Origin: Alphaproteobacteria bacterium
GTDB taxonomy: Bacteria; Pseudomonadota; Alphaproteobacteria; G965222575
Assembly (NCBI GenBank): GCA_965222575.1
Contig: OZ244958.1
Span: 448,001-512,000, forward strand
Reading direction: 5' to 3'
Length of the DNA: 64,000 bases
Within the stretch, counting starts at the first letter, position 1; each line of letters opens with the position of its first letter. Both the position numbers and the translations under genes were made by a program. Positions 1 through 64,000 of the stretch are shown here, piece by piece. The notes below the pieces were generated by a model. It worked only from the letters and a program-made list of their open reading frames with translations. It was not told where the DNA came from and made no database searches.

Positions 1-693
1 GGAATTGACACAGAAGCGCACAGAGGAGCGCTGGAAAAGGGAACCATAGGAGTATTAGCAGGAGGAGTAGATGTGGTCTATCCCCCGCAGAATAAAGACC
101 TGTACCAAGATATCTTACGCCATGGAGGTACCATGGTGTCAGAAAATCCTTTAGGCACAAAACCGCTTCACCGTGCCTTTCCCACAAGAAACCGTATCAT
201 CGCCGCTCTATCCTTAGCGACCGTTGTTGTGGAAGCGCAAAAGAAATCAGGCTCTATCATCACAGCAGAAAGAGCAGGACATTACGGCCGTCTTGTGGGC
301 GCCGTGCCGGGATTCCCCTTAGAACCAAGAGCTTCCGGAACAAACACACTCTTAAAAGATGGCGCGCTGCTAGTGGAATCAGCACAAGACATCCTACAAG
401 AACTCTCCTATGATAAACACGACCTCAGCGTATACGAAAAAGAAGAAACCACTCCCACTCCTCCCACCTTTACGCCCCCACCACCCCCTCAAGAACAAAC
501 AATACAGGAAATGGAACAGGAAGTATTAGGGCTATTGTCCATAGGCGTAGAAACCTCTGTAGACGAACTCATTGAACAACTGAAAGCGGAAACTGCTGTA
601 CTGCAAATCGCCGTGGCGCGACTAGAAATCGGCGGCAGAATCGAAAACAGACCCGGCAACAAAATCCTCCTCATCCCAAGACAAGCCACTTAA
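1..693 (+). CDS. dprA: DNA-processing protein DprA (5' truncated by window edge)
   Basis: Frame open from base 1 (GIDTEAHRGAL..GVLAGGVDVVYP); FPTRNRIIAALS, VVVEAQKKSGS, GRLVGAVPG motifs; C-terminal winged helix. Confidence 0.95.
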   Translation, partial: GIDTEAHRGALEKGTIGVLAGGVDVVYPPQNKDLYQDILRHGGTMVSENPLGTKPLHRAFPTRNRIIAALSLATVVVEAQKKSGSIITAERAGHYGRLVGAVPGFPLEPRASGTNTLLKDGALLVESAQDILQELSYDKHDLSVYEKEETTPTPPTFTPPPPPQEQTIQEMEQEVLGLLSIGVETSVDELIEQLKAETAVLQIAVARLEIGGRIENRPGNKILLIPRQAT

Positions 694-790
694 AAAAAAC
701 CCCACCTCTTTGTACCGCTACTCCGATACAGACCCCCCCCCAACACTACTCTATTTTCTAGGGCAGTGCCTAGTAATCAAAGAAGGAAAA

Positions 791-1495
791 CTACCGACGC
801 TGCCCTAGAAAATAGAGCAAAAACTGAAACAGGTTAATAAAGTCCAAATACAAAGCCACAGCCCCCATGACAGCACTCTTTTCCATGATGGCTTCAGATG
901 CCCCCTGACTCCTTAAAAAAGTGGTCTTAATCTTTTGCGTGTCATAAGCGGTAAGCAATGTGAAAATCACCACGCCAATTAAGGAAATTAGAAATTGAAG
1001 CCCTGTAGATTGAAGAAAGAAATTCACAATCATTGCAATAATCACCCCAAAAAGCCCCATGATTAAAAATGATCCCATTCTCTCTAAAGAAGACTTCGTC
1101 GTATAACCCCAAAGACTCATGGCCCCAAAAGTCCCCGCCGTAATCAACAAAACCCGCACAACACTCCCTAGCTCATAAACTAAGAAAATCGTCGATAAAG
1201 AAACCCCTATACTCGCCGTAAAAGCCCAATAAAGACCCTGAACCGTCTTGACAGAAAATCGATTTATGCCAAAACTTAACGCAAAAATTAATCCTAAAGA
1301 GAGAAAAGTAAAAACCCACACCAACCCTAATAAAGCAGGATTGCCTACAATGGCTTTCATCATCACACCAGCCACAGCCCCAGAAAGACATAATCCCGCC
1401 GCCATATAATTATAAACCCGTAACATATAAGACCTAAGCGCTTCATTATAACCCGCAAGCGCTGCAGAAGCAGAGTGTAAGTGTTCAGTAGACAT
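791..1495 (-). CDS. Bax inhibitor-1/YccA family membrane protein
   Basis: LRSYMLRVYNYM, LTAYDTQKIK, ALYLDFINLF; multiple TM helices. Confidence 0.93.
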   Translation of the reverse strand: MSTEHLHSASAALAGYNEALRSYMLRVYNYMAAGLCLSGAVAGVMMKAIVGNPALLGLVWVFTFLSLGLIFALSFGINRFSVKTVQGLYWAFTASIGVSLSTIFLVYELGSVVRVLLITAGTFGAMSLWGYTTKSSLERMGSFLIMGLFGVIIAMIVNFFLQSTGLQFLISLIGVVIFTLLTAYDTQKIKTTFLRSQGASEAIMEKSAVMGAVALYLDFINLFQFLLYFLGQRR

Positions 1496-1652
1496 AAGCT
1501 ATACCTATATTCATGAATGGATAGGGTTAGTATAAAGCAAAACCCTGAAAAGTTTCTAAAAATTATAGACTATTGAAAGGAATTTTGTCAAGATTTCTTT
1601 TGTTAGGAACAATTTTTTTCTGAGGCATAAATTGGAAGGGCTTGGTGGTAAG

Positions 1653-3506
1653 ATGAGCATTGCGGAAGTCATTGTAATAGGAGGGGGTCATAGTGGGTGC
1701 GAGGCCGCAGCGGCTAGTGTCCGTCTAGGCGTTAAAACAACCCTCGTGACACAGAAACTAGAAAGTATCGGCACCCTCTCCTGTAATCCCGCTGTAGGCG
1801 GTATAGGGAAAGGACATTTAGTGCGAGAAGTTGATGCCCTAGACGGCTTAATAGGGCGAATAGCTGATACATCCGCCTTACAATTTCGTCTACTCAATCG
1901 CCGCAAAGGACCTGCTGTACAAGGACCGCGCGTACAGGTAGACAGAAAACTCTACAAGCAAGCCATGCAAAAGGAACTAAGACGCCTGAAAAACTTGCAT
2001 CTGGTAAACGGAGAAGTGGTAGACCTCCTTGTACAAGGTAACACCATCAAGGGGGTTCTTTTATCCTCAGGGCGCACACTGTACGCCCCTTGCGTCGTGC
2101 TAACAACAGGCACCTTTCTACGCGGCATGATTCATATAGGGAATCAAAAAAAACCCGCCGGGCGGAGCGGGGAAAACGCTGCAAACGCCCTAGGAGAACG
2201 ACTAGAAGCAAGAGGACTACCAACAGGACGCCTGAAAACAGGCACTCCACCACGCCTGTGCGCTCACTCCATTAACTGGAAAACCTTGTGCCCACAACCC
2301 GGCGACCCAAACCCCGTCTGCCTCTCCTTCCTCTCTGTGCAAAACAAAAAACAACAAAAACCTTGCTACCTCACAGCTACAAACCACAAAACCCACAAAA
2401 TTATTAAAGATAATCTCAAAGCCTCCGCCCTATACAGCGGACAAATCAGCTCAGTCGGCCCCCGCTATTGCCCCTCCTTAGAAGACAAAATTGTAAAATT
2501 CGCACACCAAAAAACACACCAGATTTTCCTAGAACCAGAAGGATGGGATAGTAACGTCATATACCCCAATGGCCTCTCTAACTCCTTACCCGAAGCCATA
2601 CAACACACCTTCCTCACCACCATTACAGGCCTCGAACAAGTGAAAGTCCTACAATGGGGATACGCCATAGAATACGACTATATGGACCCAAGAGCCTTAA
2701 AACCTTCTTTGGAAAGCAAAGCCTTTGAAGGCCTATTCCTAGCAGGGCAAATCAACGGCACAACAGGATACGAAGAAGCCGCCGCTCAAGGACTCATAGC
2801 CGGTATGAATGGCGCCCTAAAAGCCAAAGGAGACCCCCCCGTGATACTCACCAGAGCCCATGGCTATAGCGGCGTCATGGTTGATGACCTAACCCTAAAG
2901 GGCGTCACGGAACCTTACCGTATGTTTACCTCGCGGGCAGAATACCGCCTCTCTCACCGATGGGATAACGCCGATACGCGCCTCACCCCCCTAGGACTAT
3001 CAATGGGACTCATAGGCGAAAAACGACAGAAAGCCTTTGAAGAAAAAACCGCACGGCTCAAAACAGCCCGCACCCTCCTCAATAATTGCTTCCTAACCCC
3101 TAAAGAAAGCGCAAAGGCAGGATTGCCATGTCAACAGGATGGCAGGAGGCGTAATGCCTTTGAACTCCTATGCCACACCCCTTGGGAAGACTTGGAAAAA
3201 ATTTGGCCAGCCCTCAAAACCCTCCACAAAGACTGCCGCTCCCAACTGGAAATTGACGCCCATTACGCCCCCTACCTCAGGCGCCAAGAAACCGCCATCG
3301 CCTCCCTCAAACGCGAGGAAGCCCTCACCATCCCCAAAAACCTCGCTTACCACACCATCCCCGGCTTATCCAACGAAATGAAAGAAAAACTTTCCCAGTT
3401 CAAACCCCTTACCCTAGGACAAGCCAGCCGTATGAGCGGCATGACTCCGGCTGCAGTCGCTCTCTTGCTCTGCGTCATTAAAAAACACAAACCGCCCTTG
3501 TCATGA
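1653..3506 (+). CDS. mnmG: tRNA uridine-5-carboxymethylaminomethyl(34) synthesis enzyme MnmG (GidA)
   Basis: [65 protein letters not shown]; ATG at 1653 preferred over TTG 1632. Confidence 0.98.
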
Positions 3507-4141
3507 AAGACACAACCGTTAGTAAAAACTGGTTCACAAGTCGCGGCGTGCCTAGACAGGGCATCCCTAAAATTTTACTCAGTGTTTCACATGAAACGCT
3601 TACAAAGCTTGAAGCCTATGTAGAAATGGTAAAAAAATGGAACAAAGCCGTAAAGTTAGTAGGACAAAACGATTACCACATTCTTTGGCCACGCCATGTT
3701 TGCGATAGCGCTTTATTATTAGAAGGCTTGTCTCATTATCCAAAAAAATGGCTGGACTTAGGGAGCGGCGGCGGATTTCCCGGACTCGTCTTAGCAATCC
3801 TAGGCGTGGAAAATATGCACTTAGTAGAACGAAACAGCAAAAAATCTTGCTTCCTCAAGGAGGCTGTACGACAACTGGGTCTTGCCGCTACCGTCCACCA
3901 CAACAGAGTGGAACAACTCACTCATTTAGGCACTTTCCCCTTCATATCAGCTAGAGGAATGGGCAAACTTCATGACCTCCTTCCTTTAATAACTCCTTTT
4001 ATGAACTCCGATACCATTGCCCTTATCCCTTCCGCCCGAAAGATACAACCCCAAAAGTTTGCGCCGTTCAAAATTTCCTCTATTCCCTCTCCTCTTTATC
4101 GCCACCATGTGATTCTGAAAATCAAACGCACCTCTTCTTAA
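3503..4141 (+). CDS. rsmG: 16S rRNA m7G527 methyltransferase RsmG (GidB)
   Basis: [21 protein letters not shown] motif, follows mnmG. Confidence 0.95.
3583..3598. promoter_or_regulatory. parS centromere-like site inside rsmG
   Basis: TGTTTCACATGAAACG versus consensus TGTTTCACGTGAAACA (2 mismatches), about 600 bp upstream of parB. Confidence 0.8.
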
Positions 4142-4211
4142 CCCCTTTGACCTAAAATCAAATTGTAAAAATGACTTCAGCACACCTATCATTAAGCAGG
4201 AAGGGAACGGT

Positions 4212-5060
4212 ATGAAAAAAAAGAAAACCTCTAGAACATCTTCTAATTTTTCAACAGACCAAAGACAAGAAGAGTTCATAGTCAAAAAACTGCCGCTTCA
4301 CAGTTTAGAGGCCAACACTTATCAGCCAAGAGAACATTGGGATGAAGAGGCGCTAGATGCTCTTGCGGGGTCTTTGAAAAAGAGCGGCGTTTTGCAACCG
4401 ATTTTGGTGCGCCCCCTTGGAGACGAAAGATATCAGATTATAGCCGGAGAGCGGCGTTGGAGGGCAGCAACACAGGCGGGACTCTCTCATATTACTGCTG
4501 TGATACAGTCCTGTACAGAAAGAGAGTCCTTAGAGAAAGCGCTGTTGGAAAATCTACAAAGAGAGAATCTCAAAGCCCTTGAGGAGGCAACGGCTTATCA
4601 ACTGCTCAAAGAGGAATTCCTTTTATCTCCCAACGATATTGCCGAAGTCATAGGAAAAAGCCGTAGTTATGTGGTCAACACCATACGGCTCCTATCTCTG
4701 CCTCAAGAGATTAAAAATTGGTTAAATGAAGGGCTTTTATCCCCGGGAGGTGCTAGGGCTTTACTGAAGGCAGAATCCCCCTTGGACATTGCGAAAAAAG
4801 CCATCAAATGGAAGATGACCGTACGACAAATAGAAAACATGGTCAAAGCAGAAAAACACAGACTGCCCTTTCTGAACCGTTTGCTCATCTCCAAGACAGA
4901 ACAAGCCTTTATCACCTCCATAGCCCAATCCCTCAAAACCTCTGTCCGCATCACACTTCAAGGGAGAAATCGTTATCTCGTCATTACCTTAAATCAACAG
5001 GATATACTACAGCAGTTGAAAACCCTTCTGGAGAAAAATGCAAAGAAAAAAATGCCGTAG
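4212..5060 (+). CDS. parB: Chromosome partitioning protein ParB
   Basis: YQPR, GVLQPILVR, IIAGERRWRAA, LENLQRENL, HTH GKSRSYVVNTIRLL. Confidence 0.96.
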   Translation: MKKKKTSRTSSNFSTDQRQEEFIVKKLPLHSLEANTYQPREHWDEEALDALAGSLKKSGVLQPILVRPLGDERYQIIAGERRWRAATQAGLSHITAVIQSCTERESLEKALLENLQRENLKALEEATAYQLLKEEFLLSPNDIAEVIGKSRSYVVNTIRLLSLPQEIKNWLNEGLLSPGGARALLKAESPLDIAKKAIKWKMTVRQIENMVKAEKHRLPFLNRLLISKTEQAFITSIAQSLKTSVRITLQGRNRYLVITLNQQDILQQLKTLLEKNAKKKMP

Positions 5061-5147
5061 CCCTTCAAGCTTTGCTGAGAAAATTGAAATTGCCACCCCG
5101 TTTTGTTACTATTTTTCATATCAATAGCGCAATGAACAGTTGAAACA

Positions 5148-5855
5148 GTGAAAAAAGACACACAGGCGGGGTATATTCACTCTCTTTTTTCCTCTGTAGC
5201 ACCCTGTTATGATGTGATGAATGACGCCATGTCTTTGGGGTTACACCGGCTTTGGAAAAAAAGATTGGTAGAAAAGGCAGCCCCTTTATCAACGGAGACC
5301 TTTTTAGACCTAGCAGGCGGTACTGGTGATGTTGCCATCAGCCTAAGCGGTCTTTGTCAGAGGGTACTGGTTGTGGATTCCTGTCAACAGATGGTACAAG
5401 AGGGGAAAAAGACGCAATGGGATAAAGGGTGCGGCGGTCAGATAGAGTGGATTGTGGGGACAGCGGAAGCTTTACCCTTGAGAACGCGTAGCGTGGAGGC
5501 TTGCGTGATGTCTTTTGGCTTGCGTAATGTGGAGTGTCGCCAAAAGACCTATGGTGAAATCTTGCGTATCTTAAAGCCCGGCGGGCGGTTCTTTTGCTTA
5601 GAATTTTCCCCTGTTGACACCACAACGCCTTTCGGTACGCTTTATCACCTCTGGGGGAAGACGGTCATTCCTTTCTTAGGACAAAGTATTGCTAACAATG
5701 AAGACGCTTATAGATATCTTGTGAAGAGCATTGCTCTTTTTCCTCCTCCTTGTGTGATTGCTGAGGAGTTACGAAAAGCCTCCTTTGAGGCGGTGGAGTA
5801 TGAGAGTATGGCTGGGGGGATTGTTAATCTCCACAGCGGAACGAAAAAACCATGA
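5148..5855 (+). CDS. ubiE: Ubiquinone/menaquinone biosynthesis C-methyltransferase UbiE
   Basis: YDVMNDAMSLGLHRLWK, LDLAGGTGD, FGLRNV, LKPGGRFFCLEFS. Confidence 0.96.
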   Translation: MKKDTQAGYIHSLFSSVAPCYDVMNDAMSLGLHRLWKKRLVEKAAPLSTETFLDLAGGTGDVAISLSGLCQRVLVVDSCQQMVQEGKKTQWDKGCGGQIEWIVGTAEALPLRTRSVEACVMSFGLRNVECRQKTYGEILRILKPGGRFFCLEFSPVDTTTPFGTLYHLWGKTVIPFLGQSIANNEDAYRYLVKSIALFPPPCVIAEELRKASFEAVEYESMAGGIVNLHSGTKKP

Positions 5856-7234
5856 TAGGACGCAGTTTCAAAGTCGGGTGGGGACTCCTTTGTTTAGGCC
5901 TATGGACTCTGGGACAAAAAAAGGGGGAACGCTTGTGTAAAATTTTAGAAAGCTTGGGGCCTTCCTTCATTAAAATTGGACAATTCTTAGCGGCTAGACC
6001 TGACCTCATTGGACAAGACCTTGCTCAAAGCTTAGGAAAATTACGGGATGATGTCACCTCTATCAAGAGAGAAAAAATTCTCAACATCATACAAAAAGAC
6101 TTTAAGCAGCCTTGGTACGCACTCTTTGATACCATGGAAAAAGACAGTAAGACTGCCTCTGTGGCCCAAGTGCATTTCGCTACAAAGGACAACAGAAAAC
6201 TTGCCGTGAAAGTCTTAAGACCAGAGATAAAAAATGCAATGCTCATGGATTTGCAGCTATGCTACCGCCTTGTTTCCCTCTTGGAAAAAGTCCGACCCTC
6301 TCTTAAACAACTCAATCTCAAAGGCATCATTAAAGTCATCCGCAGTTCCTTGCTCATGGAAACGGATATGCGTATAGAAGCCGCTGGTATGGAAGAATTT
6401 CGTGATAATTTCCTCAAAGATAAAGACATAGAAGTGCCAACCGTAGACTGGAAACGTACAAAAAAACACTGTTTGACAATGGAACACCTCTCTTTCATTC
6501 CTCTTGAGAGAAAACAACTCCTCCATAAAGGCATAGATGTGGAAACACTAAGCCAACGCCTCGTAGCAATCCTCTTAAAGGGAGCCTTAAGAGACGGCTT
6601 CTTCCACGGCGATTTTCACCAAGGCAATGTTGGACTGAACCCTAAAACCGGACGATTAATCATCCTAGACTTCGGTATCATGGGACGCTTAGAGGAAAAG
6701 GTACGATTTTTTTTGATTCATGTCCTAGAGGCCTTCCTCAAGCGCCAATATCAACAAGTCGCCCACCTCCACAGAAAAATCGGCTACACCCCAAAAGAGT
6801 GTAACGACGCAGACTTCGCTCAAGCCTGCCGCGGCATCGGCTCCACCATCTTAGACCAACCCTCTCACAAAATTTCCCTCGGCGCTCTTCTCCTGCAACT
6901 CTTCTCCGTAAGCCAACAATTCAACATGACCATACAACCACACCTCTTCCTACTCCAAAAAACCCTGATAGCCGTAGAAGGACTCGCCTACCAACTCAAC
7001 CCAAAAGTCAACCTATGGGAAACCTCAAGAAATACCATCTCACAACTCAAAAATACAACTCATCACCCCAAAGCCCTCCTCAAAAGACGTAGCGATTTCT
7101 TAACAGATATGCTATATCTCTTGCCTGAAACCCTAAAAAAATTAGAACGTACACCCCCTCCCCAATCCTTCCCTTGGGCACTCGTCATAAGCTCCTTAGG
7201 GATAGGGCTCTTATTAGGATACTTCTTACTATAG
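5852..7234 (+). CDS. ubiB: Ubiquinone biosynthesis kinase-like protein UbiB (ABC1 family)
   Basis: LGPSFIKIGQ, ASVAQVH, AVKVLRP, FFHGDFHQGN, LDFGIMG; coupled to ubiE. Confidence 0.95.
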   Translation: MIGRSFKVGWGLLCLGLWTLGQKKGERLCKILESLGPSFIKIGQFLAARPDLIGQDLAQSLGKLRDDVTSIKREKILNIIQKDFKQPWYALFDTMEKDSKTASVAQVHFATKDNRKLAVKVLRPEIKNAMLMDLQLCYRLVSLLEKVRPSLKQLNLKGIIKVIRSSLLMETDMRIEAAGMEEFRDNFLKDKDIEVPTVDWKRTKKHCLTMEHLSFIPLERKQLLHKGIDVETLSQRLVAILLKGALRDGFFHGDFHQGNVGLNPKTGRLIILDFGIMGRLEEKVRFFLIHVLEAFLKRQYQQVAHLHRKIGYTPKECNDADFAQACRGIGSTILDQPSHKISLGALLLQLFSVSQQFNMTIQPHLFLLQKTLIAVEGLAYQLNPKVNLWETSRNTISQLKNTTHHPKALLKRRSDFLTDMLYLLPETLKKLERTPPPQSFPWALVISSLGIGLLLGYFLL

Positions 7235-7318
7235 ATTGTGCTGAAAGAGGTTGTCAATGCTCACAAAAAACCCTAACATAACAGAAACGTAATCCGCAAA
7301 ACAAAAAAGGGCATAAGA

Positions 7319-9666
<2,348 letters not shown>

Positions 9667-10512
9667 ATGTTCTACTTTCTATCCTATGCTTCACTCTTGA
9701 AACCTAGAGTGATGATCTTGGTCGTCTTCACGGCACTACCAGGCATCACTTTATCGGGCGCAGGGCTAGGGGGCGGACAGACACTACTGATTCTCCTAAG
9801 CATTGCCTTAGGTGCAGGCGGCGCGGCAGCCTTTAATATGTGGTACGAAAAGGATAGTGATGCTAAAATGTCACGTACCTGTCAACGCCCCTTGCCAAAA
9901 GGCTCTATCAATAAAACCTCTGTGTTTTGGCTATCCCTTCTCCTAGCAATGACAGGAAGCCTTTTGCTCTGGTTTATCTCTAACATCTTAGCAGCCTCGC
10001 TACTGGCTTTAGCCATTATCATCTATGGGGGTCTCTATACCATGTGGCTGAAAAAACGTACCCCTCAAAACATTGTCATCGGCGGCTTAGCGGGCGCTTT
10101 ATCGCCCATCATAGGATGGGCCGCCGCCACTGGACATATCTCCCCTCTTGCCTTGACAATGGGAGGCATTATCTTTCTGTGGACGCCCCCTCACTTTTGG
10201 TCTCTAGCACTACAACTCAAAGACGACTATAGCGCCGCAAATATCCCCATGCTCCCCGTTGTCTCAGGGGAAGAAACCACAAGACGCTCAATCCTCCTTT
10301 ACACCCTCCTCCTCACCATGCTAGCACAAGCCCTCCTCTTCCTAGATGTGGGGGGCTTAAGATTTGCCGCATTGTCTGTCCTGCTCAATGCTCTATGCCT
10401 CCTTGCAGCTTGGCGCTTCTGGAAAACAAAACAAGGGGCTATGACCTTCTTCTCTTGGTCTATCTTCTACCTCTTTAGCCTCTTTGCTCTTTTACTATGG
10501 GAAAGCTTCTAA
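9667..10512 (+). CDS. ctaB: Protoheme IX farnesyltransferase (heme o synthase)
   Basis: LLKPRVM, DAKMSRTCQRP, LKKRTPQNIVIGG, WTPPHFW. Confidence 0.96.
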   Translation: MFYFLSYASLLKPRVMILVVFTALPGITLSGAGLGGGQTLLILLSIALGAGGAAAFNMWYEKDSDAKMSRTCQRPLPKGSINKTSVFWLSLLLAMTGSLLLWFISNILAASLLALAIIIYGGLYTMWLKKRTPQNIVIGGLAGALSPIIGWAAATGHISPLALTMGGIIFLWTPPHFWSLALQLKDDYSAANIPMLPVVSGEETTRRSILLYTLLLTMLAQALLFLDVGGLRFAALSVLLNALCLLAAWRFWKTKQGAMTFFSWSIFYLFSLFALLLWESF

Positions 10513-10513
10513 C

Positions 10514-11053
10514 ATGAACAAACCCCTCGCCACCGCCTTCCTCATAGGACTCTTCCCAGTCCTCATGTTCGCCTCAAGCTTCGGCTTCGTTCCTCTTTAT
10601 AACTATTTCTGTAAAGTCACAGGATACGGTGGTACAGTCCAAAAAGTGACTTCTCTTCCGCTTCCTAGCCCCAACACAACAGACACCATCACCGTACAAT
10701 TCCAAGGAACAATCGCTAAAGGACTACCTTGGACAGTTCGACCCTTGCAAAAACAACTCACCGTCCCCATGGGACAACCCTCAACCATCTGGTACGAAAT
10801 CCAAAACCTCTCCTCTCAAGACATAAACGGCATTGCAACCTTCAATATTACTCCTCAAAAAGCAGGAAGGTTCTTTTCAAAACTTGAGTGCTTCTGCTAT
10901 GATGAACAAACCTTGAAAGCTCAGGAAACAAAAAAACTCCCTGTAACCTTCGCCATCAACTCATCGGTAAGAGAGAAAAAAAATACCAAAGACCTTCAAC
11001 ATGTCACACTTTCTTATACCTTTTTTAAGACGGAAGATTTTTATAATGAATAG
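10514..11053 (+). CDS. ctaG: Cytochrome c oxidase assembly protein CtaG/Cox11
   Basis: VPLYNYFCKVTGYGGT and KLECFC copper motif. Confidence 0.95.
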   Translation: MNKPLATAFLIGLFPVLMFASSFGFVPLYNYFCKVTGYGGTVQKVTSLPLPSPNTTDTITVQFQGTIAKGLPWTVRPLQKQLTVPMGQPSTIWYEIQNLSSQDINGIATFNITPQKAGRFFSKLECFCYDEQTLKAQETKKLPVTFAINSSVREKKNTKDLQHVTLSYTFFKTEDFYNE

Positions 11054-11085
11054 GAAAAAAAAACCCGCTGTAAAGAGAAGGCTTA

Positions 11086-11874
11086 ATGGCATCACATGAC
11101 TATCATTTGGTAACCCCGAGCTGTTGGCCGCTTCTAAGTGGAATTGCAGCCTTCATCCTAGCCTTAGGAGCCCTTGTTTTTATGAAGTGGCAATTGTCTT
11201 GGCTGTTAATCGGAGGGGGGGGGGCTGTAGCGTATTGTGCCTTTATGTGGTGCCGCGATGTCATAGCGGAAGCACAAACTGAAGGGGTTCATACTTCCGT
11301 TGTACAGCTAGGCTTACGTTATGGCTTTATGTTATTTATTCTCTCTGAGATCATGTTTTTTGTCGCATGGTTTTGGTCTTTCTTCAATAGTGCACTGCTA
11401 CCCTTAGAAGCGACCAGCGCTTTCTGGCCACCAGAGGGCATTCAACCTATAGACCCTTTCGATTGGCCCTTAATTAATACACTCATTTTACTCCTCTCCG
11501 GCACCACTGTCACTTGGGCACACCATTGTTTATTAGAAAACAACCGCAAGGACTTTCTAAAAGGCCTCCTCTTGACCATCCTCTTAGGCGCCGCCTTCAC
11601 CGGCATACAACTATGGGAATACCTCCACGCCTCTTTCAAGTTTCAAGATGGCATTTATTCTTCAGTTTTTTATATGGCTACCGGTTTTCACGGCGCCCAT
11701 GTCATTGCGGGTACCGTGTTTTTAGGCGTCTGCTTCTTGCGCGCCTTGCGGGGGCATTTCACCCCCTCCCAACACTTCGGCTTTGAAGCCGCCGCTTGGT
11801 ATTGGCATTTTGTGGATGTCGTCTGGCTGTTTCTTTTCTTTATGATCTATATCTGGGGAAGCGGACATGCCTAA
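11086..11874 (+). CDS. coxC: Cytochrome c oxidase subunit III
   Basis: HDYHLV, SEIMFF, ATGFHGAHV, WYWHFVDVVW. Confidence 0.98.
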   Translation: MASHDYHLVTPSCWPLLSGIAAFILALGALVFMKWQLSWLLIGGGGAVAYCAFMWCRDVIAEAQTEGVHTSVVQLGLRYGFMLFILSEIMFFVAWFWSFFNSALLPLEATSAFWPPEGIQPIDPFDWPLINTLILLLSGTTVTWAHHCLLENNRKDFLKGLLLTILLGAAFTGIQLWEYLHASFKFQDGIYSSVFYMATGFHGAHVIAGTVFLGVCFLRALRGHFTPSQHFGFEAAAWYWHFVDVVWLFLFFMIYIWGSGHA

Positions 11875-11889
11875 AGCAAAAAAGACCCT

Positions 11890-12549
11890 GTGAAAGCCCT
11901 TTTCCTCCTCTTCTGTTGCACCGGTATCCTCCTCTGTATCGCACTTGGTAGTTGGCAAATTAAACGACTGAACCAGAAAACGACTCTTCTACAAAGACTC
12001 AATACCCCCATCTTCCTATCAGAAAAAGAAGTATTTTCTTCCCCCCAACCAGCCTTCCTCCACACGCAATTAAACGGCACTTTCCTCAACCGCCCCATCG
12101 AAATCCTCTCCTACCTCAAGCAAACAAAAGGCTATAAAGTCTATGGCTTGTTCAAAACTCATAATGGCTATGTGAACGTCTTTTGCGGCTTCAGACCTGA
12201 ACACACCCCCTTAGGAAAAAGAAAAGGCTGCCTCCCCCTCACCACACAACCCAACACCACCCTCACCGGATTCCTACAACCCTTTCCTAACAAAAAGGCT
12301 TTCTTCCTCCCCGACAATACCCCCCCAAATTGGATGCTCCTTAACAGAGAAGACTTCCAAAACTATTGGGGCGTCCCTTTACAGGCTTTCTTCCTACACA
12401 GCACCCCCCCGCACACAGGACTCTCCCCCATCAACCCCACCCCACGATTACTGCCCCTCCACCACCTTTTGTACTCACTCACCTGGTTCCTGCTAGCAGG
12501 CATCCTCGTGCTCTTTACTGCCTATTGGTGGCACACACAAAGGAAATAG
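11890..12549 (+). CDS. SURF1 family cytochrome oxidase biogenesis protein
   Basis: LGSWQIKRL at N-terminus, HLLYSLTWF at C-terminus, end of cox operon. Confidence 0.88.
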   Translation: MKALFLLFCCTGILLCIALGSWQIKRLNQKTTLLQRLNTPIFLSEKEVFSSPQPAFLHTQLNGTFLNRPIEILSYLKQTKGYKVYGLFKTHNGYVNVFCGFRPEHTPLGKRKGCLPLTTQPNTTLTGFLQPFPNKKAFFLPDNTPPNWMLLNREDFQNYWGVPLQAFFLHSTPPHTGLSPINPTPRLLPLHHLLYSLTWFLLAGILVLFTAYWWHTQRK

Positions 12550-12614
12550 GTTGTGTTTTTCCTCAGATTGTTCCACACTCAAAGTATACCTCAAAAACCC
12601 CATAAGGCGAATAA

Positions 12615-13628
12615 ATGAAAAAACGATATAGTCTCTTTTGTTTCTGCTTCCTCATCATTGGTACCGCTCACGCACAATCCCCTGTCAATCTAAAGATTCA
12701 CCATTTTCTCCCCGCAACCTCCACCGTACAAAAGTGGCTCATAGAACCTTGGGTCGAACGAGTGGAAAAAGACAGCAAAGGGGCTTTGACCTTCACAATT
12801 TATCCCGCTATGCAACTCGGCGGACGCCCCCAGCAACTGGTAAAACAAGCCTCAGATGGCGTGGTGGATATCATCTGGACAGTGGCCGGCTACACCCCCG
12901 GACGCTTTCCGAAACTCGAAGTGTTCGAACTCCCCTTCCTCGCACGTAGCGCAAAAGCGACCTCCGCCGCCGCTCACGAATACGCCAAGACCTACGCCAA
13001 AGAAGAATTTCAACACCTCTACCCCATCCTCATTCATGTCCACTCCCCAGGTACCTTCCATATGCGAAAAGGACAAATCCGCTCCATAGAAGACTTTAGA
13101 GGGAAAAAAATCCGCGTGCCAACAAAAATCGTCCACGAAACACTCAAAAGCCTCGGCGCCGTACCCGTCTTCATGCCCGTTCCACAAGTCAGCCAATCCC
13201 TCTCCTCAGGCGTCATCGATGGAACCGTCCTCCCTTACGAAGTCGTCAAATACCTAAAAGTCGATAAACTCACCTCTTCTCATACCTCCCTCGAAATGAC
13301 AAAAGGTATCTACACCATTGTCTTTTTATTCATCATGAACCAAAACTCCTATTACAAACTCAACTCAACCCTCAGAGCCATTATAAGAAAACACTCCGGT
13401 ATCCCCTTAGCACTGGAAGTCGGACAGTATTGGGACGAACAAGACCTCATAGCAGAGGAAGACATGCGTAAGGCTGGAGATGACTTCCTCACCATCCCAC
13501 TAGCCAACCAAAAAAACTGGCGCCTCAAAACCGACCCAGTCATAGAAAAATGGGTCAAAAACCAAAAACAGGGAACCTCCCTGCTAAAAGCCGCACAAAT
13601 GCTGATTGAAAAATATGAACAACGGTGA
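12615..13628 (+). CDS. TRAP transporter substrate-binding protein (DctP family)
   Basis: Signal peptide; YPAMQLGG, YTPGRFP, FELPF, GKKIRVP. Confidence 0.93.
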   Translation: MKKRYSLFCFCFLIIGTAHAQSPVNLKIHHFLPATSTVQKWLIEPWVERVEKDSKGALTFTIYPAMQLGGRPQQLVKQASDGVVDIIWTVAGYTPGRFPKLEVFELPFLARSAKATSAAAHEYAKTYAKEEFQHLYPILIHVHSPGTFHMRKGQIRSIEDFRGKKIRVPTKIVHETLKSLGAVPVFMPVPQVSQSLSSGVIDGTVLPYEVVKYLKVDKLTSSHTSLEMTKGIYTIVFLFIMNQNSYYKLNSTLRAIIRKHSGIPLALEVGQYWDEQDLIAEEDMRKAGDDFLTIPLANQKNWRLKTDPVIEKWVKNQKQGTSLLKAAQMLIEKYEQR

Positions 13629-14092
13629 TACAGCGCGCTTCCTCCCTCCTCAGATATGTTATTCTAAAAATCGCTTTGCTAGGGGGAATAGGCCTCCTGC
13701 TTTGCGCCCTCATGGTCAGTATCGGCGCAGGGGGGCGGAAATTCTTCCACACACCCTTCCCCGGTAGCTTCGAAATACTGGAAATCACCACAGCAGTGGT
13801 AGGGTTTTGCTTCTTCCCTTACTGCCAACTCAAAGGAGAAAATATTGCCTTACAACTCATAAAATTACCCCCTCTTCTCCAAAAACTCGGTACCTACATA
13901 GGACATATCCTACAAGGTAGTATCGGTGCCGTCGGCGCCTATTGCTTAGGAACAGCCGTTCTGGATTTCTACCCAAGTCAAGAAGCCACCATGCAACTAG
14001 GTATCCCCCTCTGGATTGTCCTAGCAATCTGTTGCGGGCTATTCTTCTTACTGTTCCTAGCCTCTCTTCTCCCCCTCCAAGAGGACGCATGA
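13625..14092 (+). CDS. TRAP transporter small permease (DctQ family)
   Basis: About 4 TM, GSFEI, position between SBP and large permease. Confidence 0.85.
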   Translation: MIQRASSLLRYVILKIALLGGIGLLLCALMVSIGAGGRKFFHTPFPGSFEILEITTAVVGFCFFPYCQLKGENIALQLIKLPPLLQKLGTYIGHILQGSIGAVGAYCLGTAVLDFYPSQEATMQLGIPLWIVLAICCGLFFLLFLASLLPLQEDA

Positions 14093-15393
14093 TTATCATA
14101 GGGGGTATACTCCTCTTGATTCTCTTGCTCCTCTTACGCGTCCCCATAGGGGCGGCTTTTTGCACCATAGGCGCAGTCCTTTACATCGCCGCCAACGGAC
14201 TAGACCCGTTCCTCCTGTACATGAAAACTACACCCTATTATCTGTTCGCTCACTATGGATTTTCCCCGTTGCCAATGTTTGTGCTCATGGGCTCCCTAGC
14301 CTTCCGAACAGGTCTATCACAAGAACTCTTTGATGTCGCAAGACTCTGGTTAGGACACCTGCGCGGCGGCTTAGGAATGGCGTGCTTAGGCGCCTGCGGG
14401 GGCTTCGGTTCCCTTTGCGGCTCTTCCGTTGCTACAGCTGCTACCATGACCTCTATTAGCTACAAACCCCTCATCCAAGCCGGCTACGCACCAGCACTCG
14501 CCGCCGGTACCTTAGCCGCAGGAGGAACACTAGGATTCCTCATCCCCCCCTCCATCGCCCTCGTCCTCTATGCCTTCCTCGCAGAACAAAGTATCCTAGA
14601 TATGTTCATCGGCTCCCTACTGCCCGCTATGGTAGCCCTTCTCCTCTTCTCCGCAACAGTCTGGTGCGTAAGCATCCTATACCCGGGCTCAGGCGGCGGC
14701 GTGGATAAAAAAGCCCCACTCGCCCTTAGACTGTATGCCCTCAAAAAACTCATCCCAGCGGCTTCTATCTTCACCATCTCCCTAGGCGGCATGTACGGCG
14801 GTATCTTTACCCCAACGGAAGGTGCCGCCGTGGGCGTCATCGCCCTCACCGCTTGGGGTCTCCTTAACCGCTCCCTATCTTGGCTAACCCTAAAAGCCTC
14901 CCTGTTCGAAACCGCAGGCATCACAGGCATGGTCTTCCTGCTCATCTTAGGCTCTAATATCATGAATACCGCTCTCGCCTTCCACGGACTCCCTTTCACC
15001 CTAGCAAACTTCATAGACGGACTCACCATCCCGGATTTCTACATCATCATCGGTATCCTGCTCGTCTACTTCCTCTTAGGGTGCTTCATGGATAGCCTCT
15101 CCATTCTCCTTGTCACTTTGCCCGTCCTCTTGCCAATAGTAGCAACCCTCAATGTGGGACTCCCCTCTTCAGAACATGTCCTCATATGGTTCGGTATTCT
15201 TTCCGTTATCATCGTAGAACAAGGCCTCATTACCCCGCCTTTCGGACTCAATATTTTTGTCCTGAAATCTCGTATCAAAACCCTCCCCTTGCGTACCATT
15301 TACAAAGGGACACTGCCCTTTGTACTCGTTTCTTTCTTACAAATGGCTATTGTGCTAGCGTTTCCTTGGCTAGTCCTGTGGTTTCTTCCCTAA
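14089..15393 (+). CDS. TRAP transporter large permease (DctM family)
   Basis: GSSVATAATM, GGTLGFLIPPS, FTPTEGAA, GLITPPFG; ATG 14089. Confidence 0.95.
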   Translation: MIIIGGILLLILLLLLRVPIGAAFCTIGAVLYIAANGLDPFLLYMKTTPYYLFAHYGFSPLPMFVLMGSLAFRTGLSQELFDVARLWLGHLRGGLGMACLGACGGFGSLCGSSVATAATMTSISYKPLIQAGYAPALAAGTLAAGGTLGFLIPPSIALVLYAFLAEQSILDMFIGSLLPAMVALLLFSATVWCVSILYPGSGGGVDKKAPLALRLYALKKLIPAASIFTISLGGMYGGIFTPTEGAAVGVIALTAWGLLNRSLSWLTLKASLFETAGITGMVFLLILGSNIMNTALAFHGLPFTLANFIDGLTIPDFYIIIGILLVYFLLGCFMDSLSILLVTLPVLLPIVATLNVGLPSSEHVLIWFGILSVIIVEQGLITPPFGLNIFVLKSRIKTLPLRTIYKGTLPFVLVSFLQMAIVLAFPWLVLWFLP

Positions 15394-15412
15394 AAACCCC
15401 GCCACAAGCGTG

Positions 15413-15772
15413 TTACGAAGAGGATTTTTCCTCTTCTTTCTCCCCTAGAAAAGACACATCAGTGATAGAGGAGGGTTCTTTCTCTTGTGCGTTTTTCTCT
15501 TGTGTGTCTTTCACAACAGGCGCTGTTTTAGAATTCAGGCGCGGAGCACGGCGGTAATAATGTTCCGCACTTTGAAGATATCTCTCTGCCATCACTCTAT
15601 CGCCATCAGCTTTGGAATCTCTTGCTAAGGCACAGTACTGATTGTAAATCTGCATGGCCGTGCCTCTGATTTTGCCTCTAGGACCGTGACTCTCAAGAGG
15701 ACGGGTTTGGACGGATTTCCTATGGGGGAAAAATTTCCGTTGAAAGGGACGTTTATTTACCATTTTCCTCAC
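15413..15772 (-). CDS. DUF4167 domain protein
   Basis: SHGPRGKIRGTAMQIYNQYCALARD..GDRVMAERYLQSAEHYYR; usual position downstream of prmC. Confidence 0.88.
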   Translation of the reverse strand: MRKMVNKRPFQRKFFPHRKSVQTRPLESHGPRGKIRGTAMQIYNQYCALARDSKADGDRVMAERYLQSAEHYYRRAPRLNSKTAPVVKDTQEKNAQEKEPSSITDVSFLGEKEEEKSSS

Positions 15773-16605
15773 AAAATTGCCACAACATGTCTTTTGATAC
15801 CTGCTAAATCTTTATGAACGTAAACTCGTTGAAAATAGGATTTCATTAGAGACTGTACCTCCTCCGCTTGATTCTCTCCGCACTCTACAATACCCACGCC
15901 ATCAGGCTTGAGAAACTGCCTTAAAGGCGGAAGAATCTCATAAAACGCTTGCAGTCCATTTTCTCCTCCATCAAGAGCCATCGGGGGTTCATAAGTTTGC
16001 CACCTAGACAATCCTATGTCCGCCGTTCTGATGTAGGGGGGATTAGAGACAATAAGATCATAGCGCTGATTATTGCTAAGACCCCTAAACCAGAAGCCCC
16101 TGACAAAAAAAGATCGCCCCTCTACAGATAGCAGTCTAGCATTATCGCAAGCTCGTTGCAAGGCTTTCATTGAGTAATCCACACCGACTCCCCGTGCACG
16201 CTCAAACAAGGATAACAAAGACAAAAGCAAACAGCCACTGCCAGTGCCTAAATCTAAAAGCCACTGAGGTGAACAAGAGACATAATGTTGCGCAAGCTCC
16301 AAGATGAGTTCCGTCTCCGGACGCGGTATGAAAACATGAGAATCTACACAAAATGTGTGGCGAAAAAAATCTTTCCTCCCCAAAATATACGCCATAGGCT
16401 TGTGATAAGTGCGCACAGTAATCAGACTCTCAAAAGTCTTCCTCTCCTCCTCAGACAAACATTGCAACTCCTCCATACACAAAAGCGTTTGTGCACAGAC
16501 CCCAAGCGTCTCTTCCATCAATAACCGCGCCTCTAACACAGGACTTGCAATGTCCGCCTCCGCAAGTCTCCTACTCCCTTTGCCCAAAGCCTCCCATAAC
16601 CTCAT
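15769..16605 (-). CDS. prmC: Release factor glutamine methyltransferase PrmC (HemK)
   Basis: [22 protein letters not shown]. Confidence 0.96.
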
Positions 16606-17678
16606 GAGAAATCTAACCCTTCCAATAAACGCTCTTCCTGCTTCTTATGAAGCCCTCTCATAAACACCCCTAACTCTTCCCCTTGCAATATCTTTTCCAA
16701 ATTATGCACCGTAACCTGAAACCGATGATCCGTTAGACGACCTTGAGGAAAATTGTATGTCCTAATTCTCTCCGACCGATCACCAGTCCCTACTTGCCCC
16801 CGCCGTTTCTCCGCCCTCTTCTCCTGCTGCTTGCGTAACTCCAAATCATACAGACGCGCCTTGAGAATCTTCAAAGCGCGCGCTTTATTCTTATGCTGTG
16901 ATTTCTCATCCTGCTGACTCACCACAAGAGACGAAGGAAGATGGGTAATACGAACAGCAGAATCCGTGGTGTTCACACTTTGTCCCCCAGGACCAGAAGC
17001 TCTAAACACATCAATACGCAGGTCTTTTTCTTCTATCTTTATGTCCAAATCCCTAGGCTCAGGAAGGACCGCTACAGTGGCCGCAGACGTATGAACACGC
17101 CCACCAGACTCCGTCGTCGGGACACGTTGTACACGGTGAACACCAGACTCCAACTGTAAAAACCCGAAAGCCCCCTCCCCTTGAACATCCAATATCCCAT
17201 AGCGTATCCCCCCCACCTCCGTAGACGAAAGACTCATCATCTCCACAGCAAACCCTTCCTGTGATAAACAACGGGTATACATACGCAACAAATCCCGCGC
17301 AAACAACGACGCCTCCTCCCCTCCCGTTCCAGCCCGCACCTCTAAAATCGCCGCTAACTCCCACCCCTCAGGGCGCGGCAATAACTGCCGCTTAAGCTCT
17401 TCTTCCAACACCAAACGCGCCCTTCCAAGCTTCTCAAGCTCCACCGCACATAACCCCAAAAACTCATGACCGCCACTCCCCTCTTCAACCAATCCGCGCG
17501 TCTCCTCAATCTCTTTCACCAATACCTCCCACCGCTGCGCCTTCTCCATAAACCCACACATCTTAGAATACTCTAAACTCAACCGTACCCGCTCCTGTGT
17601 CGTCCCCGCCTCCTGCAGAGCGCGCTCAAGTGCTAAAAAAACACAACGTTTCTTCTCTAAATACCCTTTCAAAGACAT
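16602..17678 (-). CDS. prfA: Peptide chain release factor 1
   Basis: [19 protein letters not shown] (PxT), GGQ motif, [13 protein letters not shown]. Confidence 0.97.
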
Positions 17679-17693
17679 AAAACCCAAAACCCC

Positions 17694-18794
17694 CTATTCT
17701 CTCTTCTCACACTCAAGTAACCGCGCCTTCTCTTCCACCGCCTCAACAATCCTGTCAACCAGCGCATCATCCGGGACTTGACCACTTGGCAATCCATGCA
17801 AATACAACATATGTACACCCGCACCGCCTCCCGTCAACCCAACATCCGCCTCCCGTGCCTCCCCAGGACCATTCACAACACACCCCAACACAGACAAAGT
17901 CATAGGAGTCCGTATATGACGTAGCCTAGACTCCAAAACACGAACCGTCTCTATCACATCAAACCCCTGACGCGCACAAGAAGGACACGCCACAATACAC
18001 ACACCCTTACGGCGCAAATTCAACGCCTTCAGTATCTCAAACCCAACCTCCACCTCCCGCACCGGATCATCACACAAAGAAACCCTAATCGTATCTCCTA
18101 TCCCCTCAGACAACAACGTTCCTATCCCTATGGCAGACTTAACAGACCCCGGTAAAAAACTACCAGCTTCCGTTACCCCTAAATGTAACGGATAATCACA
18201 CAAAGCACTCAGCTTGCGGTACGCTTCTATCATCATCAGCGTTTGCGACGACTTTACACTAATTTTGAACTCCCTAAACGCTAACTCTTCAAGACAACGC
18301 ACATGAAAAAGCGCCGACTCAACCATAGCATCCGCACAAGGAGAGCGGTACTTCTCCAAAATAGGCTTCTCCAAACTGCCGCCATTGACACCGATTCGCA
18401 TGGAACAGCCATAATCTCGCGCCGCACGAACTACCTCTTTAATACGCTCCTTACTCCCTATATTTCCGGGATTAATCCTCAGGGCGCTCGCCCCATTCTT
18501 CGCCGCCTCTATAGCCCTTTTATAATGAAAATGAATGTCCGCTATCAACGGAACAGTTGCCATCTTGCTTAAAACCTTAAGCGCCGCCGTAGACGCCTCA
18601 TCGGGACACGATACACGTATAATATCCACGCCCGCCTCCTCCAAAGCCCTGATTTGCGCCCCCGTACGCTGTACATCAGAGGTCGGGGTGTTCGTCATGG
18701 ACTGTACCAAAATAGGATGCTCTCCCCCTATCAAACAAGCACCAACACGAATGACTGATTTTCGTACCCTCTTCGGAACAGTAGCGTAACTCAT
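17694..18794 (-). CDS. ispG: HMBPP synthase IspG
   Basis: [43 protein letters not shown]. Confidence 0.98.
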
Positions 18795-19588
18795 GGAAAA
18801 ATAGGGCGCAGTAAGGAAAGAATATCTTGATAATCTAAGGTAACAAAGACGTCCTTCTCCAATAACGGCTTCCCTGTAGACACAAAATAAAGACGACTCG
18901 GGTGAGTCGTGGACAACAAAATCGTCTCCTCAAAGGGAAATTCCCGCTCCCCAGAAAAAAACCCAGAAAAAATCACCTCATGGAAAGTCTTAATTCTCAC
19001 CCAGACAGGCAGAGAAGACCGCAACCGAAATTGGTCCGGAAGAGAGGGGACTCCTCCCTCAGAAGAAGAAATACCCTCTTGAGAAAGAGGCAGCACACCC
19101 TCAGGAGAAACCCTCTCCTCTTGAGGCAAAAAGGGCACTTTATCAGAAACAGAAGGCAGAGATTGCGCTTGGGGAAGAGAAGAGGAAGGCGGCAGAAGAG
19201 AAGAAGAACGAAACAGAGCATTTTCTACAGTAATCCCTATAACCCCTATGAAGACAACACTTGCAATCACCAAAAGAGGAAAGGAAAAATCACGTCTGGA
19301 CTTGAAAAAGGCACGCGGTGCCTTCTTAGACGTTTGCGCATAATAATCCCCTAGGGCAAGAGAGGAAAACTCTATCTCAAGCAAGGGGCATAAAGCCCGC
19401 AAAAGACCCATCACATACGGCCGCGGCGGAAGGCGCGAAACCTCTCCTTTTTCCAAAGCTTCTAAGGTCTCAACCCGGACACAAAGAGAACGAGATAACG
19501 CCTCTAAACTCAGTCCCTTTTCCGCACGCAACTGCGCAATCTGTTCCCCAACTTGTAACCGCTTACGCTTTATCTTTTCCTCAGACAT
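18791..19588 (-). CDS. RodZ-like HTH membrane protein
   Basis: N-terminal HTH_25-like domain, single TM, Pro/Ser linker, WVRI motif, upstream of ispG. Confidence 0.75.
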
Positions 19589-19650
19589 TCCTATTCCCCA
19601 ACTATAACCCGTCCATCTTACCTATTGTAGGTTACCATAAAAAGACTCTT

Positions 19651-19678
19651 TTGACTAAACCCCCCTTTTAGCTATAAC
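19651..19678 (+). promoter_or_regulatory. Putative sigma70 promoter upstream of the HesB-family gene
   Basis: TTGACT-16 nt-TATAAC. Confidence 0.45.
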
Positions 19679-19722
19679 ATATTGACGTAGCTTTAACACA
19701 ATTTCTCCATTGTCATTTTCAT

Positions 19723-20058
19723 ATGCCACCCTTTACCTTTACCATAACACCCGTTGCACGCCGACGCATTAAAGCTCTCGTCACCAAAACCTCTCCCTGC
19801 TTCAGGTTGGAAATTAAGTCCGGCGGCTGTAAAGGCTTTCAGTATAACTTCGCCATGTGCTATAAACCTCTTAAGGAAGACCACGTCTTTATCATGAATA
19901 AAACAAACGGAAGCGCCGTGGTGATTGATAAAATGTCCGGACAATTCCTCAAAGGCGCTACCTTAGACTTCATAGAAACCGTCATGGAATCCGGATTCAT
20001 CGTCAAAGGCACAGATCTAGGCGCAAGCTGCGGTTGTCAGGTGTCTTTCTCCCTCTGA
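19723..20058 (+). CDS. HesB/IscA/ErpA family Fe-S carrier protein
   Basis: GGCKGFQY and SCGCQVSF. Confidence 0.92.
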   Translation: MPPFTFTITPVARRRIKALVTKTSPCFRLEIKSGGCKGFQYNFAMCYKPLKEDHVFIMNKTNGSAVVIDKMSGQFLKGATLDFIETVMESGFIVKGTDLGASCGCQVSFSL

Positions 20059-20129
20059 AGACCCTTGCTTTCCTCAAAAAGGGTATGCTATTCTCTTCTC
20101 TTCTTCAATAAGGGATACCCCTCTTTTCC

Positions 20130-20450
20130 ATGTTCTACGAACTCACCCTCATTACACGACCTGATTTATCCCAAAAAGAACTAGAGGAAGTCACCTTCCT
20201 CTGTGAAGAAGAACTCAAAAAACAGGAAGCAACCCTCAAAGGTATTGAACATTGGGGAACAAAAACGCTTGCCTACCGCATCGGAAAACACAGAAGAGGG
20301 ACTTATGTCTTCCTCAAAATCGACTCAAAAATGCCGCTCAACGCCTTAGAAAAAACCCTAGCACTCAATAGTAAAATCTTGCGCTCCTTAACAGTGCGCG
20401 TAAAAGAATTCTCCCAAGAAGACACACCTCTTCTTCAGAAAACAACATGA
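20130..20450 (+). CDS. rpsF: 30S ribosomal protein S6
   Basis: [22 protein letters not shown]. Confidence 0.96.
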
Positions 20451-20472
20451 ACCCAATCTCGAAATCCCCCTC

Positions 20473-20721
20473 ATGAAACTCAAAATCATCACTCCCCCAC
20501 AAAAAAACCCCCAGACCCATCCCCATGATAAACAACCCACCATACCAAAGGTCATCGATTACAAAGACCCCAACAGTCTAAAGCCTTTCATCTCCGAACG
20601 AGGACGGATTATGCCCTCGCGTATCTCAGGCGTGCCCCCTAAAAAACAAAAAGAAATCACGTGTGCCATTAAACGTGCTCGATTCCTATGCCTCCTCCCT
20701 TACGTCAACAAAAGATTCTAA
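20473..20721 (+). CDS. rpsR: 30S ribosomal protein S18 (divergent N-terminus)
   Basis: [30 protein letters not shown]. Confidence 0.95.
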
Positions 20722-20727
20722 ACAATT

Positions 20728-21474
20728 ATGGAGATCATTTTACTGCAGAGAATCAAAAACCTCGGCCAAATGGGCGATGTCGTCTCCGTTAAACGGGGAT
20801 TCGCTAGAAACTACCTCCTACCACAAGCAAAAGCTATACTAGCAACAAAAGAAAACCGCGCGCAACTCAAAGACAATTGGGCCCAACTCGAAGCCCGTAA
20901 CCTCGAAAAGAAAAGCGAGGCTGAAGCCTTACGAAAAAAAATTCAAACCCTAGAAATCATCACCATTGAACATGCCGGAGAAAATGGACACCTCTATGGT
21001 TCCGTAAAAGCACAAAAAATCGCTGCCCTCTTAAAAAATAAACAAAATATTTCCATCCTCACAAACCAAATCCTACTGGAACATCCCATCAAAACCATAG
21101 GTCTACATGAAGTACAACTCCTGCTGCACCCAGAAGTGGAAATGACCCTACCCGTATGGGTTGCACGCACACAAGGAGAAGCGAAAACCCTAAAAGATCA
21201 CTTCAAAAACCAAGAACTTAAAGCCGGCGAAAACCCTATCACAGCCCTCTCAAATCGTAAACCCCCTGCCACAGAAGACCACAAAGAAAAAAAAGAGACC
21301 AGCAAAAAACCTCATAAAGACACCCAAAGTCCGCCACCAAAACAAGGGGAAAAAACCGCAAGCACAACACCCAAAGACAAGAAAGCCATCCCTGTTGCCA
21401 CAAAAAAGAAAGACCCGTCAACAAAGACCAGGACACCAGAAAAAGAGGAAAAAACCCTTCCCACAGAGAGTTAG
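20728..21474 (+). CDS. rplI: 50S ribosomal protein L9 with long Lys/Thr/Pro-rich C-terminal extension
   Basis: GDVVSVKRGFARNYLLP, LYGSV, PIKTIG, LHPEV; last 14 codons lie in repeat unit 1. Confidence 0.96.
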   Translation: MEIILLQRIKNLGQMGDVVSVKRGFARNYLLPQAKAILATKENRAQLKDNWAQLEARNLEKKSEAEALRKKIQTLEIITIEHAGENGHLYGSVKAQKIAALLKNKQNISILTNQILLEHPIKTIGLHEVQLLLHPEVEMTLPVWVARTQGEAKTLKDHFKNQELKAGENPITALSNRKPPATEDHKEKKETSKKPHKDTQSPPPKQGEKTASTTPKDKKAIPVATKKKDPSTKTRTPEKEEKTLPTES

Positions 21475-24003
21475 GGCAGGTTGCACTTGAGAGGGGTAGG
21501 GCAGACTGAGCTTGAGAGGGATAGGGGTAGCGCCTTGCGGGGGACACCAGAGAAAGAGGAAAAAAACCTTCCCACAGAGAGTTAGGGTAGGTTGCACTTG
21601 AGAGGGGTAGGGCAGGAGCTTGAGAGGGTAGGGCAACCTGCGGGGGACACCAGAGAAAGAGGAAAAAAAACCCTTCCCACAGAGAGTTAAGGTAGGTTGC
21701 ACTTGAGAGGGGTAGGGCAGACTGAGCTTGAGAGGGATAGGGGTAGCGCCTTGCGGGGGACACCAGAGAAAGAGGAAAAAAACCTTCCCACAGAAAGTTA
21801 GGGTAGGTTGCACTTGAGAGGGGTAGGGCAGGCTGAGTTTGAGGGGGAGCATCTTGCGGGGGACACCAGAGAAAAAGGAAAAAACCCTTCCCACAGAGAG
21901 TTAAGGTAGGTTGCACTTGAGAGGGGTAGGGCAGGCTGAGCTTGGGAGGGTAGGGCAACCTTGCGGGGGACACCGGAAAGGGAAAAAACCTTTCCCACAG
22001 AAGAGTTAGGGTAGGTTGCACTTGAGAGAGGGGTGTCCTGCGGGGGACACCAGAGAAAGAGGAAAAACCCTTCCCACAGAGAGTTAAGGTAGGTTGCACT
22101 TAGGGTAGGGCACTTGAGAGGGGTGCTTCACTTGAGAGGGTAGGGCAACCCTGCGGGGGACACCAGAGAAAGAGGAAAAAATCCTTCCCACAGAGAGTTA
22201 GGGTAGGTTGCACTTGAGAGGGTTAGGGCAGGCTGAGTTTGAGAGGGTAGGGCAACCCTGCGGGGGACATCAGAGAAAGAGGAAAAAAAACCCTCCCACA
22301 GAGAGTTAAGGTAGGTTGCACTTGAGAGGGGTAGGGCAGACTGAGCTTGAGAGGGATAGGGGTAGCGCCTTGCGGGGGACACAGAGAAAGAGGAAAAAAA
22401 ACCTTCCCACAGAGAGTTAGGGCAGGTTGCACTTGAGAGAGGTAGGGGGAGCATCTTGCGGGGGACACCAGAAAGAGGAAAAAAACCCTCCCACAGAGAG
22501 TTAGGGTAGGCTTCACTTGAGAGAGTTAGGGGTAGCACCTTGCGGGGGACACCAGAAAGAGGAAAAAATCCTTCCCACAGAGAGTTAAGGTAGGTTGCAC
22601 TTGAGAGGGGTACCTTGCGGGGGACACCAGAGAAAGAGGCTCCCACAGAGAGTTTGCAGAGGGGTAGGGCAACCTGCGGGGGACACCAGAGAAAGAGGAA
22701 AAAACCCTTCCCACAGAGAGTTAAGGTAGGTTGCACTTGAGAGGGTTAGGGGTAGCGCCTTGCGGGGGACACCAGAGAAAGAGGGAAAAAACCCTCCCAC
22801 AGAGAGTTAAGGTAGGTTGCACTTGAGAGGGTTAGGGCAGGCTGAGCTTGAGAGGGTAGGGCAACCTTGCGGGGGACACCAGAGAAAGAGGAAAAAAAAC
22901 CCTTCCCACAGAGAGTTAAGGTAGGTTGCACTTGAGAGGGGTAGGGCAGGTTGCACTTGAGAGGGGTAAGGGGAGGGTAGGGCAACCTTGCGGGGGACAC
23001 CAGAGAAAGAGGAAAAAAAACCCTTCCCACAGAGAGTTAAGGTAGGTTGCACTTGAGAGGGGTAGGGCAGGCTGAGCTTGGGAGGGTAGGGCAACCTTGC
23101 GGGGGACACCAGAGAAAGAGGAAAAAAAACCCTTCCCACAGAGAGTTAAGGTAGGTTGCACTTGAGAGGGTAGGGCAACCTTGCGGGGGACACCAGAGAA
23201 AAAGGAAAAAACCCTTCCCACAGAGAGTTAAGGTAGGTTGCACTTGAGAGGGGTAAGGCAGACTGAGCTTGAGAGGGATAGGGGTAGCGCCTTGCGGGGG
23301 ACACCAGAGAAAGAGGAAAAAAACCTCCCCACAGAGAGTTAGAGTAGGTTGCACTTGAGAGGGGTAAGGCAGGCTTCACTTGAGAGGGTAGGGCAACCCT
23401 GCGGGGGACACATCAGAGAAAGAGGGAAAAACCCTTCCCACAGAGAGTTAGGGCAACCCTGCGGGGGACACCAGAGAAAAAGGAAAAAACCCTTCCCACA
23501 GAGAGTTAGGGCAGGTTGCACTTGAGAGAGTTAGGGGTGCCCTCTACGGGGGACACCAGAGAAAAAGGGAAAAACCCTTCCCACAGAGAGTTAGGGTAGG
23601 TTGCACTTGAGAGAGGTAGGGGGAGCATCTTGCGGGGGACACCAGAGAAAGAGGAAAAAACCTTTCCCACAGAAGAATTAGGGTAGGTTGAACTTGAGAG
23701 GGGTAGGGCAGGCTGAGCTTGAGAGGGTAGGGCAACCTTGCGGGGGACACCAGAGAAAGAGGAAAAAAACCCTCCCACAGAGAGTTAGGGCAGGTTGCAC
23801 TTGAGAGAGGTAGGGGGAGCATCTTGCGGGGGACACCAGAAAAAGAGGAAAAAACCCTTCCCACAGAAAGTTAGGGTAGGTTGAACTTGAGAGAGTTAAA
23901 AACAGAAGAATTAGGGTAGGTTGCACTTGAGAGGGGTAAGGCAGGCTTCACTTGAGAGGGTAGGGCAACCCTGCGGGGGACACCAGAGAAAGAGGAAAAA
24001 ACC
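21431..24003 (+). repeat. Hierarchical tandem repeat array, 27 core copies (last truncated), unit length 59-147 bp
   Basis: Core TGCGGGGGACACCAGAGAAAGAGG(A)nCCCTTCCCACAGAGAGTTA recurs (GGACAC at 21431, 21542, 21645, 21758 ... 23831, 23978), separated by 0-3 modules of about 24 bp such as TAGGGTAGGTTGCACTTGAGAGGGG. Confidence 0.98.
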
Positions 24004-24516
24004 TTACTTTCCCTTAGATACCACAACCCGCGCCGCTCTAATCAGATAATCCCCACAACAATACCCTTGCTGTAACACCTCCAAAATAGTCCCTTGGGGA
24101 ACTACCTCTGATTCTTTATAGGATATCGCTTCATGAAAATAGGCATCAAAAACCTCTCCCTCAGGATTAATAGCGACTATATCCTGAGAAGACAAAAACT
24201 CCATAAACTGTTTATAAATCAACAAAAGACCTTCCTTAAGGGCTTTATCCTGCGTCTTCACAGAAGATAAAGCCCGGTCAAAATTATCTAAAATATCGCA
24301 AAGAGGGCGAACAATTTGCGCTATAGTTAGTAACCGTTGTTGCTCTCTTTCTCTCCGCTCACGCGCCCGGATGTTTTGCTGCTCCGCAAGCGCCCTTAAT
24401 AAATCATCCCTAAGCGTCCTAAGCTCCCCCTCCAACACTTTAACCTTAGAAACTCCCGAACGCTTCTTTTTTCCCTTCAAAGAAACAGGTACTTCAGAGG
24501 ACACTCTCTCAGACAT
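24004..24516 (-). CDS. grpE: Nucleotide exchange factor GrpE
   Basis: LRALAEQQNIRAR, LDNFDRAL, FDAYFHEAI, QQGY..IRAARVVV. Confidence 0.95.
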   Translation of the reverse strand: MSERVSSEVPVSLKGKKKRSGVSKVKVLEGELRTLRDDLLRALAEQQNIRARERREREQQRLLTIAQIVRPLCDILDNFDRALSSVKTQDKALKEGLLLIYKQFMEFLSSQDIVAINPEGEVFDAYFHEAISYKESEVVPQGTILEVLQQGYCCGDYLIRAARVVVSKGK

Positions 24517-24593
24517 AAAATCACTCTTAACAAAACTATGATAAAAACGCTAACATATGCTACTATAACATAATATATAAGCATCACCACCCC

Positions 24594-25232
24594 ATGATAC
24601 AAGATGCTACCTTGCTCCTAGGGTCCACCAATAAGGGAAAAATCCGCGAATTCCAGCAACTGCTACAGGGAAAAACCCTCCTCACCGTGCCACAAAACCT
24701 CCTAACACCAAAGGAAACCGCCAACTCCTTCGAAAAAAATGCCCTCCTCAAAGCTAAAGCCTACGCCACACAAACACAAACTATCACCTTAGCTGACGAC
24801 TCAGGCTTCTGCGTCAAAGCCCTAGGACATAAACCAGGACTCCTCTCCGCTCAATGGATCCAACAGGCCGGCTCCTCTGAAAAAGCTTGCGAAAAAATCC
24901 ACCAAGACCTCAATTCCCTCAAACACACTACAACACACGCCTACTTCAAAACCGCTCTCGTCCTCTTCTACCCCAACACACAACAAGCCTTTACCTTCAC
25001 AGGAAGTGTACACGGACACATCATATGGCCCCCAAAAGGAAGAAACGGATTCGGTTACGACCCTATCTTCACCCCTCACAAACAAAACAAAACCTTCGCT
25101 CAAATGACACAACAACAAAAAAATACCCTAAGCCACAGAGCCGCCGCCGTGGCTAAACTCATCCAATTCCTATCCCTCTACCCCCTCAACACTATCCCTC
25201 CTAAATCCACTCCCTCACAGATACAATTTTAA
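24594..25232 (+). CDS. rdgB: Non-canonical purine NTP pyrophosphatase (RdgB/HAM1)
   Basis: STNKGKIRE, ADDSG, GFGYDPIF, SHR. Confidence 0.95.
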   Translation: MIQDATLLLGSTNKGKIREFQQLLQGKTLLTVPQNLLTPKETANSFEKNALLKAKAYATQTQTITLADDSGFCVKALGHKPGLLSAQWIQQAGSSEKACEKIHQDLNSLKHTTTHAYFKTALVLFYPNTQQAFTFTGSVHGHIIWPPKGRNGFGYDPIFTPHKQNKTFAQMTQQQKNTLSHRAAAVAKLIQFLSLYPLNTIPPKSTPSQIQF

Positions 25233-25369
25233 AAAAAAATACACAAAATAAGACTTCTCATGACAAAGACCCTCCACAAAAAGACCGACTTTCTCCATTT
25301 TCTCCTTGATAACAATTGCCATTTCACGCTATAAAATTACCCTAGTAACTTCAAAATCCTCAGGACTAC

Positions 25370-25885
25370 ATGACATACCTCTATCCTTCCTCCTTCGCAA
25401 AAAAAGACCTCCTCACCGTAACCATAGGCAAACTCTTCAAACATAACATACACGCACGCCTGCCAAAACCCCCCTTGCTCATGGTAGATAGAATCCTCCA
25501 TATTAGCAAAAAAGGCGGAAAATTCAATAAAGGAGAGGTCATCGCCGAACTCGATATTAAACCAGATATGTGGTTCTTCGATTGCCATTTCGACCGCGAC
25601 CCCGTTATGCCAGGATGCCTCGGATTAGACGCTCTATGGCAACTCATTGGCTTCTTCTTAAGCTGGACAGGCCTCAACGGAAAAGGACGCGCCTTAGGCG
25701 TCGGTAGAGTCAAATTCTCAGGACAAATCTTGCCAGAAAAAACTTGCATCACTTACCACCTGCACTTCCGACGCTTCATGCTCTCTAAAAAAATCTCCCT
25801 CGGCATCGCTTACGGTACCGTCTCCCATAAAGGAGAAATCGTCTACGAGGCAGAAGACCTAAGAACAGGACTCATTCCAGCTTAA
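25370..25885 (+). CDS. fabA: 3-hydroxydecanoyl-ACP dehydratase/isomerase FabA
   Basis: WFFDCHF..DPVMPGCLGLDALWQL, GKGRALGVG. Confidence 0.96.
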   Translation: MTYLYPSSFAKKDLLTVTIGKLFKHNIHARLPKPPLLMVDRILHISKKGGKFNKGEVIAELDIKPDMWFFDCHFDRDPVMPGCLGLDALWQLIGFFLSWTGLNGKGRALGVGRVKFSGQILPEKTCITYHLHFRRFMLSKKISLGIAYGTVSHKGEIVYEAEDLRTGLIPA

Positions 25886-25937
25886 AACCTCCCCCTCACC
25901 AAAAAGGACAGAAAACCCCCATGCCAACTACCAAAAC

Positions 25938-27163
25938 ATGACAAAAAATCACAATAGACGCGTCGTCATCACAGGAATCGGTATCGTCTCCTGTATCGGA
26001 AATAATACCACAGAAGTCACTCACTCCCTCAAAAACGGCCTCGGCGGTATCACCTCCTGTGAAGCACAAAAACAATTCGGCCTCAAAAGCCAAGTCTCAG
26101 GACGTACCTCCATAGACACCAAAAGCAAAATCGAAAAAAAAATCCGCCGCTTCATGTCCCCATCAAGCTGCTATGCCTTCATCGCCACAGAAGAAGCCCT
26201 GAAAACCGCTAACCTCAATAAAGAAGATATCGCACAATCCCCAAAAATAGGCCTCATCGTCAGTACAGGCGGTAGCTCCGTGGATACAGAAATCCACGCC
26301 GTGAATATCGGAAAAACCAAAGGCGTAAAATTCGTCAGCCCCTTCACCGTCCCAAAATGTATGTCCTCTACCGCCTCCGCTAACCTCGCTACAGCTTTCC
26401 AAATCACAGGCATCTCCTACTCCATCACCGCCGCTTGCTCCACCTCCGCTCACTGCATCGGACACAGCGCAGACCTCATCATCTCAGGAAAACAAGACCT
26501 CGTCATCGCAGGCGGCGCAGAAGAACATAGCGTCTTCTCCTCCATGATGTTCGATGCCATGGGCGCTCTCACCTCACAATATAATCACACCCCTAATACC
26601 GCCTCCCGTACCTATGATAAAGACAGAGACGGATTCGCCATCGCAGAAGGCGCAGGTATCCTCATCCTAGAAGAAAGAGAAAGAGCTCTACGCAGAAACG
26701 CACCACTCTACGCCGAACTCATCGGATACGGCGCAAACTCAGACGGCGATAGCATGGTACGACCCTCCGGTAACGGCGCCGCCCTCTGCATGAAAGCCTC
26801 CCTACAACAAATCACCGAAAACGATATCTCCTATATCAATACACACGGAACCTCAACTCCCGCAGGCGATATCATAGAACTCATGGCTATCAAAAATGTC
26901 TTCAATCATCATATCCCTCCCATCAGCTCTACAAAATCCCTCACCGGACACAGCCTCGGCGCAGCAGGCGCTCACGAAGCCATCTACAGCATCCTCATGC
27001 TACACCACAGCTTCATCGCCCCTTCCATCAATATCCAAAATATGGACGAAAACGCTAAAAACTTCCCCATCATCACTCAACCAACAAACCAACCCCTCAA
27101 CGCTGTCCTGACTAACTCCTTCGGCTTCGGCGGCACAAATGCTTGCTTGGTCTTCAAAAAACC

Positions 27164-27167
<4 letters not shown>
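25938..27167 (+). CDS. fabB: Beta-ketoacyl-ACP synthase I FabB
   Basis: AACSTSAHCIG, HGTSTP, KSLTGHSLGA, NSFGFGG; follows fabA. Confidence 0.95.
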
Positions 27168-28815
<1,648 letters not shown>

Positions 28816-28867
28816 CTAGCTCTCAGTCCACCATACCACTATTATTCTGTCAATAAAGGGAAATACT

Positions 28868-29131
28868 TCACCTCTCCTGTAAGCCAACTACTGATACAAA
28901 TAACCGCTCTTTCTTTGCTTTATAAAACAGCACGCGTCCCGGCTTAAGTGCAAACAAAGTATGGTCCCTCCCCATGCCCACACCCTCCCCCGCATAGGCC
29001 TTTGTCCCACGCTGACGTACCAAAATCTGACCGCTTTTCACCACTTGACTACCAAAAGCTTTCACCCCTAGTCGTCGTCCCGCCGAATCACGACCATTAC
29101 GTGACGAACCCCCTGCTTTCTTAGTTGCCAT
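28868..29131 (-). CDS. rpmA: 50S ribosomal protein L27
   Basis: [29 protein letters not shown]. Confidence 0.98.
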
Positions 29132-29447
29132 CCTGCTCTCCTTCCTTCTCTAAGGGCACTGCCTGAATGCTTTTAATCAATACCAATGTATGAACCGACC
29201 GAAAACCCCTCTTGCGCCGAGAATTCTGACGCCGACGCTTCTTAAAAATACAAACCTTAGGCCCCTTCACCTCTTCCTTCAAAACTTCCCCCTCTACCTT
29301 CCCAGTACGAACTCTTCCCCCCTCAATCAACAAAGCTTCAAAGGGAATCCGCTCCCCAGCCTTCACGCCATGTACCCTATCTAAAGCCAATACCGTGCCT
29401 TCCTCCACCTTGTACTGCTTGCCCCCTCCCTCAATCACCGCATACAT
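29121..29447 (-). CDS. rplU: 50S ribosomal protein L21
   Basis: [30 protein letters not shown]; ATG 29447. Confidence 0.96.
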
Positions 29448-29565
29448 GCCTAACCCTCTTCTGCACAATTATTACCTCATACATTTTCCCCAACAACACA
29501 CTCCCTTGTCAAGCAAACTCTCACAAACCCCAACAAAAAACCCAATAACCCTTACGCCCTCTCCC

Positions 29566-29595
29566 TTGACAAAAACCTAACCTCTTGACTATCAT
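29566..29595 (+). promoter_or_regulatory. Putative sigma70 promoter for dnaN-recF
   Basis: TTGACA-18 nt-TATCAT. Confidence 0.45.
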
Positions 29596-29631
29596 GCTCA
29601 TAACCCAACAAAAAAAAATACCCCCTACAAA

Positions 29632-30756
29632 ATGAAACTCTCCATCGAAAGAGAAAAATTCCTCCCCCTTCTCTCCCACGCAAAATCCCTCGTCGAAAAA
29701 CGATACACAGATACTCCACTTAGCTTCATCCTCCTCAAAACCCTACACGCACAACTCCAAGTCCTCTCCACAGATAGAGAAATCTCCTTAGAACAAACAA
29801 CCCCAGCCAAAATCAACGAACAAGGCTTCATCACCGCAAACGCCCACCAACTCTATAGTATCGTAGAAAAACTACCAGAAGGTAGCCAACTCACCTTGCG
29901 TACCTCTGATAATGGAAATGGCCTCCACCTCTCTTGGGGACGTAGCTTCTTTATCCTCCCTTCCCTACAAGACCCCTTCCCCTCTATCCCTCAAAAAGTC
30001 CCAGATTACCAACTGGAATTCCTAAGCTCCGACCTCCTCAAACTCCTAGAGAATGTCCAATTCTCCGTCCCACGCGAAGATGTCAGATACTACTTAAACG
30101 GCATCTACATCCACAAAGAAAACCCCCAACTCCTCTCCGCTATCTCAACCGATGGACACCGACTCGCTAAAATGTCCCTAGAACTCCATAACCTACCAGA
30201 CTCCCTGCACGGCTCCATCATCCCCAATAAAGCCTGCTTGGAAATTATCTCCCTCTTCAAAAATACCGATGATAAAGAAAAAATCTCACTCTATCTCGAC
30301 CAAAGACGACTACAAATCCGCGCCAACACCTTCTTGCTCACCACAAAACTCATCGACGGAAAATTCCCAGACTACCAAAAAGTCATCCCTCAACAAAACC
30401 ACGCCATCGCTACCATCAACGTCAGTACCTTCAAAAACGCCGTCGACAGAATGATAGTCCTCCTCAACCAACCCACCACCTCAAGAGCTATCACCATTAG
30501 CCTCGAAAATAATACCCTAACCCTAGAAGCCGACTCCCAAGACGGCGCGCGTGGAAAAGAAGAACTCCCCATCGATTACACCGCTCAACCCTTCTCCGCC
30601 TCCTTCAAACCAGACTATATCCTCCAATACTTAAGACAAATTAACTCCTCCGATGTCCAACTCGCCGTCTCCACTGAAAAACCCTCAACCCCCATCATTA
30701 TGCGTCCCCCTAACGCAGAACACGCCCTCTATATCGTAGCGCCTATGCAATCCTAA
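29632..30756 (+). CDS. dnaN: DNA polymerase III beta clamp
   Basis: RYYLNGI, STDGHRLA, KLIDGKFPDY, C-terminal APM. Confidence 0.97.
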   Translation: MKLSIEREKFLPLLSHAKSLVEKRYTDTPLSFILLKTLHAQLQVLSTDREISLEQTTPAKINEQGFITANAHQLYSIVEKLPEGSQLTLRTSDNGNGLHLSWGRSFFILPSLQDPFPSIPQKVPDYQLEFLSSDLLKLLENVQFSVPREDVRYYLNGIYIHKENPQLLSAISTDGHRLAKMSLELHNLPDSLHGSIIPNKACLEIISLFKNTDDKEKISLYLDQRRLQIRANTFLLTTKLIDGKFPDYQKVIPQQNHAIATINVSTFKNAVDRMIVLLNQPTTSRAITISLENNTLTLEADSQDGARGKEELPIDYTAQPFSASFKPDYILQYLRQINSSDVQLAVSTEKPSTPIIMRPPNAEHALYIVAPMQS

Positions 30757-30758
30757 AT

Positions 30759-31862
30759 ATGCAAACCCCTCCCGCCGCTGCTCTCCTCTCTCTTACCCTC
30801 AACGCCTTCAGAAACTTCCATAACCTCCACCTCTCCCTCTCCTCAAAACCCATCCTCCTAACAGGGCCCAACGGAAGCGGCAAAACTAACATCCTAGAAG
30901 CCATATCAGCCCTATCCATCGGTAGTACCTTACGCGGCGAACCCCTCGCCAATATGACACAGTGGGGACAACCTCAATGGCAAATCAAAGCAGATGGAAA
31001 AGCTAGAGAAAACTTCAACCTAACCGCGACTTTCCAAAAAAAAAGACGCCTATTCCAAATCAATGGTCTAAACGCAAAACCCCAGGCTATCGCTCACTTC
31101 ATCCCTCTCATCTGGATCACACATACCATGGAAAACCTCTTCTCAGGTCCCATAGCGCACAGACGGCGATTCTTCGATAGAGCTACCTTCTCCCTCTTCC
31201 CCTCCTACGCCCACCATATCATCTCATACCAAAAAGCCCTCAAACAACGACTCACTCTCCTAACACAACAACAACACTATGACCCCCTATGGCTGGACGC
31301 TCTAGAAAATACCATGGCCTCTCATGGCTCCGCAATCGCTCAAACACGACTGCACATGATACAACAACTCAATGCCTCCCTTAACCAAAATTCCCACCAA
31401 CACTCAACACTCAACGCATACGGATTCCTAGAATCCATCCTACAACTCAAAACACAACAAACCTGTACCGACCTCTTCAAACAAAAACTCAAATCCTACC
31501 GCACAAAAGACCAACTCTCTAAAAAAACACTCGTCGGACCTCACAGAACCGATTACCAAGCCTATCACCACCCCCTCAAAAGAAATGCTGCAAATTGCTC
31601 CACCGGACAGCAGAAAACAATACTCCTAGATATCGTCCTCGCCATGGCTCAAGCCATAGGACGCAAACGAAACCTCCTGCCCATCATCCTCATGGACGAA
31701 ATAAACGCTCACCTAGACCAACAAACACTCCAAAACCTCTGTCAACGCATCAAACACAATAATCAACAAATCTGGATCACCACCACTAACGCTCAACCCT
31801 TCAACTCCCTCAAAGATACCGCTCAACACCTCCACCTCACCCCAACCCCCGAAGACGCTTAA
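30759..31862 (+). CDS. recF: DNA replication and repair protein RecF
   Basis: FRNF, GPNGSGKTNILEAI, RRRFFD, GPHRTD, STGQQK, MDEINAHLD. Confidence 0.96.
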   Translation: MQTPPAAALLSLTLNAFRNFHNLHLSLSSKPILLTGPNGSGKTNILEAISALSIGSTLRGEPLANMTQWGQPQWQIKADGKARENFNLTATFQKKRRLFQINGLNAKPQAIAHFIPLIWITHTMENLFSGPIAHRRRFFDRATFSLFPSYAHHIISYQKALKQRLTLLTQQQHYDPLWLDALENTMASHGSAIAQTRLHMIQQLNASLNQNSHQHSTLNAYGFLESILQLKTQQTCTDLFKQKLKSYRTKDQLSKKTLVGPHRTDYQAYHHPLKRNAANCSTGQQKTILLDIVLAMAQAIGRKRNLLPIILMDEINAHLDQQTLQNLCQRIKHNNQQIWITTTNAQPFNSLKDTAQHLHLTPTPEDA

Positions 31863-33942
31863 TTTTATCCCTCAACCGCGCCGCCGACTCAAACTCCAAT
31901 TCAGACGCCAATACCCGCATCTCTTCCTCTAAAGACTCTATCAGTATGCGCTTCTCACGCGCCCCACCCTTAAACACAGGCACCCTTTGCACTTCCAACC
32001 CCTTCCCCCTCCCCCTCCCCTTCCCCCTCCCCCTCTTCTTCCCCTCTCCCTCAAAAATAGCCGCACCAAGACCTACCGCCTTCTCCACCGTCCGAGGCGT
32101 AATGCCATGCTCCTCATTGTACTCCAACTGCCGACACCGACGCCGACCCGTCTCCTCCAACGCTCTACGCATAGACCCCGTCAACCTGTCTCCATACAAT
32201 AACACCCGACCCGCACTATGACGCGCCGCACGACCCATGGTCTGTATCAATGACGTCTCTGAACGCAAAAAACCCTCCTTATCCGCATCCAATATCGCTA
32301 CCAATGAACACTCAGGAATATCAAGACCCTCACGTAACAAATTAATACCAACTAATACATCATAAACCCCTAACCGCAAATCCTTAATCAGGGATATCCT
32401 CTCTAAGGTCTCTATATCAGAATGAAGATACCGACTCTTTATCGCCCCTTCCTGTAAATACTCCGATAAAACCTCCGCTAGCTTCTTCGTCAATGTCGTC
32501 ACCAAAACCCGACCCCCGCTCAATACCTCCTTTCTTATCTCTCCCAGTAAATCATCAATCTGATAACCCGCACCCCGTACCTCGCAGATAGGGTCTAATA
32601 AACCCGTCGGCCTAATCAACTGCTCCACAATACGACCACTACTCAACGCCTTCTCCCAATCCCCAGGCGTCGCCGATAAAAAAATCGTCTGAGGACGCAA
32701 TACTTCCCACTCCCCAAATCGCAACGGCCTATTGTCTATACAGGACGGTAACCGAAACCCATAGGACGATAAGGTATATTTACGACGAAAATCTCCCCGA
32801 AACATCCCCCTTATTTGCGGCACCGTTACATGAGACTCGTCTACAAAAAGTATCGCATCCGACGGTAAATACTCAAAAAGTGTCGGCGGCGGCGCCCCAG
32901 ACGGACGACCCGTAAGATAACGCGAATAATTCTCTATCCCTTTACAAAAACCACTACACCGCATCACCTCTAAATCATACAACGTCCTCTCCTCTAACCG
33001 CTGCGCCTCTAATAACTTGCCACCTCCCCTCAATACCAATAAACGTTCCTTAAGCTCCCTCCTAATCCCCCCCATCGCCCCCTCAAGAGTCCTCTTCGAT
33101 ACCACATAGTGACTTTGCGGATACACCACACACCGCTCTAAAATCCTCTCCCTCTTCCCCGTCAATACCCCTACTTCCTCTATCAACTCAACCCTTTCGT
33201 CAAATAGCCTAATCCTCCAGTACCTCTCTAACAAATGCGACGCATAAACCTCCAAAACATCCCCCCTCAACCGATACTGACCACGCTCCAACGACAAAAG
33301 CGTCCTCTTATACTGCAATAACGATAACCGACACAACACCTCCTTCAACCGTACCTCCTCCCCAACCTCAAAAATTACCACCAGTGACCCATAAGACGCC
33401 GCATCCCCTAACCCATATAAACACGACACAGACGCCGCTATCAGTACATCACGCCTCTCCAAAAGCGCACGCGTCGCACTATGACGCAACCTGTCTATCT
33501 CTTGGTTAACCGTCGCATCCTTCTCTATATACGTATCACTCCGCGCAATATACGCCTCCGGCTGATAATAATCATAGTACGATACAAAATACTCCACCGC
33601 ATTCCCAGGAAAAAAACCCTTCATCTCCTCATATAACTGAGCCGTTAAGGTCTTATTGTGCGACATTATCAACCCAGGACGACCCGTCCGCGCTACAACT
33701 TCCGCCATGCTAAAAGTCTTCCCAGAACCCGTCACCCCTAATAATACCTGATTGCGTACCCCCGCCTCTAACCCAGCTATCAACCCCTCTATAGCTTGCG
33801 GCTGATCCCCACAGGCTGAATACGAAGACACCAACTTAAATGGGGGCGAACGCTTCTTATACTCAACCCTAGGTGCCTCACTCCGCCACACAGAACCAGA
33901 CTCCATCAACAATAACGCACGCTTATACGCTTCTTCTTCCAA
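31837..33942 (-). CDS. uvrB: Excinuclease ABC subunit B
   Basis: GVTGSGKT, YFVSYYDYYQPEAY, DESH, GINLLREGLD, C-terminal UVR domain. Confidence 0.98.
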   Translation of the reverse strand: MEEEAYKRALLLMESGSVWRSEAPRVEYKKRSPPFKLVSSYSACGDQPQAIEGLIAGLEAGVRNQVLLGVTGSGKTFSMAEVVARTGRPGLIMSHNKTLTAQLYEEMKGFFPGNAVEYFVSYYDYYQPEAYIARSDTYIEKDATVNQEIDRLRHSATRALLERRDVLIAASVSCLYGLGDAASYGSLVVIFEVGEEVRLKEVLCRLSLLQYKRTLLSLERGQYRLRGDVLEVYASHLLERYWRIRLFDERVELIEEVGVLTGKRERILERCVVYPQSHYVVSKRTLEGAMGGIRRELKERLLVLRGGGKLLEAQRLEERTLYDLEVMRCSGFCKGIENYSRYLTGRPSGAPPPTLFEYLPSDAILFVDESHVTVPQIRGMFRGDFRRKYTLSSYGFRLPSCIDNRPLRFGEWEVLRPQTIFLSATPGDWEKALSSGRIVEQLIRPTGLLDPICEVRGAGYQIDDLLGEIRKEVLSGGRVLVTTLTKKLAEVLSEYLQEGAIKSRYLHSDIETLERISLIKDLRLGVYDVLVGINLLREGLDIPECSLVAILDADKEGFLRSETSLIQTMGRAARHSAGRVLLYGDRLTGSMRRALEETGRRRCRQLEYNEEHGITPRTVEKAVGLGAAIFEGEGKKRGRGKGRGRGKGLEVQRVPVFKGGAREKRILIESLEEEMRVLASELEFESAARLRDKIKRLRGLG

Positions 33943-33946
33943 CCCC

Positions 33947-34816
33947 TTACCCTCTCTTCCTCTCCCTTAACACCAACACAACAAATAACAACACACTCAG
34001 CACCAACACACTCAACCCAAACAATAACGTCCCAATCCCTCCTCCGCGCTCTAAAAAAACCGCACCCCCATAACGCATCCATAACCACTCCCTCAGTCCT
34101 TCCTCCCCTAAACCCCCAGCCGCTAAAGACTTAAGCTTCATCTTCAAATCTAACGCAAGAGGCGCAGACGAATCCCATAAAGTCAATCCCTCGCATTGTA
34201 GACACTCAAGGGTCTTAAAAAACGATACCAAATCTCCCTCCTCCACTATATCCCTCTTACCCTTTCTACCACCCGCTCCCCTCTCCAAAACTACCAACTC
34301 CTCTTTCTCCTCTCCTTTTATCCACGGCCATAAATATCTCTTAATAACATCCAATGTCAAACCACCATGCAGTATCGTCACAACCCGCCCCTCCTCCAAT
34401 AAAACCACCGCCGGGACATCCAAAACCCCCATAGAAACCAAAACTTCCCCCTCTTCATCTTTCCCAACCTCATCATAAAGACCCCCACCAAAACCCCATT
34501 CCTCATCCTTATACACCAACGCAACTAACTTAATACCAGCCGCATCAATATATTCCTTCAACCCCCTAAACACTTCCACATCTAAAACCGACTCCCTCGA
34601 CCAAGACGCTACCACATGAACAATCACCCCCCCTGTCCCAAAAACCCCTTTCTCCAATACCCCACCCCCAAAACTACGTACTGCTACATCCCAAGACACC
34701 GCCGGGTGAGACACTGTTATCTCTCTTTTCCGCTCCTTAAACAAGGACAACAATAACCCCAACGCTCCCACACCAAACAATACCACACACACACTCAACA
34801 CCAATACCCTAAACAC
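33947..34816 (-). CDS. Fused CcmG(DsbE)-like thioredoxin (CxxC lost) and CcmH(CycL) domain protein
   Basis: N-terminal TM, VASWSRES in place of ASWCxxC, GVLDVP cis-Pro-like motif, then LECLQC..DSSAPLALDLK..RYG and a C-terminal TM; follows ccmF. Confidence 0.75.
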   Translation of the reverse strand: MFRVLVLSVCVVLFGVGALGLLLSLFKERKREITVSHPAVSWDVAVRSFGGGVLEKGVFGTGGVIVHVVASWSRESVLDVEVFRGLKEYIDAAGIKLVALVYKDEEWGFGGGLYDEVGKDEEGEVLVSMGVLDVPAVVLLEEGRVVTILHGGLTLDVIKRYLWPWIKGEEKEELVVLERGAGGRKGKRDIVEEGDLVSFFKTLECLQCEGLTLWDSSAPLALDLKMKLKSLAAGGLGEEGLREWLWMRYGGAVFLERGGGIGTLLFGLSVLVLSVLLFVVLVLRERKRG

Positions 34817-36674
34817 CCAAACCCTTCCTCCTCCCCCTCCTAAAAACCGACACCAACACAGACCCCCCCATCACTAAGGCTCCCAACCATATCAAATCAA
34901 TCAAAGGCTTGTAAGAAACCTGTACCAAATATCTCAACCCCTCTCTCCCCGCGCCGCGCGTGTTAATAGCCATATGGACATGAGACGGAAATACCCGCAC
35001 AAAATCCGATTCCCACGTTTGGGCTAAAGGCGCCTTATAATACCTCAAAGACGGCGATAACTTAAAGGGAGGCTTTCCCGCAGATTCCCCCTCAAATGTC
35101 GTCACAAGTGACTGATAATTCTCCCCCTCCTCCCAACGCTCCTCTACCATCTTAAGAGTAATGCCCGCAACCTCAATATGCTCTCCTACTTCCAAAATCT
35201 CCTGCTTCGTCACCTCCAACCCTTGCGACGCTATCCCCAATAAACTCACGCACACCCCAACATGGGCAAACGAACGCACTGTCAATACAAGTCCCCGACC
35301 TTCCCATAAACTCCCAATAATCCCCCAAAAACTCACTGCTACCCAAAACAATACCAAAAAACCCCCGCCTTGCCACCGCCAAAACAAATACGTCAACCCT
35401 AACGATACCACCAATCCCCATAACAACGGCTTCACCCGTTCCCTCCCCACAAAACCCCTAGACGATACAACAGGCATCATCACCAAAAATACCCCCATAG
35501 GTAACAACAACATCGTAAAATACTCCTCCCCCAACGCCACAGGTAACGAAAAAAATACCCCAGAAATCACAGGCCACAATGTCCCCATCAACACAACCAC
35601 CGCAATAGCACATATCCAAAGACACTGACCCAATAACACCAGCACACGAACACTCATCACCTCCCTACGCCAACGCCTCAACCCCGGGCCCATCACCACA
35701 GACACAACACTCACTGCAAAAAATACTAGAAAAATCATCAACAAAATTACCCCACGCGTCGGCGACGACGCAAACCCATGTACCGATACCAATACCCCGC
35801 TCCTCACCAAAAACATCCCCATCAAAACTGACAAAAAAGGGAAGCCCAATAAACTCATTAACAAAACACCAAAACCCCCTCCCACCGCATACAAATGAAG
35901 AACCCCTATCACTAAAAGCCATGGCATAAGCGCTACCGTCTCCACAGGATCCCAAAACCACCAACCCCCCCAGCCAAGCTCGTAATACGCCCAATAAGAC
36001 CCTAACGCTATGGCTATAGTCAAAAACCCAAACGCTCCCCTAAGCCAACCCCCTAAACCCCTAACTACCTCAACACCCCTAAAACACCCTAACAACCCAA
36101 CACTAAACGGCACAAGTAACAATGCCGCTCCTAAATAAAAAAAAGGGGGATGAAACGCTAATGACGGATCCTGCAAAATCGGATTCAACCCCGACCCCTC
36201 CAATACAGACTTTACCCCCCTAAAAGGCGACGAAAATACACTTGACAACAAAACAAACGATAAAATTACACTCCCCATAATCCCTAACACATATCGCTTC
36301 CCCTCTAAACTCCCTCCCCCGCCGCCAACAAAACTCCACACCACGCGCACAAAACACAACATCATCAACCACAACAATAACGACCCCTCATGATTCCCCC
36401 ATACCCCAGCTACCCTATACAAAAGAGGCTCCCCCTCATGACTATGACGCCACACCAACCACAAAGACAAATCCGTACCAACAAAACCCCACAGCAATAC
36501 CAAAAAACTCACAACACACAAAACAAGTGCTACCACACTCATCTCACGCTGAAGAAAAAAAATACCGCCTCCCCTCAATACGCCCCCCACACGCACAAAA
36601 CCCAATAACACAACGAAAATCTCTACTAACAAGAGACTCCATAAAACAACATCTCCTAAAACCCCCAACATCAC
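34809..36674 (-). CDS. ccmF: Cytochrome c-type biogenesis heme lyase CcmF
   Basis: WGNHEGSLLLW, GLNPILQD, HPP, WAYYELGWGGWWFWDPVE, SVHGF. Confidence 0.96.
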   Translation of the reverse strand: MMLGVLGDVVLWSLLLVEIFVVLLGFVRVGGVLRGGGIFFLQREMSVVALVLCVVSFLVLLWGFVGTDLSLWLVWRHSHEGEPLLYRVAGVWGNHEGSLLLWLMMLCFVRVVWSFVGGGGGSLEGKRYVLGIMGSVILSFVLLSSVFSSPFRGVKSVLEGSGLNPILQDPSLAFHPPFFYLGAALLLVPFSVGLLGCFRGVEVVRGLGGWLRGAFGFLTIAIALGSYWAYYELGWGGWWFWDPVETVALMPWLLVIGVLHLYAVGGGFGVLLMSLLGFPFLSVLMGMFLVRSGVLVSVHGFASSPTRGVILLMIFLVFFAVSVVSVVMGPGLRRWRREVMSVRVLVLLGQCLWICAIAVVVLMGTLWPVISGVFFSLPVALGEEYFTMLLLPMGVFLVMMPVVSSRGFVGRERVKPLLWGLVVSLGLTYLFWRWQGGGFLVLFWVAVSFWGIIGSLWEGRGLVLTVRSFAHVGVCVSLLGIASQGLEVTKQEILEVGEHIEVAGITLKMVEERWEEGENYQSLVTTFEGESAGKPPFKLSPSLRYYKAPLAQTWESDFVRVFPSHVHMAINTRGAGREGLRYLVQVSYKPLIDLIWLGALVMGGSVLVSVFRRGRRKGLGV

Positions 36675-36698
36675 ACACAGTCTCCTAATACCAATCTT

Positions 36699-37127
36699 TC
36701 AGATAACAACATAAAAGGACTTCAGATAAAACGGCAATAACGGCTCAGACAACGGCCTATAGGTCTCATCATGCTTCGCTAACACCCGCTCTGCAACAAA
36801 TACCCCCGCGCTCGATACCCACCGACCCTTCACCACTACCAATTGACCCTCCCTAAATAAAGACGGCAGTAAACCCCCATACCTCACCCGTAACCGCGTC
36901 CGACTATCCTTTATCTCAAAAATAACCCAAGCTCCCTCTTCCTCAACACTCCCCACGCATACCTCACCCGCTACCTTCAATACTCCACCCCCTCGTATCA
37001 ACTCCTCTTGCGACGGAAAAACAAAAAACGAAACCGTCCTGCTAATAGAAAAAACTAGCAACAATACCCCCAACACTACTAAAAAACACAACAACACAGT
37101 AACCCTAAAACCCACAACAACCCTCAC
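36699..37127 (-). CDS. ccmE: Heme chaperone CcmE
   Basis: LPSLFREGQ and LAKHDETY heme-binding motif. Confidence 0.93.
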   Translation of the reverse strand: MRVVVGFRVTVLLCFLVVLGVLLLVFSISRTVSFFVFPSQEELIRGGGVLKVAGEVCVGSVEEEGAWVIFEIKDSRTRLRVRYGGLLPSLFREGQLVVVKGRWVSSAGVFVAERVLAKHDETYRPLSEPLLPFYLKSFYVVI

Positions 37128-37999
37128 CTCAACCTCACAAGCTTAACCCCTAATAACCCCATCATCAAATACCCCAATCCTAACCCCACTAATAACAACG
37201 CACTCAACACCACTAACGAAAAAGACCAAACCAATCCCACTCCCAATAATACAAAAAACCCTATCAACCACAACACCAACACCACGACACTCCAAAACCT
37301 CATCCTCCATAAAAAAGTCCGATTAAAGGCACTGCCAAATACCAAAAATATCCCCAACCCATACAACCCTAACGCTACCACTAACAACGGTAACAACATC
37401 GAATAAGAAATCGTTGAAGAAGACAAATCCCTAAATACCACACTCGCTCCCTGATGCAAGGTATTCCACCACTCCACTGAAAACTTGATAATAGGAAGAT
37501 TAATCCCTCCCAATATCCCTATCACACTCGCCCCATACAGTCCCTTCTCCCCAATAGCTAACCGCGGTATCAACAACACCACAATATACAAAAAAAATAA
37601 CACCAACACAGAGGTCAACCTCCCATCCCATACCCACCACCACCCCCACGTAAACCGTCCCCATATAGACCCCGTCACCAAACACAAAAAAGTACTCATA
37701 CATCCCACACGCGCCGTGGATAACAAAAGCCTGCCTAACCCTTCTCCCCTCTTCAAACAATACAGTACCCCAACCACGCACAACACCACATAAAGCGATA
37801 AACTCAACCACGCATACGGTACATGAAGGTACAGTATCCTAAAAACTTCCCCCTGAACATAATCACTAGGCGTCAAAAATAATCCCCAAAATAATCCCCA
37901 TATATACAAACTTACCCCCAATACCCCACACATACTCAACACCCACGATAACACCAATACCCGCACCCCAATTCCTCCCTCTTGATAAAACCTATCCAA
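37124..37999 (-). CDS. ccmC: Heme exporter CcmC with extra C-terminal TM segments (possible CcmD fusion); start uncertain
   Basis: RILYLHVP, WGRFTWGWWWVWDGRLTS (WWD), SVEWWNTLHQ. Confidence 0.92.
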   Translation of the reverse strand: MDRFYQEGGIGVRVLVLSWVLSMCGVLGVSLYIWGLFWGLFLTPSDYVQGEVFRILYLHVPYAWLSLSLYVVLCVVGVLYCLKRGEGLGRLLLSTARVGCMSTFLCLVTGSIWGRFTWGWWWVWDGRLTSVLVLFFLYIVVLLIPRLAIGEKGLYGASVIGILGGINLPIIKFSVEWWNTLHQGASVVFRDLSSSTISYSMLLPLLVVALGLYGLGIFLVFGSAFNRTFLWRMRFWSVVVLVLWLIGFFVLLGVGLVWSFSLVVLSALLLVGLGLGYLMMGLLGVKLVRLR

Positions 38000-38060
38000 T
38001 CACTTTATAATACCCCCTTAATACTTCAACAATCAACTTCCTTCTCCCACACGTCTCCCC

Positions 38061-38825
38061 ATGAGCTACCTCCTCGCCATACAAAATTGCTCCCTCTACT
38101 TCAACACCTTTTGCGCCTTAAACAATGTCTCCCTCAAAATCCCTAACGGAAAAATCTCCGGACTCATCGGACCAAACGGCGCCGGCAAAACAAGCCTCTT
38201 TAACTGCATAAACGGACTCTATAAACCCTCACAAGGACATATCCTCCTAAACCACCACGGCAACATCACATCCCTCCCACCTCACAAACGAACCGCACTC
38301 GGTATCACCCGTACCTTCCAATACCCCTCCATACCCCCACATATCTCCACCGCCCAAGCCGCCTCCACAGGCTCCTACACCCTCTTCCAATCCTCCCTCA
38401 TAGACACCATCTTCAACTCTAAACGCTACAAACATCACAACTCACAACACAAAGAATGGACCTCCTACACCCTCAACCTCTTAAACCTCTCTCACCTCAA
38501 AAACCAACAAGTCCAAACCCTCACCTTCGTCCAAAAAAAACAACTCGAAATCGCTCGCGCTATCACCCCTAATACCAAACTCCTACTCCTAGACGAACCA
38601 GCTACAGGCCTCTCTATAAACGAAATCTCCTCCTTCAAACTCACCATAAAACGTCTCCAAAAAAAACTCAACCTCTCCATCCTCATGGTCGAACACAACA
38701 TGACCCTCGCCCTCGATATCTGCCAAACCCTCTTCATCCTCAATAACGGTAAACTCATCGCCAACGGAACACCACACTCTATCCAGCAAAATAAAATCGT
38801 CCAAAAAGTCTACTTGCTCCAATAA
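38061..38825 (+). CDS. Branched-chain amino acid ABC ATPase (LivG-like)
   Basis: GPNGAGKT, GITRTFQ, LLDEPATG, VEHNM, VQKVYL. Confidence 0.9.
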   Translation: MSYLLAIQNCSLYFNTFCALNNVSLKIPNGKISGLIGPNGAGKTSLFNCINGLYKPSQGHILLNHHGNITSLPPHKRTALGITRTFQYPSIPPHISTAQAASTGSYTLFQSSLIDTIFNSKRYKHHNSQHKEWTSYTLNLLNLSHLKNQQVQTLTFVQKKQLEIARAITPNTKLLLLDEPATGLSINEISSFKLTIKRLQKKLNLSILMVEHNMTLALDICQTLFILNNGKLIANGTPHSIQQNKIVQKVYLLQ

Positions 38826-38834
38826 CCTGACAAC

Positions 38835-39506
38835 ATGAAACATATCCTCTCTATTAACCTCACTTGCGTAAGACAAAAACAACAAGTCCTCACCAATATC
38901 AACTGTACCCTCAATACCCACCACATCACCCTCCTAACAGGACCAAACGGCGCCGGCAAAACAACCCTCCTAAACTGTATCTTCAACCTCATCCCCTACA
39001 ACGGATTAGTCCTCTTCAACGGACACAACCTCTCACAACTCCCTCCACAACGCATACCCCCACTAGGACTCGCTTACATCCCAGAAAATAAAGGACTCTT
39101 CCCAGAACTCACCGTTAAAGAAAATCTCTCCCTAAGCGGACACAACACAAAACGAACCCTACGCAACAAAACCCTCAACCACCTCCTCAACCTCTCCCCC
39201 TCCCTCAAAAAAAAACAACACCTACAAGCCGGGTTCCTCTCAGGCGGCGAACAGCAATACCTCGCCGTCCTCAAAACCCTCATGATGAACCCTAAACTCC
39301 TACTCCTAGACGAACCCCTAAATGGCCTCTCCCCTAAATGGAAATCCTCCCTCCTCAACCTCCTCAAAACCCTCAAACAAAACGGCATGACCATCCTCAT
39401 GGCGGAACAACCTAGCCCCCAATGTAAAAAAATCACCAATACCACCTGGACCATCAACAAAGGACACCTCCAAAACCACCCCACCTCCCAACATGTGGAT
39501 ACATAA
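38835..39506 (+). CDS. Branched-chain amino acid ABC ATPase (LivF-like)
   Basis: GPNGAGKT, LSGGEQQ, LLDEP, AEQ. Confidence 0.9.
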   Translation: MKHILSINLTCVRQKQQVLTNINCTLNTHHITLLTGPNGAGKTTLLNCIFNLIPYNGLVLFNGHNLSQLPPQRIPPLGLAYIPENKGLFPELTVKENLSLSGHNTKRTLRNKTLNHLLNLSPSLKKKQHLQAGFLSGGEQQYLAVLKTLMMNPKLLLLDEPLNGLSPKWKSSLLNLLKTLKQNGMTILMAEQPSPQCKKITNTTWTINKGHLQNHPTSQHVDT

Positions 39507-40368
39507 TCTCGTTCTCATCCTCTCAAACGGCAGTATCTATGCCCTCATCGCCCTCGCCCTGGTCATGATCCATAAATCCACCGGCCTCATCAACTTCGCT
39601 CAAGGCGAAATGGCTACCTTCAGCACTTACATTTGTTTCTCCCTCATTACCTTCTTCCACCTCAACTACTGGGTAGCCTTCTGCCTCACCCTCCTCCTCT
39701 CCTTCCTCTTAGGACTCTCCATAGAACGATTCCTCATCCGACCCCTCTACAAACACATCACCCTCAACCACTTCTCCGTCATCACCCTCTTCATCGGCCT
39801 CATGATTACCTTCCACGCCTCCACAGGAGTCCTTTGGGGCTTTGGAACCTTCCCTTTCCCTTCCCCCTTCAAAACCATAGACTCCCACCTCATAAGCGGA
39901 CACCACTTAGGCATTGCTCTTCTAGCTGCCCTCCTCTTCCTTGCTCTCTTTCTTTTCTTTCGCTACACCTCTATGGGCCTCAAAATGCGCGCCGCTGCAC
40001 AAAATCCTCAAGCCTGCACCCTCATGGGTATCTCCGTCAACCAACTCTACAGCTTAGGATGGGGACTCGCCGCTGCCCTCGGCGCCATAGCAGGACTCCT
40101 CACAGCCCCCATGGTCTTCCTCGCTCCAGATATGATGATGGCAACCTTCATCTATGGATTCGCCGCCGCTCTCATCGGCGGACTCAATAGCCCCCTCGGC
40201 GCTACCCTAGGCGCTTTCCTCCTCAGTACAACTGAAATCCTCATCATCCAATACATCCCAGGATTCGGTACCGTTATGAAACTCCCTCTTGCTCTCCTCT
40301 TCATCGTTTGCCTCCTCATCCTCAAACCAGAAGGACTCTTCAATAAAAAAAATCCTCAGCGCGTCTAA
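39493..40368 (+). CDS. Branched-chain amino acid ABC permease (LivH-like)
   Basis: GSIYALIA, INFAQGE, GLKMRAAAQN, AALIGGL. Confidence 0.92.
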   Translation: MWIHNLVLILSNGSIYALIALALVMIHKSTGLINFAQGEMATFSTYICFSLITFFHLNYWVAFCLTLLLSFLLGLSIERFLIRPLYKHITLNHFSVITLFIGLMITFHASTGVLWGFGTFPFPSPFKTIDSHLISGHHLGIALLAALLFLALFLFFRYTSMGLKMRAAAQNPQACTLMGISVNQLYSLGWGLAAALGAIAGLLTAPMVFLAPDMMMATFIYGFAAALIGGLNSPLGATLGAFLLSTTEILIIQYIPGFGTVMKLPLALLFIVCLLILKPEGLFNKKNPQRV

Positions 40369-40371
40369 CCC

Positions 40372-41328
40372 ATGACCTCTAAACTCCTCCTCCTTATCCT
40401 TACCTGCGCACTCCTGCCTCTCTTCCTCTCAGATTACACCCTCTTCCTCTCCGTCTCCCTGATAGGATGGGCTATTGCCCTCTTCGGCCTCAACTTCGTC
40501 ATGGGGTTAAGCGGGCGATTCACCCTGGGCTCTAACGCCTTCATGCTCCTAGGCCTCTATACCGCCACCATCAGTATCAATTCCGCAACGGGTGCCCTCA
40601 TCGCTCTCACCACCGCCACCGCCATAGGCGCCTTAGCCGGACTCCTCTTCGGACGACTCACCACCTCCTTAGAACAAGCTTCCCTCGCCGCCGCCACCAT
40701 CGCTCTCGCCCTCGCTTTCCCCCCGCTCCTCAAACACCCAGCCTTCGAACCCCTCACCGGCGGCGTGCAAGGACTCCACATCCAGAACCACCTCTTAACC
40801 CTCCTTCCTTTTCAGACCATACCCCTATCTGATACCCTCCTCTTTTGGCTAGCAAGCGCTCTCCTCCTCCTTACCGCTCTTACCTTCCACCGTATCAAAA
40901 TAAGCCCCCTAGGGCCCGTCTCCGCTTCCCTACAGCACAACCACATGGTCGCTCAAGCCATAGGAATCAATACTGCCAATATCAAAACCCTCTTCTTCTC
41001 CCTAAGCGGCGCCTTCTGTAGCCTCGCAGGTGCCCTCATCGCCCTCACTACCAAATTCGCCTCCCCTGATAGCTTCGACCTCTTCACCTCTATCTCCCTG
41101 CTGGTCGGCCTCACCATCGGCGGACTCTCCTCCACCAGCGGGCCCATCATAGGAAGCCTCTTCCTCTTCTTCGTCCCAGACCTCGTCGCAGAATACCTCT
41201 CAAAAACCGCAACCTGGGCCCTCTATGGACTCCTCCTCATCCTCGCCGTCTTCCTCTTCCCAAAAGGCATAACAGGTAGCCTACACCGCCTCCCATCAAC
41301 CCTACGACTCCTCTTCCCAAAGCGGTGA
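40372..41328 (+). CDS. Branched-chain amino acid ABC permease (LivM-like)
   Basis: GLNFVMGLSG, TGGVQG, GPIIG, PKGI. Confidence 0.88.
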   Translation: MTSKLLLLILTCALLPLFLSDYTLFLSVSLIGWAIALFGLNFVMGLSGRFTLGSNAFMLLGLYTATISINSATGALIALTTATAIGALAGLLFGRLTTSLEQASLAAATIALALAFPPLLKHPAFEPLTGGVQGLHIQNHLLTLLPFQTIPLSDTLLFWLASALLLLTALTFHRIKISPLGPVSASLQHNHMVAQAIGINTANIKTLFFSLSGAFCSLAGALIALTTKFASPDSFDLFTSISLLVGLTIGGLSSTSGPIIGSLFLFFVPDLVAEYLSKTATWALYGLLLILAVFLFPKGITGSLHRLPSTLRLLFPKR

Positions 41329-41985
41329 CTCTATCTTCAACAAAAGCTCCTTCCGACGACGCAACTCTTCCTCTGTCAATGCCTCAACAAAACCACGCCT
41401 CTCAATCACCGCCTCATCACCACCACTAGCCAACACAACCGCCGCCTCTTTCCTTCCTACCTCCTCAGGTTCCCCCGCTTTCTCAAGACACATCTTCCTA
41501 TAAACCTCCGCCAATAACTGCGCATCCAGTAAAGCCCCATGCTTCGTGCGCTTAGACAAATCTACCCCATAATACACGCAAAGACTATCCAGCGACACAC
41601 GTTGCCCAGGAAGCTTCTCCCGCGCAATCTGTAGCGTGTCTATCACTTCATTCTTCAATTCCCCCTCACCGCTCTCCTCAAGCTCCCTCTTCAAAAACGA
41701 TAAATCAAAGGGCGCATTATGTATAATAAGAGGACTCTCCCCTAAAAAAGACAAAAATGCCGGCATTATTTCCTTAAACAACGGCTTGCCCTTCAGAAAA
41801 TCATCGGATAAACCGTGAATCTTCACCACCTCCTCCGGTACCGACCGACAAGGATCAAGATAACACGAATACTCCTTCCCCGTTAACCGACCATCTAATA
41901 TCTCAACAGCCCCTATCTCCACTATCTTATGTCCCTCAAGAGGACTCAACCCCGTGGTCTCCGTATCTAACGCTATCAACCGCAC
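41302..41985 (-). CDS. dnaQ: DNA polymerase III epsilon subunit
   Basis: LDTETTG, HNAPFD, HGALLDA. Confidence 0.97.
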   Translation of the reverse strand: MRLIALDTETTGLSPLEGHKIVEIGAVEILDGRLTGKEYSCYLDPCRSVPEEVVKIHGLSDDFLKGKPLFKEIMPAFLSFLGESPLIIHNAPFDLSFLKRELEESGEGELKNEVIDTLQIAREKLPGQRVSLDSLCVYYGVDLSKRTKHGALLDAQLLAEVYRKMCLEKAGEPEEVGRKEAAVVLASGGDEAVIERRGFVEALTEEELRRRKELLLKIESPLWEEES

Positions 41986-42569
41986 ACACGCTTCTCCTTC
42001 ATAACCGACAACACTATAGTTTGTACCTCTTCCTTCAGCCTGTAAAGAGATAACTCCCCTGAAATCCTAAAATCTACACACAACGGCGGTTTCTTATCAT
42101 GACGCAACACAAGCACTTCCCATGGAAAAAAAACCCCACGACCCTCATAACGACGCCGACACACCTCTAAAGAAGTCTCTACATAAACCGTATAGTCCAC
42201 TTCCTTCTCCTGACCCAATTCAAACAAAAGCGGTAACTCCAAAAACACAACCTCCACTGAGTGGGCAAGTGAAGACAAAAACCGCTGCCGATAATCTCTA
42301 ACCAACGGGTGAACAAGAGACTCCAATACCTCTAACTCATGCAAGTTCTCCTTCAAAAACTCCCCTAGCTTCCCTCTATCCACACACCCACTCCCCCCCA
42401 TCAACCCCCGCTCCTCAAAATACCGTAGTACACACTCCTCAACTCGATAAATCTTCCGAACCGCCTCATCCGATGACCAGCTAACGCCCCCAACACACGC
42501 CTCAAGACACGTCTTCACTACCAAACTCTTGCCAGCAGCAGGATAGCCCGTCACCCCTAACAACAACAC
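41976..42569 (-). CDS. coaE: Dephospho-CoA kinase
   Basis: GVTGYPAAGKS, LESLVHPLV, ELPLLFE; GTG 42569 chosen to avoid overlap with maf. Confidence 0.88.
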   Translation of the reverse strand: MLLLGVTGYPAAGKSLVVKTCLEACVGGVSWSSDEAVRKIYRVEECVLRYFEERGLMGGSGCVDRGKLGEFLKENLHELEVLESLVHPLVRDYRQRFLSSLAHSVEVVFLELPLLFELGQEKEVDYTVYVETSLEVCRRRYEGRGVFFPWEVLVLRHDKKPPLCVDFRISGELSLYRLKEEVQTIVLSVMKEKRVCG

Positions 42570-42589
42570 ACCACCCCTTCCCCCACGCC

Positions 42590-43204
42590 TCACGACACCA
42601 CCACCCCTTCCCGCCTCAAAACCTCCAAAAGCCCCAACAACGGTAACCCCTGTATAGCAAAAATATCCCCTTCTATCCTCTCCATCAAGTGCAACCCTAA
42701 CCCCTCTATAGCACCACCCGCTAGCATCTCCAATCCCAATGCCCCCACCTCCGCACAATACCCCTCAATAAACCTCTCCCCCAACACCCTCATCTTCAAA
42801 AGCGGACTCTCCACTGCACTCCACAACACCTCCCCACCACGTGCTAACACCACAGAGGTATGAAGATAATGCTCCTGTCCACTTAAAACCCGAAGCTGTT
42901 CCCTCAACTCCCCCATACTCCGCGCCTTCCTAAAAACACAACCTCTACACTCCAACACTTGATCCCCTCCTACCACATAGGCAGACCCCCTCTTTCGCGA
43001 CACACTAAGTGCCTTCTTCTTCCCTAAATGCAAACTCATCCCCTTCCCGTCTCCTTCCCTCATAAACTCCCTCCCCTCAACACCCTCATCTACCTCAGAC
43101 AGCAAAACCTCAAAAATAAGACCCAACCCCTCTAATAAACGACGACGCACTACACTACCAGAGGCTAACACCAACTGCTCAGAAGACACCTTCATAAACC
43201 CCAT
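42590..43204 (-). CDS. maf: Maf family nucleotide pyrophosphatase
   Basis: LVLASGS..RRRLL, GGDQ, LSGQEH, IQGLPL. Confidence 0.92.
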   Translation of the reverse strand: MGFMKVSSEQLVLASGSVVRRRLLEGLGLIFEVLLSEVDEGVEGREFMREGDGKGMSLHLGKKKALSVSRKRGSAYVVGGDQVLECRGCVFRKARSMGELREQLRVLSGQEHYLHTSVVLARGGEVLWSAVESPLLKMRVLGERFIEGYCAEVGALGLEMLAGGAIEGLGLHLMERIEGDIFAIQGLPLLGLLEVLRREGVVVS

Positions 43205-44037
43205 CAGCCCCCCCTCTCCACCTTCCGCTTCTCCAAAAAAGAAAAAATCTGCGACGCCGTCTCCTCCACAGACTGATAAGTCACATTCAAACTAATCCAA
43301 CCATTACGATTGAACATACGCTTCGCCCTTGTAACTTCCTCCTCTATGGACTCCTCACGCGTGTAACTATTCCCCCTGTTACTAGCCTTAACCCCTATGC
43401 TATCAAACCGCTTCTTCCGTATCTCCCTCAACCGCAAAGTCTCCACCATCAACCCTATCACAGGACAACCTGCCTCCCTCAAAACCTCCTCAGGAAACCC
43501 CTCCTCCAACACAAAAGGCACATTCGCAGCCCTCACTCCCTTATTCGCTAAATACAAACACGTCGGCGTCTTCGACGTCCGCGATACCCCAACCAATATC
43601 ACCTCAGCTCCCCCTATACTCCTCAAATTCTTTCCATCATCATGATTTACACAAAACTCTATGGCCTCTATCTTCCTAAAATACGATACATCTAAACTAT
43701 GTTGACGACCGGGCTCCTTCTTCGAAACCTGACACAAATACCCCTCCATTAAAACCATCAACGGACCTAAAACTCCATAAACCTGAAGTCCCAACTCCCT
43801 CCCGCGCCTTTCTATCTCTTCCTGTATCTCCTTCTTCACCACCGTCGTAATAATTATCCCAGGGAGACGCTCTATCTCCTTGAAAACCTCCAAAACACGA
43901 CGCTTCGTCTTCACCTCGTTCCACCGCACAGACCGCGGCTCCTCTAAAAACTGAGACAACACAGCACGACCCAACAAAGTTAACGTCTCTCCCGTCGAAT
44001 CCGATATAAAATACACAACCCTTTCCACGCGCTTCAA
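43204..44037 (-). CDS. PEP synthase/pyruvate,phosphate dikinase regulatory protein (DUF299)
   Basis: ISDSTGET, HDDG, GVSRTSKTPT, ANVP, SVEETA. Confidence 0.94.
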   Translation of the reverse strand: MKRVERVVYFISDSTGETLTLLGRAVLSQFLEEPRSVRWNEVKTKRRVLEVFKEIERLPGIIITTVVKKEIQEEIERRGRELGLQVYGVLGPLMVLMEGYLCQVSKKEPGRQHSLDVSYFRKIEAIEFCVNHDDGKNLRSIGGAEVILVGVSRTSKTPTCLYLANKGVRAANVPFVLEEGFPEEVLREAGCPVIGLMVETLRLREIRKKRFDSIGVKASNRGNSYTREESIEEEVTRAKRMFNRNGWISLNVTYQSVEETASQIFSFLEKRKVERGG

Positions 44038-44180
44038 ACTCTCACCTCAAACCTAAAAAACTCTCTCTCCCTTCCAACAACTCAACTCAGTAATTTTCAT
44101 CCCTACTACTTTATCACTCTTAACACACTCTCCTCACCATCCTATTTCTCATTAGGCTTTTCATACCCCTTTACAACCCT

Positions 44181-44193
44181 CAACTCATTGAAA
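44181..44193. promoter_or_regulatory. IHF-like site
   Basis: CAACTCATTGAAA versus YAANNNNTTGATW (1 mismatch). Confidence 0.45.
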
Positions 44194-44238
44194 AATAAAG
44201 ACTATTTACTAAAATTCTCCGCTCTTTCCCTCCCCCTA

Positions 44239-44253
44239 TTAATAAAGTATTAA
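44239..44253. promoter_or_regulatory. CtrA-type binding box
   Basis: TTAA-TAAAGTA-TTAA, exact TTAA-N7-TTAA. Confidence 0.55.
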
Positions 44254-44309
44254 AGAAGATTTCTTTACGGATTATTACAGTATAAACACTAAAAAAATTA
44301 AAAAAAACT

Positions 44310-44338
44310 TTGACATCGCAACAATAAGGGGATATGAA
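44310..44338 (+). promoter_or_regulatory. Putative sigma70 promoter for the first porin-like gene
   Basis: TTGACA-17 nt-TATGAA preceded by A-tracts (UP-element-like). Confidence 0.5.
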
Positions 44339-44429
44339 GGAACAGTAAAGGGAAATTTTCACTCCCAGAAAATAAGGGAAAAAACAAGTATCGTATTAAA
44401 AATAAAAGAGAGTTTAGAGGGTTTTATTA

Positions 44430-45827
44430 ATGAAAAAGCAGTTATTTATTATAGTGTCTGTTGCAATAGCTTTTGTTGCACAAAGTGCTTATGCTAAAAT
44501 AGAGACCAAAATCTCTGGTCGTTTCGCAGGGGGTCTTAGCTACTCTAAAGACAAAGATCACGAAGACTTTATTCCTAAAAACGCGGACGGAACCGATGCT
44601 CCGAAAAAAGCGGGGGATGGGCTTGAAAAAATAAATCGCAATGCTTACCAAATGATGCGCTATGGCCGTATTTACTTCAAAGCTTCAGGGCAAGTTACCC
44701 CTAGAGTTTCCGCTGGTGTGTTACTCTCTATGGAAATGGATGGCTCTATGGAAATAATGTCTGCTGGAAAGCTCGATATTACAAAGTTATTTGATGAAAG
44801 CTATATTTGGATAACAACGGCACTAGGACGATTGGAACTAGGAGGCACAGAACACGCGCCACTCAAGCTTAGCGCAGAACTCTCTTCTATGCCTAACATG
44901 TACTATTACGGCTTGTATGATGGGGCAACAGCTCCAAACTTCTCATTTGCCCAAAATCTCGGTTTAACTGGAGATGAAAACGATAAAATCAATTACTTCA
45001 CCGGCGCCCTTCTTAAGGGAATAGAAGCGGGGATTTCTTTTACTAAAGACCCAAGAGTAATGCGCAGAGGACAGCTTCTCTTCGAAAAGCAGTATGGAAA
45101 AGGACTGAGAAATATCTTTGAGTTCGCTGTGCGCTACAAGACAAAACTCGAAAACGGAATGAGTCTTACCGTCTCTACTGGGTACTCTACAGCGGGACTT
45201 GACTTTGCCGAAAGTACTAGCGCAACAAGTAACCAGTGGTATGATCCTGTTACGGGAGACGCCTTTGGCCCTGGTGCTTATGCGACTTCAAAGTCCTCAA
45301 CAAGAACAGGCCTGGGAATTTTAGCGAAGCAATTTGAGGGGAAAACACTCCAGGAAATAGCAAAGGAGGAAAGAAAGCCTGTTGTTTGGACTGTTAGTAC
45401 CAATGTCAAAATGGAACACCTCTCTCTTTCCTTCCTCTTTCTCAGAAGGAACGAAAGAAATCTTGATAAGATAACGGAATGGATTGCTAACATGGAATAC
45501 AAGGCTGATAAATTTACCTTTGGATTCGAGTATGCGCAATCTGTTTTTGTGCCCTTCTCTACTTTTGGTGGTCATACACCGGGCGTAAAATATAAAACCA
45601 CTGGTCTCCATGGAAAAATCGCTTATAGTGTTGGTGATGGCGTGAGTGTTATTGGAGGGTATGCTATTGTAGATAATAAAGATGGCGCCTATACTTTGGG
45701 AAGCGACCTTGCTGACTATGTTAAAACCATAACCGGTGCCGCCGCCGCGGTAGAGAAAAATCCAAGCGGCAAGTTGCGTAGTAAAAAGTACACCTATCTG
45801 TACACAGGACTGGTTGTAAAGTGGTAG
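44430..45827 (+). CDS. Outer membrane beta-barrel, porin-like protein
   Basis: Signal peptide ending AYA, DESYIWI..GRLELG, DKINYF, C-terminal beta-signal YLYTGLVVKW. Confidence 0.75.
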   Translation: MKKQLFIIVSVAIAFVAQSAYAKIETKISGRFAGGLSYSKDKDHEDFIPKNADGTDAPKKAGDGLEKINRNAYQMMRYGRIYFKASGQVTPRVSAGVLLSMEMDGSMEIMSAGKLDITKLFDESYIWITTALGRLELGGTEHAPLKLSAELSSMPNMYYYGLYDGATAPNFSFAQNLGLTGDENDKINYFTGALLKGIEAGISFTKDPRVMRRGQLLFEKQYGKGLRNIFEFAVRYKTKLENGMSLTVSTGYSTAGLDFAESTSATSNQWYDPVTGDAFGPGAYATSKSSTRTGLGILAKQFEGKTLQEIAKEERKPVVWTVSTNVKMEHLSLSFLFLRRNERNLDKITEWIANMEYKADKFTFGFEYAQSVFVPFSTFGGHTPGVKYKTTGLHGKIAYSVGDGVSVIGGYAIVDNKDGAYTLGSDLADYVKTITGAAAAVEKNPSGKLRSKKYTYLYTGLVVKW

Positions 45828-45867
45828 CTTTTTAGACTTCTTCTCTTTACAAGAAAAGAGACTAGAA

Positions 45868-45914
45868 AAGGAAGCGGAATACAGATATAATGTATTCCGC
45901 TTCCTTATTTCTTT
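45868..45914 (+). terminator. Intrinsic terminator / strong hairpin between the porin genes
   Basis: Perfect 16-bp inverted repeat AAGGAAGCGGAATACA / TGTATTCCGCTTCCTT, 7-nt loop, followed by ATTTCTTT. Confidence 0.8.
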
Positions 45915-45936
45915 ACTAGAGAGTAAGCTTTATAAC

Positions 45937-47205
45937 ATGATTGTCTTGAGATATCTTTTTCAAACTTGCTTGGTTCTTTCCCTAGGGATTCCTATTTTCA
46001 CAGCAAAAGCGGAGGTAACGTTTGGCGGAACCTTTGCTTACTTGTATAACAAATATACCGGCGGTTACGTCCATGAGAGTACGTTTTACTATGGCAAAGT
46101 TCATATAAGAGGACAAAAAAGCTTCTCAAACAATAATGCACTCGGTACGAAAAATGCCGGCTTCCATTTCTCCTTCAGAACCCACTCCCATGAACTTCAA
46201 CGATTCTTGAGATTAGGATATGGATGGATTGATACAAGCTATGGAACTATCGTTATAGGGGGCTTATTCTCCGCTTCCGACCTCTTGCATATTCCTCCCT
46301 ATAAATTCCCTTGGGAAAACTATGAATTCCTGCGCGATGAACAAATGCTAGGCTTTGATGCCGTCAACTTTTACGATTTTTACGATAAATCCTCTAGCAC
46401 TCTTGATAAAAAGGCTTTCTTCTCTTCCTATCCCATGGATCTGTCTATGGCCGATAAAATTACCTTTTTGTCGCGTCCTAGTGACGGACTGCAATTCGGG
46501 GCCTCCTTAACGCCAGATAATAAATACTTCGGAGACGGAAACCTCCTCTTCGAGGAAAAATTCCCTGAAGAAACTACCGACACAGATAAATTATATGATA
46601 CCCGCCATGGCTCTATCGATTTCGCCGTCCGGTATACAGCCCCTAAAAAAGAAAGCACCCGATATCTCACAAATTTTCGCCTCTTCTTCTCCTCTTCCTT
46701 TGCTTTTCGATACAAAAAAAAGCACGGAGACACAAACCTCAAAGCCCCTTATACAATCTCCGGAGGCTTTGGCTTCCTAATCAATAACAAAATCATAAGA
46801 AAACAACATGACATCGTTCTCTCCTATAAGAGATATGACGACCCGTTGGGCATTACATCCGATACCTTCTCTGCCGGCTTAACCTTTCGGTACTACAAGT
46901 GGAATACCGGTGTTGTTTTTATGCGAAAATCTCTTAAAAATCGTCACACAAGCGTAACTCAGGCTAAAAATTACTGGCTTGCAATGGGACTGTATGCAAA
47001 CTATGAGTTTATGAAAGAAGTGTATTTGACCTTGGGAATCAACATTTTTAAGGACGAAGCGACCAACGCATCTTTGGGTGTGGGAGCCAACCTTAAGCAC
47101 TATAAACCTTTGGGTATGGGAAGAAAGATTGGAACAGGGGACGCGGCAGATCAGGCAGAAGAAAACTTCATCAACCTCTATGTGGGGATTGTGATAACCT
47201 TCTGA
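45937..47205 (+). CDS. Second outer membrane beta-barrel, porin-like protein
   Basis: Signal peptide ending AKA, YGWIDTSYGTIVIG, DKITF..GLQFGASLTPD, C-terminal YVGIVITF. Confidence 0.72.
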   Translation: MIVLRYLFQTCLVLSLGIPIFTAKAEVTFGGTFAYLYNKYTGGYVHESTFYYGKVHIRGQKSFSNNNALGTKNAGFHFSFRTHSHELQRFLRLGYGWIDTSYGTIVIGGLFSASDLLHIPPYKFPWENYEFLRDEQMLGFDAVNFYDFYDKSSSTLDKKAFFSSYPMDLSMADKITFLSRPSDGLQFGASLTPDNKYFGDGNLLFEEKFPEETTDTDKLYDTRHGSIDFAVRYTAPKKESTRYLTNFRLFFSSSFAFRYKKKHGDTNLKAPYTISGGFGFLINNKIIRKQHDIVLSYKRYDDPLGITSDTFSAGLTFRYYKWNTGVVFMRKSLKNRHTSVTQAKNYWLAMGLYANYEFMKEVYLTLGINIFKDEATNASLGVGANLKHYKPLGMGRKIGTGDAADQAEENFINLYVGIVITF

Positions 47206-47211
47206 GGCTTA

Positions 47212-47435
47212 CACTTGCGGTGCCCCCCCCCTCTCCCGCAGTGAAATTAACATGAACCCCTTGAAGACGCACAGAGGCCTTGCGGTGCCTGCACAATATC
47301 ATCAAGGCTTAACGTTCCAGTAAGAGTGCATCCTTCACTTTAAGACAGGTTGGTTGAAAGTAGAAAATCCCGGCACAATTCCTTTGTGCGTGGGGGGTAG
47401 GTATAATTTTCTTAAGGAAGCACGGGGGGCGTTGC
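47212..47435. ncRNA. Unassigned structured intergenic element (possible ncRNA)
   Basis: Four stem-loops plus a possible long-range closing helix in a 250-bp gap between convergent genes; no family motif recognised. Confidence 0.3.
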
Positions 47436-47455
47436 TTAACAAAACAAGTGGCGTT

Positions 47456-48139
47456 TTATGCCTTACCCTTTTTTGGTGTTACGCGGGCAGGTTGCTTGGC
47501 AGGTTGCTTCTTGGGAGGGGCTTTTTTCGTCTTCTCACCAACCGATACCTGCTTCATTAAAGCCCCAAGCCTTTCGTGACTCGCAGACCCAAGCGATACA
47601 ATAAATTTAATCCCATCTTCCGGACTAAGGTCTAAAGGATACACACTCTCTTTAGGAACTATGACTAAAAACCCAGAGGTCGGATTCGGCGTCGTCGGTA
47701 CAAAAATCGTCAGACCATCTCCGCCAGGAACGTCTACCTCATCATTTGTTATAAACCCTAGCGCCCAAATCCCAGTTCGCGGATACTCCAACACCACTAC
47801 ACGACCAAAATTCTTCTTCTGTACAATGGAACCTAACGTCTGCTTGCTCGTCTTGTAAATAATCCCTAATAACGGAATCCTGCTTAGCCATCTCTCTAAC
47901 CCTTCCAAAACCTTCTGGCCAGCATAACGACTCGCACAAAACCCTATGCCAATCAACACAAATAAACTCAGTAATAACCCCATCCCCCATGGAGGGTCTA
48001 ACCCTAACGCCCCTAAAAGAAAACTGTCTAAAAACTTCAAAATGGTCGTGGCTAACCACACCGTAAACACAATGGGAATGATAACAATCGTGCCAGCTAT
48101 AAACCAACGACGACAACTCTGTAGTGACTCCTTATACAT
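47456..48139 (-). CDS. DUF502 domain membrane protein
   Basis: RIPLLGIIY, EYPRTGIWALGFIT, VPTTPNPTSGF. Confidence 0.92.
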   Translation of the reverse strand: MYKESLQSCRRWFIAGTIVIIPIVFTVWLATTILKFLDSFLLGALGLDPPWGMGLLLSLFVLIGIGFCASRYAGQKVLEGLERWLSRIPLLGIIYKTSKQTLGSIVQKKNFGRVVVLEYPRTGIWALGFITNDEVDVPGGDGLTIFVPTTPNPTSGFLVIVPKESVYPLDLSPEDGIKFIVSLGSASHERLGALMKQVSVGEKTKKAPPKKQPAKQPARVTPKKGKA

Positions 48140-48140
48140 C

Positions 48141-48491
48141 CTAAGGCTTCTTGAGCTCCTCTCTTATCTTTCTTAACGCCTCCTCAGATAGCAACGTCTT
48201 CCCCTCCTGCCTTAACAGATGATCTCTAATGTTAGAGGGGTCTTCAAGGGAAATCCCTAAAAACTCTAACACAGAACGCTCTCCTCCATTTAACCGAGAC
48301 ACATCATGCACAGACGAAAAAGAAAAATCCCTCTCCGGAAAAGACTTAAAACCGGGCGGAACTATCAACGGCGGCGTCCGTAATAACCGCTCCAACGGAT
48401 GCTTCTCCTCCTCCGTGTAAATCCCAGTAGCACCTCCACAGCCACTCAGTACTACACACAAACATAAGAAAAAATTCCTCATCCTTTTCAA
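48141..48491 (-). CDS. Lipoprotein, DUF3035-like
   Basis: Lipobox LSGC, PPLIVPP motif, downstream of lspA. Confidence 0.65.
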   Translation of the reverse strand: MKRMRNFFLCLCVVLSGCGGATGIYTEEEKHPLERLLRTPPLIVPPGFKSFPERDFSFSSVHDVSRLNGGERSVLEFLGISLEDPSNIRDHLLRQEGKTLLSEEALRKIREELKKP

Positions 48492-48513
48492 TCTCCTGAT
48501 AAACTACCTCGCT

Positions 48514-48984
48514 TCAATACTTTACCACGCTCTTCCATGCTGTACAACCCACAAAAATCATACACCCAAGCGTTATGAAACTATCCCCTATATTAAAAGC
48601 AGGAAAGTGATACACCCCTATATGAACGTCTATAAAATCCAGCACAGCACCCCTGAGTATCCTATCCGTGAAGTTCCCAACCGCACCGCCGCTTATACAA
48701 CAACAACTCAATTGCACCACCCTGCTACTAGACCTAAGTCCCCATACCATAAAGACACCAATGAGAAAACTTGTTAAGATAATCAAAATAAAAAATGCCA
48801 TCTGACTCATAGCCGCAAATAACCCAAAGGCTATACCCTTATTGTAGACCAACACAAGCGAGATATACCGCCCTAGCACCCACTCCTCTCCAAGCTCTAA
48901 AAAGGACAGAATGTACATCTTCGATGCAACATCAAAACACGTAATCAGGGCAACGCCAAGTAAAAATAACGCACTCCTTTTCAT
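48514..48984 (-). CDS. lspA: Signal peptidase II
   Basis: NKGIAFG, GGAVGNFTDR, VLDFID, FNIGD. Confidence 0.96.
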   Translation of the reverse strand: MKRSALFLLGVALITCFDVASKMYILSFLELGEEWVLGRYISLVLVYNKGIAFGLFAAMSQMAFFILIILTSFLIGVFMVWGLRSSSRVVQLSCCCISGGAVGNFTDRILRGAVLDFIDVHIGVYHFPAFNIGDSFITLGCMIFVGCTAWKSVVKY

Positions 48985-51722
48985 CTTTTACAGGCACGCA
49001 CAATTTTCGTACATCGGTCACAAAGCGTGCTCCATTCCCCCACCTTCCAACACCGACCACACCTCTCCCCCCACGCCTTTTTCACCTTTATTTCACCAAA
49101 CCCTTCACAAGAGGAAAATTTCACCCCCACTTTTGACACAATAAACAATGCCTCAAACTCTACCTCAAGCTCTTCCAAAGAAAATTGACCAAATCGACTC
49201 TCCTCTACAGCAAGTTCTACATGAGCCTCCAGACTGGACCCTATCTCCTTCTCCTCCCGCGCAACCTCAAGCTCTTTTTGAACAGCCACCCTCACAGGCT
49301 CAAATTCCTTGTACATCTTCTCTATTTCCTCTTCGTACCAACACGACGGCACAACAGGAAAAGACTCCAAGTGACTACTCCCACTTCCGCCGCCCTCAAG
49401 ATAGGCCTCCTCCGCCGTAAAGGGTAAAAAGGGACCTAACCACACCGTTACATACTTGAGAACTTGCCTCAAAATATACACGCTAGCGAGACGCTCCGCA
49501 GAATCCCTCGGGGCGCAGTACAACACATCCTTGCGTATATCAAAGTAAAACGTCGACAAAAAGGTCACAAAATCAAATAACTTCTTTACCACAACATGAT
49601 AACGAAATGTCCTCACCTCAGAACGTAACGCCTCATCTAGCACAAATAGTCGCGATAAAATATACCGCTCAAGTGAGGGCAAAGGAAGCGAAAATACCTC
49701 CCCCTCTTCCCGCCTTAAATTCCCTAAACAGAAACGCAAACAGTTTCTAAACTTCCTATACATGTCTTGTGCCGTGGCAAAAGACTCCGCACTGTACTTC
49801 AAATCCTCCGAGCAATCTGAGCTTCCTACCCATAACCGCAAGACATCACAACCATAGCGGTCTATCAACTCCATCAACCCTCGCCCCTTCCCCTGTGACT
49901 TAGAAAACTTCTTTCCGTCTCCGTCTACAATAAATCCATGCGTCATCACTGCTCTGTAAGGACTCTTCCCACCGCTTCCGCACCCGTGCAACAATGACGA
50001 CTGAAACCAACCACGATGCTGGTCAGACCCTTCTAAGTATAAATCCGCTACGGAATCGCACGACAAAAGACCAAAACAATGACTCACTCCAGAATCAAAC
50101 CACACATCCAAAATATCAAACACTTGCTCATAATCAGATAAAGCATACGTGCTCCCTAACAGCTCCTCTCCCCTCTCCCACCAAACATCAGAACCATGCT
50201 GGGCAAAAAATTCCACTATCCTCCGATTCACTTCCTTGTCCACCAAAGGCTTGCCTGTCTCCTTGTGAACAAAAAGCGCACAAGGAACACCCCATAACCG
50301 CTGCCTTGATAATAACCAGTCAGGACGATCCCTCACCGTGGCTTCAAGCCTCCTTTTTCCCCTAGAAGGAAAAAATGATACCCCCTCTAACGCCTCAAGT
50401 GCCTTTTCCCTTAAGCCTAACCGTTCCATACTCAAAAACCATTGCTCAGAACTCCTATAAATCAAGGGCGCCTTAGACCGCCATGAATGCGGATACTCAT
50501 GGCGAAAAGTTGAGGCGTTATAATAACAGCTTGCTTTCTGAAACGCTTCAATAACGGCCTCCTCACTCTTGAAAATATGAAGACCTCTAAATAGCGGCAC
50601 CTCATTTGTAAAGACCCCACCTTCCCCAACATAGTTCAATGAATCAAGCCCCTCCCGTTGCCCTAACGCAAAATCCTCTACGCCATGATCCGGGGCAAGA
50701 TGTACCAATCCCGTCCCCTGATGCGCTGTTACAAAATCACTCGCTAATAAAGGATTTTCCTTCCTGTAACCGGGTAAAGGGTGCGCATAACGCAACGAAC
50801 GCAGTTCTTCAACCGGTATCTCTTTGACAAAACGCAGAGACTCTCCCTTTAAGCGCTCTATCCCTTCTACCAATGCCTGCCCAATAACCAACTTCTTCCC
50901 CACAGAATCTGACTCGTAAAGCCCATAAGATAAATCAGGATTGTAGGCAATAGCCTGATTACACGGCAATGTCCAAGGCGTTGTAGTCCACACCAATAAA
51001 CTCATATCCTCCTCCCCCGTTACATCAAATAGAACATAAACAGTGCGCGATTCCTTTTCCCGATACTCAACCTCCGCCTCCGCAAGCGAGGTTTCCTCAA
51101 CCACAGACCAGTACACAATGCTCCTCTTGCGATATAATCGACCCTCTTCCAGAAAATTCAAAAATTCCCGCACAATAATGCTCTCAGAACGCTTATCCAT
51201 AGTCGTATACGCTTCATCCCAGCAAGAAAGAATCCCTAACCGCTTAAACTCGCTTTTCTGTATCTTTATCCACTTCTGCGCAAATTCACGACACTGGGCA
51301 CGAAACGCTAGCACCCCTAAGGACTCCTTCTTCTTCCCTTCTTCCCGTAAGGTCTCTTCTATTTTCCATTCAATCGGCAACCCATGACAATCCCAACCAG
51401 GACGAAAATTTACCGCCTCTCCAAAACCATGACGAAAACGACAGGTCATATCCTTCAGTATCTTATTCAATCCATGACCCATATGAAGGTGACCATTAGC
51501 ATAAGGCGGGCCATCATGGAGCAAAAACACGCCTTCTCCTTCCTTAGAGGTAAAAAATGCCTCCTCAAGCCCCAACCCCTTCCAATACGCTAAAAGCTCT
51601 TCTTCCTTCTCTCGAAATGCTGCTTTGATGGGAAAACCCGTGGTGGGTAACTGCAAGGTAGACCTATAATCATGCTGCTTCATACCCTCTCCTGAGGCTT
51701 TTGTGTTTCTCTTGTCTCCCAT
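48981..51722 (-). CDS. ileS: Isoleucine--tRNA ligase (start may be 51683)
   Basis: DGPPYANGHLHMGH, GWDCHGLPIE, WTTTPWT, SRQR, EGSDQHRGWF, KFSKS, C-terminal zinc finger. Confidence 0.98.
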   Translation of the reverse strand: MGDKRNTKASGEGMKQHDYRSTLQLPTTGFPIKAAFREKEEELLAYWKGLGLEEAFFTSKEGEGVFLLHDGPPYANGHLHMGHGLNKILKDMTCRFRHGFGEAVNFRPGWDCHGLPIEWKIEETLREEGKKKESLGVLAFRAQCREFAQKWIKIQKSEFKRLGILSCWDEAYTTMDKRSESIIVREFLNFLEEGRLYRKRSIVYWSVVEETSLAEAEVEYREKESRTVYVLFDVTGEEDMSLLVWTTTPWTLPCNQAIAYNPDLSYGLYESDSVGKKLVIGQALVEGIERLKGESLRFVKEIPVEELRSLRYAHPLPGYRKENPLLASDFVTAHQGTGLVHLAPDHGVEDFALGQREGLDSLNYVGEGGVFTNEVPLFRGLHIFKSEEAVIEAFQKASCYYNASTFRHEYPHSWRSKAPLIYRSSEQWFLSMERLGLREKALEALEGVSFFPSRGKRRLEATVRDRPDWLLSRQRLWGVPCALFVHKETGKPLVDKEVNRRIVEFFAQHGSDVWWERGEELLGSTYALSDYEQVFDILDVWFDSGVSHCFGLLSCDSVADLYLEGSDQHRGWFQSSLLHGCGSGGKSPYRAVMTHGFIVDGDGKKFSKSQGKGRGLMELIDRYGCDVLRLWVGSSDCSEDLKYSAESFATAQDMYRKFRNCLRFCLGNLRREEGEVFSLPLPSLERYILSRLFVLDEALRSEVRTFRYHVVVKKLFDFVTFLSTFYFDIRKDVLYCAPRDSAERLASVYILRQVLKYVTVWLGPFLPFTAEEAYLEGGGSGSSHLESFPVVPSCWYEEEIEKMYKEFEPVRVAVQKELEVAREEKEIGSSLEAHVELAVEESRFGQFSLEELEVEFEALFIVSKVGVKFSSCEGFGEIKVKKAWGERCGRCWKVGEWSTLCDRCTKIVRACKR

Positions 51723-51741
51723 TAAGATTCCAGTTGCTTAA

Positions 51742-52713
51742 CTAAATCTCCCCTAACATATCAGGCAAGATAGTTTCTATCTTCGTAAACCGCTTCTTCG
51801 ATAACGCAATGTCTTCTTGTATGCGCTTCTTTAACAACTCTTTGTTGGAAAACTTCTCTTCAGGTCTTAAATATCCTACGAAATACACATCCATTTTCTT
51901 GCCCTGTAACGACGACGCCTCATGGTAATCCAGTAAATGCGCTTCTAATACGGGAGGTTTATCAGACTTCATGGTAGGTGCTTTCCCAAAATTCACAACC
52001 CCCTTGTAAACCTTTTTCCCGCCAGATAACCGTATATAGCTCATATAAACACCAAATGCCGGGTGTATCACTTTCTCTATTGACATGTTCGCCGTTGCAA
52101 CACCTAAGGCTTTCTCACCAAGACCAGACCCTTTCTCTACCAAACCCCTAACACGCCAGTACCTCCCTAACAATAAACTCGCCTCTCTCACCCAACCGCG
52201 AACAATATATTCCCTGATTTTAGAAGATTGACATACCTCTTTCCCAACCCTATAACAAGGCACAACATGACAAGTATCAAAAAACTTCTCTAAAAGTATA
52301 CTGCTCCCTAGCCGATCCTTCCCAAAACGAAAACCCTCTCCTACTACCACACTGCGGCAACCAATCATCTCATGTAAAAATTCACAAAACTCCACAGCAC
52401 TCATACACGACACCGTAGAATCAAACGTCAGATTATACACCTTCTTCACACCAAAAGCCGATAATAATAACAGCTTGTCCTTTTCCGTTGTCAACAGAGA
52501 GGACCCATCCAGTGACCCAAAAAATACACGCGGATGAGGGGAAAAAGTCAACACGCTTAACGGACGTATCGTACTCACATCTAGACCTTTGCGCAATAAC
52601 CACTGGTGCCCTAAATGTACCCCGTCAAAATTCCCAATGGCTATGGTCTCCGCTAGCTTTGTCTTCTTCTTCTCTTCCTTCCCAGACAATTCTATTTTGT
52701 TGTACTCACTCAT
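51742..52713 (-). CDS. ribF: Bifunctional riboflavin kinase / FAD synthetase
   Basis: IGNFDGVHLGHQ, TFSPHP, FRFG, ATAN, EAHLLD, LRPEEKF. Confidence 0.95.
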   Translation of the reverse strand: MSEYNKIELSGKEEKKKTKLAETIAIGNFDGVHLGHQWLLRKGLDVSTIRPLSVLTFSPHPRVFFGSLDGSSLLTTEKDKLLLLSAFGVKKVYNLTFDSTVSCMSAVEFCEFLHEMIGCRSVVVGEGFRFGKDRLGSSILLEKFFDTCHVVPCYRVGKEVCQSSKIREYIVRGWVREASLLLGRYWRVRGLVEKGSGLGEKALGVATANMSIEKVIHPAFGVYMSYIRLSGGKKVYKGVVNFGKAPTMKSDKPPVLEAHLLDYHEASSLQGKKMDVYFVGYLRPEEKFSNKELLKKRIQEDIALSKKRFTKIETILPDMLGEI

Positions 52714-52772
52714 TACTGGTGCCCTAAATGTATTCCATCAAAATTCCCAATGGCTATGGTCTCCCCTAGCTT
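52602..52772. repeat. Direct duplication of the ribF 5' segment (two 58-bp copies, 113 bp apart)
   Basis: 52602-52659 versus 52715-52772, 4 mismatches. Confidence 0.95.
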
Positions 52773-53339
52773 CTTCCTCTTTATTGTACTCATATCATTC
52801 TGGAAAATACTGATTCCTCCTACTCCTTTGACTATGCCGAATTTTAAGACCCGCCGCACTCTACGCACACTTGTGATTCCTCCAAGACCATAAACAGGCA
52901 TAACACTTCTTTTTACCATATTCAAAAAAACATACAACCCTAATCCTCTTACCCCATCATGACTGCGCGTCTCAAACACAGGTGATAAAAAAATTACATC
53001 CGGCAATACAATCTCCCTATGACAACGCAATAAATTCTTCACAGAATGTACCGAACAGGTATAAAGTATGCCCGCTTTCCTCTTGCTAAACATCACAGGG
53101 GGCACTGGTGATAACGATTTTTGGTGATACCCAACACCCCCTAAAGATACCCCGTCAAAAAAAGTGGACAGCAAATAAAACCCTTTATGAGAAAATCTTC
53201 TTCTTAAAAACGATACAGTGGATAAATTCTCTTCTTTATCTCTAAGACGCACAATCAGGCCTATTGACGATGGTAAATTTTCAATCACTCGCTTCGAAGG
53301 CGCCTTTTCTGTATCCGTGAAATAAAAAAATCCGCACAT
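52713..53339 (-). CDS. Thiamine phosphate synthase/TenI-like protein with a RibF-derived C-terminal tail
   Basis: CSVH, FLSPVFETRSH, PVYGLGGI; ends ETIAIGNFDGIHLGHQ. Confidence 0.75.
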   Translation of the reverse strand: MCGFFYFTDTEKAPSKRVIENLPSSIGLIVRLRDKEENLSTVSFLRRRFSHKGFYLLSTFFDGVSLGGVGYHQKSLSPVPPVMFSKRKAGILYTCSVHSVKNLLRCHREIVLPDVIFLSPVFETRSHDGVRGLGLYVFLNMVKRSVMPVYGLGGITSVRRVRRVLKFGIVKGVGGISIFQNDMSTIKRKKLGETIAIGNFDGIHLGHQ

Positions 53340-53342
53340 CTC

Positions 53343-54122
53343 CTATAAACGACACACCACAGGGACATGGTCTGAAGGCTTCTCCCAACCTCGAAGCTCT
53401 TTCTTGACGCTTATCCCCTCCACCCTGTCTGCTAAAGACGGACTCAGTAAAAAATGGTCAATTAAACAGCCCGCATTCCTCTCCCAACACCGACCGCGAT
53501 AAGACCAAAAACTAAAGGGGGGATTCTCTTCTCGTAATAGGAGCGGATTGACATAACCATAGCCTTGAAGTAAACGATAAAACCCTTGCGCATCAGGGTG
53601 CGCCACCGCATCACTTTTCCAAGATTCCCAGTCATGACAACACGCTTTATTCGGAATAATGTTGAAATCTCCACACACAACTACTTCCTCTTCCACTCTC
53701 TCCTCGAACAGCTTACACAGCGCCCGTAACCACAGAAGCTTCTTGGAAAAATTCTCACTCCCAACAGGATTCCCATTCGGAGCATACACATTGCATATCC
53801 GTATCCCCTCTATTTCAGCCTCTATATAACGCGCTTCCCCCTGCTCCGATTCTGCTGCGGCTTCCGGTGACTCCTCTAGCGTCAACCCATAGCGAATATC
53901 ATGAGCCAAAAACTGCGATAAAATCGCAACGCCGTTATACCCTTTTTGACCAAAAATTGCCACGTTATATCCTAATTCCTCCGCTAAAGTGCGCGGAAAC
54001 TCATGGTCTTGACACTTAATCTCCTGTAAACACAAAACCTCCGGTCTTTTCTCCTTCAGCCAACGCTCTAGTATGTGCTGTCGCGACCGAATAGAATTAC
54101 TGTTAAATGTTGCAATCTCCAT
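53343..54122 (-). CDS. xth: Exodeoxyribonuclease III
   Basis: ATFNSNSIR, LQEIK, YNGVA, YAPNG, GDFNI, IDH, PSDHVP. Confidence 0.96.
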   Translation of the reverse strand: MEIATFNSNSIRSRQHILERWLKEKRPEVLCLQEIKCQDHEFPRTLAEELGYNVAIFGQKGYNGVAILSQFLAHDIRYGLTLEESPEAAAESEQGEARYIEAEIEGIRICNVYAPNGNPVGSENFSKKLLWLRALCKLFEERVEEEVVVCGDFNIIPNKACCHDWESWKSDAVAHPDAQGFYRLLQGYGYVNPLLLREENPPFSFWSYRGRCWERNAGCLIDHFLLSPSLADRVEGISVKKELRGWEKPSDHVPVVCRL

Positions 54123-54198
54123 AACCTGTACCCTAGCATATCTTCTCAAAAAAAGATACCATAGGACTGATATTCTTTCAAAAAAACCGTGCCTGTTC

Positions 54199-54906
54199 GT
54201 GATTACCTTCTATGGCTTTTCTTTCCTGCCAGCTTCACGCCTCGTCTTCCTCGCCCTAGAAGAAACCAAGACATCCTATGTCTTAAAGTCTCTTCAACCT
54301 TGGAATCTTCAAAAAGACTTCCTCATCCTAAGCCCTTGGAAAGAAATTCCCGTCATCGTTAAAGGCACTGACATTATCAGAGGAGCTATTCCTATTTGTG
54401 AAGACCTCTTCCCTCCACGTCATGCGCAAGGGGTAGCGGAACTAGCGTTCTTAGAAAACGCCGATACGCCCTCTCTTCTAGGGAAAGGAGGGGGGCAAAC
54501 CGCTGAAATTCGAAACCTCGTCCAGCTCTTTGAAGCCAACATGACACATGCTACAACGCTTCCCATCTTGCAAGAAAAAGCCCTGAATTTTTTCGACCAA
54601 AAAGGCGCCCCTTCGCCACAACGCTTAACCCGCGCAGAAAAAGCACTCCAACTCTATCTCAACCGCATACAAACGCTCTTTGAAGCCTATAACTTCCTCG
54701 CCGGTAACACCCTCTCCCTAGCAGACCTCGCCGCCGCCGCTCACTTCTCCATCTTAGACTACTTTGGCGCAGTCCCTTGGGAAAACTATCCCCTCGCTAA
54801 ACAGTGGTATATGAAAATGAAATCGCGGCCGGCTATGCAAAAAATCCTCTCTTGTTCCCTCCCAGGCTTCTCCCCACCTCCTCATTACGCAACTATGGAT
54901 TTCTAG
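54199..54906 (+). CDS. fzlA: GST-family FtsZ-binding protein FzlA
   Basis: GST fold, SLADLAAAAHFS, WY..KSRP, C-terminal PPHYATMDF, upstream of queG. Confidence 0.78.
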   Translation: MITFYGFSFLPASRLVFLALEETKTSYVLKSLQPWNLQKDFLILSPWKEIPVIVKGTDIIRGAIPICEDLFPPRHAQGVAELAFLENADTPSLLGKGGGQTAEIRNLVQLFEANMTHATTLPILQEKALNFFDQKGAPSPQRLTRAEKALQLYLNRIQTLFEAYNFLAGNTLSLADLAAAAHFSILDYFGAVPWENYPLAKQWYMKMKSRPAMQKILSCSLPGFSPPPHYATMDF

Positions 54907-56054
54907 TGTCCTCCTTCGCCCCTCAACTCGCTCATTATGCAAAATTACAAGGCTTCCATGTCATTGGCTTCTCCAAGCCAACCTTGCCTCAACACATCAC
55001 GCGTAACCTCCAAGTCTTTATAAAATGCGGACACCATGGACAAATGCACTGGATGGAAACCTCTCTTGACAGAAGACTACAGCCTAAACACCTTTGGAGC
55101 GAGGTGAAATCTCTCATCATGCTAGGCATGAACTACGCCCCTGACAAAAACCCCCTCCTGCACAATAATAACCCAAAAATTCCCAATATTTCTGTCTATG
55201 CTAGGGGTGATGACTATCATCTTGTCCTTAAAAAACGACTCAAACGCATTGCTCAATGGATCTGTCATCATACAGACCAACCGCATGTCAAACTCTTCGT
55301 GGATACAGCACCCGTCATGGAAAAACCCCTCGCCGCTCAAGCCGGCTTGGGATGGCAAGGAAAACACACAAACCTCGTGAGCCCATCTTACGGCTCATGG
55401 CTCTTCATCGCCTCTCTCTTTACCTCTCTTGACCTCTCCCTCTTCCAAAACCTACCCCCAACACACAACAAAATCCCCTCCTGTGGTAGCTGTAGAAAAT
55501 GTCTCACTATTTGCCCAACTAACGCTATTATCGCCCCCTACAAAATCGATGCGAGAAAATGTCTCTCCTATCTCACCATTGAACACAAAACCCCCATCCC
55601 TATCCCCCTCAGAAAATCCCTCAAAAACAAAATCTATGGTTGTGATGATTGCTTAGCTGTTTGCCCGTGGAATAAATTTGCTAAAACTTCCAACATCATG
55701 GCTTTTAAGGAAAGACCTTCTCTAAAAAATCTTCCCTTGAAACTGCTCCTCTCCCTTAATGACCAGAGCTTCAGAGCGCTCTTTCGAAAATCCCCCATCA
55801 AGCGAATCGGTGTCCATCGATTCCTAAGAAATGTCCTCATAGCTGCTGGCAACAGCCAACACCCTCCCTTGATTCCTGCTGTCATTACCTTGTTGCGTCA
55901 CCCTCATCCTCTCGTTAGAGGCGCTGCCGTTTGGGCCCTCGGTCAACTCATCGCTCAACAACCCTTTCGAAACATTGCCCAGCTTTATAAAAAACACGAA
56001 CAAGACCACTCTGTCCTCAAAGAATGGCAACACGCCTCTGAACCTCTTACATGA
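54906..56054 (+). CDS. queG: Epoxyqueuosine reductase QueG
   Basis: YARGDDYH, VDTAPVMEK, CxxCxxCxxxCP, GCDDCLAVCPWN; GTG 54906. Confidence 0.96.
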   Translation: MSSFAPQLAHYAKLQGFHVIGFSKPTLPQHITRNLQVFIKCGHHGQMHWMETSLDRRLQPKHLWSEVKSLIMLGMNYAPDKNPLLHNNNPKIPNISVYARGDDYHLVLKKRLKRIAQWICHHTDQPHVKLFVDTAPVMEKPLAAQAGLGWQGKHTNLVSPSYGSWLFIASLFTSLDLSLFQNLPPTHNKIPSCGSCRKCLTICPTNAIIAPYKIDARKCLSYLTIEHKTPIPIPLRKSLKNKIYGCDDCLAVCPWNKFAKTSNIMAFKERPSLKNLPLKLLLSLNDQSFRALFRKSPIKRIGVHRFLRNVLIAAGNSQHPPLIPAVITLLRHPHPLVRGAAVWALGQLIAQQPFRNIAQLYKKHEQDHSVLKEWQHASEPLT

Positions 56055-56758
56055 AGAACACCATCACATTGCAAACAAAGGGCTTAACTTTTCATAATCG
56101 CCTTCTTTTCCCCCCCTTTACCCTTTCCATAAGAACAGGAAAAACTTCTATCTTCATGGGACACAATGGCGCCGGCAAAACTACCCTTCTCAAAGCCATG
56201 GCCGGACTGCCTCATGACTTCCAAGATTTTCGCCTCCTCTTCCCCCCCTCTCTTCCCCACCCCTCCATAGGATATTATCCCCAAAACGCTACCGTTTTTC
56301 CTCATCTTACTGTGAAAATGAATCTCTGTATCGGATACCTCTTACGGGGAGAACCTGTCTCTGAGAAAAAACTGCAGGAGGTCATCACACTCTGTCAACT
56401 GCAATCCCTCGCTTCTCATAATTGCCAAACCCTCTCAGGCGGCGAAGCCAGCAGAGTCGCTATGGGGCGCGTCCTCATGGAAAATCCAGATGTCATTCTC
56501 ATGGATGAACCCTTCAATGCTCTTGATGTCTCTTATAGACTCCTTCTCCAAAAAAAAATCCACACCCTCTTCCCACACAAAACTATCCTCATGGTGACGC
56601 ACTCCATCAATGAAGCAGCCCTCTTAGGACATGATATCTTCTTATTCCAAGCCCCCTTCAAACCAAAAAAATGCCTCACCCAAGATAACTGCGGGCTGCA
56701 TGATAAGAAAATTTTGCAAAATACCTCCCTCTTTCTCCAAAACGCCCTCACCTCCTAA
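56051..56758 (+). CDS. ABC transporter ATPase (NitT/TauT, ThiZ-like)
   Basis: GHNGAGKT, LSGGE, MDEPFNALD, VTHSINEA. Confidence 0.88.
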   Translation: MKNTITLQTKGLTFHNRLLFPPFTLSIRTGKTSIFMGHNGAGKTTLLKAMAGLPHDFQDFRLLFPPSLPHPSIGYYPQNATVFPHLTVKMNLCIGYLLRGEPVSEKKLQEVITLCQLQSLASHNCQTLSGGEASRVAMGRVLMENPDVILMDEPFNALDVSYRLLLQKKIHTLFPHKTILMVTHSINEAALLGHDIFLFQAPFKPKKCLTQDNCGLHDKKILQNTSLFLQNALTS

Positions 56759-56764
56759 CCTCCT

Positions 56765-57544
56765 GTGAAACCCCTGCTTCCTCCTCTCTTGATGATTTGT
56801 ACCTTACTCGCCCTTTGGGAAGGCGCTGTTTTTCTCAGCACTGTGCCACCTTACATTTTACCCCCTCCCTCTGCTATCTTCACCACCTTGTGGCAGCTAA
56901 AATCTCTCCTAGCACTCCATGCTGCTACCACTGCGTTGGAAATCCTCACAGGGTGGATAAGCGGGGCAAGCCTAGGACTTGTCATCGGTACCCTTTTATT
57001 CGCTCACTTGGGTGCTAGAAAAATGCTCATGCCCCTCCTGATTATCTCCCAAGCCCTTCCTGTCTTCGCACTATCCCCTCTCCTTGTCTTGTGGTTGGGA
57101 TTCGGCTTAGCCTCTAAAATCGCCATGGCGACCCTCATGATTTTCTTCCCAGTCTCAACTGCTTGCTTTTATGGATTGCTCTCTATCCCAAAAGATTCAG
57201 AAGACCTGATGATACACCTGAGTACCTCCTCCCCTTTACTCCTCAAAAGAGCCCTGTATGTGCGTATCCCTTTCGCTTTGCCACAGATAAAACAAGGACT
57301 CCTCGCTGCAGCGACCCTTGCTCCTCTTGCTGCTATCATCGCTGAATGGATAGGAAGCGCACACGGACTCGGATACCTCATGATGCATAGCATCGCTAAA
57401 ATGGAAACAACCACAATGATGGCGGCTCTCTTCGTGCTGGTCTCTTTGGCTTTAGCTTTTTACTTGCTTGTTAAAATCTCCTTAAGTATAATGACTTCCA
57501 TTCTGTGCATTGCTCAAAAAAGAATGCAAAATTTTACCACCTGA
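56765..57544 (+). CDS. ABC transporter permease (NitT/TauT, ThiX-like)
   Basis: YILPPP, QALPVFALSPLLVLWLGFG, AEWIG..GLGY. Confidence 0.88.
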   Translation: MKPLLPPLLMICTLLALWEGAVFLSTVPPYILPPPSAIFTTLWQLKSLLALHAATTALEILTGWISGASLGLVIGTLLFAHLGARKMLMPLLIISQALPVFALSPLLVLWLGFGLASKIAMATLMIFFPVSTACFYGLLSIPKDSEDLMIHLSTSSPLLLKRALYVRIPFALPQIKQGLLAAATLAPLAAIIAEWIGSAHGLGYLMMHSIAKMETTTMMAALFVLVSLALAFYLLVKISLSIMTSILCIAQKRMQNFTT

Positions 57545-57553
57545 ACACTTTAC

Positions 57554-58498
57554 ATGAAAAGAATCAACGGGCTTTTTGTTTTCATATGCGCCTTTTGCAC
57601 ATTCAATGCTTATGGCGCACAAAACTTGTCCGTTACCTTAGATTGGTTCATCAATCCAGACCATGCCCCCTTGCTTCTCGCTCAACACTTAGGGCTGTTC
57701 CAAAAACAGGGACTTACCATCACCATCATTCCGCCTGCCGACCCTAATAGCCCCCCAAAATTCGTCGCAGCCGGGAAAACCGATATTGCAATCTCTTATC
57801 AACCACAACTTACCCTCTTCGCTGCTAAAAATATGCCCCTCGTGAGAATCGCAACCCTCATAGCAACCCCACTCACTTGCTTGGTCGTCCTCAAAGAAAG
57901 CGGTATACAAAATCTCTCTCAACTCAAAGGAAAAAAAATCGGCTACTCCGTCGGGGGATTTGACGATATCTTCCTGAATACTATGCTGTCCTCCGCTAAC
58001 CTTTCCGTAAAAGATGTACAAAAAGTCGCTGTCAATTTTGCCCTCTCTTCCTCCCTTGTGTCAAAAAAAGTCCACGCCATAATCGGCGCCTTTCGAAACT
58101 TTGAACTGAATCAACTCACCCTCCTCAACCAGCCCGGAGTGCCTTTCTTCCCAGAAGAATACGGCGTCCCCCCCTATGATGAACTCATCTTCATCGTACA
58201 CACCGATAGACTCTCCGACCCACTCCTTAAAACCTTTGTCACCGTCCTAGAAGACGCCGTGCAGTGGCTCGTCAATTACCCAGAAAAAACTTGGGATATC
58301 CTTATCACCGCTTACCCAGAACTCAACACCCCCCTCAATACAAAAGCCTATCACGATACCATTAGACGATTCGCCCTCAGACCCGCTGCCCTCTCTCATG
58401 CTAGATACCAGCAATTTGCTCAGTTCCTCTTCAACAATAACCTCATCCAACACCTGCCCCCCCTCTCACAGTACGCTCGCGACATCACCAATCAATAA
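57554..58498 (+). CDS. NMT1/THI5 (ThiY-like) substrate-binding protein, putative HMP/thiamine-precursor uptake
   Basis: LDWFINPDHAP, SYQPQ, IGAFRNFE, PEEYGVPPYDELI. Confidence 0.85.
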   Translation: MKRINGLFVFICAFCTFNAYGAQNLSVTLDWFINPDHAPLLLAQHLGLFQKQGLTITIIPPADPNSPPKFVAAGKTDIAISYQPQLTLFAAKNMPLVRIATLIATPLTCLVVLKESGIQNLSQLKGKKIGYSVGGFDDIFLNTMLSSANLSVKDVQKVAVNFALSSSLVSKKVHAIIGAFRNFELNQLTLLNQPGVPFFPEEYGVPPYDELIFIVHTDRLSDPLLKTFVTVLEDAVQWLVNYPEKTWDILITAYPELNTPLNTKAYHDTIRRFALRPAALSHARYQQFAQFLFNNNLIQHLPPLSQYARDITNQ

Positions 58499-58525
58499 AC
58501 CCCCTATAATCCCACACCCCCAATT

Positions 58526-58882
58526 ATGTTTTCTCTTGCTCTCGCCAATACCACTCAATCTTCTCCTTTTATTCAACTCCTCCCCCTAGTTCTTATCTTT
58601 GTGGTCTTTTATTTTCTGCTCATTCGACCTCAAAGACGAAAAATGAAAGACCATCGCTTGATGGTACAAAATCTGAAAGTCGGTGACACCGTCATTACAA
58701 GCGGTGGTATCATCGGGATTATCGTTAAAATGAAAGACACAAAACTCCTCCTCAACACAAACAATATAGAACTCCTACTGGATAAAGGCTCTATTTCCTC
58801 TCTCCTGCCTCTTGAACGTGCGAAAAAACCCAACCCCCCAAAACCACAGAAAACATCCCCCAAATCAAAAAAAAGGAAATGA
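58526..58882 (+). CDS. yajC: Preprotein translocase subunit YajC
   Basis: FYFLLIRPQ, GDTVITSGGIIG. Confidence 0.95.
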   Translation: MFSLALANTTQSSPFIQLLPLVLIFVVFYFLLIRPQRRKMKDHRLMVQNLKVGDTVITSGGIIGIIVKMKDTKLLLNTNNIELLLDKGSISSLLPLERAKKPNPPKPQKTSPKSKKRK

Positions 58883-60426
58883 ATAGCCTCCGATTCTCAA
58901 CAGGCTCTTCTTTCGCCATCCTCTTTCTAACAGTGGCTTGCCTCTTTCTAACGCTTGCAAATGTTCCGTTCCTAGCCTCTAAAGTCCCAATCCTCAAAAA
59001 TAAAGCGTTGCGCCTAGGGCTAGACCTGCAAGGCGGAAGCTATATCGTCTTCCATGTGGATACTTCTACGGCTCTCAACGAAGTCATGGAAAGCCTGTTG
59101 AGTGATATCAGAACCATGCTCGTCTCTGGAAACCTCTCCTATCAGTCCCTTGTCCTCTCAGACCAACAAGTCGTCATTACTCAAAAACAGCACCCCCCCC
59201 AAACCATAGCCAATGCCATTAAAGCAGGACTCTCCACCGGTAGACGCTCCTTTGATATCGTCTCAACAAAAGACCGCGTGACCATTTCCATGAATGACCT
59301 CTCTTTACAGGAATTCCAAAACTCCATGGTCAAACAATCCATTGAAGTCATTAGAAATCGTATCAATGAAACCGGCGTTAATGAACCCCTCATCCAACAA
59401 GCCGGAAAACAACGTATTCTCATCCAACTGCCGGGGATTGATGACCCTGATAGAGTGAAACGTCTCATTGGAAAAACTGCTAAGATGACCTTCCACCTCG
59501 TTGTCTCCCCTAATCAGCCGGGCGGTAAAAAATTATGGGCTTGGGAAGGAACACAACAAAAACCTGTCTGGGTAAAAAGAGCACCAGAAATCACAGGCGA
59601 ACACCTCCTAGATGCCCAAGTGGCTTTCCATGACGGACAACCCGTTGTCAATTTTCGCTTCGATAACTATGGTGGGAAAAATTTCGCCCGTATCACAACG
59701 GAAAATGTCTCTAAAGCCTTTGCTATTGTCCTCGATGGAGTGGTGATTAGTGCCCCTATTATTGAAGAACCTATCCTGCAAGGACAAGGCATGATTAGCG
59801 GCAACTTTGATATCCCCCAAGCCCAAGACCTAGCTGTCCTCCTCCGCGCAGGCGCTCTCCCCGCACCCCTCAATATCCTTGAAGAACGTACCGTTGGACC
59901 CTCCCTAGGACAAGACTCTATCGCCGCCGGAAAAATTGCCTTCCTCCTCGCCTTTGTTACTGTCATTCTCTTTATGATTCTAAGCTACGGCCTCTTCGGC
60001 CTCTTCTCAACTGCCGCTCTCATCATCAATTGCTTCATGATACTAGGACTCCTCTCCGGAATCGGCGCAACCCTCACCTTGCCAGGTATTGCAGGAATCG
60101 TCCTCACCATCGGTATGGCCGTGGATGCCAATGTGCTCATCTTTGAACGATTACGAATAGAAATAAAAAATACAACGCAATCCTTCGAAAAAGCCCTCTT
60201 CAATGCCTATAAACGCGCTACACGTACCATCCTAGACGCCAATATCACTACCGCTATCGCAGCCCTCGCCCTCTACTTCCTCGGCTCAGGTCCCATCAAA
60301 GGCTTTGGCGTCACCCTGGGCATCGGTATCTTCACTAGCGTTTTTTCCGCTGTCTTCTTCTCACGATTGCTCATGAGCTTAGCCTTTCACAAGAGAACCT
60401 CTCCTCCAAAATGGGGCTTGACCTAA
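58879..60426 (+). CDS. secD: Protein translocase subunit SecD
   Basis: LGLDLQGG, RINETGVNEP, RAGALPAP, GMAVDANVLIFER. Confidence 0.98.
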   Translation: MNSLRFSTGSSFAILFLTVACLFLTLANVPFLASKVPILKNKALRLGLDLQGGSYIVFHVDTSTALNEVMESLLSDIRTMLVSGNLSYQSLVLSDQQVVITQKQHPPQTIANAIKAGLSTGRRSFDIVSTKDRVTISMNDLSLQEFQNSMVKQSIEVIRNRINETGVNEPLIQQAGKQRILIQLPGIDDPDRVKRLIGKTAKMTFHLVVSPNQPGGKKLWAWEGTQQKPVWVKRAPEITGEHLLDAQVAFHDGQPVVNFRFDNYGGKNFARITTENVSKAFAIVLDGVVISAPIIEEPILQGQGMISGNFDIPQAQDLAVLLRAGALPAPLNILEERTVGPSLGQDSIAAGKIAFLLAFVTVILFMILSYGLFGLFSTAALIINCFMILGLLSGIGATLTLPGIAGIVLTIGMAVDANVLIFERLRIEIKNTTQSFEKALFNAYKRATRTILDANITTAIAALALYFLGSGPIKGFGVTLGIGIFTSVFSAVFFSRLLMSLAFHKRTSPPKWGLT

Positions 60427-61368
60427 ATGACACGACTTTTTAACCTCGCTACCCGACTCTTTGTCGCTACCAATTTCTCTAAAAACTACAAACTCTTCTT
60501 TATCGCTTCCTCCCTCTTCGTCGGAATCAGTCTCCTTCTCATCACCTTTAGCGGCCTCAATAGAGGCGTTGACTTTCGCGGCGGTACCCTCATGGAAGTC
60601 CGATTCTCTCAACCCCTAACCCCAGACGATGTCTCCTCCCTCAGAACACTCCTCAACCCTACCGCTCCTCATAGCACCCTTCAACAATTCGGTACCCCAG
60701 ATACCATCTTAATGACTTTCTCTATTTCAGAAAACCTCCAACAAACACTCCAAGATATCAAAGTCGCTCTTGCCTCTTTCGACTCCAACATCGATATTCG
60801 ACGCGTCGAAACCGTCGGCCCGCAAATCAGTCGCGAACTCATCCTAAAAGCACTCCTCGCCCTCTCCGTCACTGTGGCTGGTATCTTTTTATACATATGG
60901 ATCCGATTCGAATGGCAGTTCAGCCTCGGGGCTGTCCTCGCTTTAATCCACGATGTCCTCCTAACTATGGGACTCTTCGCTCTTTTCAAAATGGAATTTA
61001 ATGTCTCTTCTGTTGCCGCTCTCCTCACTATCTTAGGCTATTCCATTAATGATACCGTCGTCCTATACGACTGTATCCGCGAAAATGTTTACGGCAAAGA
61101 AGACTATAACCTGCAGACCGTTATCCAAAATTCTGTCCTGCAAACACTCCCTAGAACCCTCATGACCTCTCTCACAACCCTTTTAGCACTCCTGATGCTT
61201 CTCTTCTTCGGTGGACAAATCCTCAAAGGGTTTGCTATCGCTCTCATCTTTGGCGTCATCGTCGGGACTTATTCCTCTATCTTCATCGCCTCAGCTTTGC
61301 TCTTTGTGTTCAAGCTACCCCCTATCGGTATGAAAAAAGAGGATAAGGATGTTGCCCTAACCTCCTAA
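60427..61368 (+). CDS. secF: Protein translocase subunit SecF
   Basis: GVDFRGG, VGP, GYSINDTVV, GTYSSIFIA. Confidence 0.97.
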   Translation: MTRLFNLATRLFVATNFSKNYKLFFIASSLFVGISLLLITFSGLNRGVDFRGGTLMEVRFSQPLTPDDVSSLRTLLNPTAPHSTLQQFGTPDTILMTFSISENLQQTLQDIKVALASFDSNIDIRRVETVGPQISRELILKALLALSVTVAGIFLYIWIRFEWQFSLGAVLALIHDVLLTMGLFALFKMEFNVSSVAALLTILGYSINDTVVLYDCIRENVYGKEDYNLQTVIQNSVLQTLPRTLMTSLTTLLALLMLLFFGGQILKGFAIALIFGVIVGTYSSIFIASALLFVFKLPPIGMKKEDKDVALTS

Positions 61369-61376
61369 CAACAATA

Positions 61377-61553
61377 AGGGCAAAGAAAGGGGGGGCGGAG
61401 AGTAGAAAGCGGCTGGCGTAGGGGAGATGTGTGTGAAGTGTGCGTTTCTTGTTAGGGAAAAGAGGGCAAAGAAAGGGGGGGCGGAGAGTAGAAAGCGGCT
61501 GACGTGCGGGAGATGTAATAGGGGGGAGCGGCGTTTCTTGTTAGGGAAAAGAG
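61377..61553 (+). repeat. Two-copy G-rich tandem repeat (86-89 bp unit) between secF and mpg
   Basis: AGGGCAAAGAAAGGGGGGGCGGAGAGTAGAAAGCGGCTG at 61377 and 61463; GCGTTTCTTGTTAGGGAAAAGAG twice; variable middle. Confidence 0.92.
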
Positions 61554-61566
61554 AGGAAAGGGGACA

Positions 61567-62166
61567 ATGGGACAGACAGAGCGGGGGGAAAAGCTTGAAA
61601 ATAGGAGTGAACGCGTAAGACGCGAGTTCTTTTTGGGGCTTGATACTGTTACACTTGCCCGAAAACTCATTGGAATGCTTTTTGTCCATGAATATTGTCA
61701 TCAGACGCTTGCTGGTATTATCTCTGAAACTGAAGCTTATACCCAAGAAGACCGAGCCTCTCATTCCTTCAACGGGCCTACTAACAGAAATCAAGCTATG
61801 TTTGGACGCCCGGGAACCCTTTATGTTTATCTTATTTATGGCGTGCATTATTGTGCTAATGTTGTAGCGGAAGAACAGGGACGGGGTTGTGCTGTTTTAC
61901 TGCGCACACTACTCCCCTTCAAGGGCCTCCATCATATGGCTCAGAATCGACAAAAATCGCCAACTCACCCAACCCTTACCTGTGGACCCGCTAACCTCAC
62001 AAAAGCTCTTGGTATCACCCTCAAACACAACAAAACAGACCTTTGCCTTGAACAAACCCCTCTCTTCCTCACTCCATCAACGCCCCCACTTTCTATTACG
62101 GCTACACCACGTATTGGAATCTCAAAAAATCAACAAAAACTCTGGCGATTCATAGGACAATTCTAA
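61567..62166 (+). CDS. mpg: 3-methyladenine DNA glycosylase (MPG/AAG family)
   Basis: ETEAY, ASHSF, YVYLIYGVH, AVLLR, GPANL, RIGI. Confidence 0.94.
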   Translation: MGQTERGEKLENRSERVRREFFLGLDTVTLARKLIGMLFVHEYCHQTLAGIISETEAYTQEDRASHSFNGPTNRNQAMFGRPGTLYVYLIYGVHYCANVVAEEQGRGCAVLLRTLLPFKGLHHMAQNRQKSPTHPTLTCGPANLTKALGITLKHNKTDLCLEQTPLFLTPSTPPLSITATPRIGISKNQQKLWRFIGQF

Positions 62167-64000
62167 GACCCCGCACTTAAAAGCTTCATATCCCCTCCAG
62201 AAGCCGTTGTGTCTATTGACACTGTCTTCTCCGTCGTAAAAGAATGCAGATAACGCGGACCGCCAGCCTTAGGGCCTGTCCCTGATAATCCACAACCTCC
62301 AAAGGGGTGAATGCCAACTTGTGCCCCTATTTGATTCCTATTGACATAAATATTGCCAGCTCTCATCTTCTTGCTCACCTTCTCTATCCTGTCATCACAG
62401 CGACTATGAAAACCGAATGTTAAACCGTAACCAGTCCCATTAATCTCTTCTAAAACCTCATCAAGCTCCTGCTTCTTGTACCGACTAATGTGCAAAATAG
62501 GACCGAAAACCTCCTTCTCAGGGAGCCTAATGTCCGGCAAAAGCCATGCCTGTGGAGGGACAAAATACCCCCTAGAAGACGGCACCTGCCCACACGCTAC
62601 TCGCTTACAACCCCTAGAGGGCAACCCCTCTACCCATTCTTCTATCTCACGCTGCGCCTCCCCTGATATCACAGGACCAATATCCGTGGACCTATCCCAC
62701 GATATCCCCACTTTCAATTCCTCTAAAGCCCCTCCTATCATCTCTATTTGCTTCTCCGCAATTTCCTCCTGTAAATATAACACACGCAACGCCGAACACC
62801 GCTGTCCCGCACTCCGAAACGCCCCGCTTAACACATCGCGCGTCACCTGCTCCGTCAACGCCGACGAATCCACCACCATGGCGTTAATCCCTCCAGTTTC
62901 CGCTATCAGTGTGGCAATAGACCCCTCCCTTTGCGATAACCGACGATTAATCTTTCGCGCCGTCTCCGTACTCCCAGTGAACGCAACCCCGCTTAACCGA
63001 TTGTCTAATAATATCTCCGAACACACCTCTTCTCCTTCCCCCGGCAACACATGTAAAACACCGCGCGGTACCCCCGCCTCATAAAGTATCTTTACCGCCT
63101 CAAACGCTATCAACGGCGTTAACTCAGAAGGCTTCGCTAGTACGCTGTTCCCAACAGATAACGCAGCGCAAACCTGTCCTAAAAAAATGGCAAAGGGAAA
63201 ATTCCACGGCGATATACACAAAAATACCCCCTTCCCCTCAACATAATACCTGTTCTCTTCCCCTGTTGCCCCTACTAATAACTGCTCCTGTAAAACCTTC
63301 TCCGATTCTACCGCATAATATCTCAAAAAATCTATCCCCTCCCGTACCTCCGATATACACTCTTCTAAACAACGACCCCCCTCAACACTGATTAAGGACA
63401 CCAACTCCGGGGACTTCTCCTCCATCCTTAAAGCCGCATCTTCTAAAATCTTGCGCCGCTCCCCTTTGCTTCTCCTCCTCCATCCCTCTTGTGCCAAACT
63501 CGCCTCCCCTAAAGCCACCACCGCCTCTTCTCTACCGCAAGACTCTACAGCACCAACAAGTAAAGACCTATCATTAGGACTCCTAACTTCAAGCTTCCCT
63601 GAATCACTTGTCTCCTTCTTGCGCAATGACTTCAATAACTTTGATACCGACTGCTCCAAAACCAATAAATCTTTTTCATTACGCATATTCATCCCTCTGC
63701 TATTACGCCGCCCCCTCAATATCTCCCCAGGCTTCCTCACGCAACTCTTCCCCTTCTGATGTAACGGATCCTGCATCACTTCCTCTACCTTTTTTGTTTT
63801 ATCTGATAATTGTTGCACAAAAGAACTATTCGCTCCATTTTCTAATAAACGACGCACTAAATACGCTAATAAATCATCCTGCCCCCCAACAGGTGCGTAA
63901 ATACGAGGGGGATTAATTGCAAATTTTTCCTGCAAAACCTTATACATACAAGCCCCCATGCCGTGAAGACGTTGAAACTCCCAACCCTTGTAATCGCCTC
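62163..64000 (-). CDS. putA: Bifunctional proline dehydrogenase / P5C dehydrogenase PutA (5' part beyond window)
   Basis: EFQRLHGMG, YLVRRLLENGANSSF, ISPWNFP, AETGG, SAGQRCSA, GTGPKAGG. Confidence 0.97.
   Translation of the reverse strand, partial: GDYKGWEFQRLHGMGACMYKVLQEKFAINPPRIYAPVGGQDDLLAYLVRRLLENGANSSFVQQLSDKTKKVEEVMQDPLHQKGKSCVRKPGEILRGRRNSRGMNMRNEKDLLVLEQSVSKLLKSLRKKETSDSGKLEVRSPNDRSLLVGAVESCGREEAVVALGEASLAQEGWRRRSKGERRKILEDAALRMEEKSPELVSLISVEGGRCLEECISEVREGIDFLRYYAVESEKVLQEQLLVGATGEENRYYVEGKGVFLCISPWNFPFAIFLGQVCAALSVGNSVLAKPSELTPLIAFEAVKILYEAGVPRGVLHVLPGEGEEVCSEILLDNRLSGVAFTGSTETARKINRRLSQREGSIATLIAETGGINAMVVDSSALTEQVTRDVLSGAFRSAGQRCSALRVLYLQEEIAEKQIEMIGGALEELKVGISWDRSTDIGPVISGEAQREIEEWVEGLPSRGCKRVACGQVPSSRGYFVPPQAWLLPDIRLPEKEVFGPILHISRYKKQELDEVLEEINGTGYGLTFGFHSRCDDRIEKVSKKMRAGNIYVNRNQIGAQVGIHPFGGCGLSGTGPKAGGPRYLHSFTTEKTVSIDTTASGGDMKLLSAGS

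Follow-up and report, generated by a model that had tools for sequence, protein, structure and literature searches.

The rplI-grpE locus and its repeat units

In the window, by which we mean the whole 64,000-nucleotide stretch of DNA that was analysed and to which the coordinates refer, the gap between two convergent essential genes, rplI and grpE, is filled by a tandem array of head-to-tail non-coding repeats. The array is real and 2.6 kb long, lies at 21431-24003 on the + strand, and consists of 26 full units of 59-147 bp and one partial unit of 30 bp. Its neighbours are rpsF, rpsR, rplI, grpE and a Ham1-family gene. The rplI ORF (20728-21474, + strand) encodes ribosomal protein L9 in 248 amino acids, with Pfam domains Ribosomal_L9_N at residues 1-47 and L9_C at residues 64-146; the domains stop at residue 146, and a 100-residue tail rich in K, P, T and E follows. 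The last 44 bp of rplI overlap the array: the first core copy (21431-21474, + strand) encodes the final 14 residues of L9 (RTPEKEEKTLPTES), and the stop codon of L9, a TAG, doubles as the first three bases of the array's first module. At the other border, a terminal partial core of 30 bp (23974-24003, + strand) adjoins the stop codon of grpE (24004-24516, - strand; 170 aa, complete, Pfam GrpE at residues 18-168, E 2.8e-39), and position 24003, the base next to that stop codon, is the last of the array. An earlier note, made from the letters alone, had the array start inside the rplI coding sequence and stop at the grpE stop codon, and both borders lie where it put them; its remark that other gaps in the region are under 400 bp is nearly right, since the next ones in the window, judged by crude ORF calling, measure 654, 445 and 392 bp. 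Further back in the L9 tail, a weak core-like stretch (21335-21357, + strand) is identical to the core at 19 of 23 positions. Its local score of 26 was reached by none of 1916 stretches of 271 bp drawn at random from the window and by 1.1% of 1000 shuffles of the tail, a suggestive result, and it may be an old, degenerate core copy.

The array obeys a simple unit grammar, in which a 45-bp core is followed by zero to three modules of about 25 bp and then by an end piece. When the + strand is split at CGGGGGACA, 26 start points are obtained, which together with the truncated first core at 21431 make 27 cores. The first unit is 107 bp long measured from 21431, or 111 bp from the equivalent core position, and the spacings after it are 103, 113, 103, 107, 77, 113, 107, 112, 86, 84, 75, 59, 86, 107, 121, 109, 84, 111, 107, 60, 85, 86, 108, 86 and 147 bp, exactly the core count and spacings listed in the earlier note. 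All modules open with TAGGG or TAAGG; a module ends in CTTGAGAGGG(G) and the next opens with TAGGG, giving a junction of 12-15 bp every 25 bp. Length varies by whole modules only, and the spacing classes near 60, 85 and 109 bp that had been proposed are indeed whole-module differences of about 25 bp. For example, unit 21 (23402-23461, + strand) is a minimal unit of 60 bp, a core and end piece T1 without a module; unit 18 (23100-23183, + strand) has 84 bp, arranged as core, module A and T1; and unit 17 (22991-23099, + strand) has 109 bp, arranged as core, module A, module B and T1. The longest, unit 26 (23827-23973, + strand), comprises 147 bp and consists of two fused units, the second with only a 16-bp remnant of the core. 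The previously described vocabulary of pieces A, B and C and three end pieces is present in full, the end pieces of the 26 units being T1 in 13, T2 in six, T3 in four and others in three, and the poly-A of the core varies as described, in runs of 3-8. The 27 cores hold near-invariant blocks, GGACA and CCCACAGA, and on comparison of the units the cores are far better preserved than the modules. TRF reports the array as 19 overlapping rows (21431-23895) with periods of 25, 58, 82-86, 108-111 and 183-230 and scores up to 1088. Homogenisation explains the better-kept cores, but a binding site would also do so.

The + strand of the array is rich in G and in purines (G 35.8, A 31.4, C 17.8, T 14.9%), with a skew of +0.26 to +0.37, whereas the + strand of the surrounding region is strongly C-rich, at -0.25 to -0.6. 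The base composition flips exactly at the two stop codons that border the array. A G-rich + strand in a C-rich region could reflect selection rather than youth, and the orientation of the genome's other arrays is inconsistent: the G-rich strand of 18 skewed arrays is the leading strand in 10 and the lagging strand in 8, and no replication-orientation rule emerges.

Unit order, uniqueness and genomic setting

How are the variant units ordered along the array? The closest match of a unit is an adjacent unit in 0 of 26 cases, and the median distance to it is eight units. Exact stretches of 70-96 bp are common to sites 1.1-1.8 kb apart, and at two independent variant sites all four combinations occur (the four-gamete condition), which bears out the earlier observation that variants recur non-adjacently in new combinations. 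The term higher-order, which the same note had applied to the array, is apt locally, where TRF detects two-unit blocks with periods of 216, 230 and 193 in 1.8-2.8 copies, and fails for the array as a whole: identity at lags of 1-19 units resembles that of a shuffled unit order, the lag profile is flat (|z|<1.4), and no global period was found. A regular higher-order-repeat satellite was rejected, as no multi-unit block keeps a fixed period along the array. Mosaic reshuffling is the usual effect of unequal recombination and gene conversion on any minisatellite, so that mosaic order alone is no argument for function.

The sequence is private to this locus. Two core anchors, allowing at most one error, gave 25 of 25 matches inside the array, none on the same strand in the remainder of the 1,215,846-bp genome, and one chance match on the opposite strand; an nhmmer profile of the unit, run on the masked genome, found nothing outside the array (best E 1.3). 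The check for a dispersed repeat family thus yielded no second locus. An REP/BIME or MITE-like dispersed element was rejected on the same single-locus results and on fold scores, for both strands, that give no sign of a stable imperfect palindrome in each unit, in agreement with the earlier judgement that this is not REP/BIME. Searches of 40 and of 400 other genomes from the same class did not find the array sequence, its exact 22-mers had no match in genome_contigs or metagenome_contigs, and plasmid and phage collections returned no match. A search of 5.8 billion proteins with the 286-aa ORF of the - strand, meant to catch miscalled ORFs on related arrays, had as its sole match the array's own 202-aa ORF. 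No conservation was found outside the strain cluster, and the genome's nearest relatives in the collection belong to the same class only. The array is therefore a single locus with private sequence, and its unit falls within the minisatellite range of roughly 10-500 bp.

The host is a small, symbiont-like bacterium, an uncultured, host-associated alphaproteobacterium whose 1.216-Mb genome is a single contig, and repeats abound in it. A genome-wide TRF run marks 61.9 kb as repeats, in 230 regions; under the published 2,7,7 settings it returns 378 rows, covering 4.5% of the genome without overlap or 8.1% with overlapping rows summed. There are 32 arrays of at least 250 bp without ORF cover, and 28 are left when three ankyrin-type arrays and one CRISPR are dropped. 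With crude ORF calls (ORFs of at least 90 aa, chosen greedily), 10 of these 28 lie between convergent ORFs, compared with 133 of 995 neighbour pairs genome-wide (13%; binomial p 0.0024), so that non-ORF arrays are about three times commoner than expected between convergent genes. This bias fits "tolerated there" and "useful there" equally. At three more loci an array takes up all of the space between convergent genes that Pfam confirms. Array periods range from 15 to 295, with none common to all. Four arrays carry one copy of the motif TGCGGGGGA in each unit; it was rejected as the mark of an array family, since arrays share 9-mers in fewer pairs (90 of 406) than random segments do (134 +/- 11) and nhmmer finds no relation. 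The best interpretation of the rplI-grpE array is that it is one of the genome's many fast-changing repeat arrays, and the largest of them.

A probable private minisatellite and its alternatives

We consider it likely that the array is a private, non-coding, fast-turning minisatellite of the VNTR type, made by slippage and unequal recombination in two nested registers and tolerated where two 3' ends meet. Strain-level change in copy number, the hallmark of a VNTR, would be expected on this reading. The junction of 12-15 bp every 25 bp and the 45-bp core every 60-120 bp would provide the two registers, and because junctions and cores recur, slippage and RecA-dependent unequal exchange or gene conversion could act in both; recA, mutS and mutL are all encoded in the genome. 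The 25-bp register would gain and lose modules and so generate the 60-, 85- and 109-bp unit classes, and the unit register would duplicate, delete and convert single units or two-unit blocks, producing the mosaic order and keeping the cores alike. Tail-to-tail gene ends may be the only kind of site that tolerates arrays in so compact a genome. Growth would be halted by sequence under selection, the grpE stop codon, on one side, and on the other the L9 tail would set the limit at its dispensable end, where the array now provides the last 14 codons and the stop. Since the core is rich in A and, read in frame, resembles the L9 tail, an origin from the rplI 3' end is possible, and the array unit may derive from a duplication of that end and its trailer. 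The locus shows how expansion can rewrite the end of an essential gene, here the L9 stop and the 14 codons before it; the repeats of Ehrlichia ruminantium also remodel gene ends.

Among the sequence signals examined (RNA, fold, promoter, parS and DnaA), no evidence of function was found, and this absence suggests that the array is neutral. Rfam models had no match in the array in a search of 19000-27000 with E up to 1, the fold stability of eight unit strands, taken from both strands, did not depart from shuffles (z -1.15 to +1.28), and three promoter-like sites were found, all outside the array and none inside. Known structured RNAs and tandem sRNA genes were rejected on these three results. 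The idea that the array might be a functional, undescribed system, put forward in the earlier note, found no support: parS sites, DnaA boxes and outside conservation were not found either, and the genome has about 28 other private non-ORF arrays, several of which fill convergent gaps from stop to stop. Any role is probably passive, that of a 2.5-kb spacer or transcript run-off zone between convergent genes.

A more active version of that role, in which the array is kept, and kept long, as a buffer or terminator zone that stops the convergent transcription units from colliding, is unlikely, although several features favour it. RNA running out of grpE into the array would be C-rich, G-poor (C 36%, G 18%) and, given the lack of a fold signal, unstructured. 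Such a composition is the one that Rho prefers for loading, and rho is encoded in the genome. RNA running out of rplI would be rich in G-tracts, the composition switches exactly at both stop codons, non-ORF arrays are enriched in convergent gaps and in several cases fill them from stop to stop, and the array has 14 long-loop G4 motifs (one loop up to 16 nt) on its + strand and none on its - strand. However, about 100 nt would suffice for a Rho site, as against 2.5 kb here; arrays are absent from most of the genome's convergent pairs, the median gap is 24 bp and only 18 of 995 gaps exceed 1 kb; terminator-like hairpins are not enriched (15 sites, compared with 10.3 +/- 3.3 in shuffles, all of them weak stems); and the other arrays differ in composition and orientation. 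The G4 motifs number 14 with loops up to 16, three with loops up to 12 and one at the usual limit of 7 nt, and despite a long-loop density of 5.4 per kb in the array and 0.47 per kb genome-wide, G-quadruplexes were rejected as evidence, the count being too dependent on the loop rule. A bolder extension appears improbable to us: the genome's arrays, of which this one would be the extreme case, would be no junk but a self-expanding "terminator satellite" specific to the lineage, building long strand-asymmetric run-off zones precisely at the meeting points of convergent genes. One side of such a zone would offer Rho unstructured, C-rich RNA, the other would present G-tract-rich DNA or RNA, and the length of the zone would be set by the balance between slippage and selection against transcriptional collision.

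Could the 27 cores be binding sites of a centromere-like, titrating or nucleoid-organising protein? Their near-invariant blocks, their spacing of 60-120 bp and a distance of 17 kb from parB are in keeping with this, but we regard it as very unlikely. Scored with parS and DnaA-box consensus motifs, the array has no parS-like site, and the best such palindrome (two mismatches, genome position 451583) adjoins parB itself; DnaA boxes number zero at one mismatch or fewer and two at two or fewer. With the cognate motifs missing, a centromere-like or initiator-titration array was rejected. Moreover, the core is not palindromic, no partner gene is nearby, unit spacings of 59-147 bp suit phased binding poorly, and no further copy of the motif exists in the genome or in any relative searched.

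It is equally hard to sustain that the array is a decayed or frameshifted coding repeat, whether as an extension of the L9 tail or as a defunct gene for a repeat protein on the - strand. The first core lies in the rplI frame and reads like the rest of the tail, and on the - strand stops are few, at 12-20 per 937 codons, with ORFs of 286 and 202 aa. Yet the low A content of the - strand (15%) explains why its frames are open, neither ORF has a Pfam match, and the protein search with the 286-aa ORF gave no homologue outside the array. The + frames contain 45-54 stops, in every + strand unit the core is followed directly by a TAG or TAA in the frame of rplI, and the longest ORF spans 27% of the array. 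Only 8 of the 26 spacings are divisible by three, the chance level, and no frame can last beyond a few units. A protein-coding tandem repeat, which the earlier note had also discounted, was accordingly rejected.

An assembly artefact, in which the locus exists and the length or unit order of the array is wrong through collapse, expansion or chimerism, seems to us highly improbable. Short-read contigs of three runs from two studies contain array-like unitigs and both array edges; they halt at 21460 and resume at 23976 or 24002, and no record spans the array. The locus is an assembly hazard, the contigs of two runs ending exactly at its edges. Some unitigs of runs X1 and X2 carry a unit variant absent from the reference, with 13 extra letters at a 22531>23442 joint; some array bins have no cover in these runs, and contig depth is uninformative on copy number. 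The poly-A runs vary in length, and long-read consensus is often wrong on poly-A length. Against an artefact, 94 of 130 placed contigs in X1 and 98 of 143 in X2 match the reference array or its flanks at 99% identity or better, two or three runs confirm each of the junctions with unique sequence, and the genome is a single 1.2-Mb contig.

Comparison with known repeats

The reading of the array as a private minisatellite brings it close to several known repeat systems. In human hypervariable minisatellites, interspersed variant units take on a non-periodic order through unequal exchange and conversion; these loci are eukaryotic and meiotic, and the likeness to the array is one of resemblance only. 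The closest systems are the Wolbachia VNTR-105 and VNTR-141 and the repeats of Ehrlichia ruminantium. The two Wolbachia loci are intergenic and have units of 105-141 bp with short internal direct repeats (Riegler et al. 2012, PMC3287509). In the passages of that paper that describe them, they are attributed to slipped-strand mispairing and concerted evolution, and they have 1-7 copies, hairpins with 9-bp stems and strain polymorphism (PMC3287509). Like the array, and going by those passages, they are intergenic in a host-associated alphaproteobacterial genome of about 1.2 Mb rich in ankyrin genes, their units hold short internal direct repeats, some of their copies have internal deletions of 25-32 bp while the copies are otherwise closely similar, and function is established for neither. 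The array differs from the Wolbachia loci as there described in its 27 copies, its lack of a hairpin signal, its regular three-level grammar, its mosaic order and its unrelated sequence. Strain polymorphism is demonstrated in that account for the Wolbachia VNTRs, whereas the array is known from one assembly and non-spanning contigs. The locus would offer a ready-made, high-resolution typing marker for this uncultured host-associated alphaproteobacterium.

In E. ruminantium, non-coding tandem repeats actively expand and contract and make up several percent of the DNA, according to the relevant parts of two papers (PMC10710844, PMC3287509). Table 4 of one of them gives a TRF repeat share of 6.3% for E. 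ruminantium and of 0.1-1.6% for seven other genomes (PMC3287509), and the 6.3% is called the highest for bacteria in one paper, in the portion concerned with it. The share in the present genome, 4.5% without overlap and 8.1% summed, brackets that value, with the caveat that the published total may itself sum overlapping rows. The lineage differs, however, the sequences are unrelated, and coding density is high here with arrays in convergent gaps, a bias that the pertinent sections on E. ruminantium do not state. Among the papers listed by a literature search on tandem repeats between convergent genes of bacteria, none was relevant. In a survey of bacterial satellites, about 40% are single-locus with private sequence, to which the part of the survey that reports them attaches no special significance (Subirana and Messeguer 2019, PMC6749651). 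Most prokaryotic satellites are described there as short, with few species having many (PMC6749651), unlike this 2.6-kb array in a genome with very many arrays.

CRISPR was rejected for the array, as the earlier note had also judged, on account of its variable spacing (59-147 bp), its recurring inter-core pieces and the absence of a cas gene beside it. The genome does have a true CRISPR, at about 1,126,711-1,127,484 of contig G000:C1, whose 36-nt repeat recurs without change 12 times, always at a spacing of 66 bp, between unique spacers and beside cas2. Both consist of direct repeats with intervening sequence, but the "spacers" of the rplI-grpE array are drawn from a small common vocabulary.

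Organization of the array between rplI and grpE

What fills the gap between rplI and grpE? The genome is one contig (G000:C1) of 1,215,846 bp, of which the window is bases 448001-512000, and the tandem array, delimited by TRF and by direct reading of the repeats, occupies window positions 21431-24003 on the forward strand. Split at CGGGGGACA, it falls into 26 complete units and a 30-bp final partial unit, with spacings identical to those listed in the earlier note. A second split of each unit at TAGGG/TAAGG was used to read the unit grammar, which is the same throughout: a core of about 45 bp (CGGGGGACACC...CCCACAGAGAGT), with a poly-A run of 3-8, is followed by module A (25 bp, ...GGTTGCACTTGAGAGGGG), in roughly half the units by module B (24-25 bp, ...GGCTGAGCTTGAGAGGG and variants), and then by an end piece of 12-16 bp that closes the unit. 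The end piece is T1 in 13 of the 26 units, T2 in six, T3 in four, and takes other forms in three. With the end piece counted in, units contain one (n=4), two (n=8), three (n=11) or four (n=3) modules, and this varying number produces the length classes near 60, 85 and 109 bp. Two core anchors, allowing at most one error, have all their matches (25/25) in the array and none elsewhere on the same strand of the genome. The observation is far above chance.

Upstream of the array lie rpsF, rpsR and rplI, all on the forward strand, and downstream lies grpE on the reverse strand, so that the array sits between convergent genes and occupies the whole gap; beyond grpE is a divergent Ham1-family gene. 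By crude ORF calls this gap, of 2529 bp, is the largest in the window (the next are 654, 445 and 392 bp) and ranks fifth in the genome, where three of the four larger gaps contain ankyrin-type arrays. The borders are essentially those first described: the array begins inside the rplI coding sequence, 44 bp before its stop codon, and ends at 24003, one base short of the grpE stop codon. Hence the C-terminal 14 residues of L9 come from the first core, and the rplI stop is the TAG that opens the first module. The rplI ORF (window 20728-21474, forward strand) encodes 248 aa, with Pfam L9 domains ending at residue 146 and a K/P/T/E-rich, low-complexity tail of 100 residues after it. GrpE is complete, with Pfam spanning residues 18-168 of 170. 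L9 tails are common in the class: among 119 other genomes with a match (including one unpublished genome, G040, on whose row no result rests), alignments mostly end near query residue 153-160 and open frames are mostly 160-260 aa. Tails are present in many genomes of the class, and this one is at the long end of their range.

Mosaic order and probable turnover of the units

The closest relative of a unit is never its neighbor (0/26, where about two adjacent best partners are expected under random order), and best partners lie a median of eight units apart. Mean identity is flat against lag (|z|<1.4, lags 1-19), therefore there is no array-wide higher-order period; the satellite had been called higher-order, which holds only for the local two-unit blocks detected by TRF (1.8-2.8 copies, periods 216, 230 and 193). 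Sites as far as 1757 bp apart have identical runs of 70-101 bp in common, the independent variant sites TAAGG/TAGGG and T1/T2 occur in all four combinations (counts 6, 4, 6 and 2), and module A is missing from two TAGGG-T1 units. Because no best match is a neighbor, the lag profile is flat and all four combinations of the two variant sites are present, the array is a mosaic, as the earlier note had read it. Such an order bears the mark of unequal exchange and gene conversion rather than that of a designed combinatorial code. The same note had proposed an actively reshuffled, possibly functional array and an undescribed system: the reshuffling stands, and none of the signals sought supports a function or a new system.

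The array is probably a private, fast-turning, non-coding minisatellite. The junction of ...CTTGAGAGGG(G) with TAGGG returns at 25-bp intervals, and the core at intervals of 60-120 bp, so that slippage and unequal RecA-dependent exchange could act in two nested registers. In the small register the number of modules would change; in the large one, units would be duplicated, deleted and converted, homogenizing the cores and scrambling their order. Only 3' ends meet at this site, so no promoter is disturbed, and growth may have gone on until selected sequence checked it: on one side the grpE stop codon, on the rplI side the dispensable end of the L9 tail, now encoded by the array. In frame, the A-rich core reads as the L9 tail does, so a duplicated rplI 3' end with its trailer may have been the origin of the unit. 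A 23-nt stretch of that tail (window 21335-21357) is identical to the core at 19/23 positions, a score reached by 0/1916 window segments and by 1.1% of shuffles, and this likeness is suggestive only. GC skew of the forward strand is +0.26 to +0.37 in the array versus -0.25 to -0.6 around it; a G-rich strand in so strongly C-rich a background is in keeping with turnover that outpaces the local mutational bias, and selection may also account for it.

Among the described cases cited here, the closest are the Wolbachia intergenic VNTR-105 and VNTR-141, with the repeats of Ehrlichia ruminantium also close. The Wolbachia units, of 105-141 bp, have internal short repeats, carry internal deletions of 25-32 bp in some copies, and are attributed to slippage and concerted evolution (PMC3287509). 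Compared with these loci as described there, the array is of the same kind; at 27 units and 2.6 kb it exceeds them in size, and its modular build is more regular. Non-coding repeats of E. ruminantium actively expand and contract (PMC10710844, section 6), and roughly 40% of the satellites of bacteria have a sequence of their own, to which the authors attach no special significance (Subirana and Messeguer, PMC6749651). Strain polymorphism aside, the array passes the tests for a non-coding single-locus minisatellite.

Tandem repeats and convergent gaps across the genome

The more useful results are at the level of the genome, namely its very high tandem-repeat content and the tendency of arrays without a covering ORF to lie in convergent gaps. 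This small, ankyrin-repeat-rich genome has 230 TRF repeat regions totaling 61.9 kb. At the settings of PMC3287509 (2,7,7, score 50), TRF returns 378 rows; these cover 54.9 kb (4.5%) without overlap and add up to 98.3 kb (8.1%) when every row is summed. In Table 4 of the same paper the share is 6.3% in E. ruminantium, described there as the highest value on record for bacteria, and 0.1-1.6% in seven others. Arrays of at least 250 bp number 65, of which 33 lie inside one ORF, many being ankyrin repeats of 99 bp, and 32 do not. Each array has its own sequence and period (15 to 295 bp); the arrays show no significant similarity to one another, nor are they oriented alike relative to the replication strand. 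When three ankyrin-type arrays and the CRISPR are removed from the 32, convergent ORFs flank 10 of the remaining 28, versus 133 of 995 neighbor pairs genome-wide (crude ORF calls; binomial p 0.0024). Three further arrays fill the entire gap between Pfam-confirmed convergent genes: YchF and DUF805 (G000:C1:187952-189078, L122; units of 32 bp), FAA hydrolase and SSF symporter (G000:C1:405825-406112, L124; 70 bp), and CheR and an OmpR-type response regulator (G000:C1:413900-415265, L125; 121 bp). Some of these three overlap gene ends by 2-96 bp.

Could the array instead work as a zone in which convergent transcription runs off or is terminated? The preference of the genome's arrays for convergent gaps is in its favor, as are the presence of rho (encoded along with recA, mutS and mutL) and a grpE-sense RNA that would be C-rich, G-poor and unstructured, but 2.5 kb far exceeds the need of a Rho site and most convergent pairs have no array; we consider this reading unlikely.

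Other features of the genome's repeats can be recorded here. In three 99-bp ankyrin-type arrays of 2.5-3.1 kb (G000:C1:942235-945346, 872827-875835 and 91723-94190) the best single ORF covers 51-59%; the cause is either breakage or frameshift of ankyrin genes or an error in the consensus. The array at G000:C1:121141-121893 (84 bp x 9, 98% alike) is crossed entirely by one reverse-strand ORF and is the genome's densest cluster of DnaA-box-like 9-mers (at most one mismatch to the consensus); the five such 9-mers within 500 bp would fit roughly one in each 84-bp unit. TGCGGGGGA is present in a single copy in each unit of the rplI-grpE array and of three others (G000:C1:540362-541039, 561079-561940 and 125140-125908); judged against a 9-mer-sharing control, this is not significant. 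Runs of G5 are common across the genome, with 2508 on one strand and 2492 on the other. The two strands are very strongly asymmetric in the window and the genome. Cumulative GC skew reaches its low point near 570 kb and its peak near 1140 kb, and dnaA, at 69-70 kb, is far from both.

Known repeat classes and occurrence elsewhere

The array does not qualify as a CRISPR, a REP/BIME element, a coding repeat, a regular higher-order satellite, a known RNA or a parS or DnaA array. The first three had been doubted from the outset, and variable spacing, a single locus, no frame kept and no Pfam family bear this out. The genome's true CRISPR lies elsewhere (G000:C1 ~1,126,711-1,127,484; L127:1528-2301) and looks quite different: its 12 repeats of 36 nt are identical and spaced at 66 bp, and cas2 lies next to them (ORF at 1,127,528-1,127,848). 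Fuzzy anchors found no copies of a dispersed element elsewhere, and an nhmmer unit profile gave a best E of 1.3 against the masked genome; a dispersed family had been raised as the alternative, and core and unit searches of this genome, together with searches of 400 genomes of the class, gave no second locus. There is no Rfam match, fold z-scores are -1.15 to +1.28 over both strands, and the array contains no promoter-like sites and only weak, unenriched terminator-like hairpins.

No DnaA box occurs in the array when at most one mismatch to the consensus is allowed, and the best parS-like site adjoins parB, 17-18 kb away. That 16-mer, with two mismatches to the parS consensus, is at window 3583 (genome 451583), just upstream of parB (window 4284-4778), which comes after mnmG. 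That the array binds a protein is very improbable. Hardly more credible is a decayed coding repeat: only 8/26 spacings are divisible by three, the forward frames contain 45-54 stops, and the reverse frames contain few (12-20) only because that strand has 15% A. The reverse-strand ORFs of 286 and 202 aa belong to no Pfam family, and in a 5.8-billion-protein collection the sole relative of the former is the latter.

By its best UvrB (at most 64% identity) and GrpE (at most 39%) matches, the organism is a deep-branching alphaproteobacterium. The array was found in 0/40 of the nearest genomes (all related at class level only), in 0/400 genomes of the class, and in none of the plasmid and phage collections, and its exact 22-mers are absent from genome_contigs and metagenome_contigs. 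The locus is present in public short-read assemblies of three runs (X1, X2 and X3) from two studies. In X1 and X2, where 94/130 and 98/143 placed contigs, respectively, are at least 99% identical to the reference, flanking contigs end at 21460 and resume at 24002 or 23976, and the interior appears as unitigs of 60-110 nt; no contig in these three short-read assemblies spans the whole array. A real locus wrongly assembled would be a most improbable explanation. The rplI flank of X2 and X3 differs from the reference, therefore these are not the same strain, and a few unitigs of the short-read assemblies carry a unit variant absent from the reference.

Follow-up and report, generated by a model that had tools for sequence, protein, structure and literature searches.

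The window analysed here is a stretch of 64,000 nt of contig OZ244958.1 (assembly GCA_965222575.1), and coordinates are positions in this window unless the genome is named. Its minus strand carries a run of ccm genes. The gene ccmC (37124..37999; Pfam, 89.8 bits), whose product has a hydrophobic C-terminal extension, is followed by ccmE (36699..37127; Pfam CcmE, 73.9 bits) with the His-type heme-binding motif KHDETY, and by ccmF (34809..36674), the heme lyase gene with the WWD motif (Pfam Cytochrom_C_asm and CcmF_C; TIGR00353, 283.8 bits). Directly downstream of ccmF, on the same strand, lies a ccmG-ccmH fusion ORF (33947..34816) which encodes 289 amino acids, ends with a TAA stop at 33947-33949 and is present as a single copy in the genome. 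Its start codon is GTG, its first 8 nt are shared with the end of ccmF, and a Shine-Dalgarno-like run, GAGGAAGGG, lies about 6-8 nt 5' of this GTG.

The product begins with a predicted transmembrane signal-anchor (residues 1-28; 34733..34816), where the hydropathy exceeds 1.6 in windows starting at residues 1-10 and AF2 places a helix at residues 2-26. A CcmG-derived domain (residues 29-170; 34307..34732), a charged inter-domain linker (residues 171-192; 34241..34306) and a CcmH periplasmic domain (residues 193-257; 34046..34240) come next, and the protein closes with a C-terminal transmembrane helix and basic tail (residues 258-289; 33950..34045) seen in both the AF2 model and the hydropathy profile. 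This is the arrangement of anchor, CcmG-like domain, linker, CcmH domain and anchor in a single ORF after ccmF that the earlier note had described, and all 289 codons are open. Exactly two hydrophobic segments exist in the protein, at residues 1-28 and 258-287. Hydropathy and model show, at the level of prediction, a protein that is bitopic at both ends, with an N-in anchor, two periplasmic domains and a C-terminal anchor. The linker has pLDDT values below 50 at residues 175-190, no hydrophobic window was found when it was scanned, and a signal-peptide-like stretch is absent. Since the linker lacks a hydrophobic stretch, export of the CcmH domain would depend on the fusion.

The sense strand at the ORF has a composition of A.20, C.07, G.41 and T.32, and so stop codons arise easily. 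The chance of 289 stop-free codons calculated from the base composition is 3.4e-9, and in 20,000 shuffles the longest open run was 170 codons, with a median of 48. The stretch is identical in contigs of one run. In a second sample of the same study, the contigs cover the whole stretch with the frame open, two substitutions and no indels, while low-depth fragments from two further studies leave the linker (34216-34366) and the SRES codons (34589-34739) unchanged; this cross-sample comparison used contigs rather than raw reads, and therefore rare variants are still possible. A stop codon between the two domains, which had been set beforehand as a refutation, is absent from the contigs of both samples. 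The fusion and its intact frame are confirmed as real. One may still suspect that the fusion or the cysteine loss described below arose as an artefact of assembly or sequencing, or that the gene is a dead pseudogene, given that the base composition of the region is extreme and that the protein stands out as the most diverged of the 316 CcmH proteins sampled in the class (E 4.6e-10), with the weakest Pfam score among the 316 class genomes that have a match. This is very improbable in our judgment: the contigs of two samples agree, the fragments of two further studies match at the linker and at the SRES codons, so long an open frame is hardly expected by chance, and the protein is the sole CcmH of a genome that retains ccmABCEF and two c-type cytochromes.

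Evidence for the origin of the N-terminal domain came from an HMM, a structure model and a structure search, and all agree with the thioredoxin-like domain of CcmG origin claimed before. The HMM, built from the CcmG of 13 relatives with the window protein excluded, matches residues 11-170 (29.9 bits, E 2.4e-7). AF2 with alignment A2 predicts a thioredoxin fold with pLDDT of about 90 over residues 60-170, although this confident fold depends on the alignment, as the pLDDT for residues 55-172 was only 44.6 on the single sequence. With the AF2 model, the best Foldseek matches are the CcmG structures 1KNG, 2B1K and 1Z5Y_E (TMt 0.65-0.74). The domain also matches the CcmG of relative G009 (E 1.8e-6), and the relatives carry ccmG directly upstream of ccmH as separate adjacent genes. 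Profile and predicted model together show descent of the N-terminal domain from CcmG. With the CcmG/DsbE family (CycY, HelX; 1KNG, 2B1K, 3KH7) it shares an N-terminal membrane anchor, the predicted periplasmic thioredoxin fold, the ASW...YKD...V-cisPro framework and the place immediately ahead of ccmH in the ccm operon. It differs from this family in having Ser for both active-site Cys, in its covalent fusion to CcmH, in lacking the GNPY insert and the CcmG-specific N-terminal segment, and in a genome that lacks the DsbD/CcdA reductant.

The domain is considerably eroded. Its TIGR00385 (CcmG/DsbE) score is 16.2-16.9 bits, far under the curated cut-off of 123.15. Of the 37 columns with 80% or more conservation among the relatives, the core residues are kept in 16, including A70, S71, W72, Y102, D104, G111, D120, V134 and the cis-Pro P135, compared with 11 of 17 conserved columns in the CcmH domain. 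The GNPY insert has become GGLY with a deletion of 6-7 residues, the GVPET cis-Pro loop has become DVPAV, in which only V-P is retained and the Glu after the cis-Pro is gone, and the N-terminal segment PSALIGKPxPxF is unrecognisable (pLDDT 47-55). The very low family score, the missing CcmG-specific motifs and the smaller share of conserved columns all favor the explanation that the domain is a decaying relic, which lost its CcmG function after the loss of DsbD/CcdA and is now an anchor and spacer for CcmH. It would persist because, since the fusion, CcmH has had nothing but this transmembrane anchor to direct its export and to tether it, and the CcmH domain indeed lacks a separate signal peptide. 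On the other hand, decay does not easily account for about 140 codons that stay open on a strand with an expected spacing of about 15 codons between stops, or for the preservation of the structural core, in which Ala70 and Pro135 can be encoded only with the rare base C.

The active site itself reads W72-S73-R74-E75-S76 (34589..34603; codons TGG TCG AGG GAG TCG) at the WCxxC site. In alignment A1, WSRES falls exactly on WCxPC, for which all 13 relatives have both Cys, and the periplasmic part of the domain contains zero Cys. Both the replacement of WCxxC by WSRES and the two TCG serine codons at 34589-34600 (SRES reading from 34600 to 34589) that the earlier note reported are therefore correct, but its use of these codons as a sign of selection had to be dropped. 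The codon argument is weak because three Ser codons are in ordinary use on this strand, TCG among them (TCT 54, TCG 58 and AGT 58 of 203), and Cys, with a frequency of 1.0%, is not enriched there. Each Cys-to-Ser change required a G-to-C substitution at codon position 2, where C accounts for 12% on the strand. Also, both Cys were replaced by the isosteric Ser, and the G+T-favoured outcomes Gly, Trp and Phe did not occur, which is another point against a mere relic. None of the 119 CcmG cluster representatives is cysteine-less, and a literature search, with thin coverage of subscription journals, found no natural cysteine-less CcmG or CcmG-CcmH fusion. Judging from these sequence comparisons, what is new here is the loss of the cysteines, and the retention of a redox-dead CcmG fold is unusual.

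The second domain is assigned to CcmH by Pfam (PF03918; residues 191-287, 37.6 bits, cut-off 25), and its sequence matches structures 2KW0 (E 0.007) and 2HL7 (E 0.024). AF2 predicts helices at residues 193-201, 219-233 and 238-253 and a transmembrane helix at 261-288. Foldseek with the whole model had no CcmH chain among the matches listed, the best 49 of at least 500. Like CcmH in general (PF03918; LRCxxC; 2HL7, 2KW0), the domain has the CxxC, the DS..APLA and RYG motifs, and a predicted three-helix bundle with a C-terminal transmembrane helix; unlike it, the domain lacks its own signal peptide and has Glu for Arg before the CxxC. The motif is L203-E204-C205-L206-Q207-C208 (34193..34210). Its position and intact CxxC were as the earlier note stated, while the Arg-to-Glu change had been missed: this residue is Arg in at least 121 of 132 distant database matches.

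Seven of these 132 matches are themselves CcmG-CcmH fusions (P0006, P0010, P0012, P0017 from a Rickettsiales MAG, P0059, P0064 and P0120), and so the architecture is not new. They share with the window protein the domain order and a short non-hydrophobic linker, but they keep WCxxC and xRCxxC in all seven cases and are only 19-25% identical to it. Their clusters have 1-3 members each. From these sequences, the known CcmG-CcmH fusions look like separate fusion events, and the fused architecture is rare rather than new. Closer relatives were sought in two ways: HMMER against 1.84 billion representatives gave best matches of 35-39% identity for the CcmH part only, and a word-indexed search with the whole protein recovered only itself among 8000 scored candidates. 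The short linkers of the other fusions also speak against the spacer role, as they show that a domain kept merely as a spacer could shrink.

The genome consists of one contig of 1.22 Mb and is 97.6% complete. Its System I members are ccmABC, the His-type ccmE, ccmF with WWD, and c-type cytochrome substrates. ccmA (124.4 bits) is slightly under its cut-off of 131.6 and adjoins ccmB (104.3 bits). The substrates, both single-heme, are cytochrome c1 (244.8 bits) and a membrane-anchored cytochrome c (Cytochrom_C match). Neither CcmI nor a separate ccmD was found in the genome, and the C-terminal extension of CcmC has no Pfam match, including CcmD, which is too short for a firm test. The TLC ATP/ADP translocase (PF03219) has no match in the genome, but the control was also 0 of 14 genomes and so the result is uninformative on lifestyle.

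For the thiol branch, the DsbD_TM profile has no match in the genome at E<=10, and our own CcdA HMM, built from phmmer-selected ORFs, gave a best E of 0.4, whereas 33 of 40 relatives from the same class have a member of the DsbD/CcdA family. A tblastn match to CcdA (E 0.011) at genome positions 437182-437502 was rejected since it is antisense to a long plus-strand ORF. A second CcmG was searched for in the genome, and the only matches were TrxA and a leaderless AhpC/TSA protein. For CydD (TIGR02857) there were ATPase-domain matches only, none full length or above the cut-off, and no thiol exporter was found. The oxidising pair is present as two DsbA-like proteins and DsbB, and so the periplasm should be oxidising. 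The genome search that the earlier note had called for therefore returned dsbA/B without a second ccmG, dsbD/ccdA or ccmI, and its proposal that the DsbD/CcdA relay may be unneeded fits this inventory. Four further same-class genomes (G407, G105, G015 and G176) have CcmH while DsbD_TM and CcmG are both absent, which indicates that loss of the thiol relay recurs. They also imply that CcmG is not needed once DsbD/CcdA is gone, and this argues against a retained role for the fused domain. Weighing these genomes and the erosion against the preserved core and the long open frame, we regard the relic as the main rival reading, though one that we would bet against.

The literature gives the background for a different reading. 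In passages of PMC3601427, a role of CcmG beyond electron transfer and the contact of CcmG or CcmH with the apocytochrome appear as long-standing questions of System I. A Cys-to-Ser CcmG of E. coli gives low-level cytochrome c that is restored by thiol compounds (Fabianek et al. 1998, as cited in part of PMC3601427), and a thiol-less CcmG of R. capsulatus binds apocytochrome (Turkarslan et al. 2008, cited in the same portion of that source). These excerpts agree with the background on Cys-less CcmG given in the earlier note. We give about an even chance to the reading that the CcmG domain is, as sequence and model suggest, a non-redox module for apocytochrome binding or scaffolding after loss of the relay. 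The ccmG and ccmH genes, separate and adjacent in the relatives, have merged here to encode one membrane protein, and the relay DsbD/CcdA to CcmG to CcmH would have been abandoned. The CcmG domain may then persist as a holdase or scaffold that binds or positions the apocytochrome CXXCH segment, holding it next to the CcmH CxxC and CcmF, and it would also provide the export anchor missing from the CcmH domain. Heme attachment to the two substrates would mostly outrun oxidation by DsbA, and a disulfide formed in CcmH would be left to small thiols instead of a protein relay. Against this reading stand the erosion of the domain, the four genomes that dropped CcmG and the need of the fold model for an alignment, together with the lack of a reductant source in the inventory, a periplasm that DsbA/DsbB should keep oxidising, and the atypical LECxxC in place of LRCxxC. 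The claim that the fold was kept without redox activity holds as far as the retained core residues go, while the holdase role is what we infer. The narrower form of this reading, in which the redox-dead CcmG is a dedicated apocytochrome holder and CcmH is the sole thiol-active part, with DsbA/DsbB present and no transmembrane reductant, is tentative, and we consider it somewhat less than an even proposition.

The domain may instead do a different job without redox chemistry, such as docking the CcmF/CcmH synthase or CcmE as a structural subunit, and not hold apocytochrome. The thioredoxin core is kept with its partner-facing, CcmG-specific parts remodelled, the charge is reversed at the CcmH motif by the change from Arg to Glu, and the 8-nt overlap couples translation to ccmF. 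Nevertheless, nothing points to any particular new partner, and CcmG lies outside the core synthase according to the relevant part of PMC3601427; we consider a docking subunit unlikely.

If the apocytochrome-holding reading is true, the chaperone role of CcmG is separable from its reductase role and outlives it. The locus offers an experiment of nature on whether CcmG does more than pass on electrons, with the fold kept and both the thiols and the reductant carrier gone. Known from a single lineage, it is a natural counterpart to the laboratory Cys-to-Ser mutants which have so far been the evidence for a non-redox role. As far as passages of PMC3601427 describe them, the engineered thiol-less CcmG of E. 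coli and Rhodobacter capsulatus are likewise thought to contact apocytochrome in a holdase role, but they are laboratory mutants that keep DsbD/CcdA, whereas the protein of the window is natural, fused to CcmH and without the relay. System I of plant mitochondria and System I* (Desulfovibrio, archaea) also work without redox-active CcmG or DsbD/CcdA, in the account given by parts of PMC3601427. Plant mitochondria, with no obvious CcmG in that account, have CcmH without the CcmG fold, whereas here a dead CcmG fold persists; in System I*, as outlined there, CcmH is absent and CcmE is of the Cys type, in contrast to the CcmH and His-type CcmE (KHDETY) found here. The fusion and the four same-class genomes without CcmG and DsbD make up a small natural series on the parts of the thiol branch. 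The Arg before the CcmH CxxC is absent in 5/5 genomes (4 families) that lack DsbD/CcdA and a thiol-active CcmG; under the apocytochrome-holding reading, this would suggest that the Arg of LRCxxC exists to dock redox-active CcmG.

The ccmG-ccmH fusion is one open frame of 289 codons at 33947-34816 on the minus strand. Its GTG start, which is preceded by a purine-rich Shine-Dalgarno-like run, overlaps the ccmF stop by 8 nt. A TTG start of uvrB lies 4 nt past the fusion stop on the same strand (33942-33949), and the ccm genes and uvrB may be co-transcribed. G+T is in extreme excess on the sense strand (A.20, C.07, G.41, T.32), so stop codons arise easily; the probability of 289 open codons by chance is 3.4e-9, and the longest open stretch in 20,000 shuffles was 170 codons. 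The gene is single-copy in a one-contig genome of 1,215,846 bases, rated 97.64% complete. As an artefact check, the assembled contigs of public runs (contigs, not raw reads) were compared over 33850-34950. The contigs of one run, from which the assembly itself may derive, are identical to the window there; within the same study, a second sample covers the interval from end to end with two substitutions (34000 G>T, L273M; 34211 G>T, synonymous) and no indel. Low-depth fragments from two other studies leave both the linker (34216-34366) and the SRES codons (34589-34739) unchanged, and 34342-34522 is covered with one change. A stop between the domains, which the earlier note had named as a possible refutation, is found in none of these contigs. 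The fusion ORF is real, and an artefact behind either the fusion or the cysteine loss is hardly credible. Hydrophobic segments occur only at residues 1-28 and 258-287. Since the linker has none, a separately translated CcmH would have no export signal, and the gene in its present form needs the fusion for its function.

The C-terminal half can be assigned to CcmH from its sequence. Pfam PF03918 matches residues 191-287 with 37.6 bits (cut-off 25), and there are direct but weak sequence matches to two CcmH domains of known structure, 2KW0 (E 0.007) and 2HL7 (E 0.024). Of the 17 columns conserved in at least 80% of 17 CcmH sequences, 11 are kept, among them C205, C208, D215-S216, A221, D223 and R248-Y249-G250. 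The intact CxxC described earlier is thus present (L203-E204-C205-L206-Q207-C208, 34210-34193), and this half behaves as CcmH in all tests except for the arginine of LRCxxC.

For the N-terminal half, the NCBIfam matches are weak (dsbE E 0.006, ResA E 0.008). The CcmG of relative G009 matches residues 11-169 with E 1.8e-6, and an HMM built from the CcmG of 13 relatives with the fusion left out (row L018 among them is from G040, an unpublished genome) aligns its positions 10-175 with residues 11-170 at E 2.4e-7; its only other match in the genome is the cytoplasmic thioredoxin. AlphaFold2 gave a mean pLDDT of 80.6, with about 90 for residues 60-170, which follow the beta-alpha-beta order of the thioredoxin fold. 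The linker is disordered (pLDDT below 50 at residues 175-190), and the CcmH helices and a terminal membrane helix come after it. In a Foldseek search of the PDB, the top ranks were the CcmG structures 1KNG, 2B1K, 1Z5Y_E and 3KH7/3KH9 (target TM-score 0.60-0.74), in agreement with the thioredoxin domain proposed before. The predicted fold leans on the input alignment A2, which holds true CcmG sequences, and the domain folded alone with no alignment reached a pLDDT of 44.6. The N-terminal half descends from CcmG.

When this domain is aligned with the CcmG of relatives (alignment A1), WSRES falls exactly on WCxPC, in which both cysteines are present in 13 of 13 relatives. The codons are as first read (W72-S73-R74-E75-S76, TGG TCG AGG GAG TCG, with SRES at 34600-34589), and the redox-dead active site is borne out. 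Besides the CxxC, the only cysteine of the protein is C10 within the N-terminal membrane helix, so the periplasmic CcmG domain has no thiol. Among 37 CcmG columns conserved in at least 80% of relatives, 16 are kept, including A70, S71, W72, Y102, D104, G111, D120, G123, G130, V134, P135 (the cis-Pro), G152 and P164; the losses besides the two cysteines include N67, F69, P81, G133 and E136. In place of GNPY stands GGLY, after a deletion of 6-7 residues, and the N-terminal segment specific to CcmG can no longer be recognised. It follows from these comparisons that the thioredoxin core is kept and that erosion falls on the partner-facing parts specific to CcmG.

The earlier note had also argued from codon bias that the two TCG codons point to selection for the fold, which holds in part. 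The paired TCG is unremarkable because TCG is a common serine codon in nine genes of this strand (TCT 54, TCC 8, TCA 16, TCG 58, AGT 58, AGC 9), and cysteine is not enriched (1.0% of protein). On the other hand, each change to serine via TCN required G-to-C at codon position 2, where C makes up only 12% on this strand, and the replacements of cysteine favoured by the bias (Gly, Trp, Phe) are absent. This hints at selection for replacing cysteine conservatively, and at no more than that.

In the genome, Pfam DsbD_TM, the family of the DsbD/CcdA reductant carrier, has no match at E<=10, and our own CcdA HMM of 10 relatives, run with filters off on 13,052 stop-to-stop ORFs, reached a best E of 0.4. 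A weak tblastn CcdA match (E 0.011) was rejected as antisense to a long ORF. Apart from TrxA, the thioredoxin-like set consists of one AhpC/TSA-Redoxin protein, which is leaderless, and two DsbA-like proteins; the genes of the latter (Thioredoxin_4, active sites CGAC and CTSC) lie in tandem at 1029643-1030911 on the plus strand of the genome contig. There is one DsbB (746040-746672). No CcmI was detected by TIGR03142 or by phmmer with three relatives' CcmI, and CydD has no full-length match; no reductant source was identified. The genome search proposed earlier therefore returned no other ccmG, dsbD/ccdA or ccmI. The genes ccmC, ccmE and ccmF lie upstream of the fusion, and ccmA and ccmB are sited elsewhere in the genome. 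CcmC (291 aa) ends in a hydrophobic extension of some 60 residues (37124-37330, minus strand) with no Pfam match; no separate ccmD lies between ccmC and ccmE, and the extension may be a CcmC-CcmD fusion. Among ORFs of 70 aa or more, 19 carry CxxCH, and two of these encode cytochromes, namely c1 (Pfam 244.8 bits) and a Cytochrom_C protein with a membrane anchor. From this inventory, the genome has the clients and the oxidising DsbA/DsbB and lacks the reducing relay. The system is not System I*, the variant that lacks CcmH as well as CcmG and whose CcmE is Cys-type, because CcmH and a His-type CcmE (KHDETY) are present.

We propose that the relay from DsbD/CcdA through CcmG to CcmH would have been given up. 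Heme would be attached directly, mostly ahead of DsbA oxidation, with only two single-heme clients to serve, and the CcmH cysteines could handle the remainder if small thiols re-reduce them. The reading we favour, at about even odds, is that the CcmG domain acts as a non-redox module binding or positioning the CXXCH segment and as an export anchor for CcmH. As cited in PMC3601427, replacement of one cysteine or of both by serine in E. coli CcmG leaves low-level maturation, which thiol compounds bring to the wild-type level, and thiol-less R. capsulatus CcmG contacts apocytochrome in vitro. This background fits an abandoned relay. That the domain has instead taken on a new structural role appears unlikely.

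DsbD_TM was tested on chosen genomes (40 relatives, 51, and 6 more, including the unpublished G040 and G214), so the following counts are not frequencies. It is present in 33 of 40 same-class relatives, and in 48 of 51 CcmH-bearing genomes picked because they are small or score weakly for CcmH. CcmH itself occurs in 316 of 401 genomes of a class-wide sample, with the weakest match in this genome (E 4.6e-10). Six other genomes have CcmH and no DsbD_TM. Two of them, G091 (95% complete, 210 contigs) and G011 (77%), have a canonical CcmG, and genome incompleteness is probably the reason. In G407 (100%), G105 (99%), G015 (95%) and G176 (91%), no CcmG was found, with TrxA-sized ORFs as the only matches; all four show the arrangement ccmF-ccmH(-ccmI), and the gene order in G407 (locus L055) and G105 (L054) is ccmF-ccmH-ccmI with no gene between. 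Joint loss of DsbD/CcdA and CcmG with CcmH kept thus recurs in the class. These four genomes, together with the heavier erosion of the CcmG domain than of the CcmH domain, speak for the main rival, that the domain is now a mere anchor and spacer heading for loss. We regard this as possible and hold it tentatively, since about 140 codons are still open on a stop-prone strand, core residues persist whose codons require C, the rare base, and the Cys-to-Ser changes are isosteric. The four genomes form a bacterial counterpart to System I in plant mitochondria, for which no obvious CcmG is known according to PMC3601427.

A HMMER search of 1.84 billion cluster representatives (E<=0.001) returned 132 non-self matches, none close; the best (E 2.3e-11, 35% identity) covers the CcmH part. 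Seven are CcmG-CcmH fusions (P0006, P0010, P0012, P0017, P0059, P0064, P0120) in clusters of 1-3 members, one annotated CcmH from a Rickettsiales MAG, and all seven carry WCxxC and xRCxxC. In a second search with P0017, only P0017 itself had both domains among the 120 matches listed, and CxxC is missing in none of the 119 CcmG representatives among them. The architecture, which the earlier note feared might be common, is rare and scattered, though it already exists elsewhere; a cysteine-less CcmG is not among the 119 compared. A title-level literature search, with subscription journals thinly covered, found no natural cysteine-less CcmG or CcmG-CcmH fusion. The N-terminal half departs from CcmG in active site, family score, specific motifs and reductant partner, and in our comparison the protein would work like CcmG plus CcmH. 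Another protein, P0002 (226 aa), has tandem CcmH-like domains with the motifs MSCPIC and LRCVVC.

Arginine precedes CxxC in at least 121 of the 132 matches. It is absent in all five genomes with neither DsbD_TM nor a thiol-active CcmG, being E here, Q in G407, I in G105, K in G015 and Y in G176; these cases come from at most four families, and the counts ignore kinship. The CcmH loci concerned are 34193-34210 of the window, L055 1498-1863 (minus), L054 1483-1803 (minus), L073 1342-1842 (plus) and L074 1462-1947 (minus). G288, of the family of G015 and G176, has DsbD_TM, only a weak dsbE-like match, and likewise Y at this residue. The arginine may be tied to the CcmG-CcmH interaction.

GC skew over 24000-44000 is -0.37 to -0.62 on the plus strand regardless of gene direction, falls abruptly near 44 kb and is patchy genome-wide. 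The proteins of this region are rich in G, V, L, F and W when encoded on the minus strand, and in P, T, Q, H and N when encoded on the plus strand.
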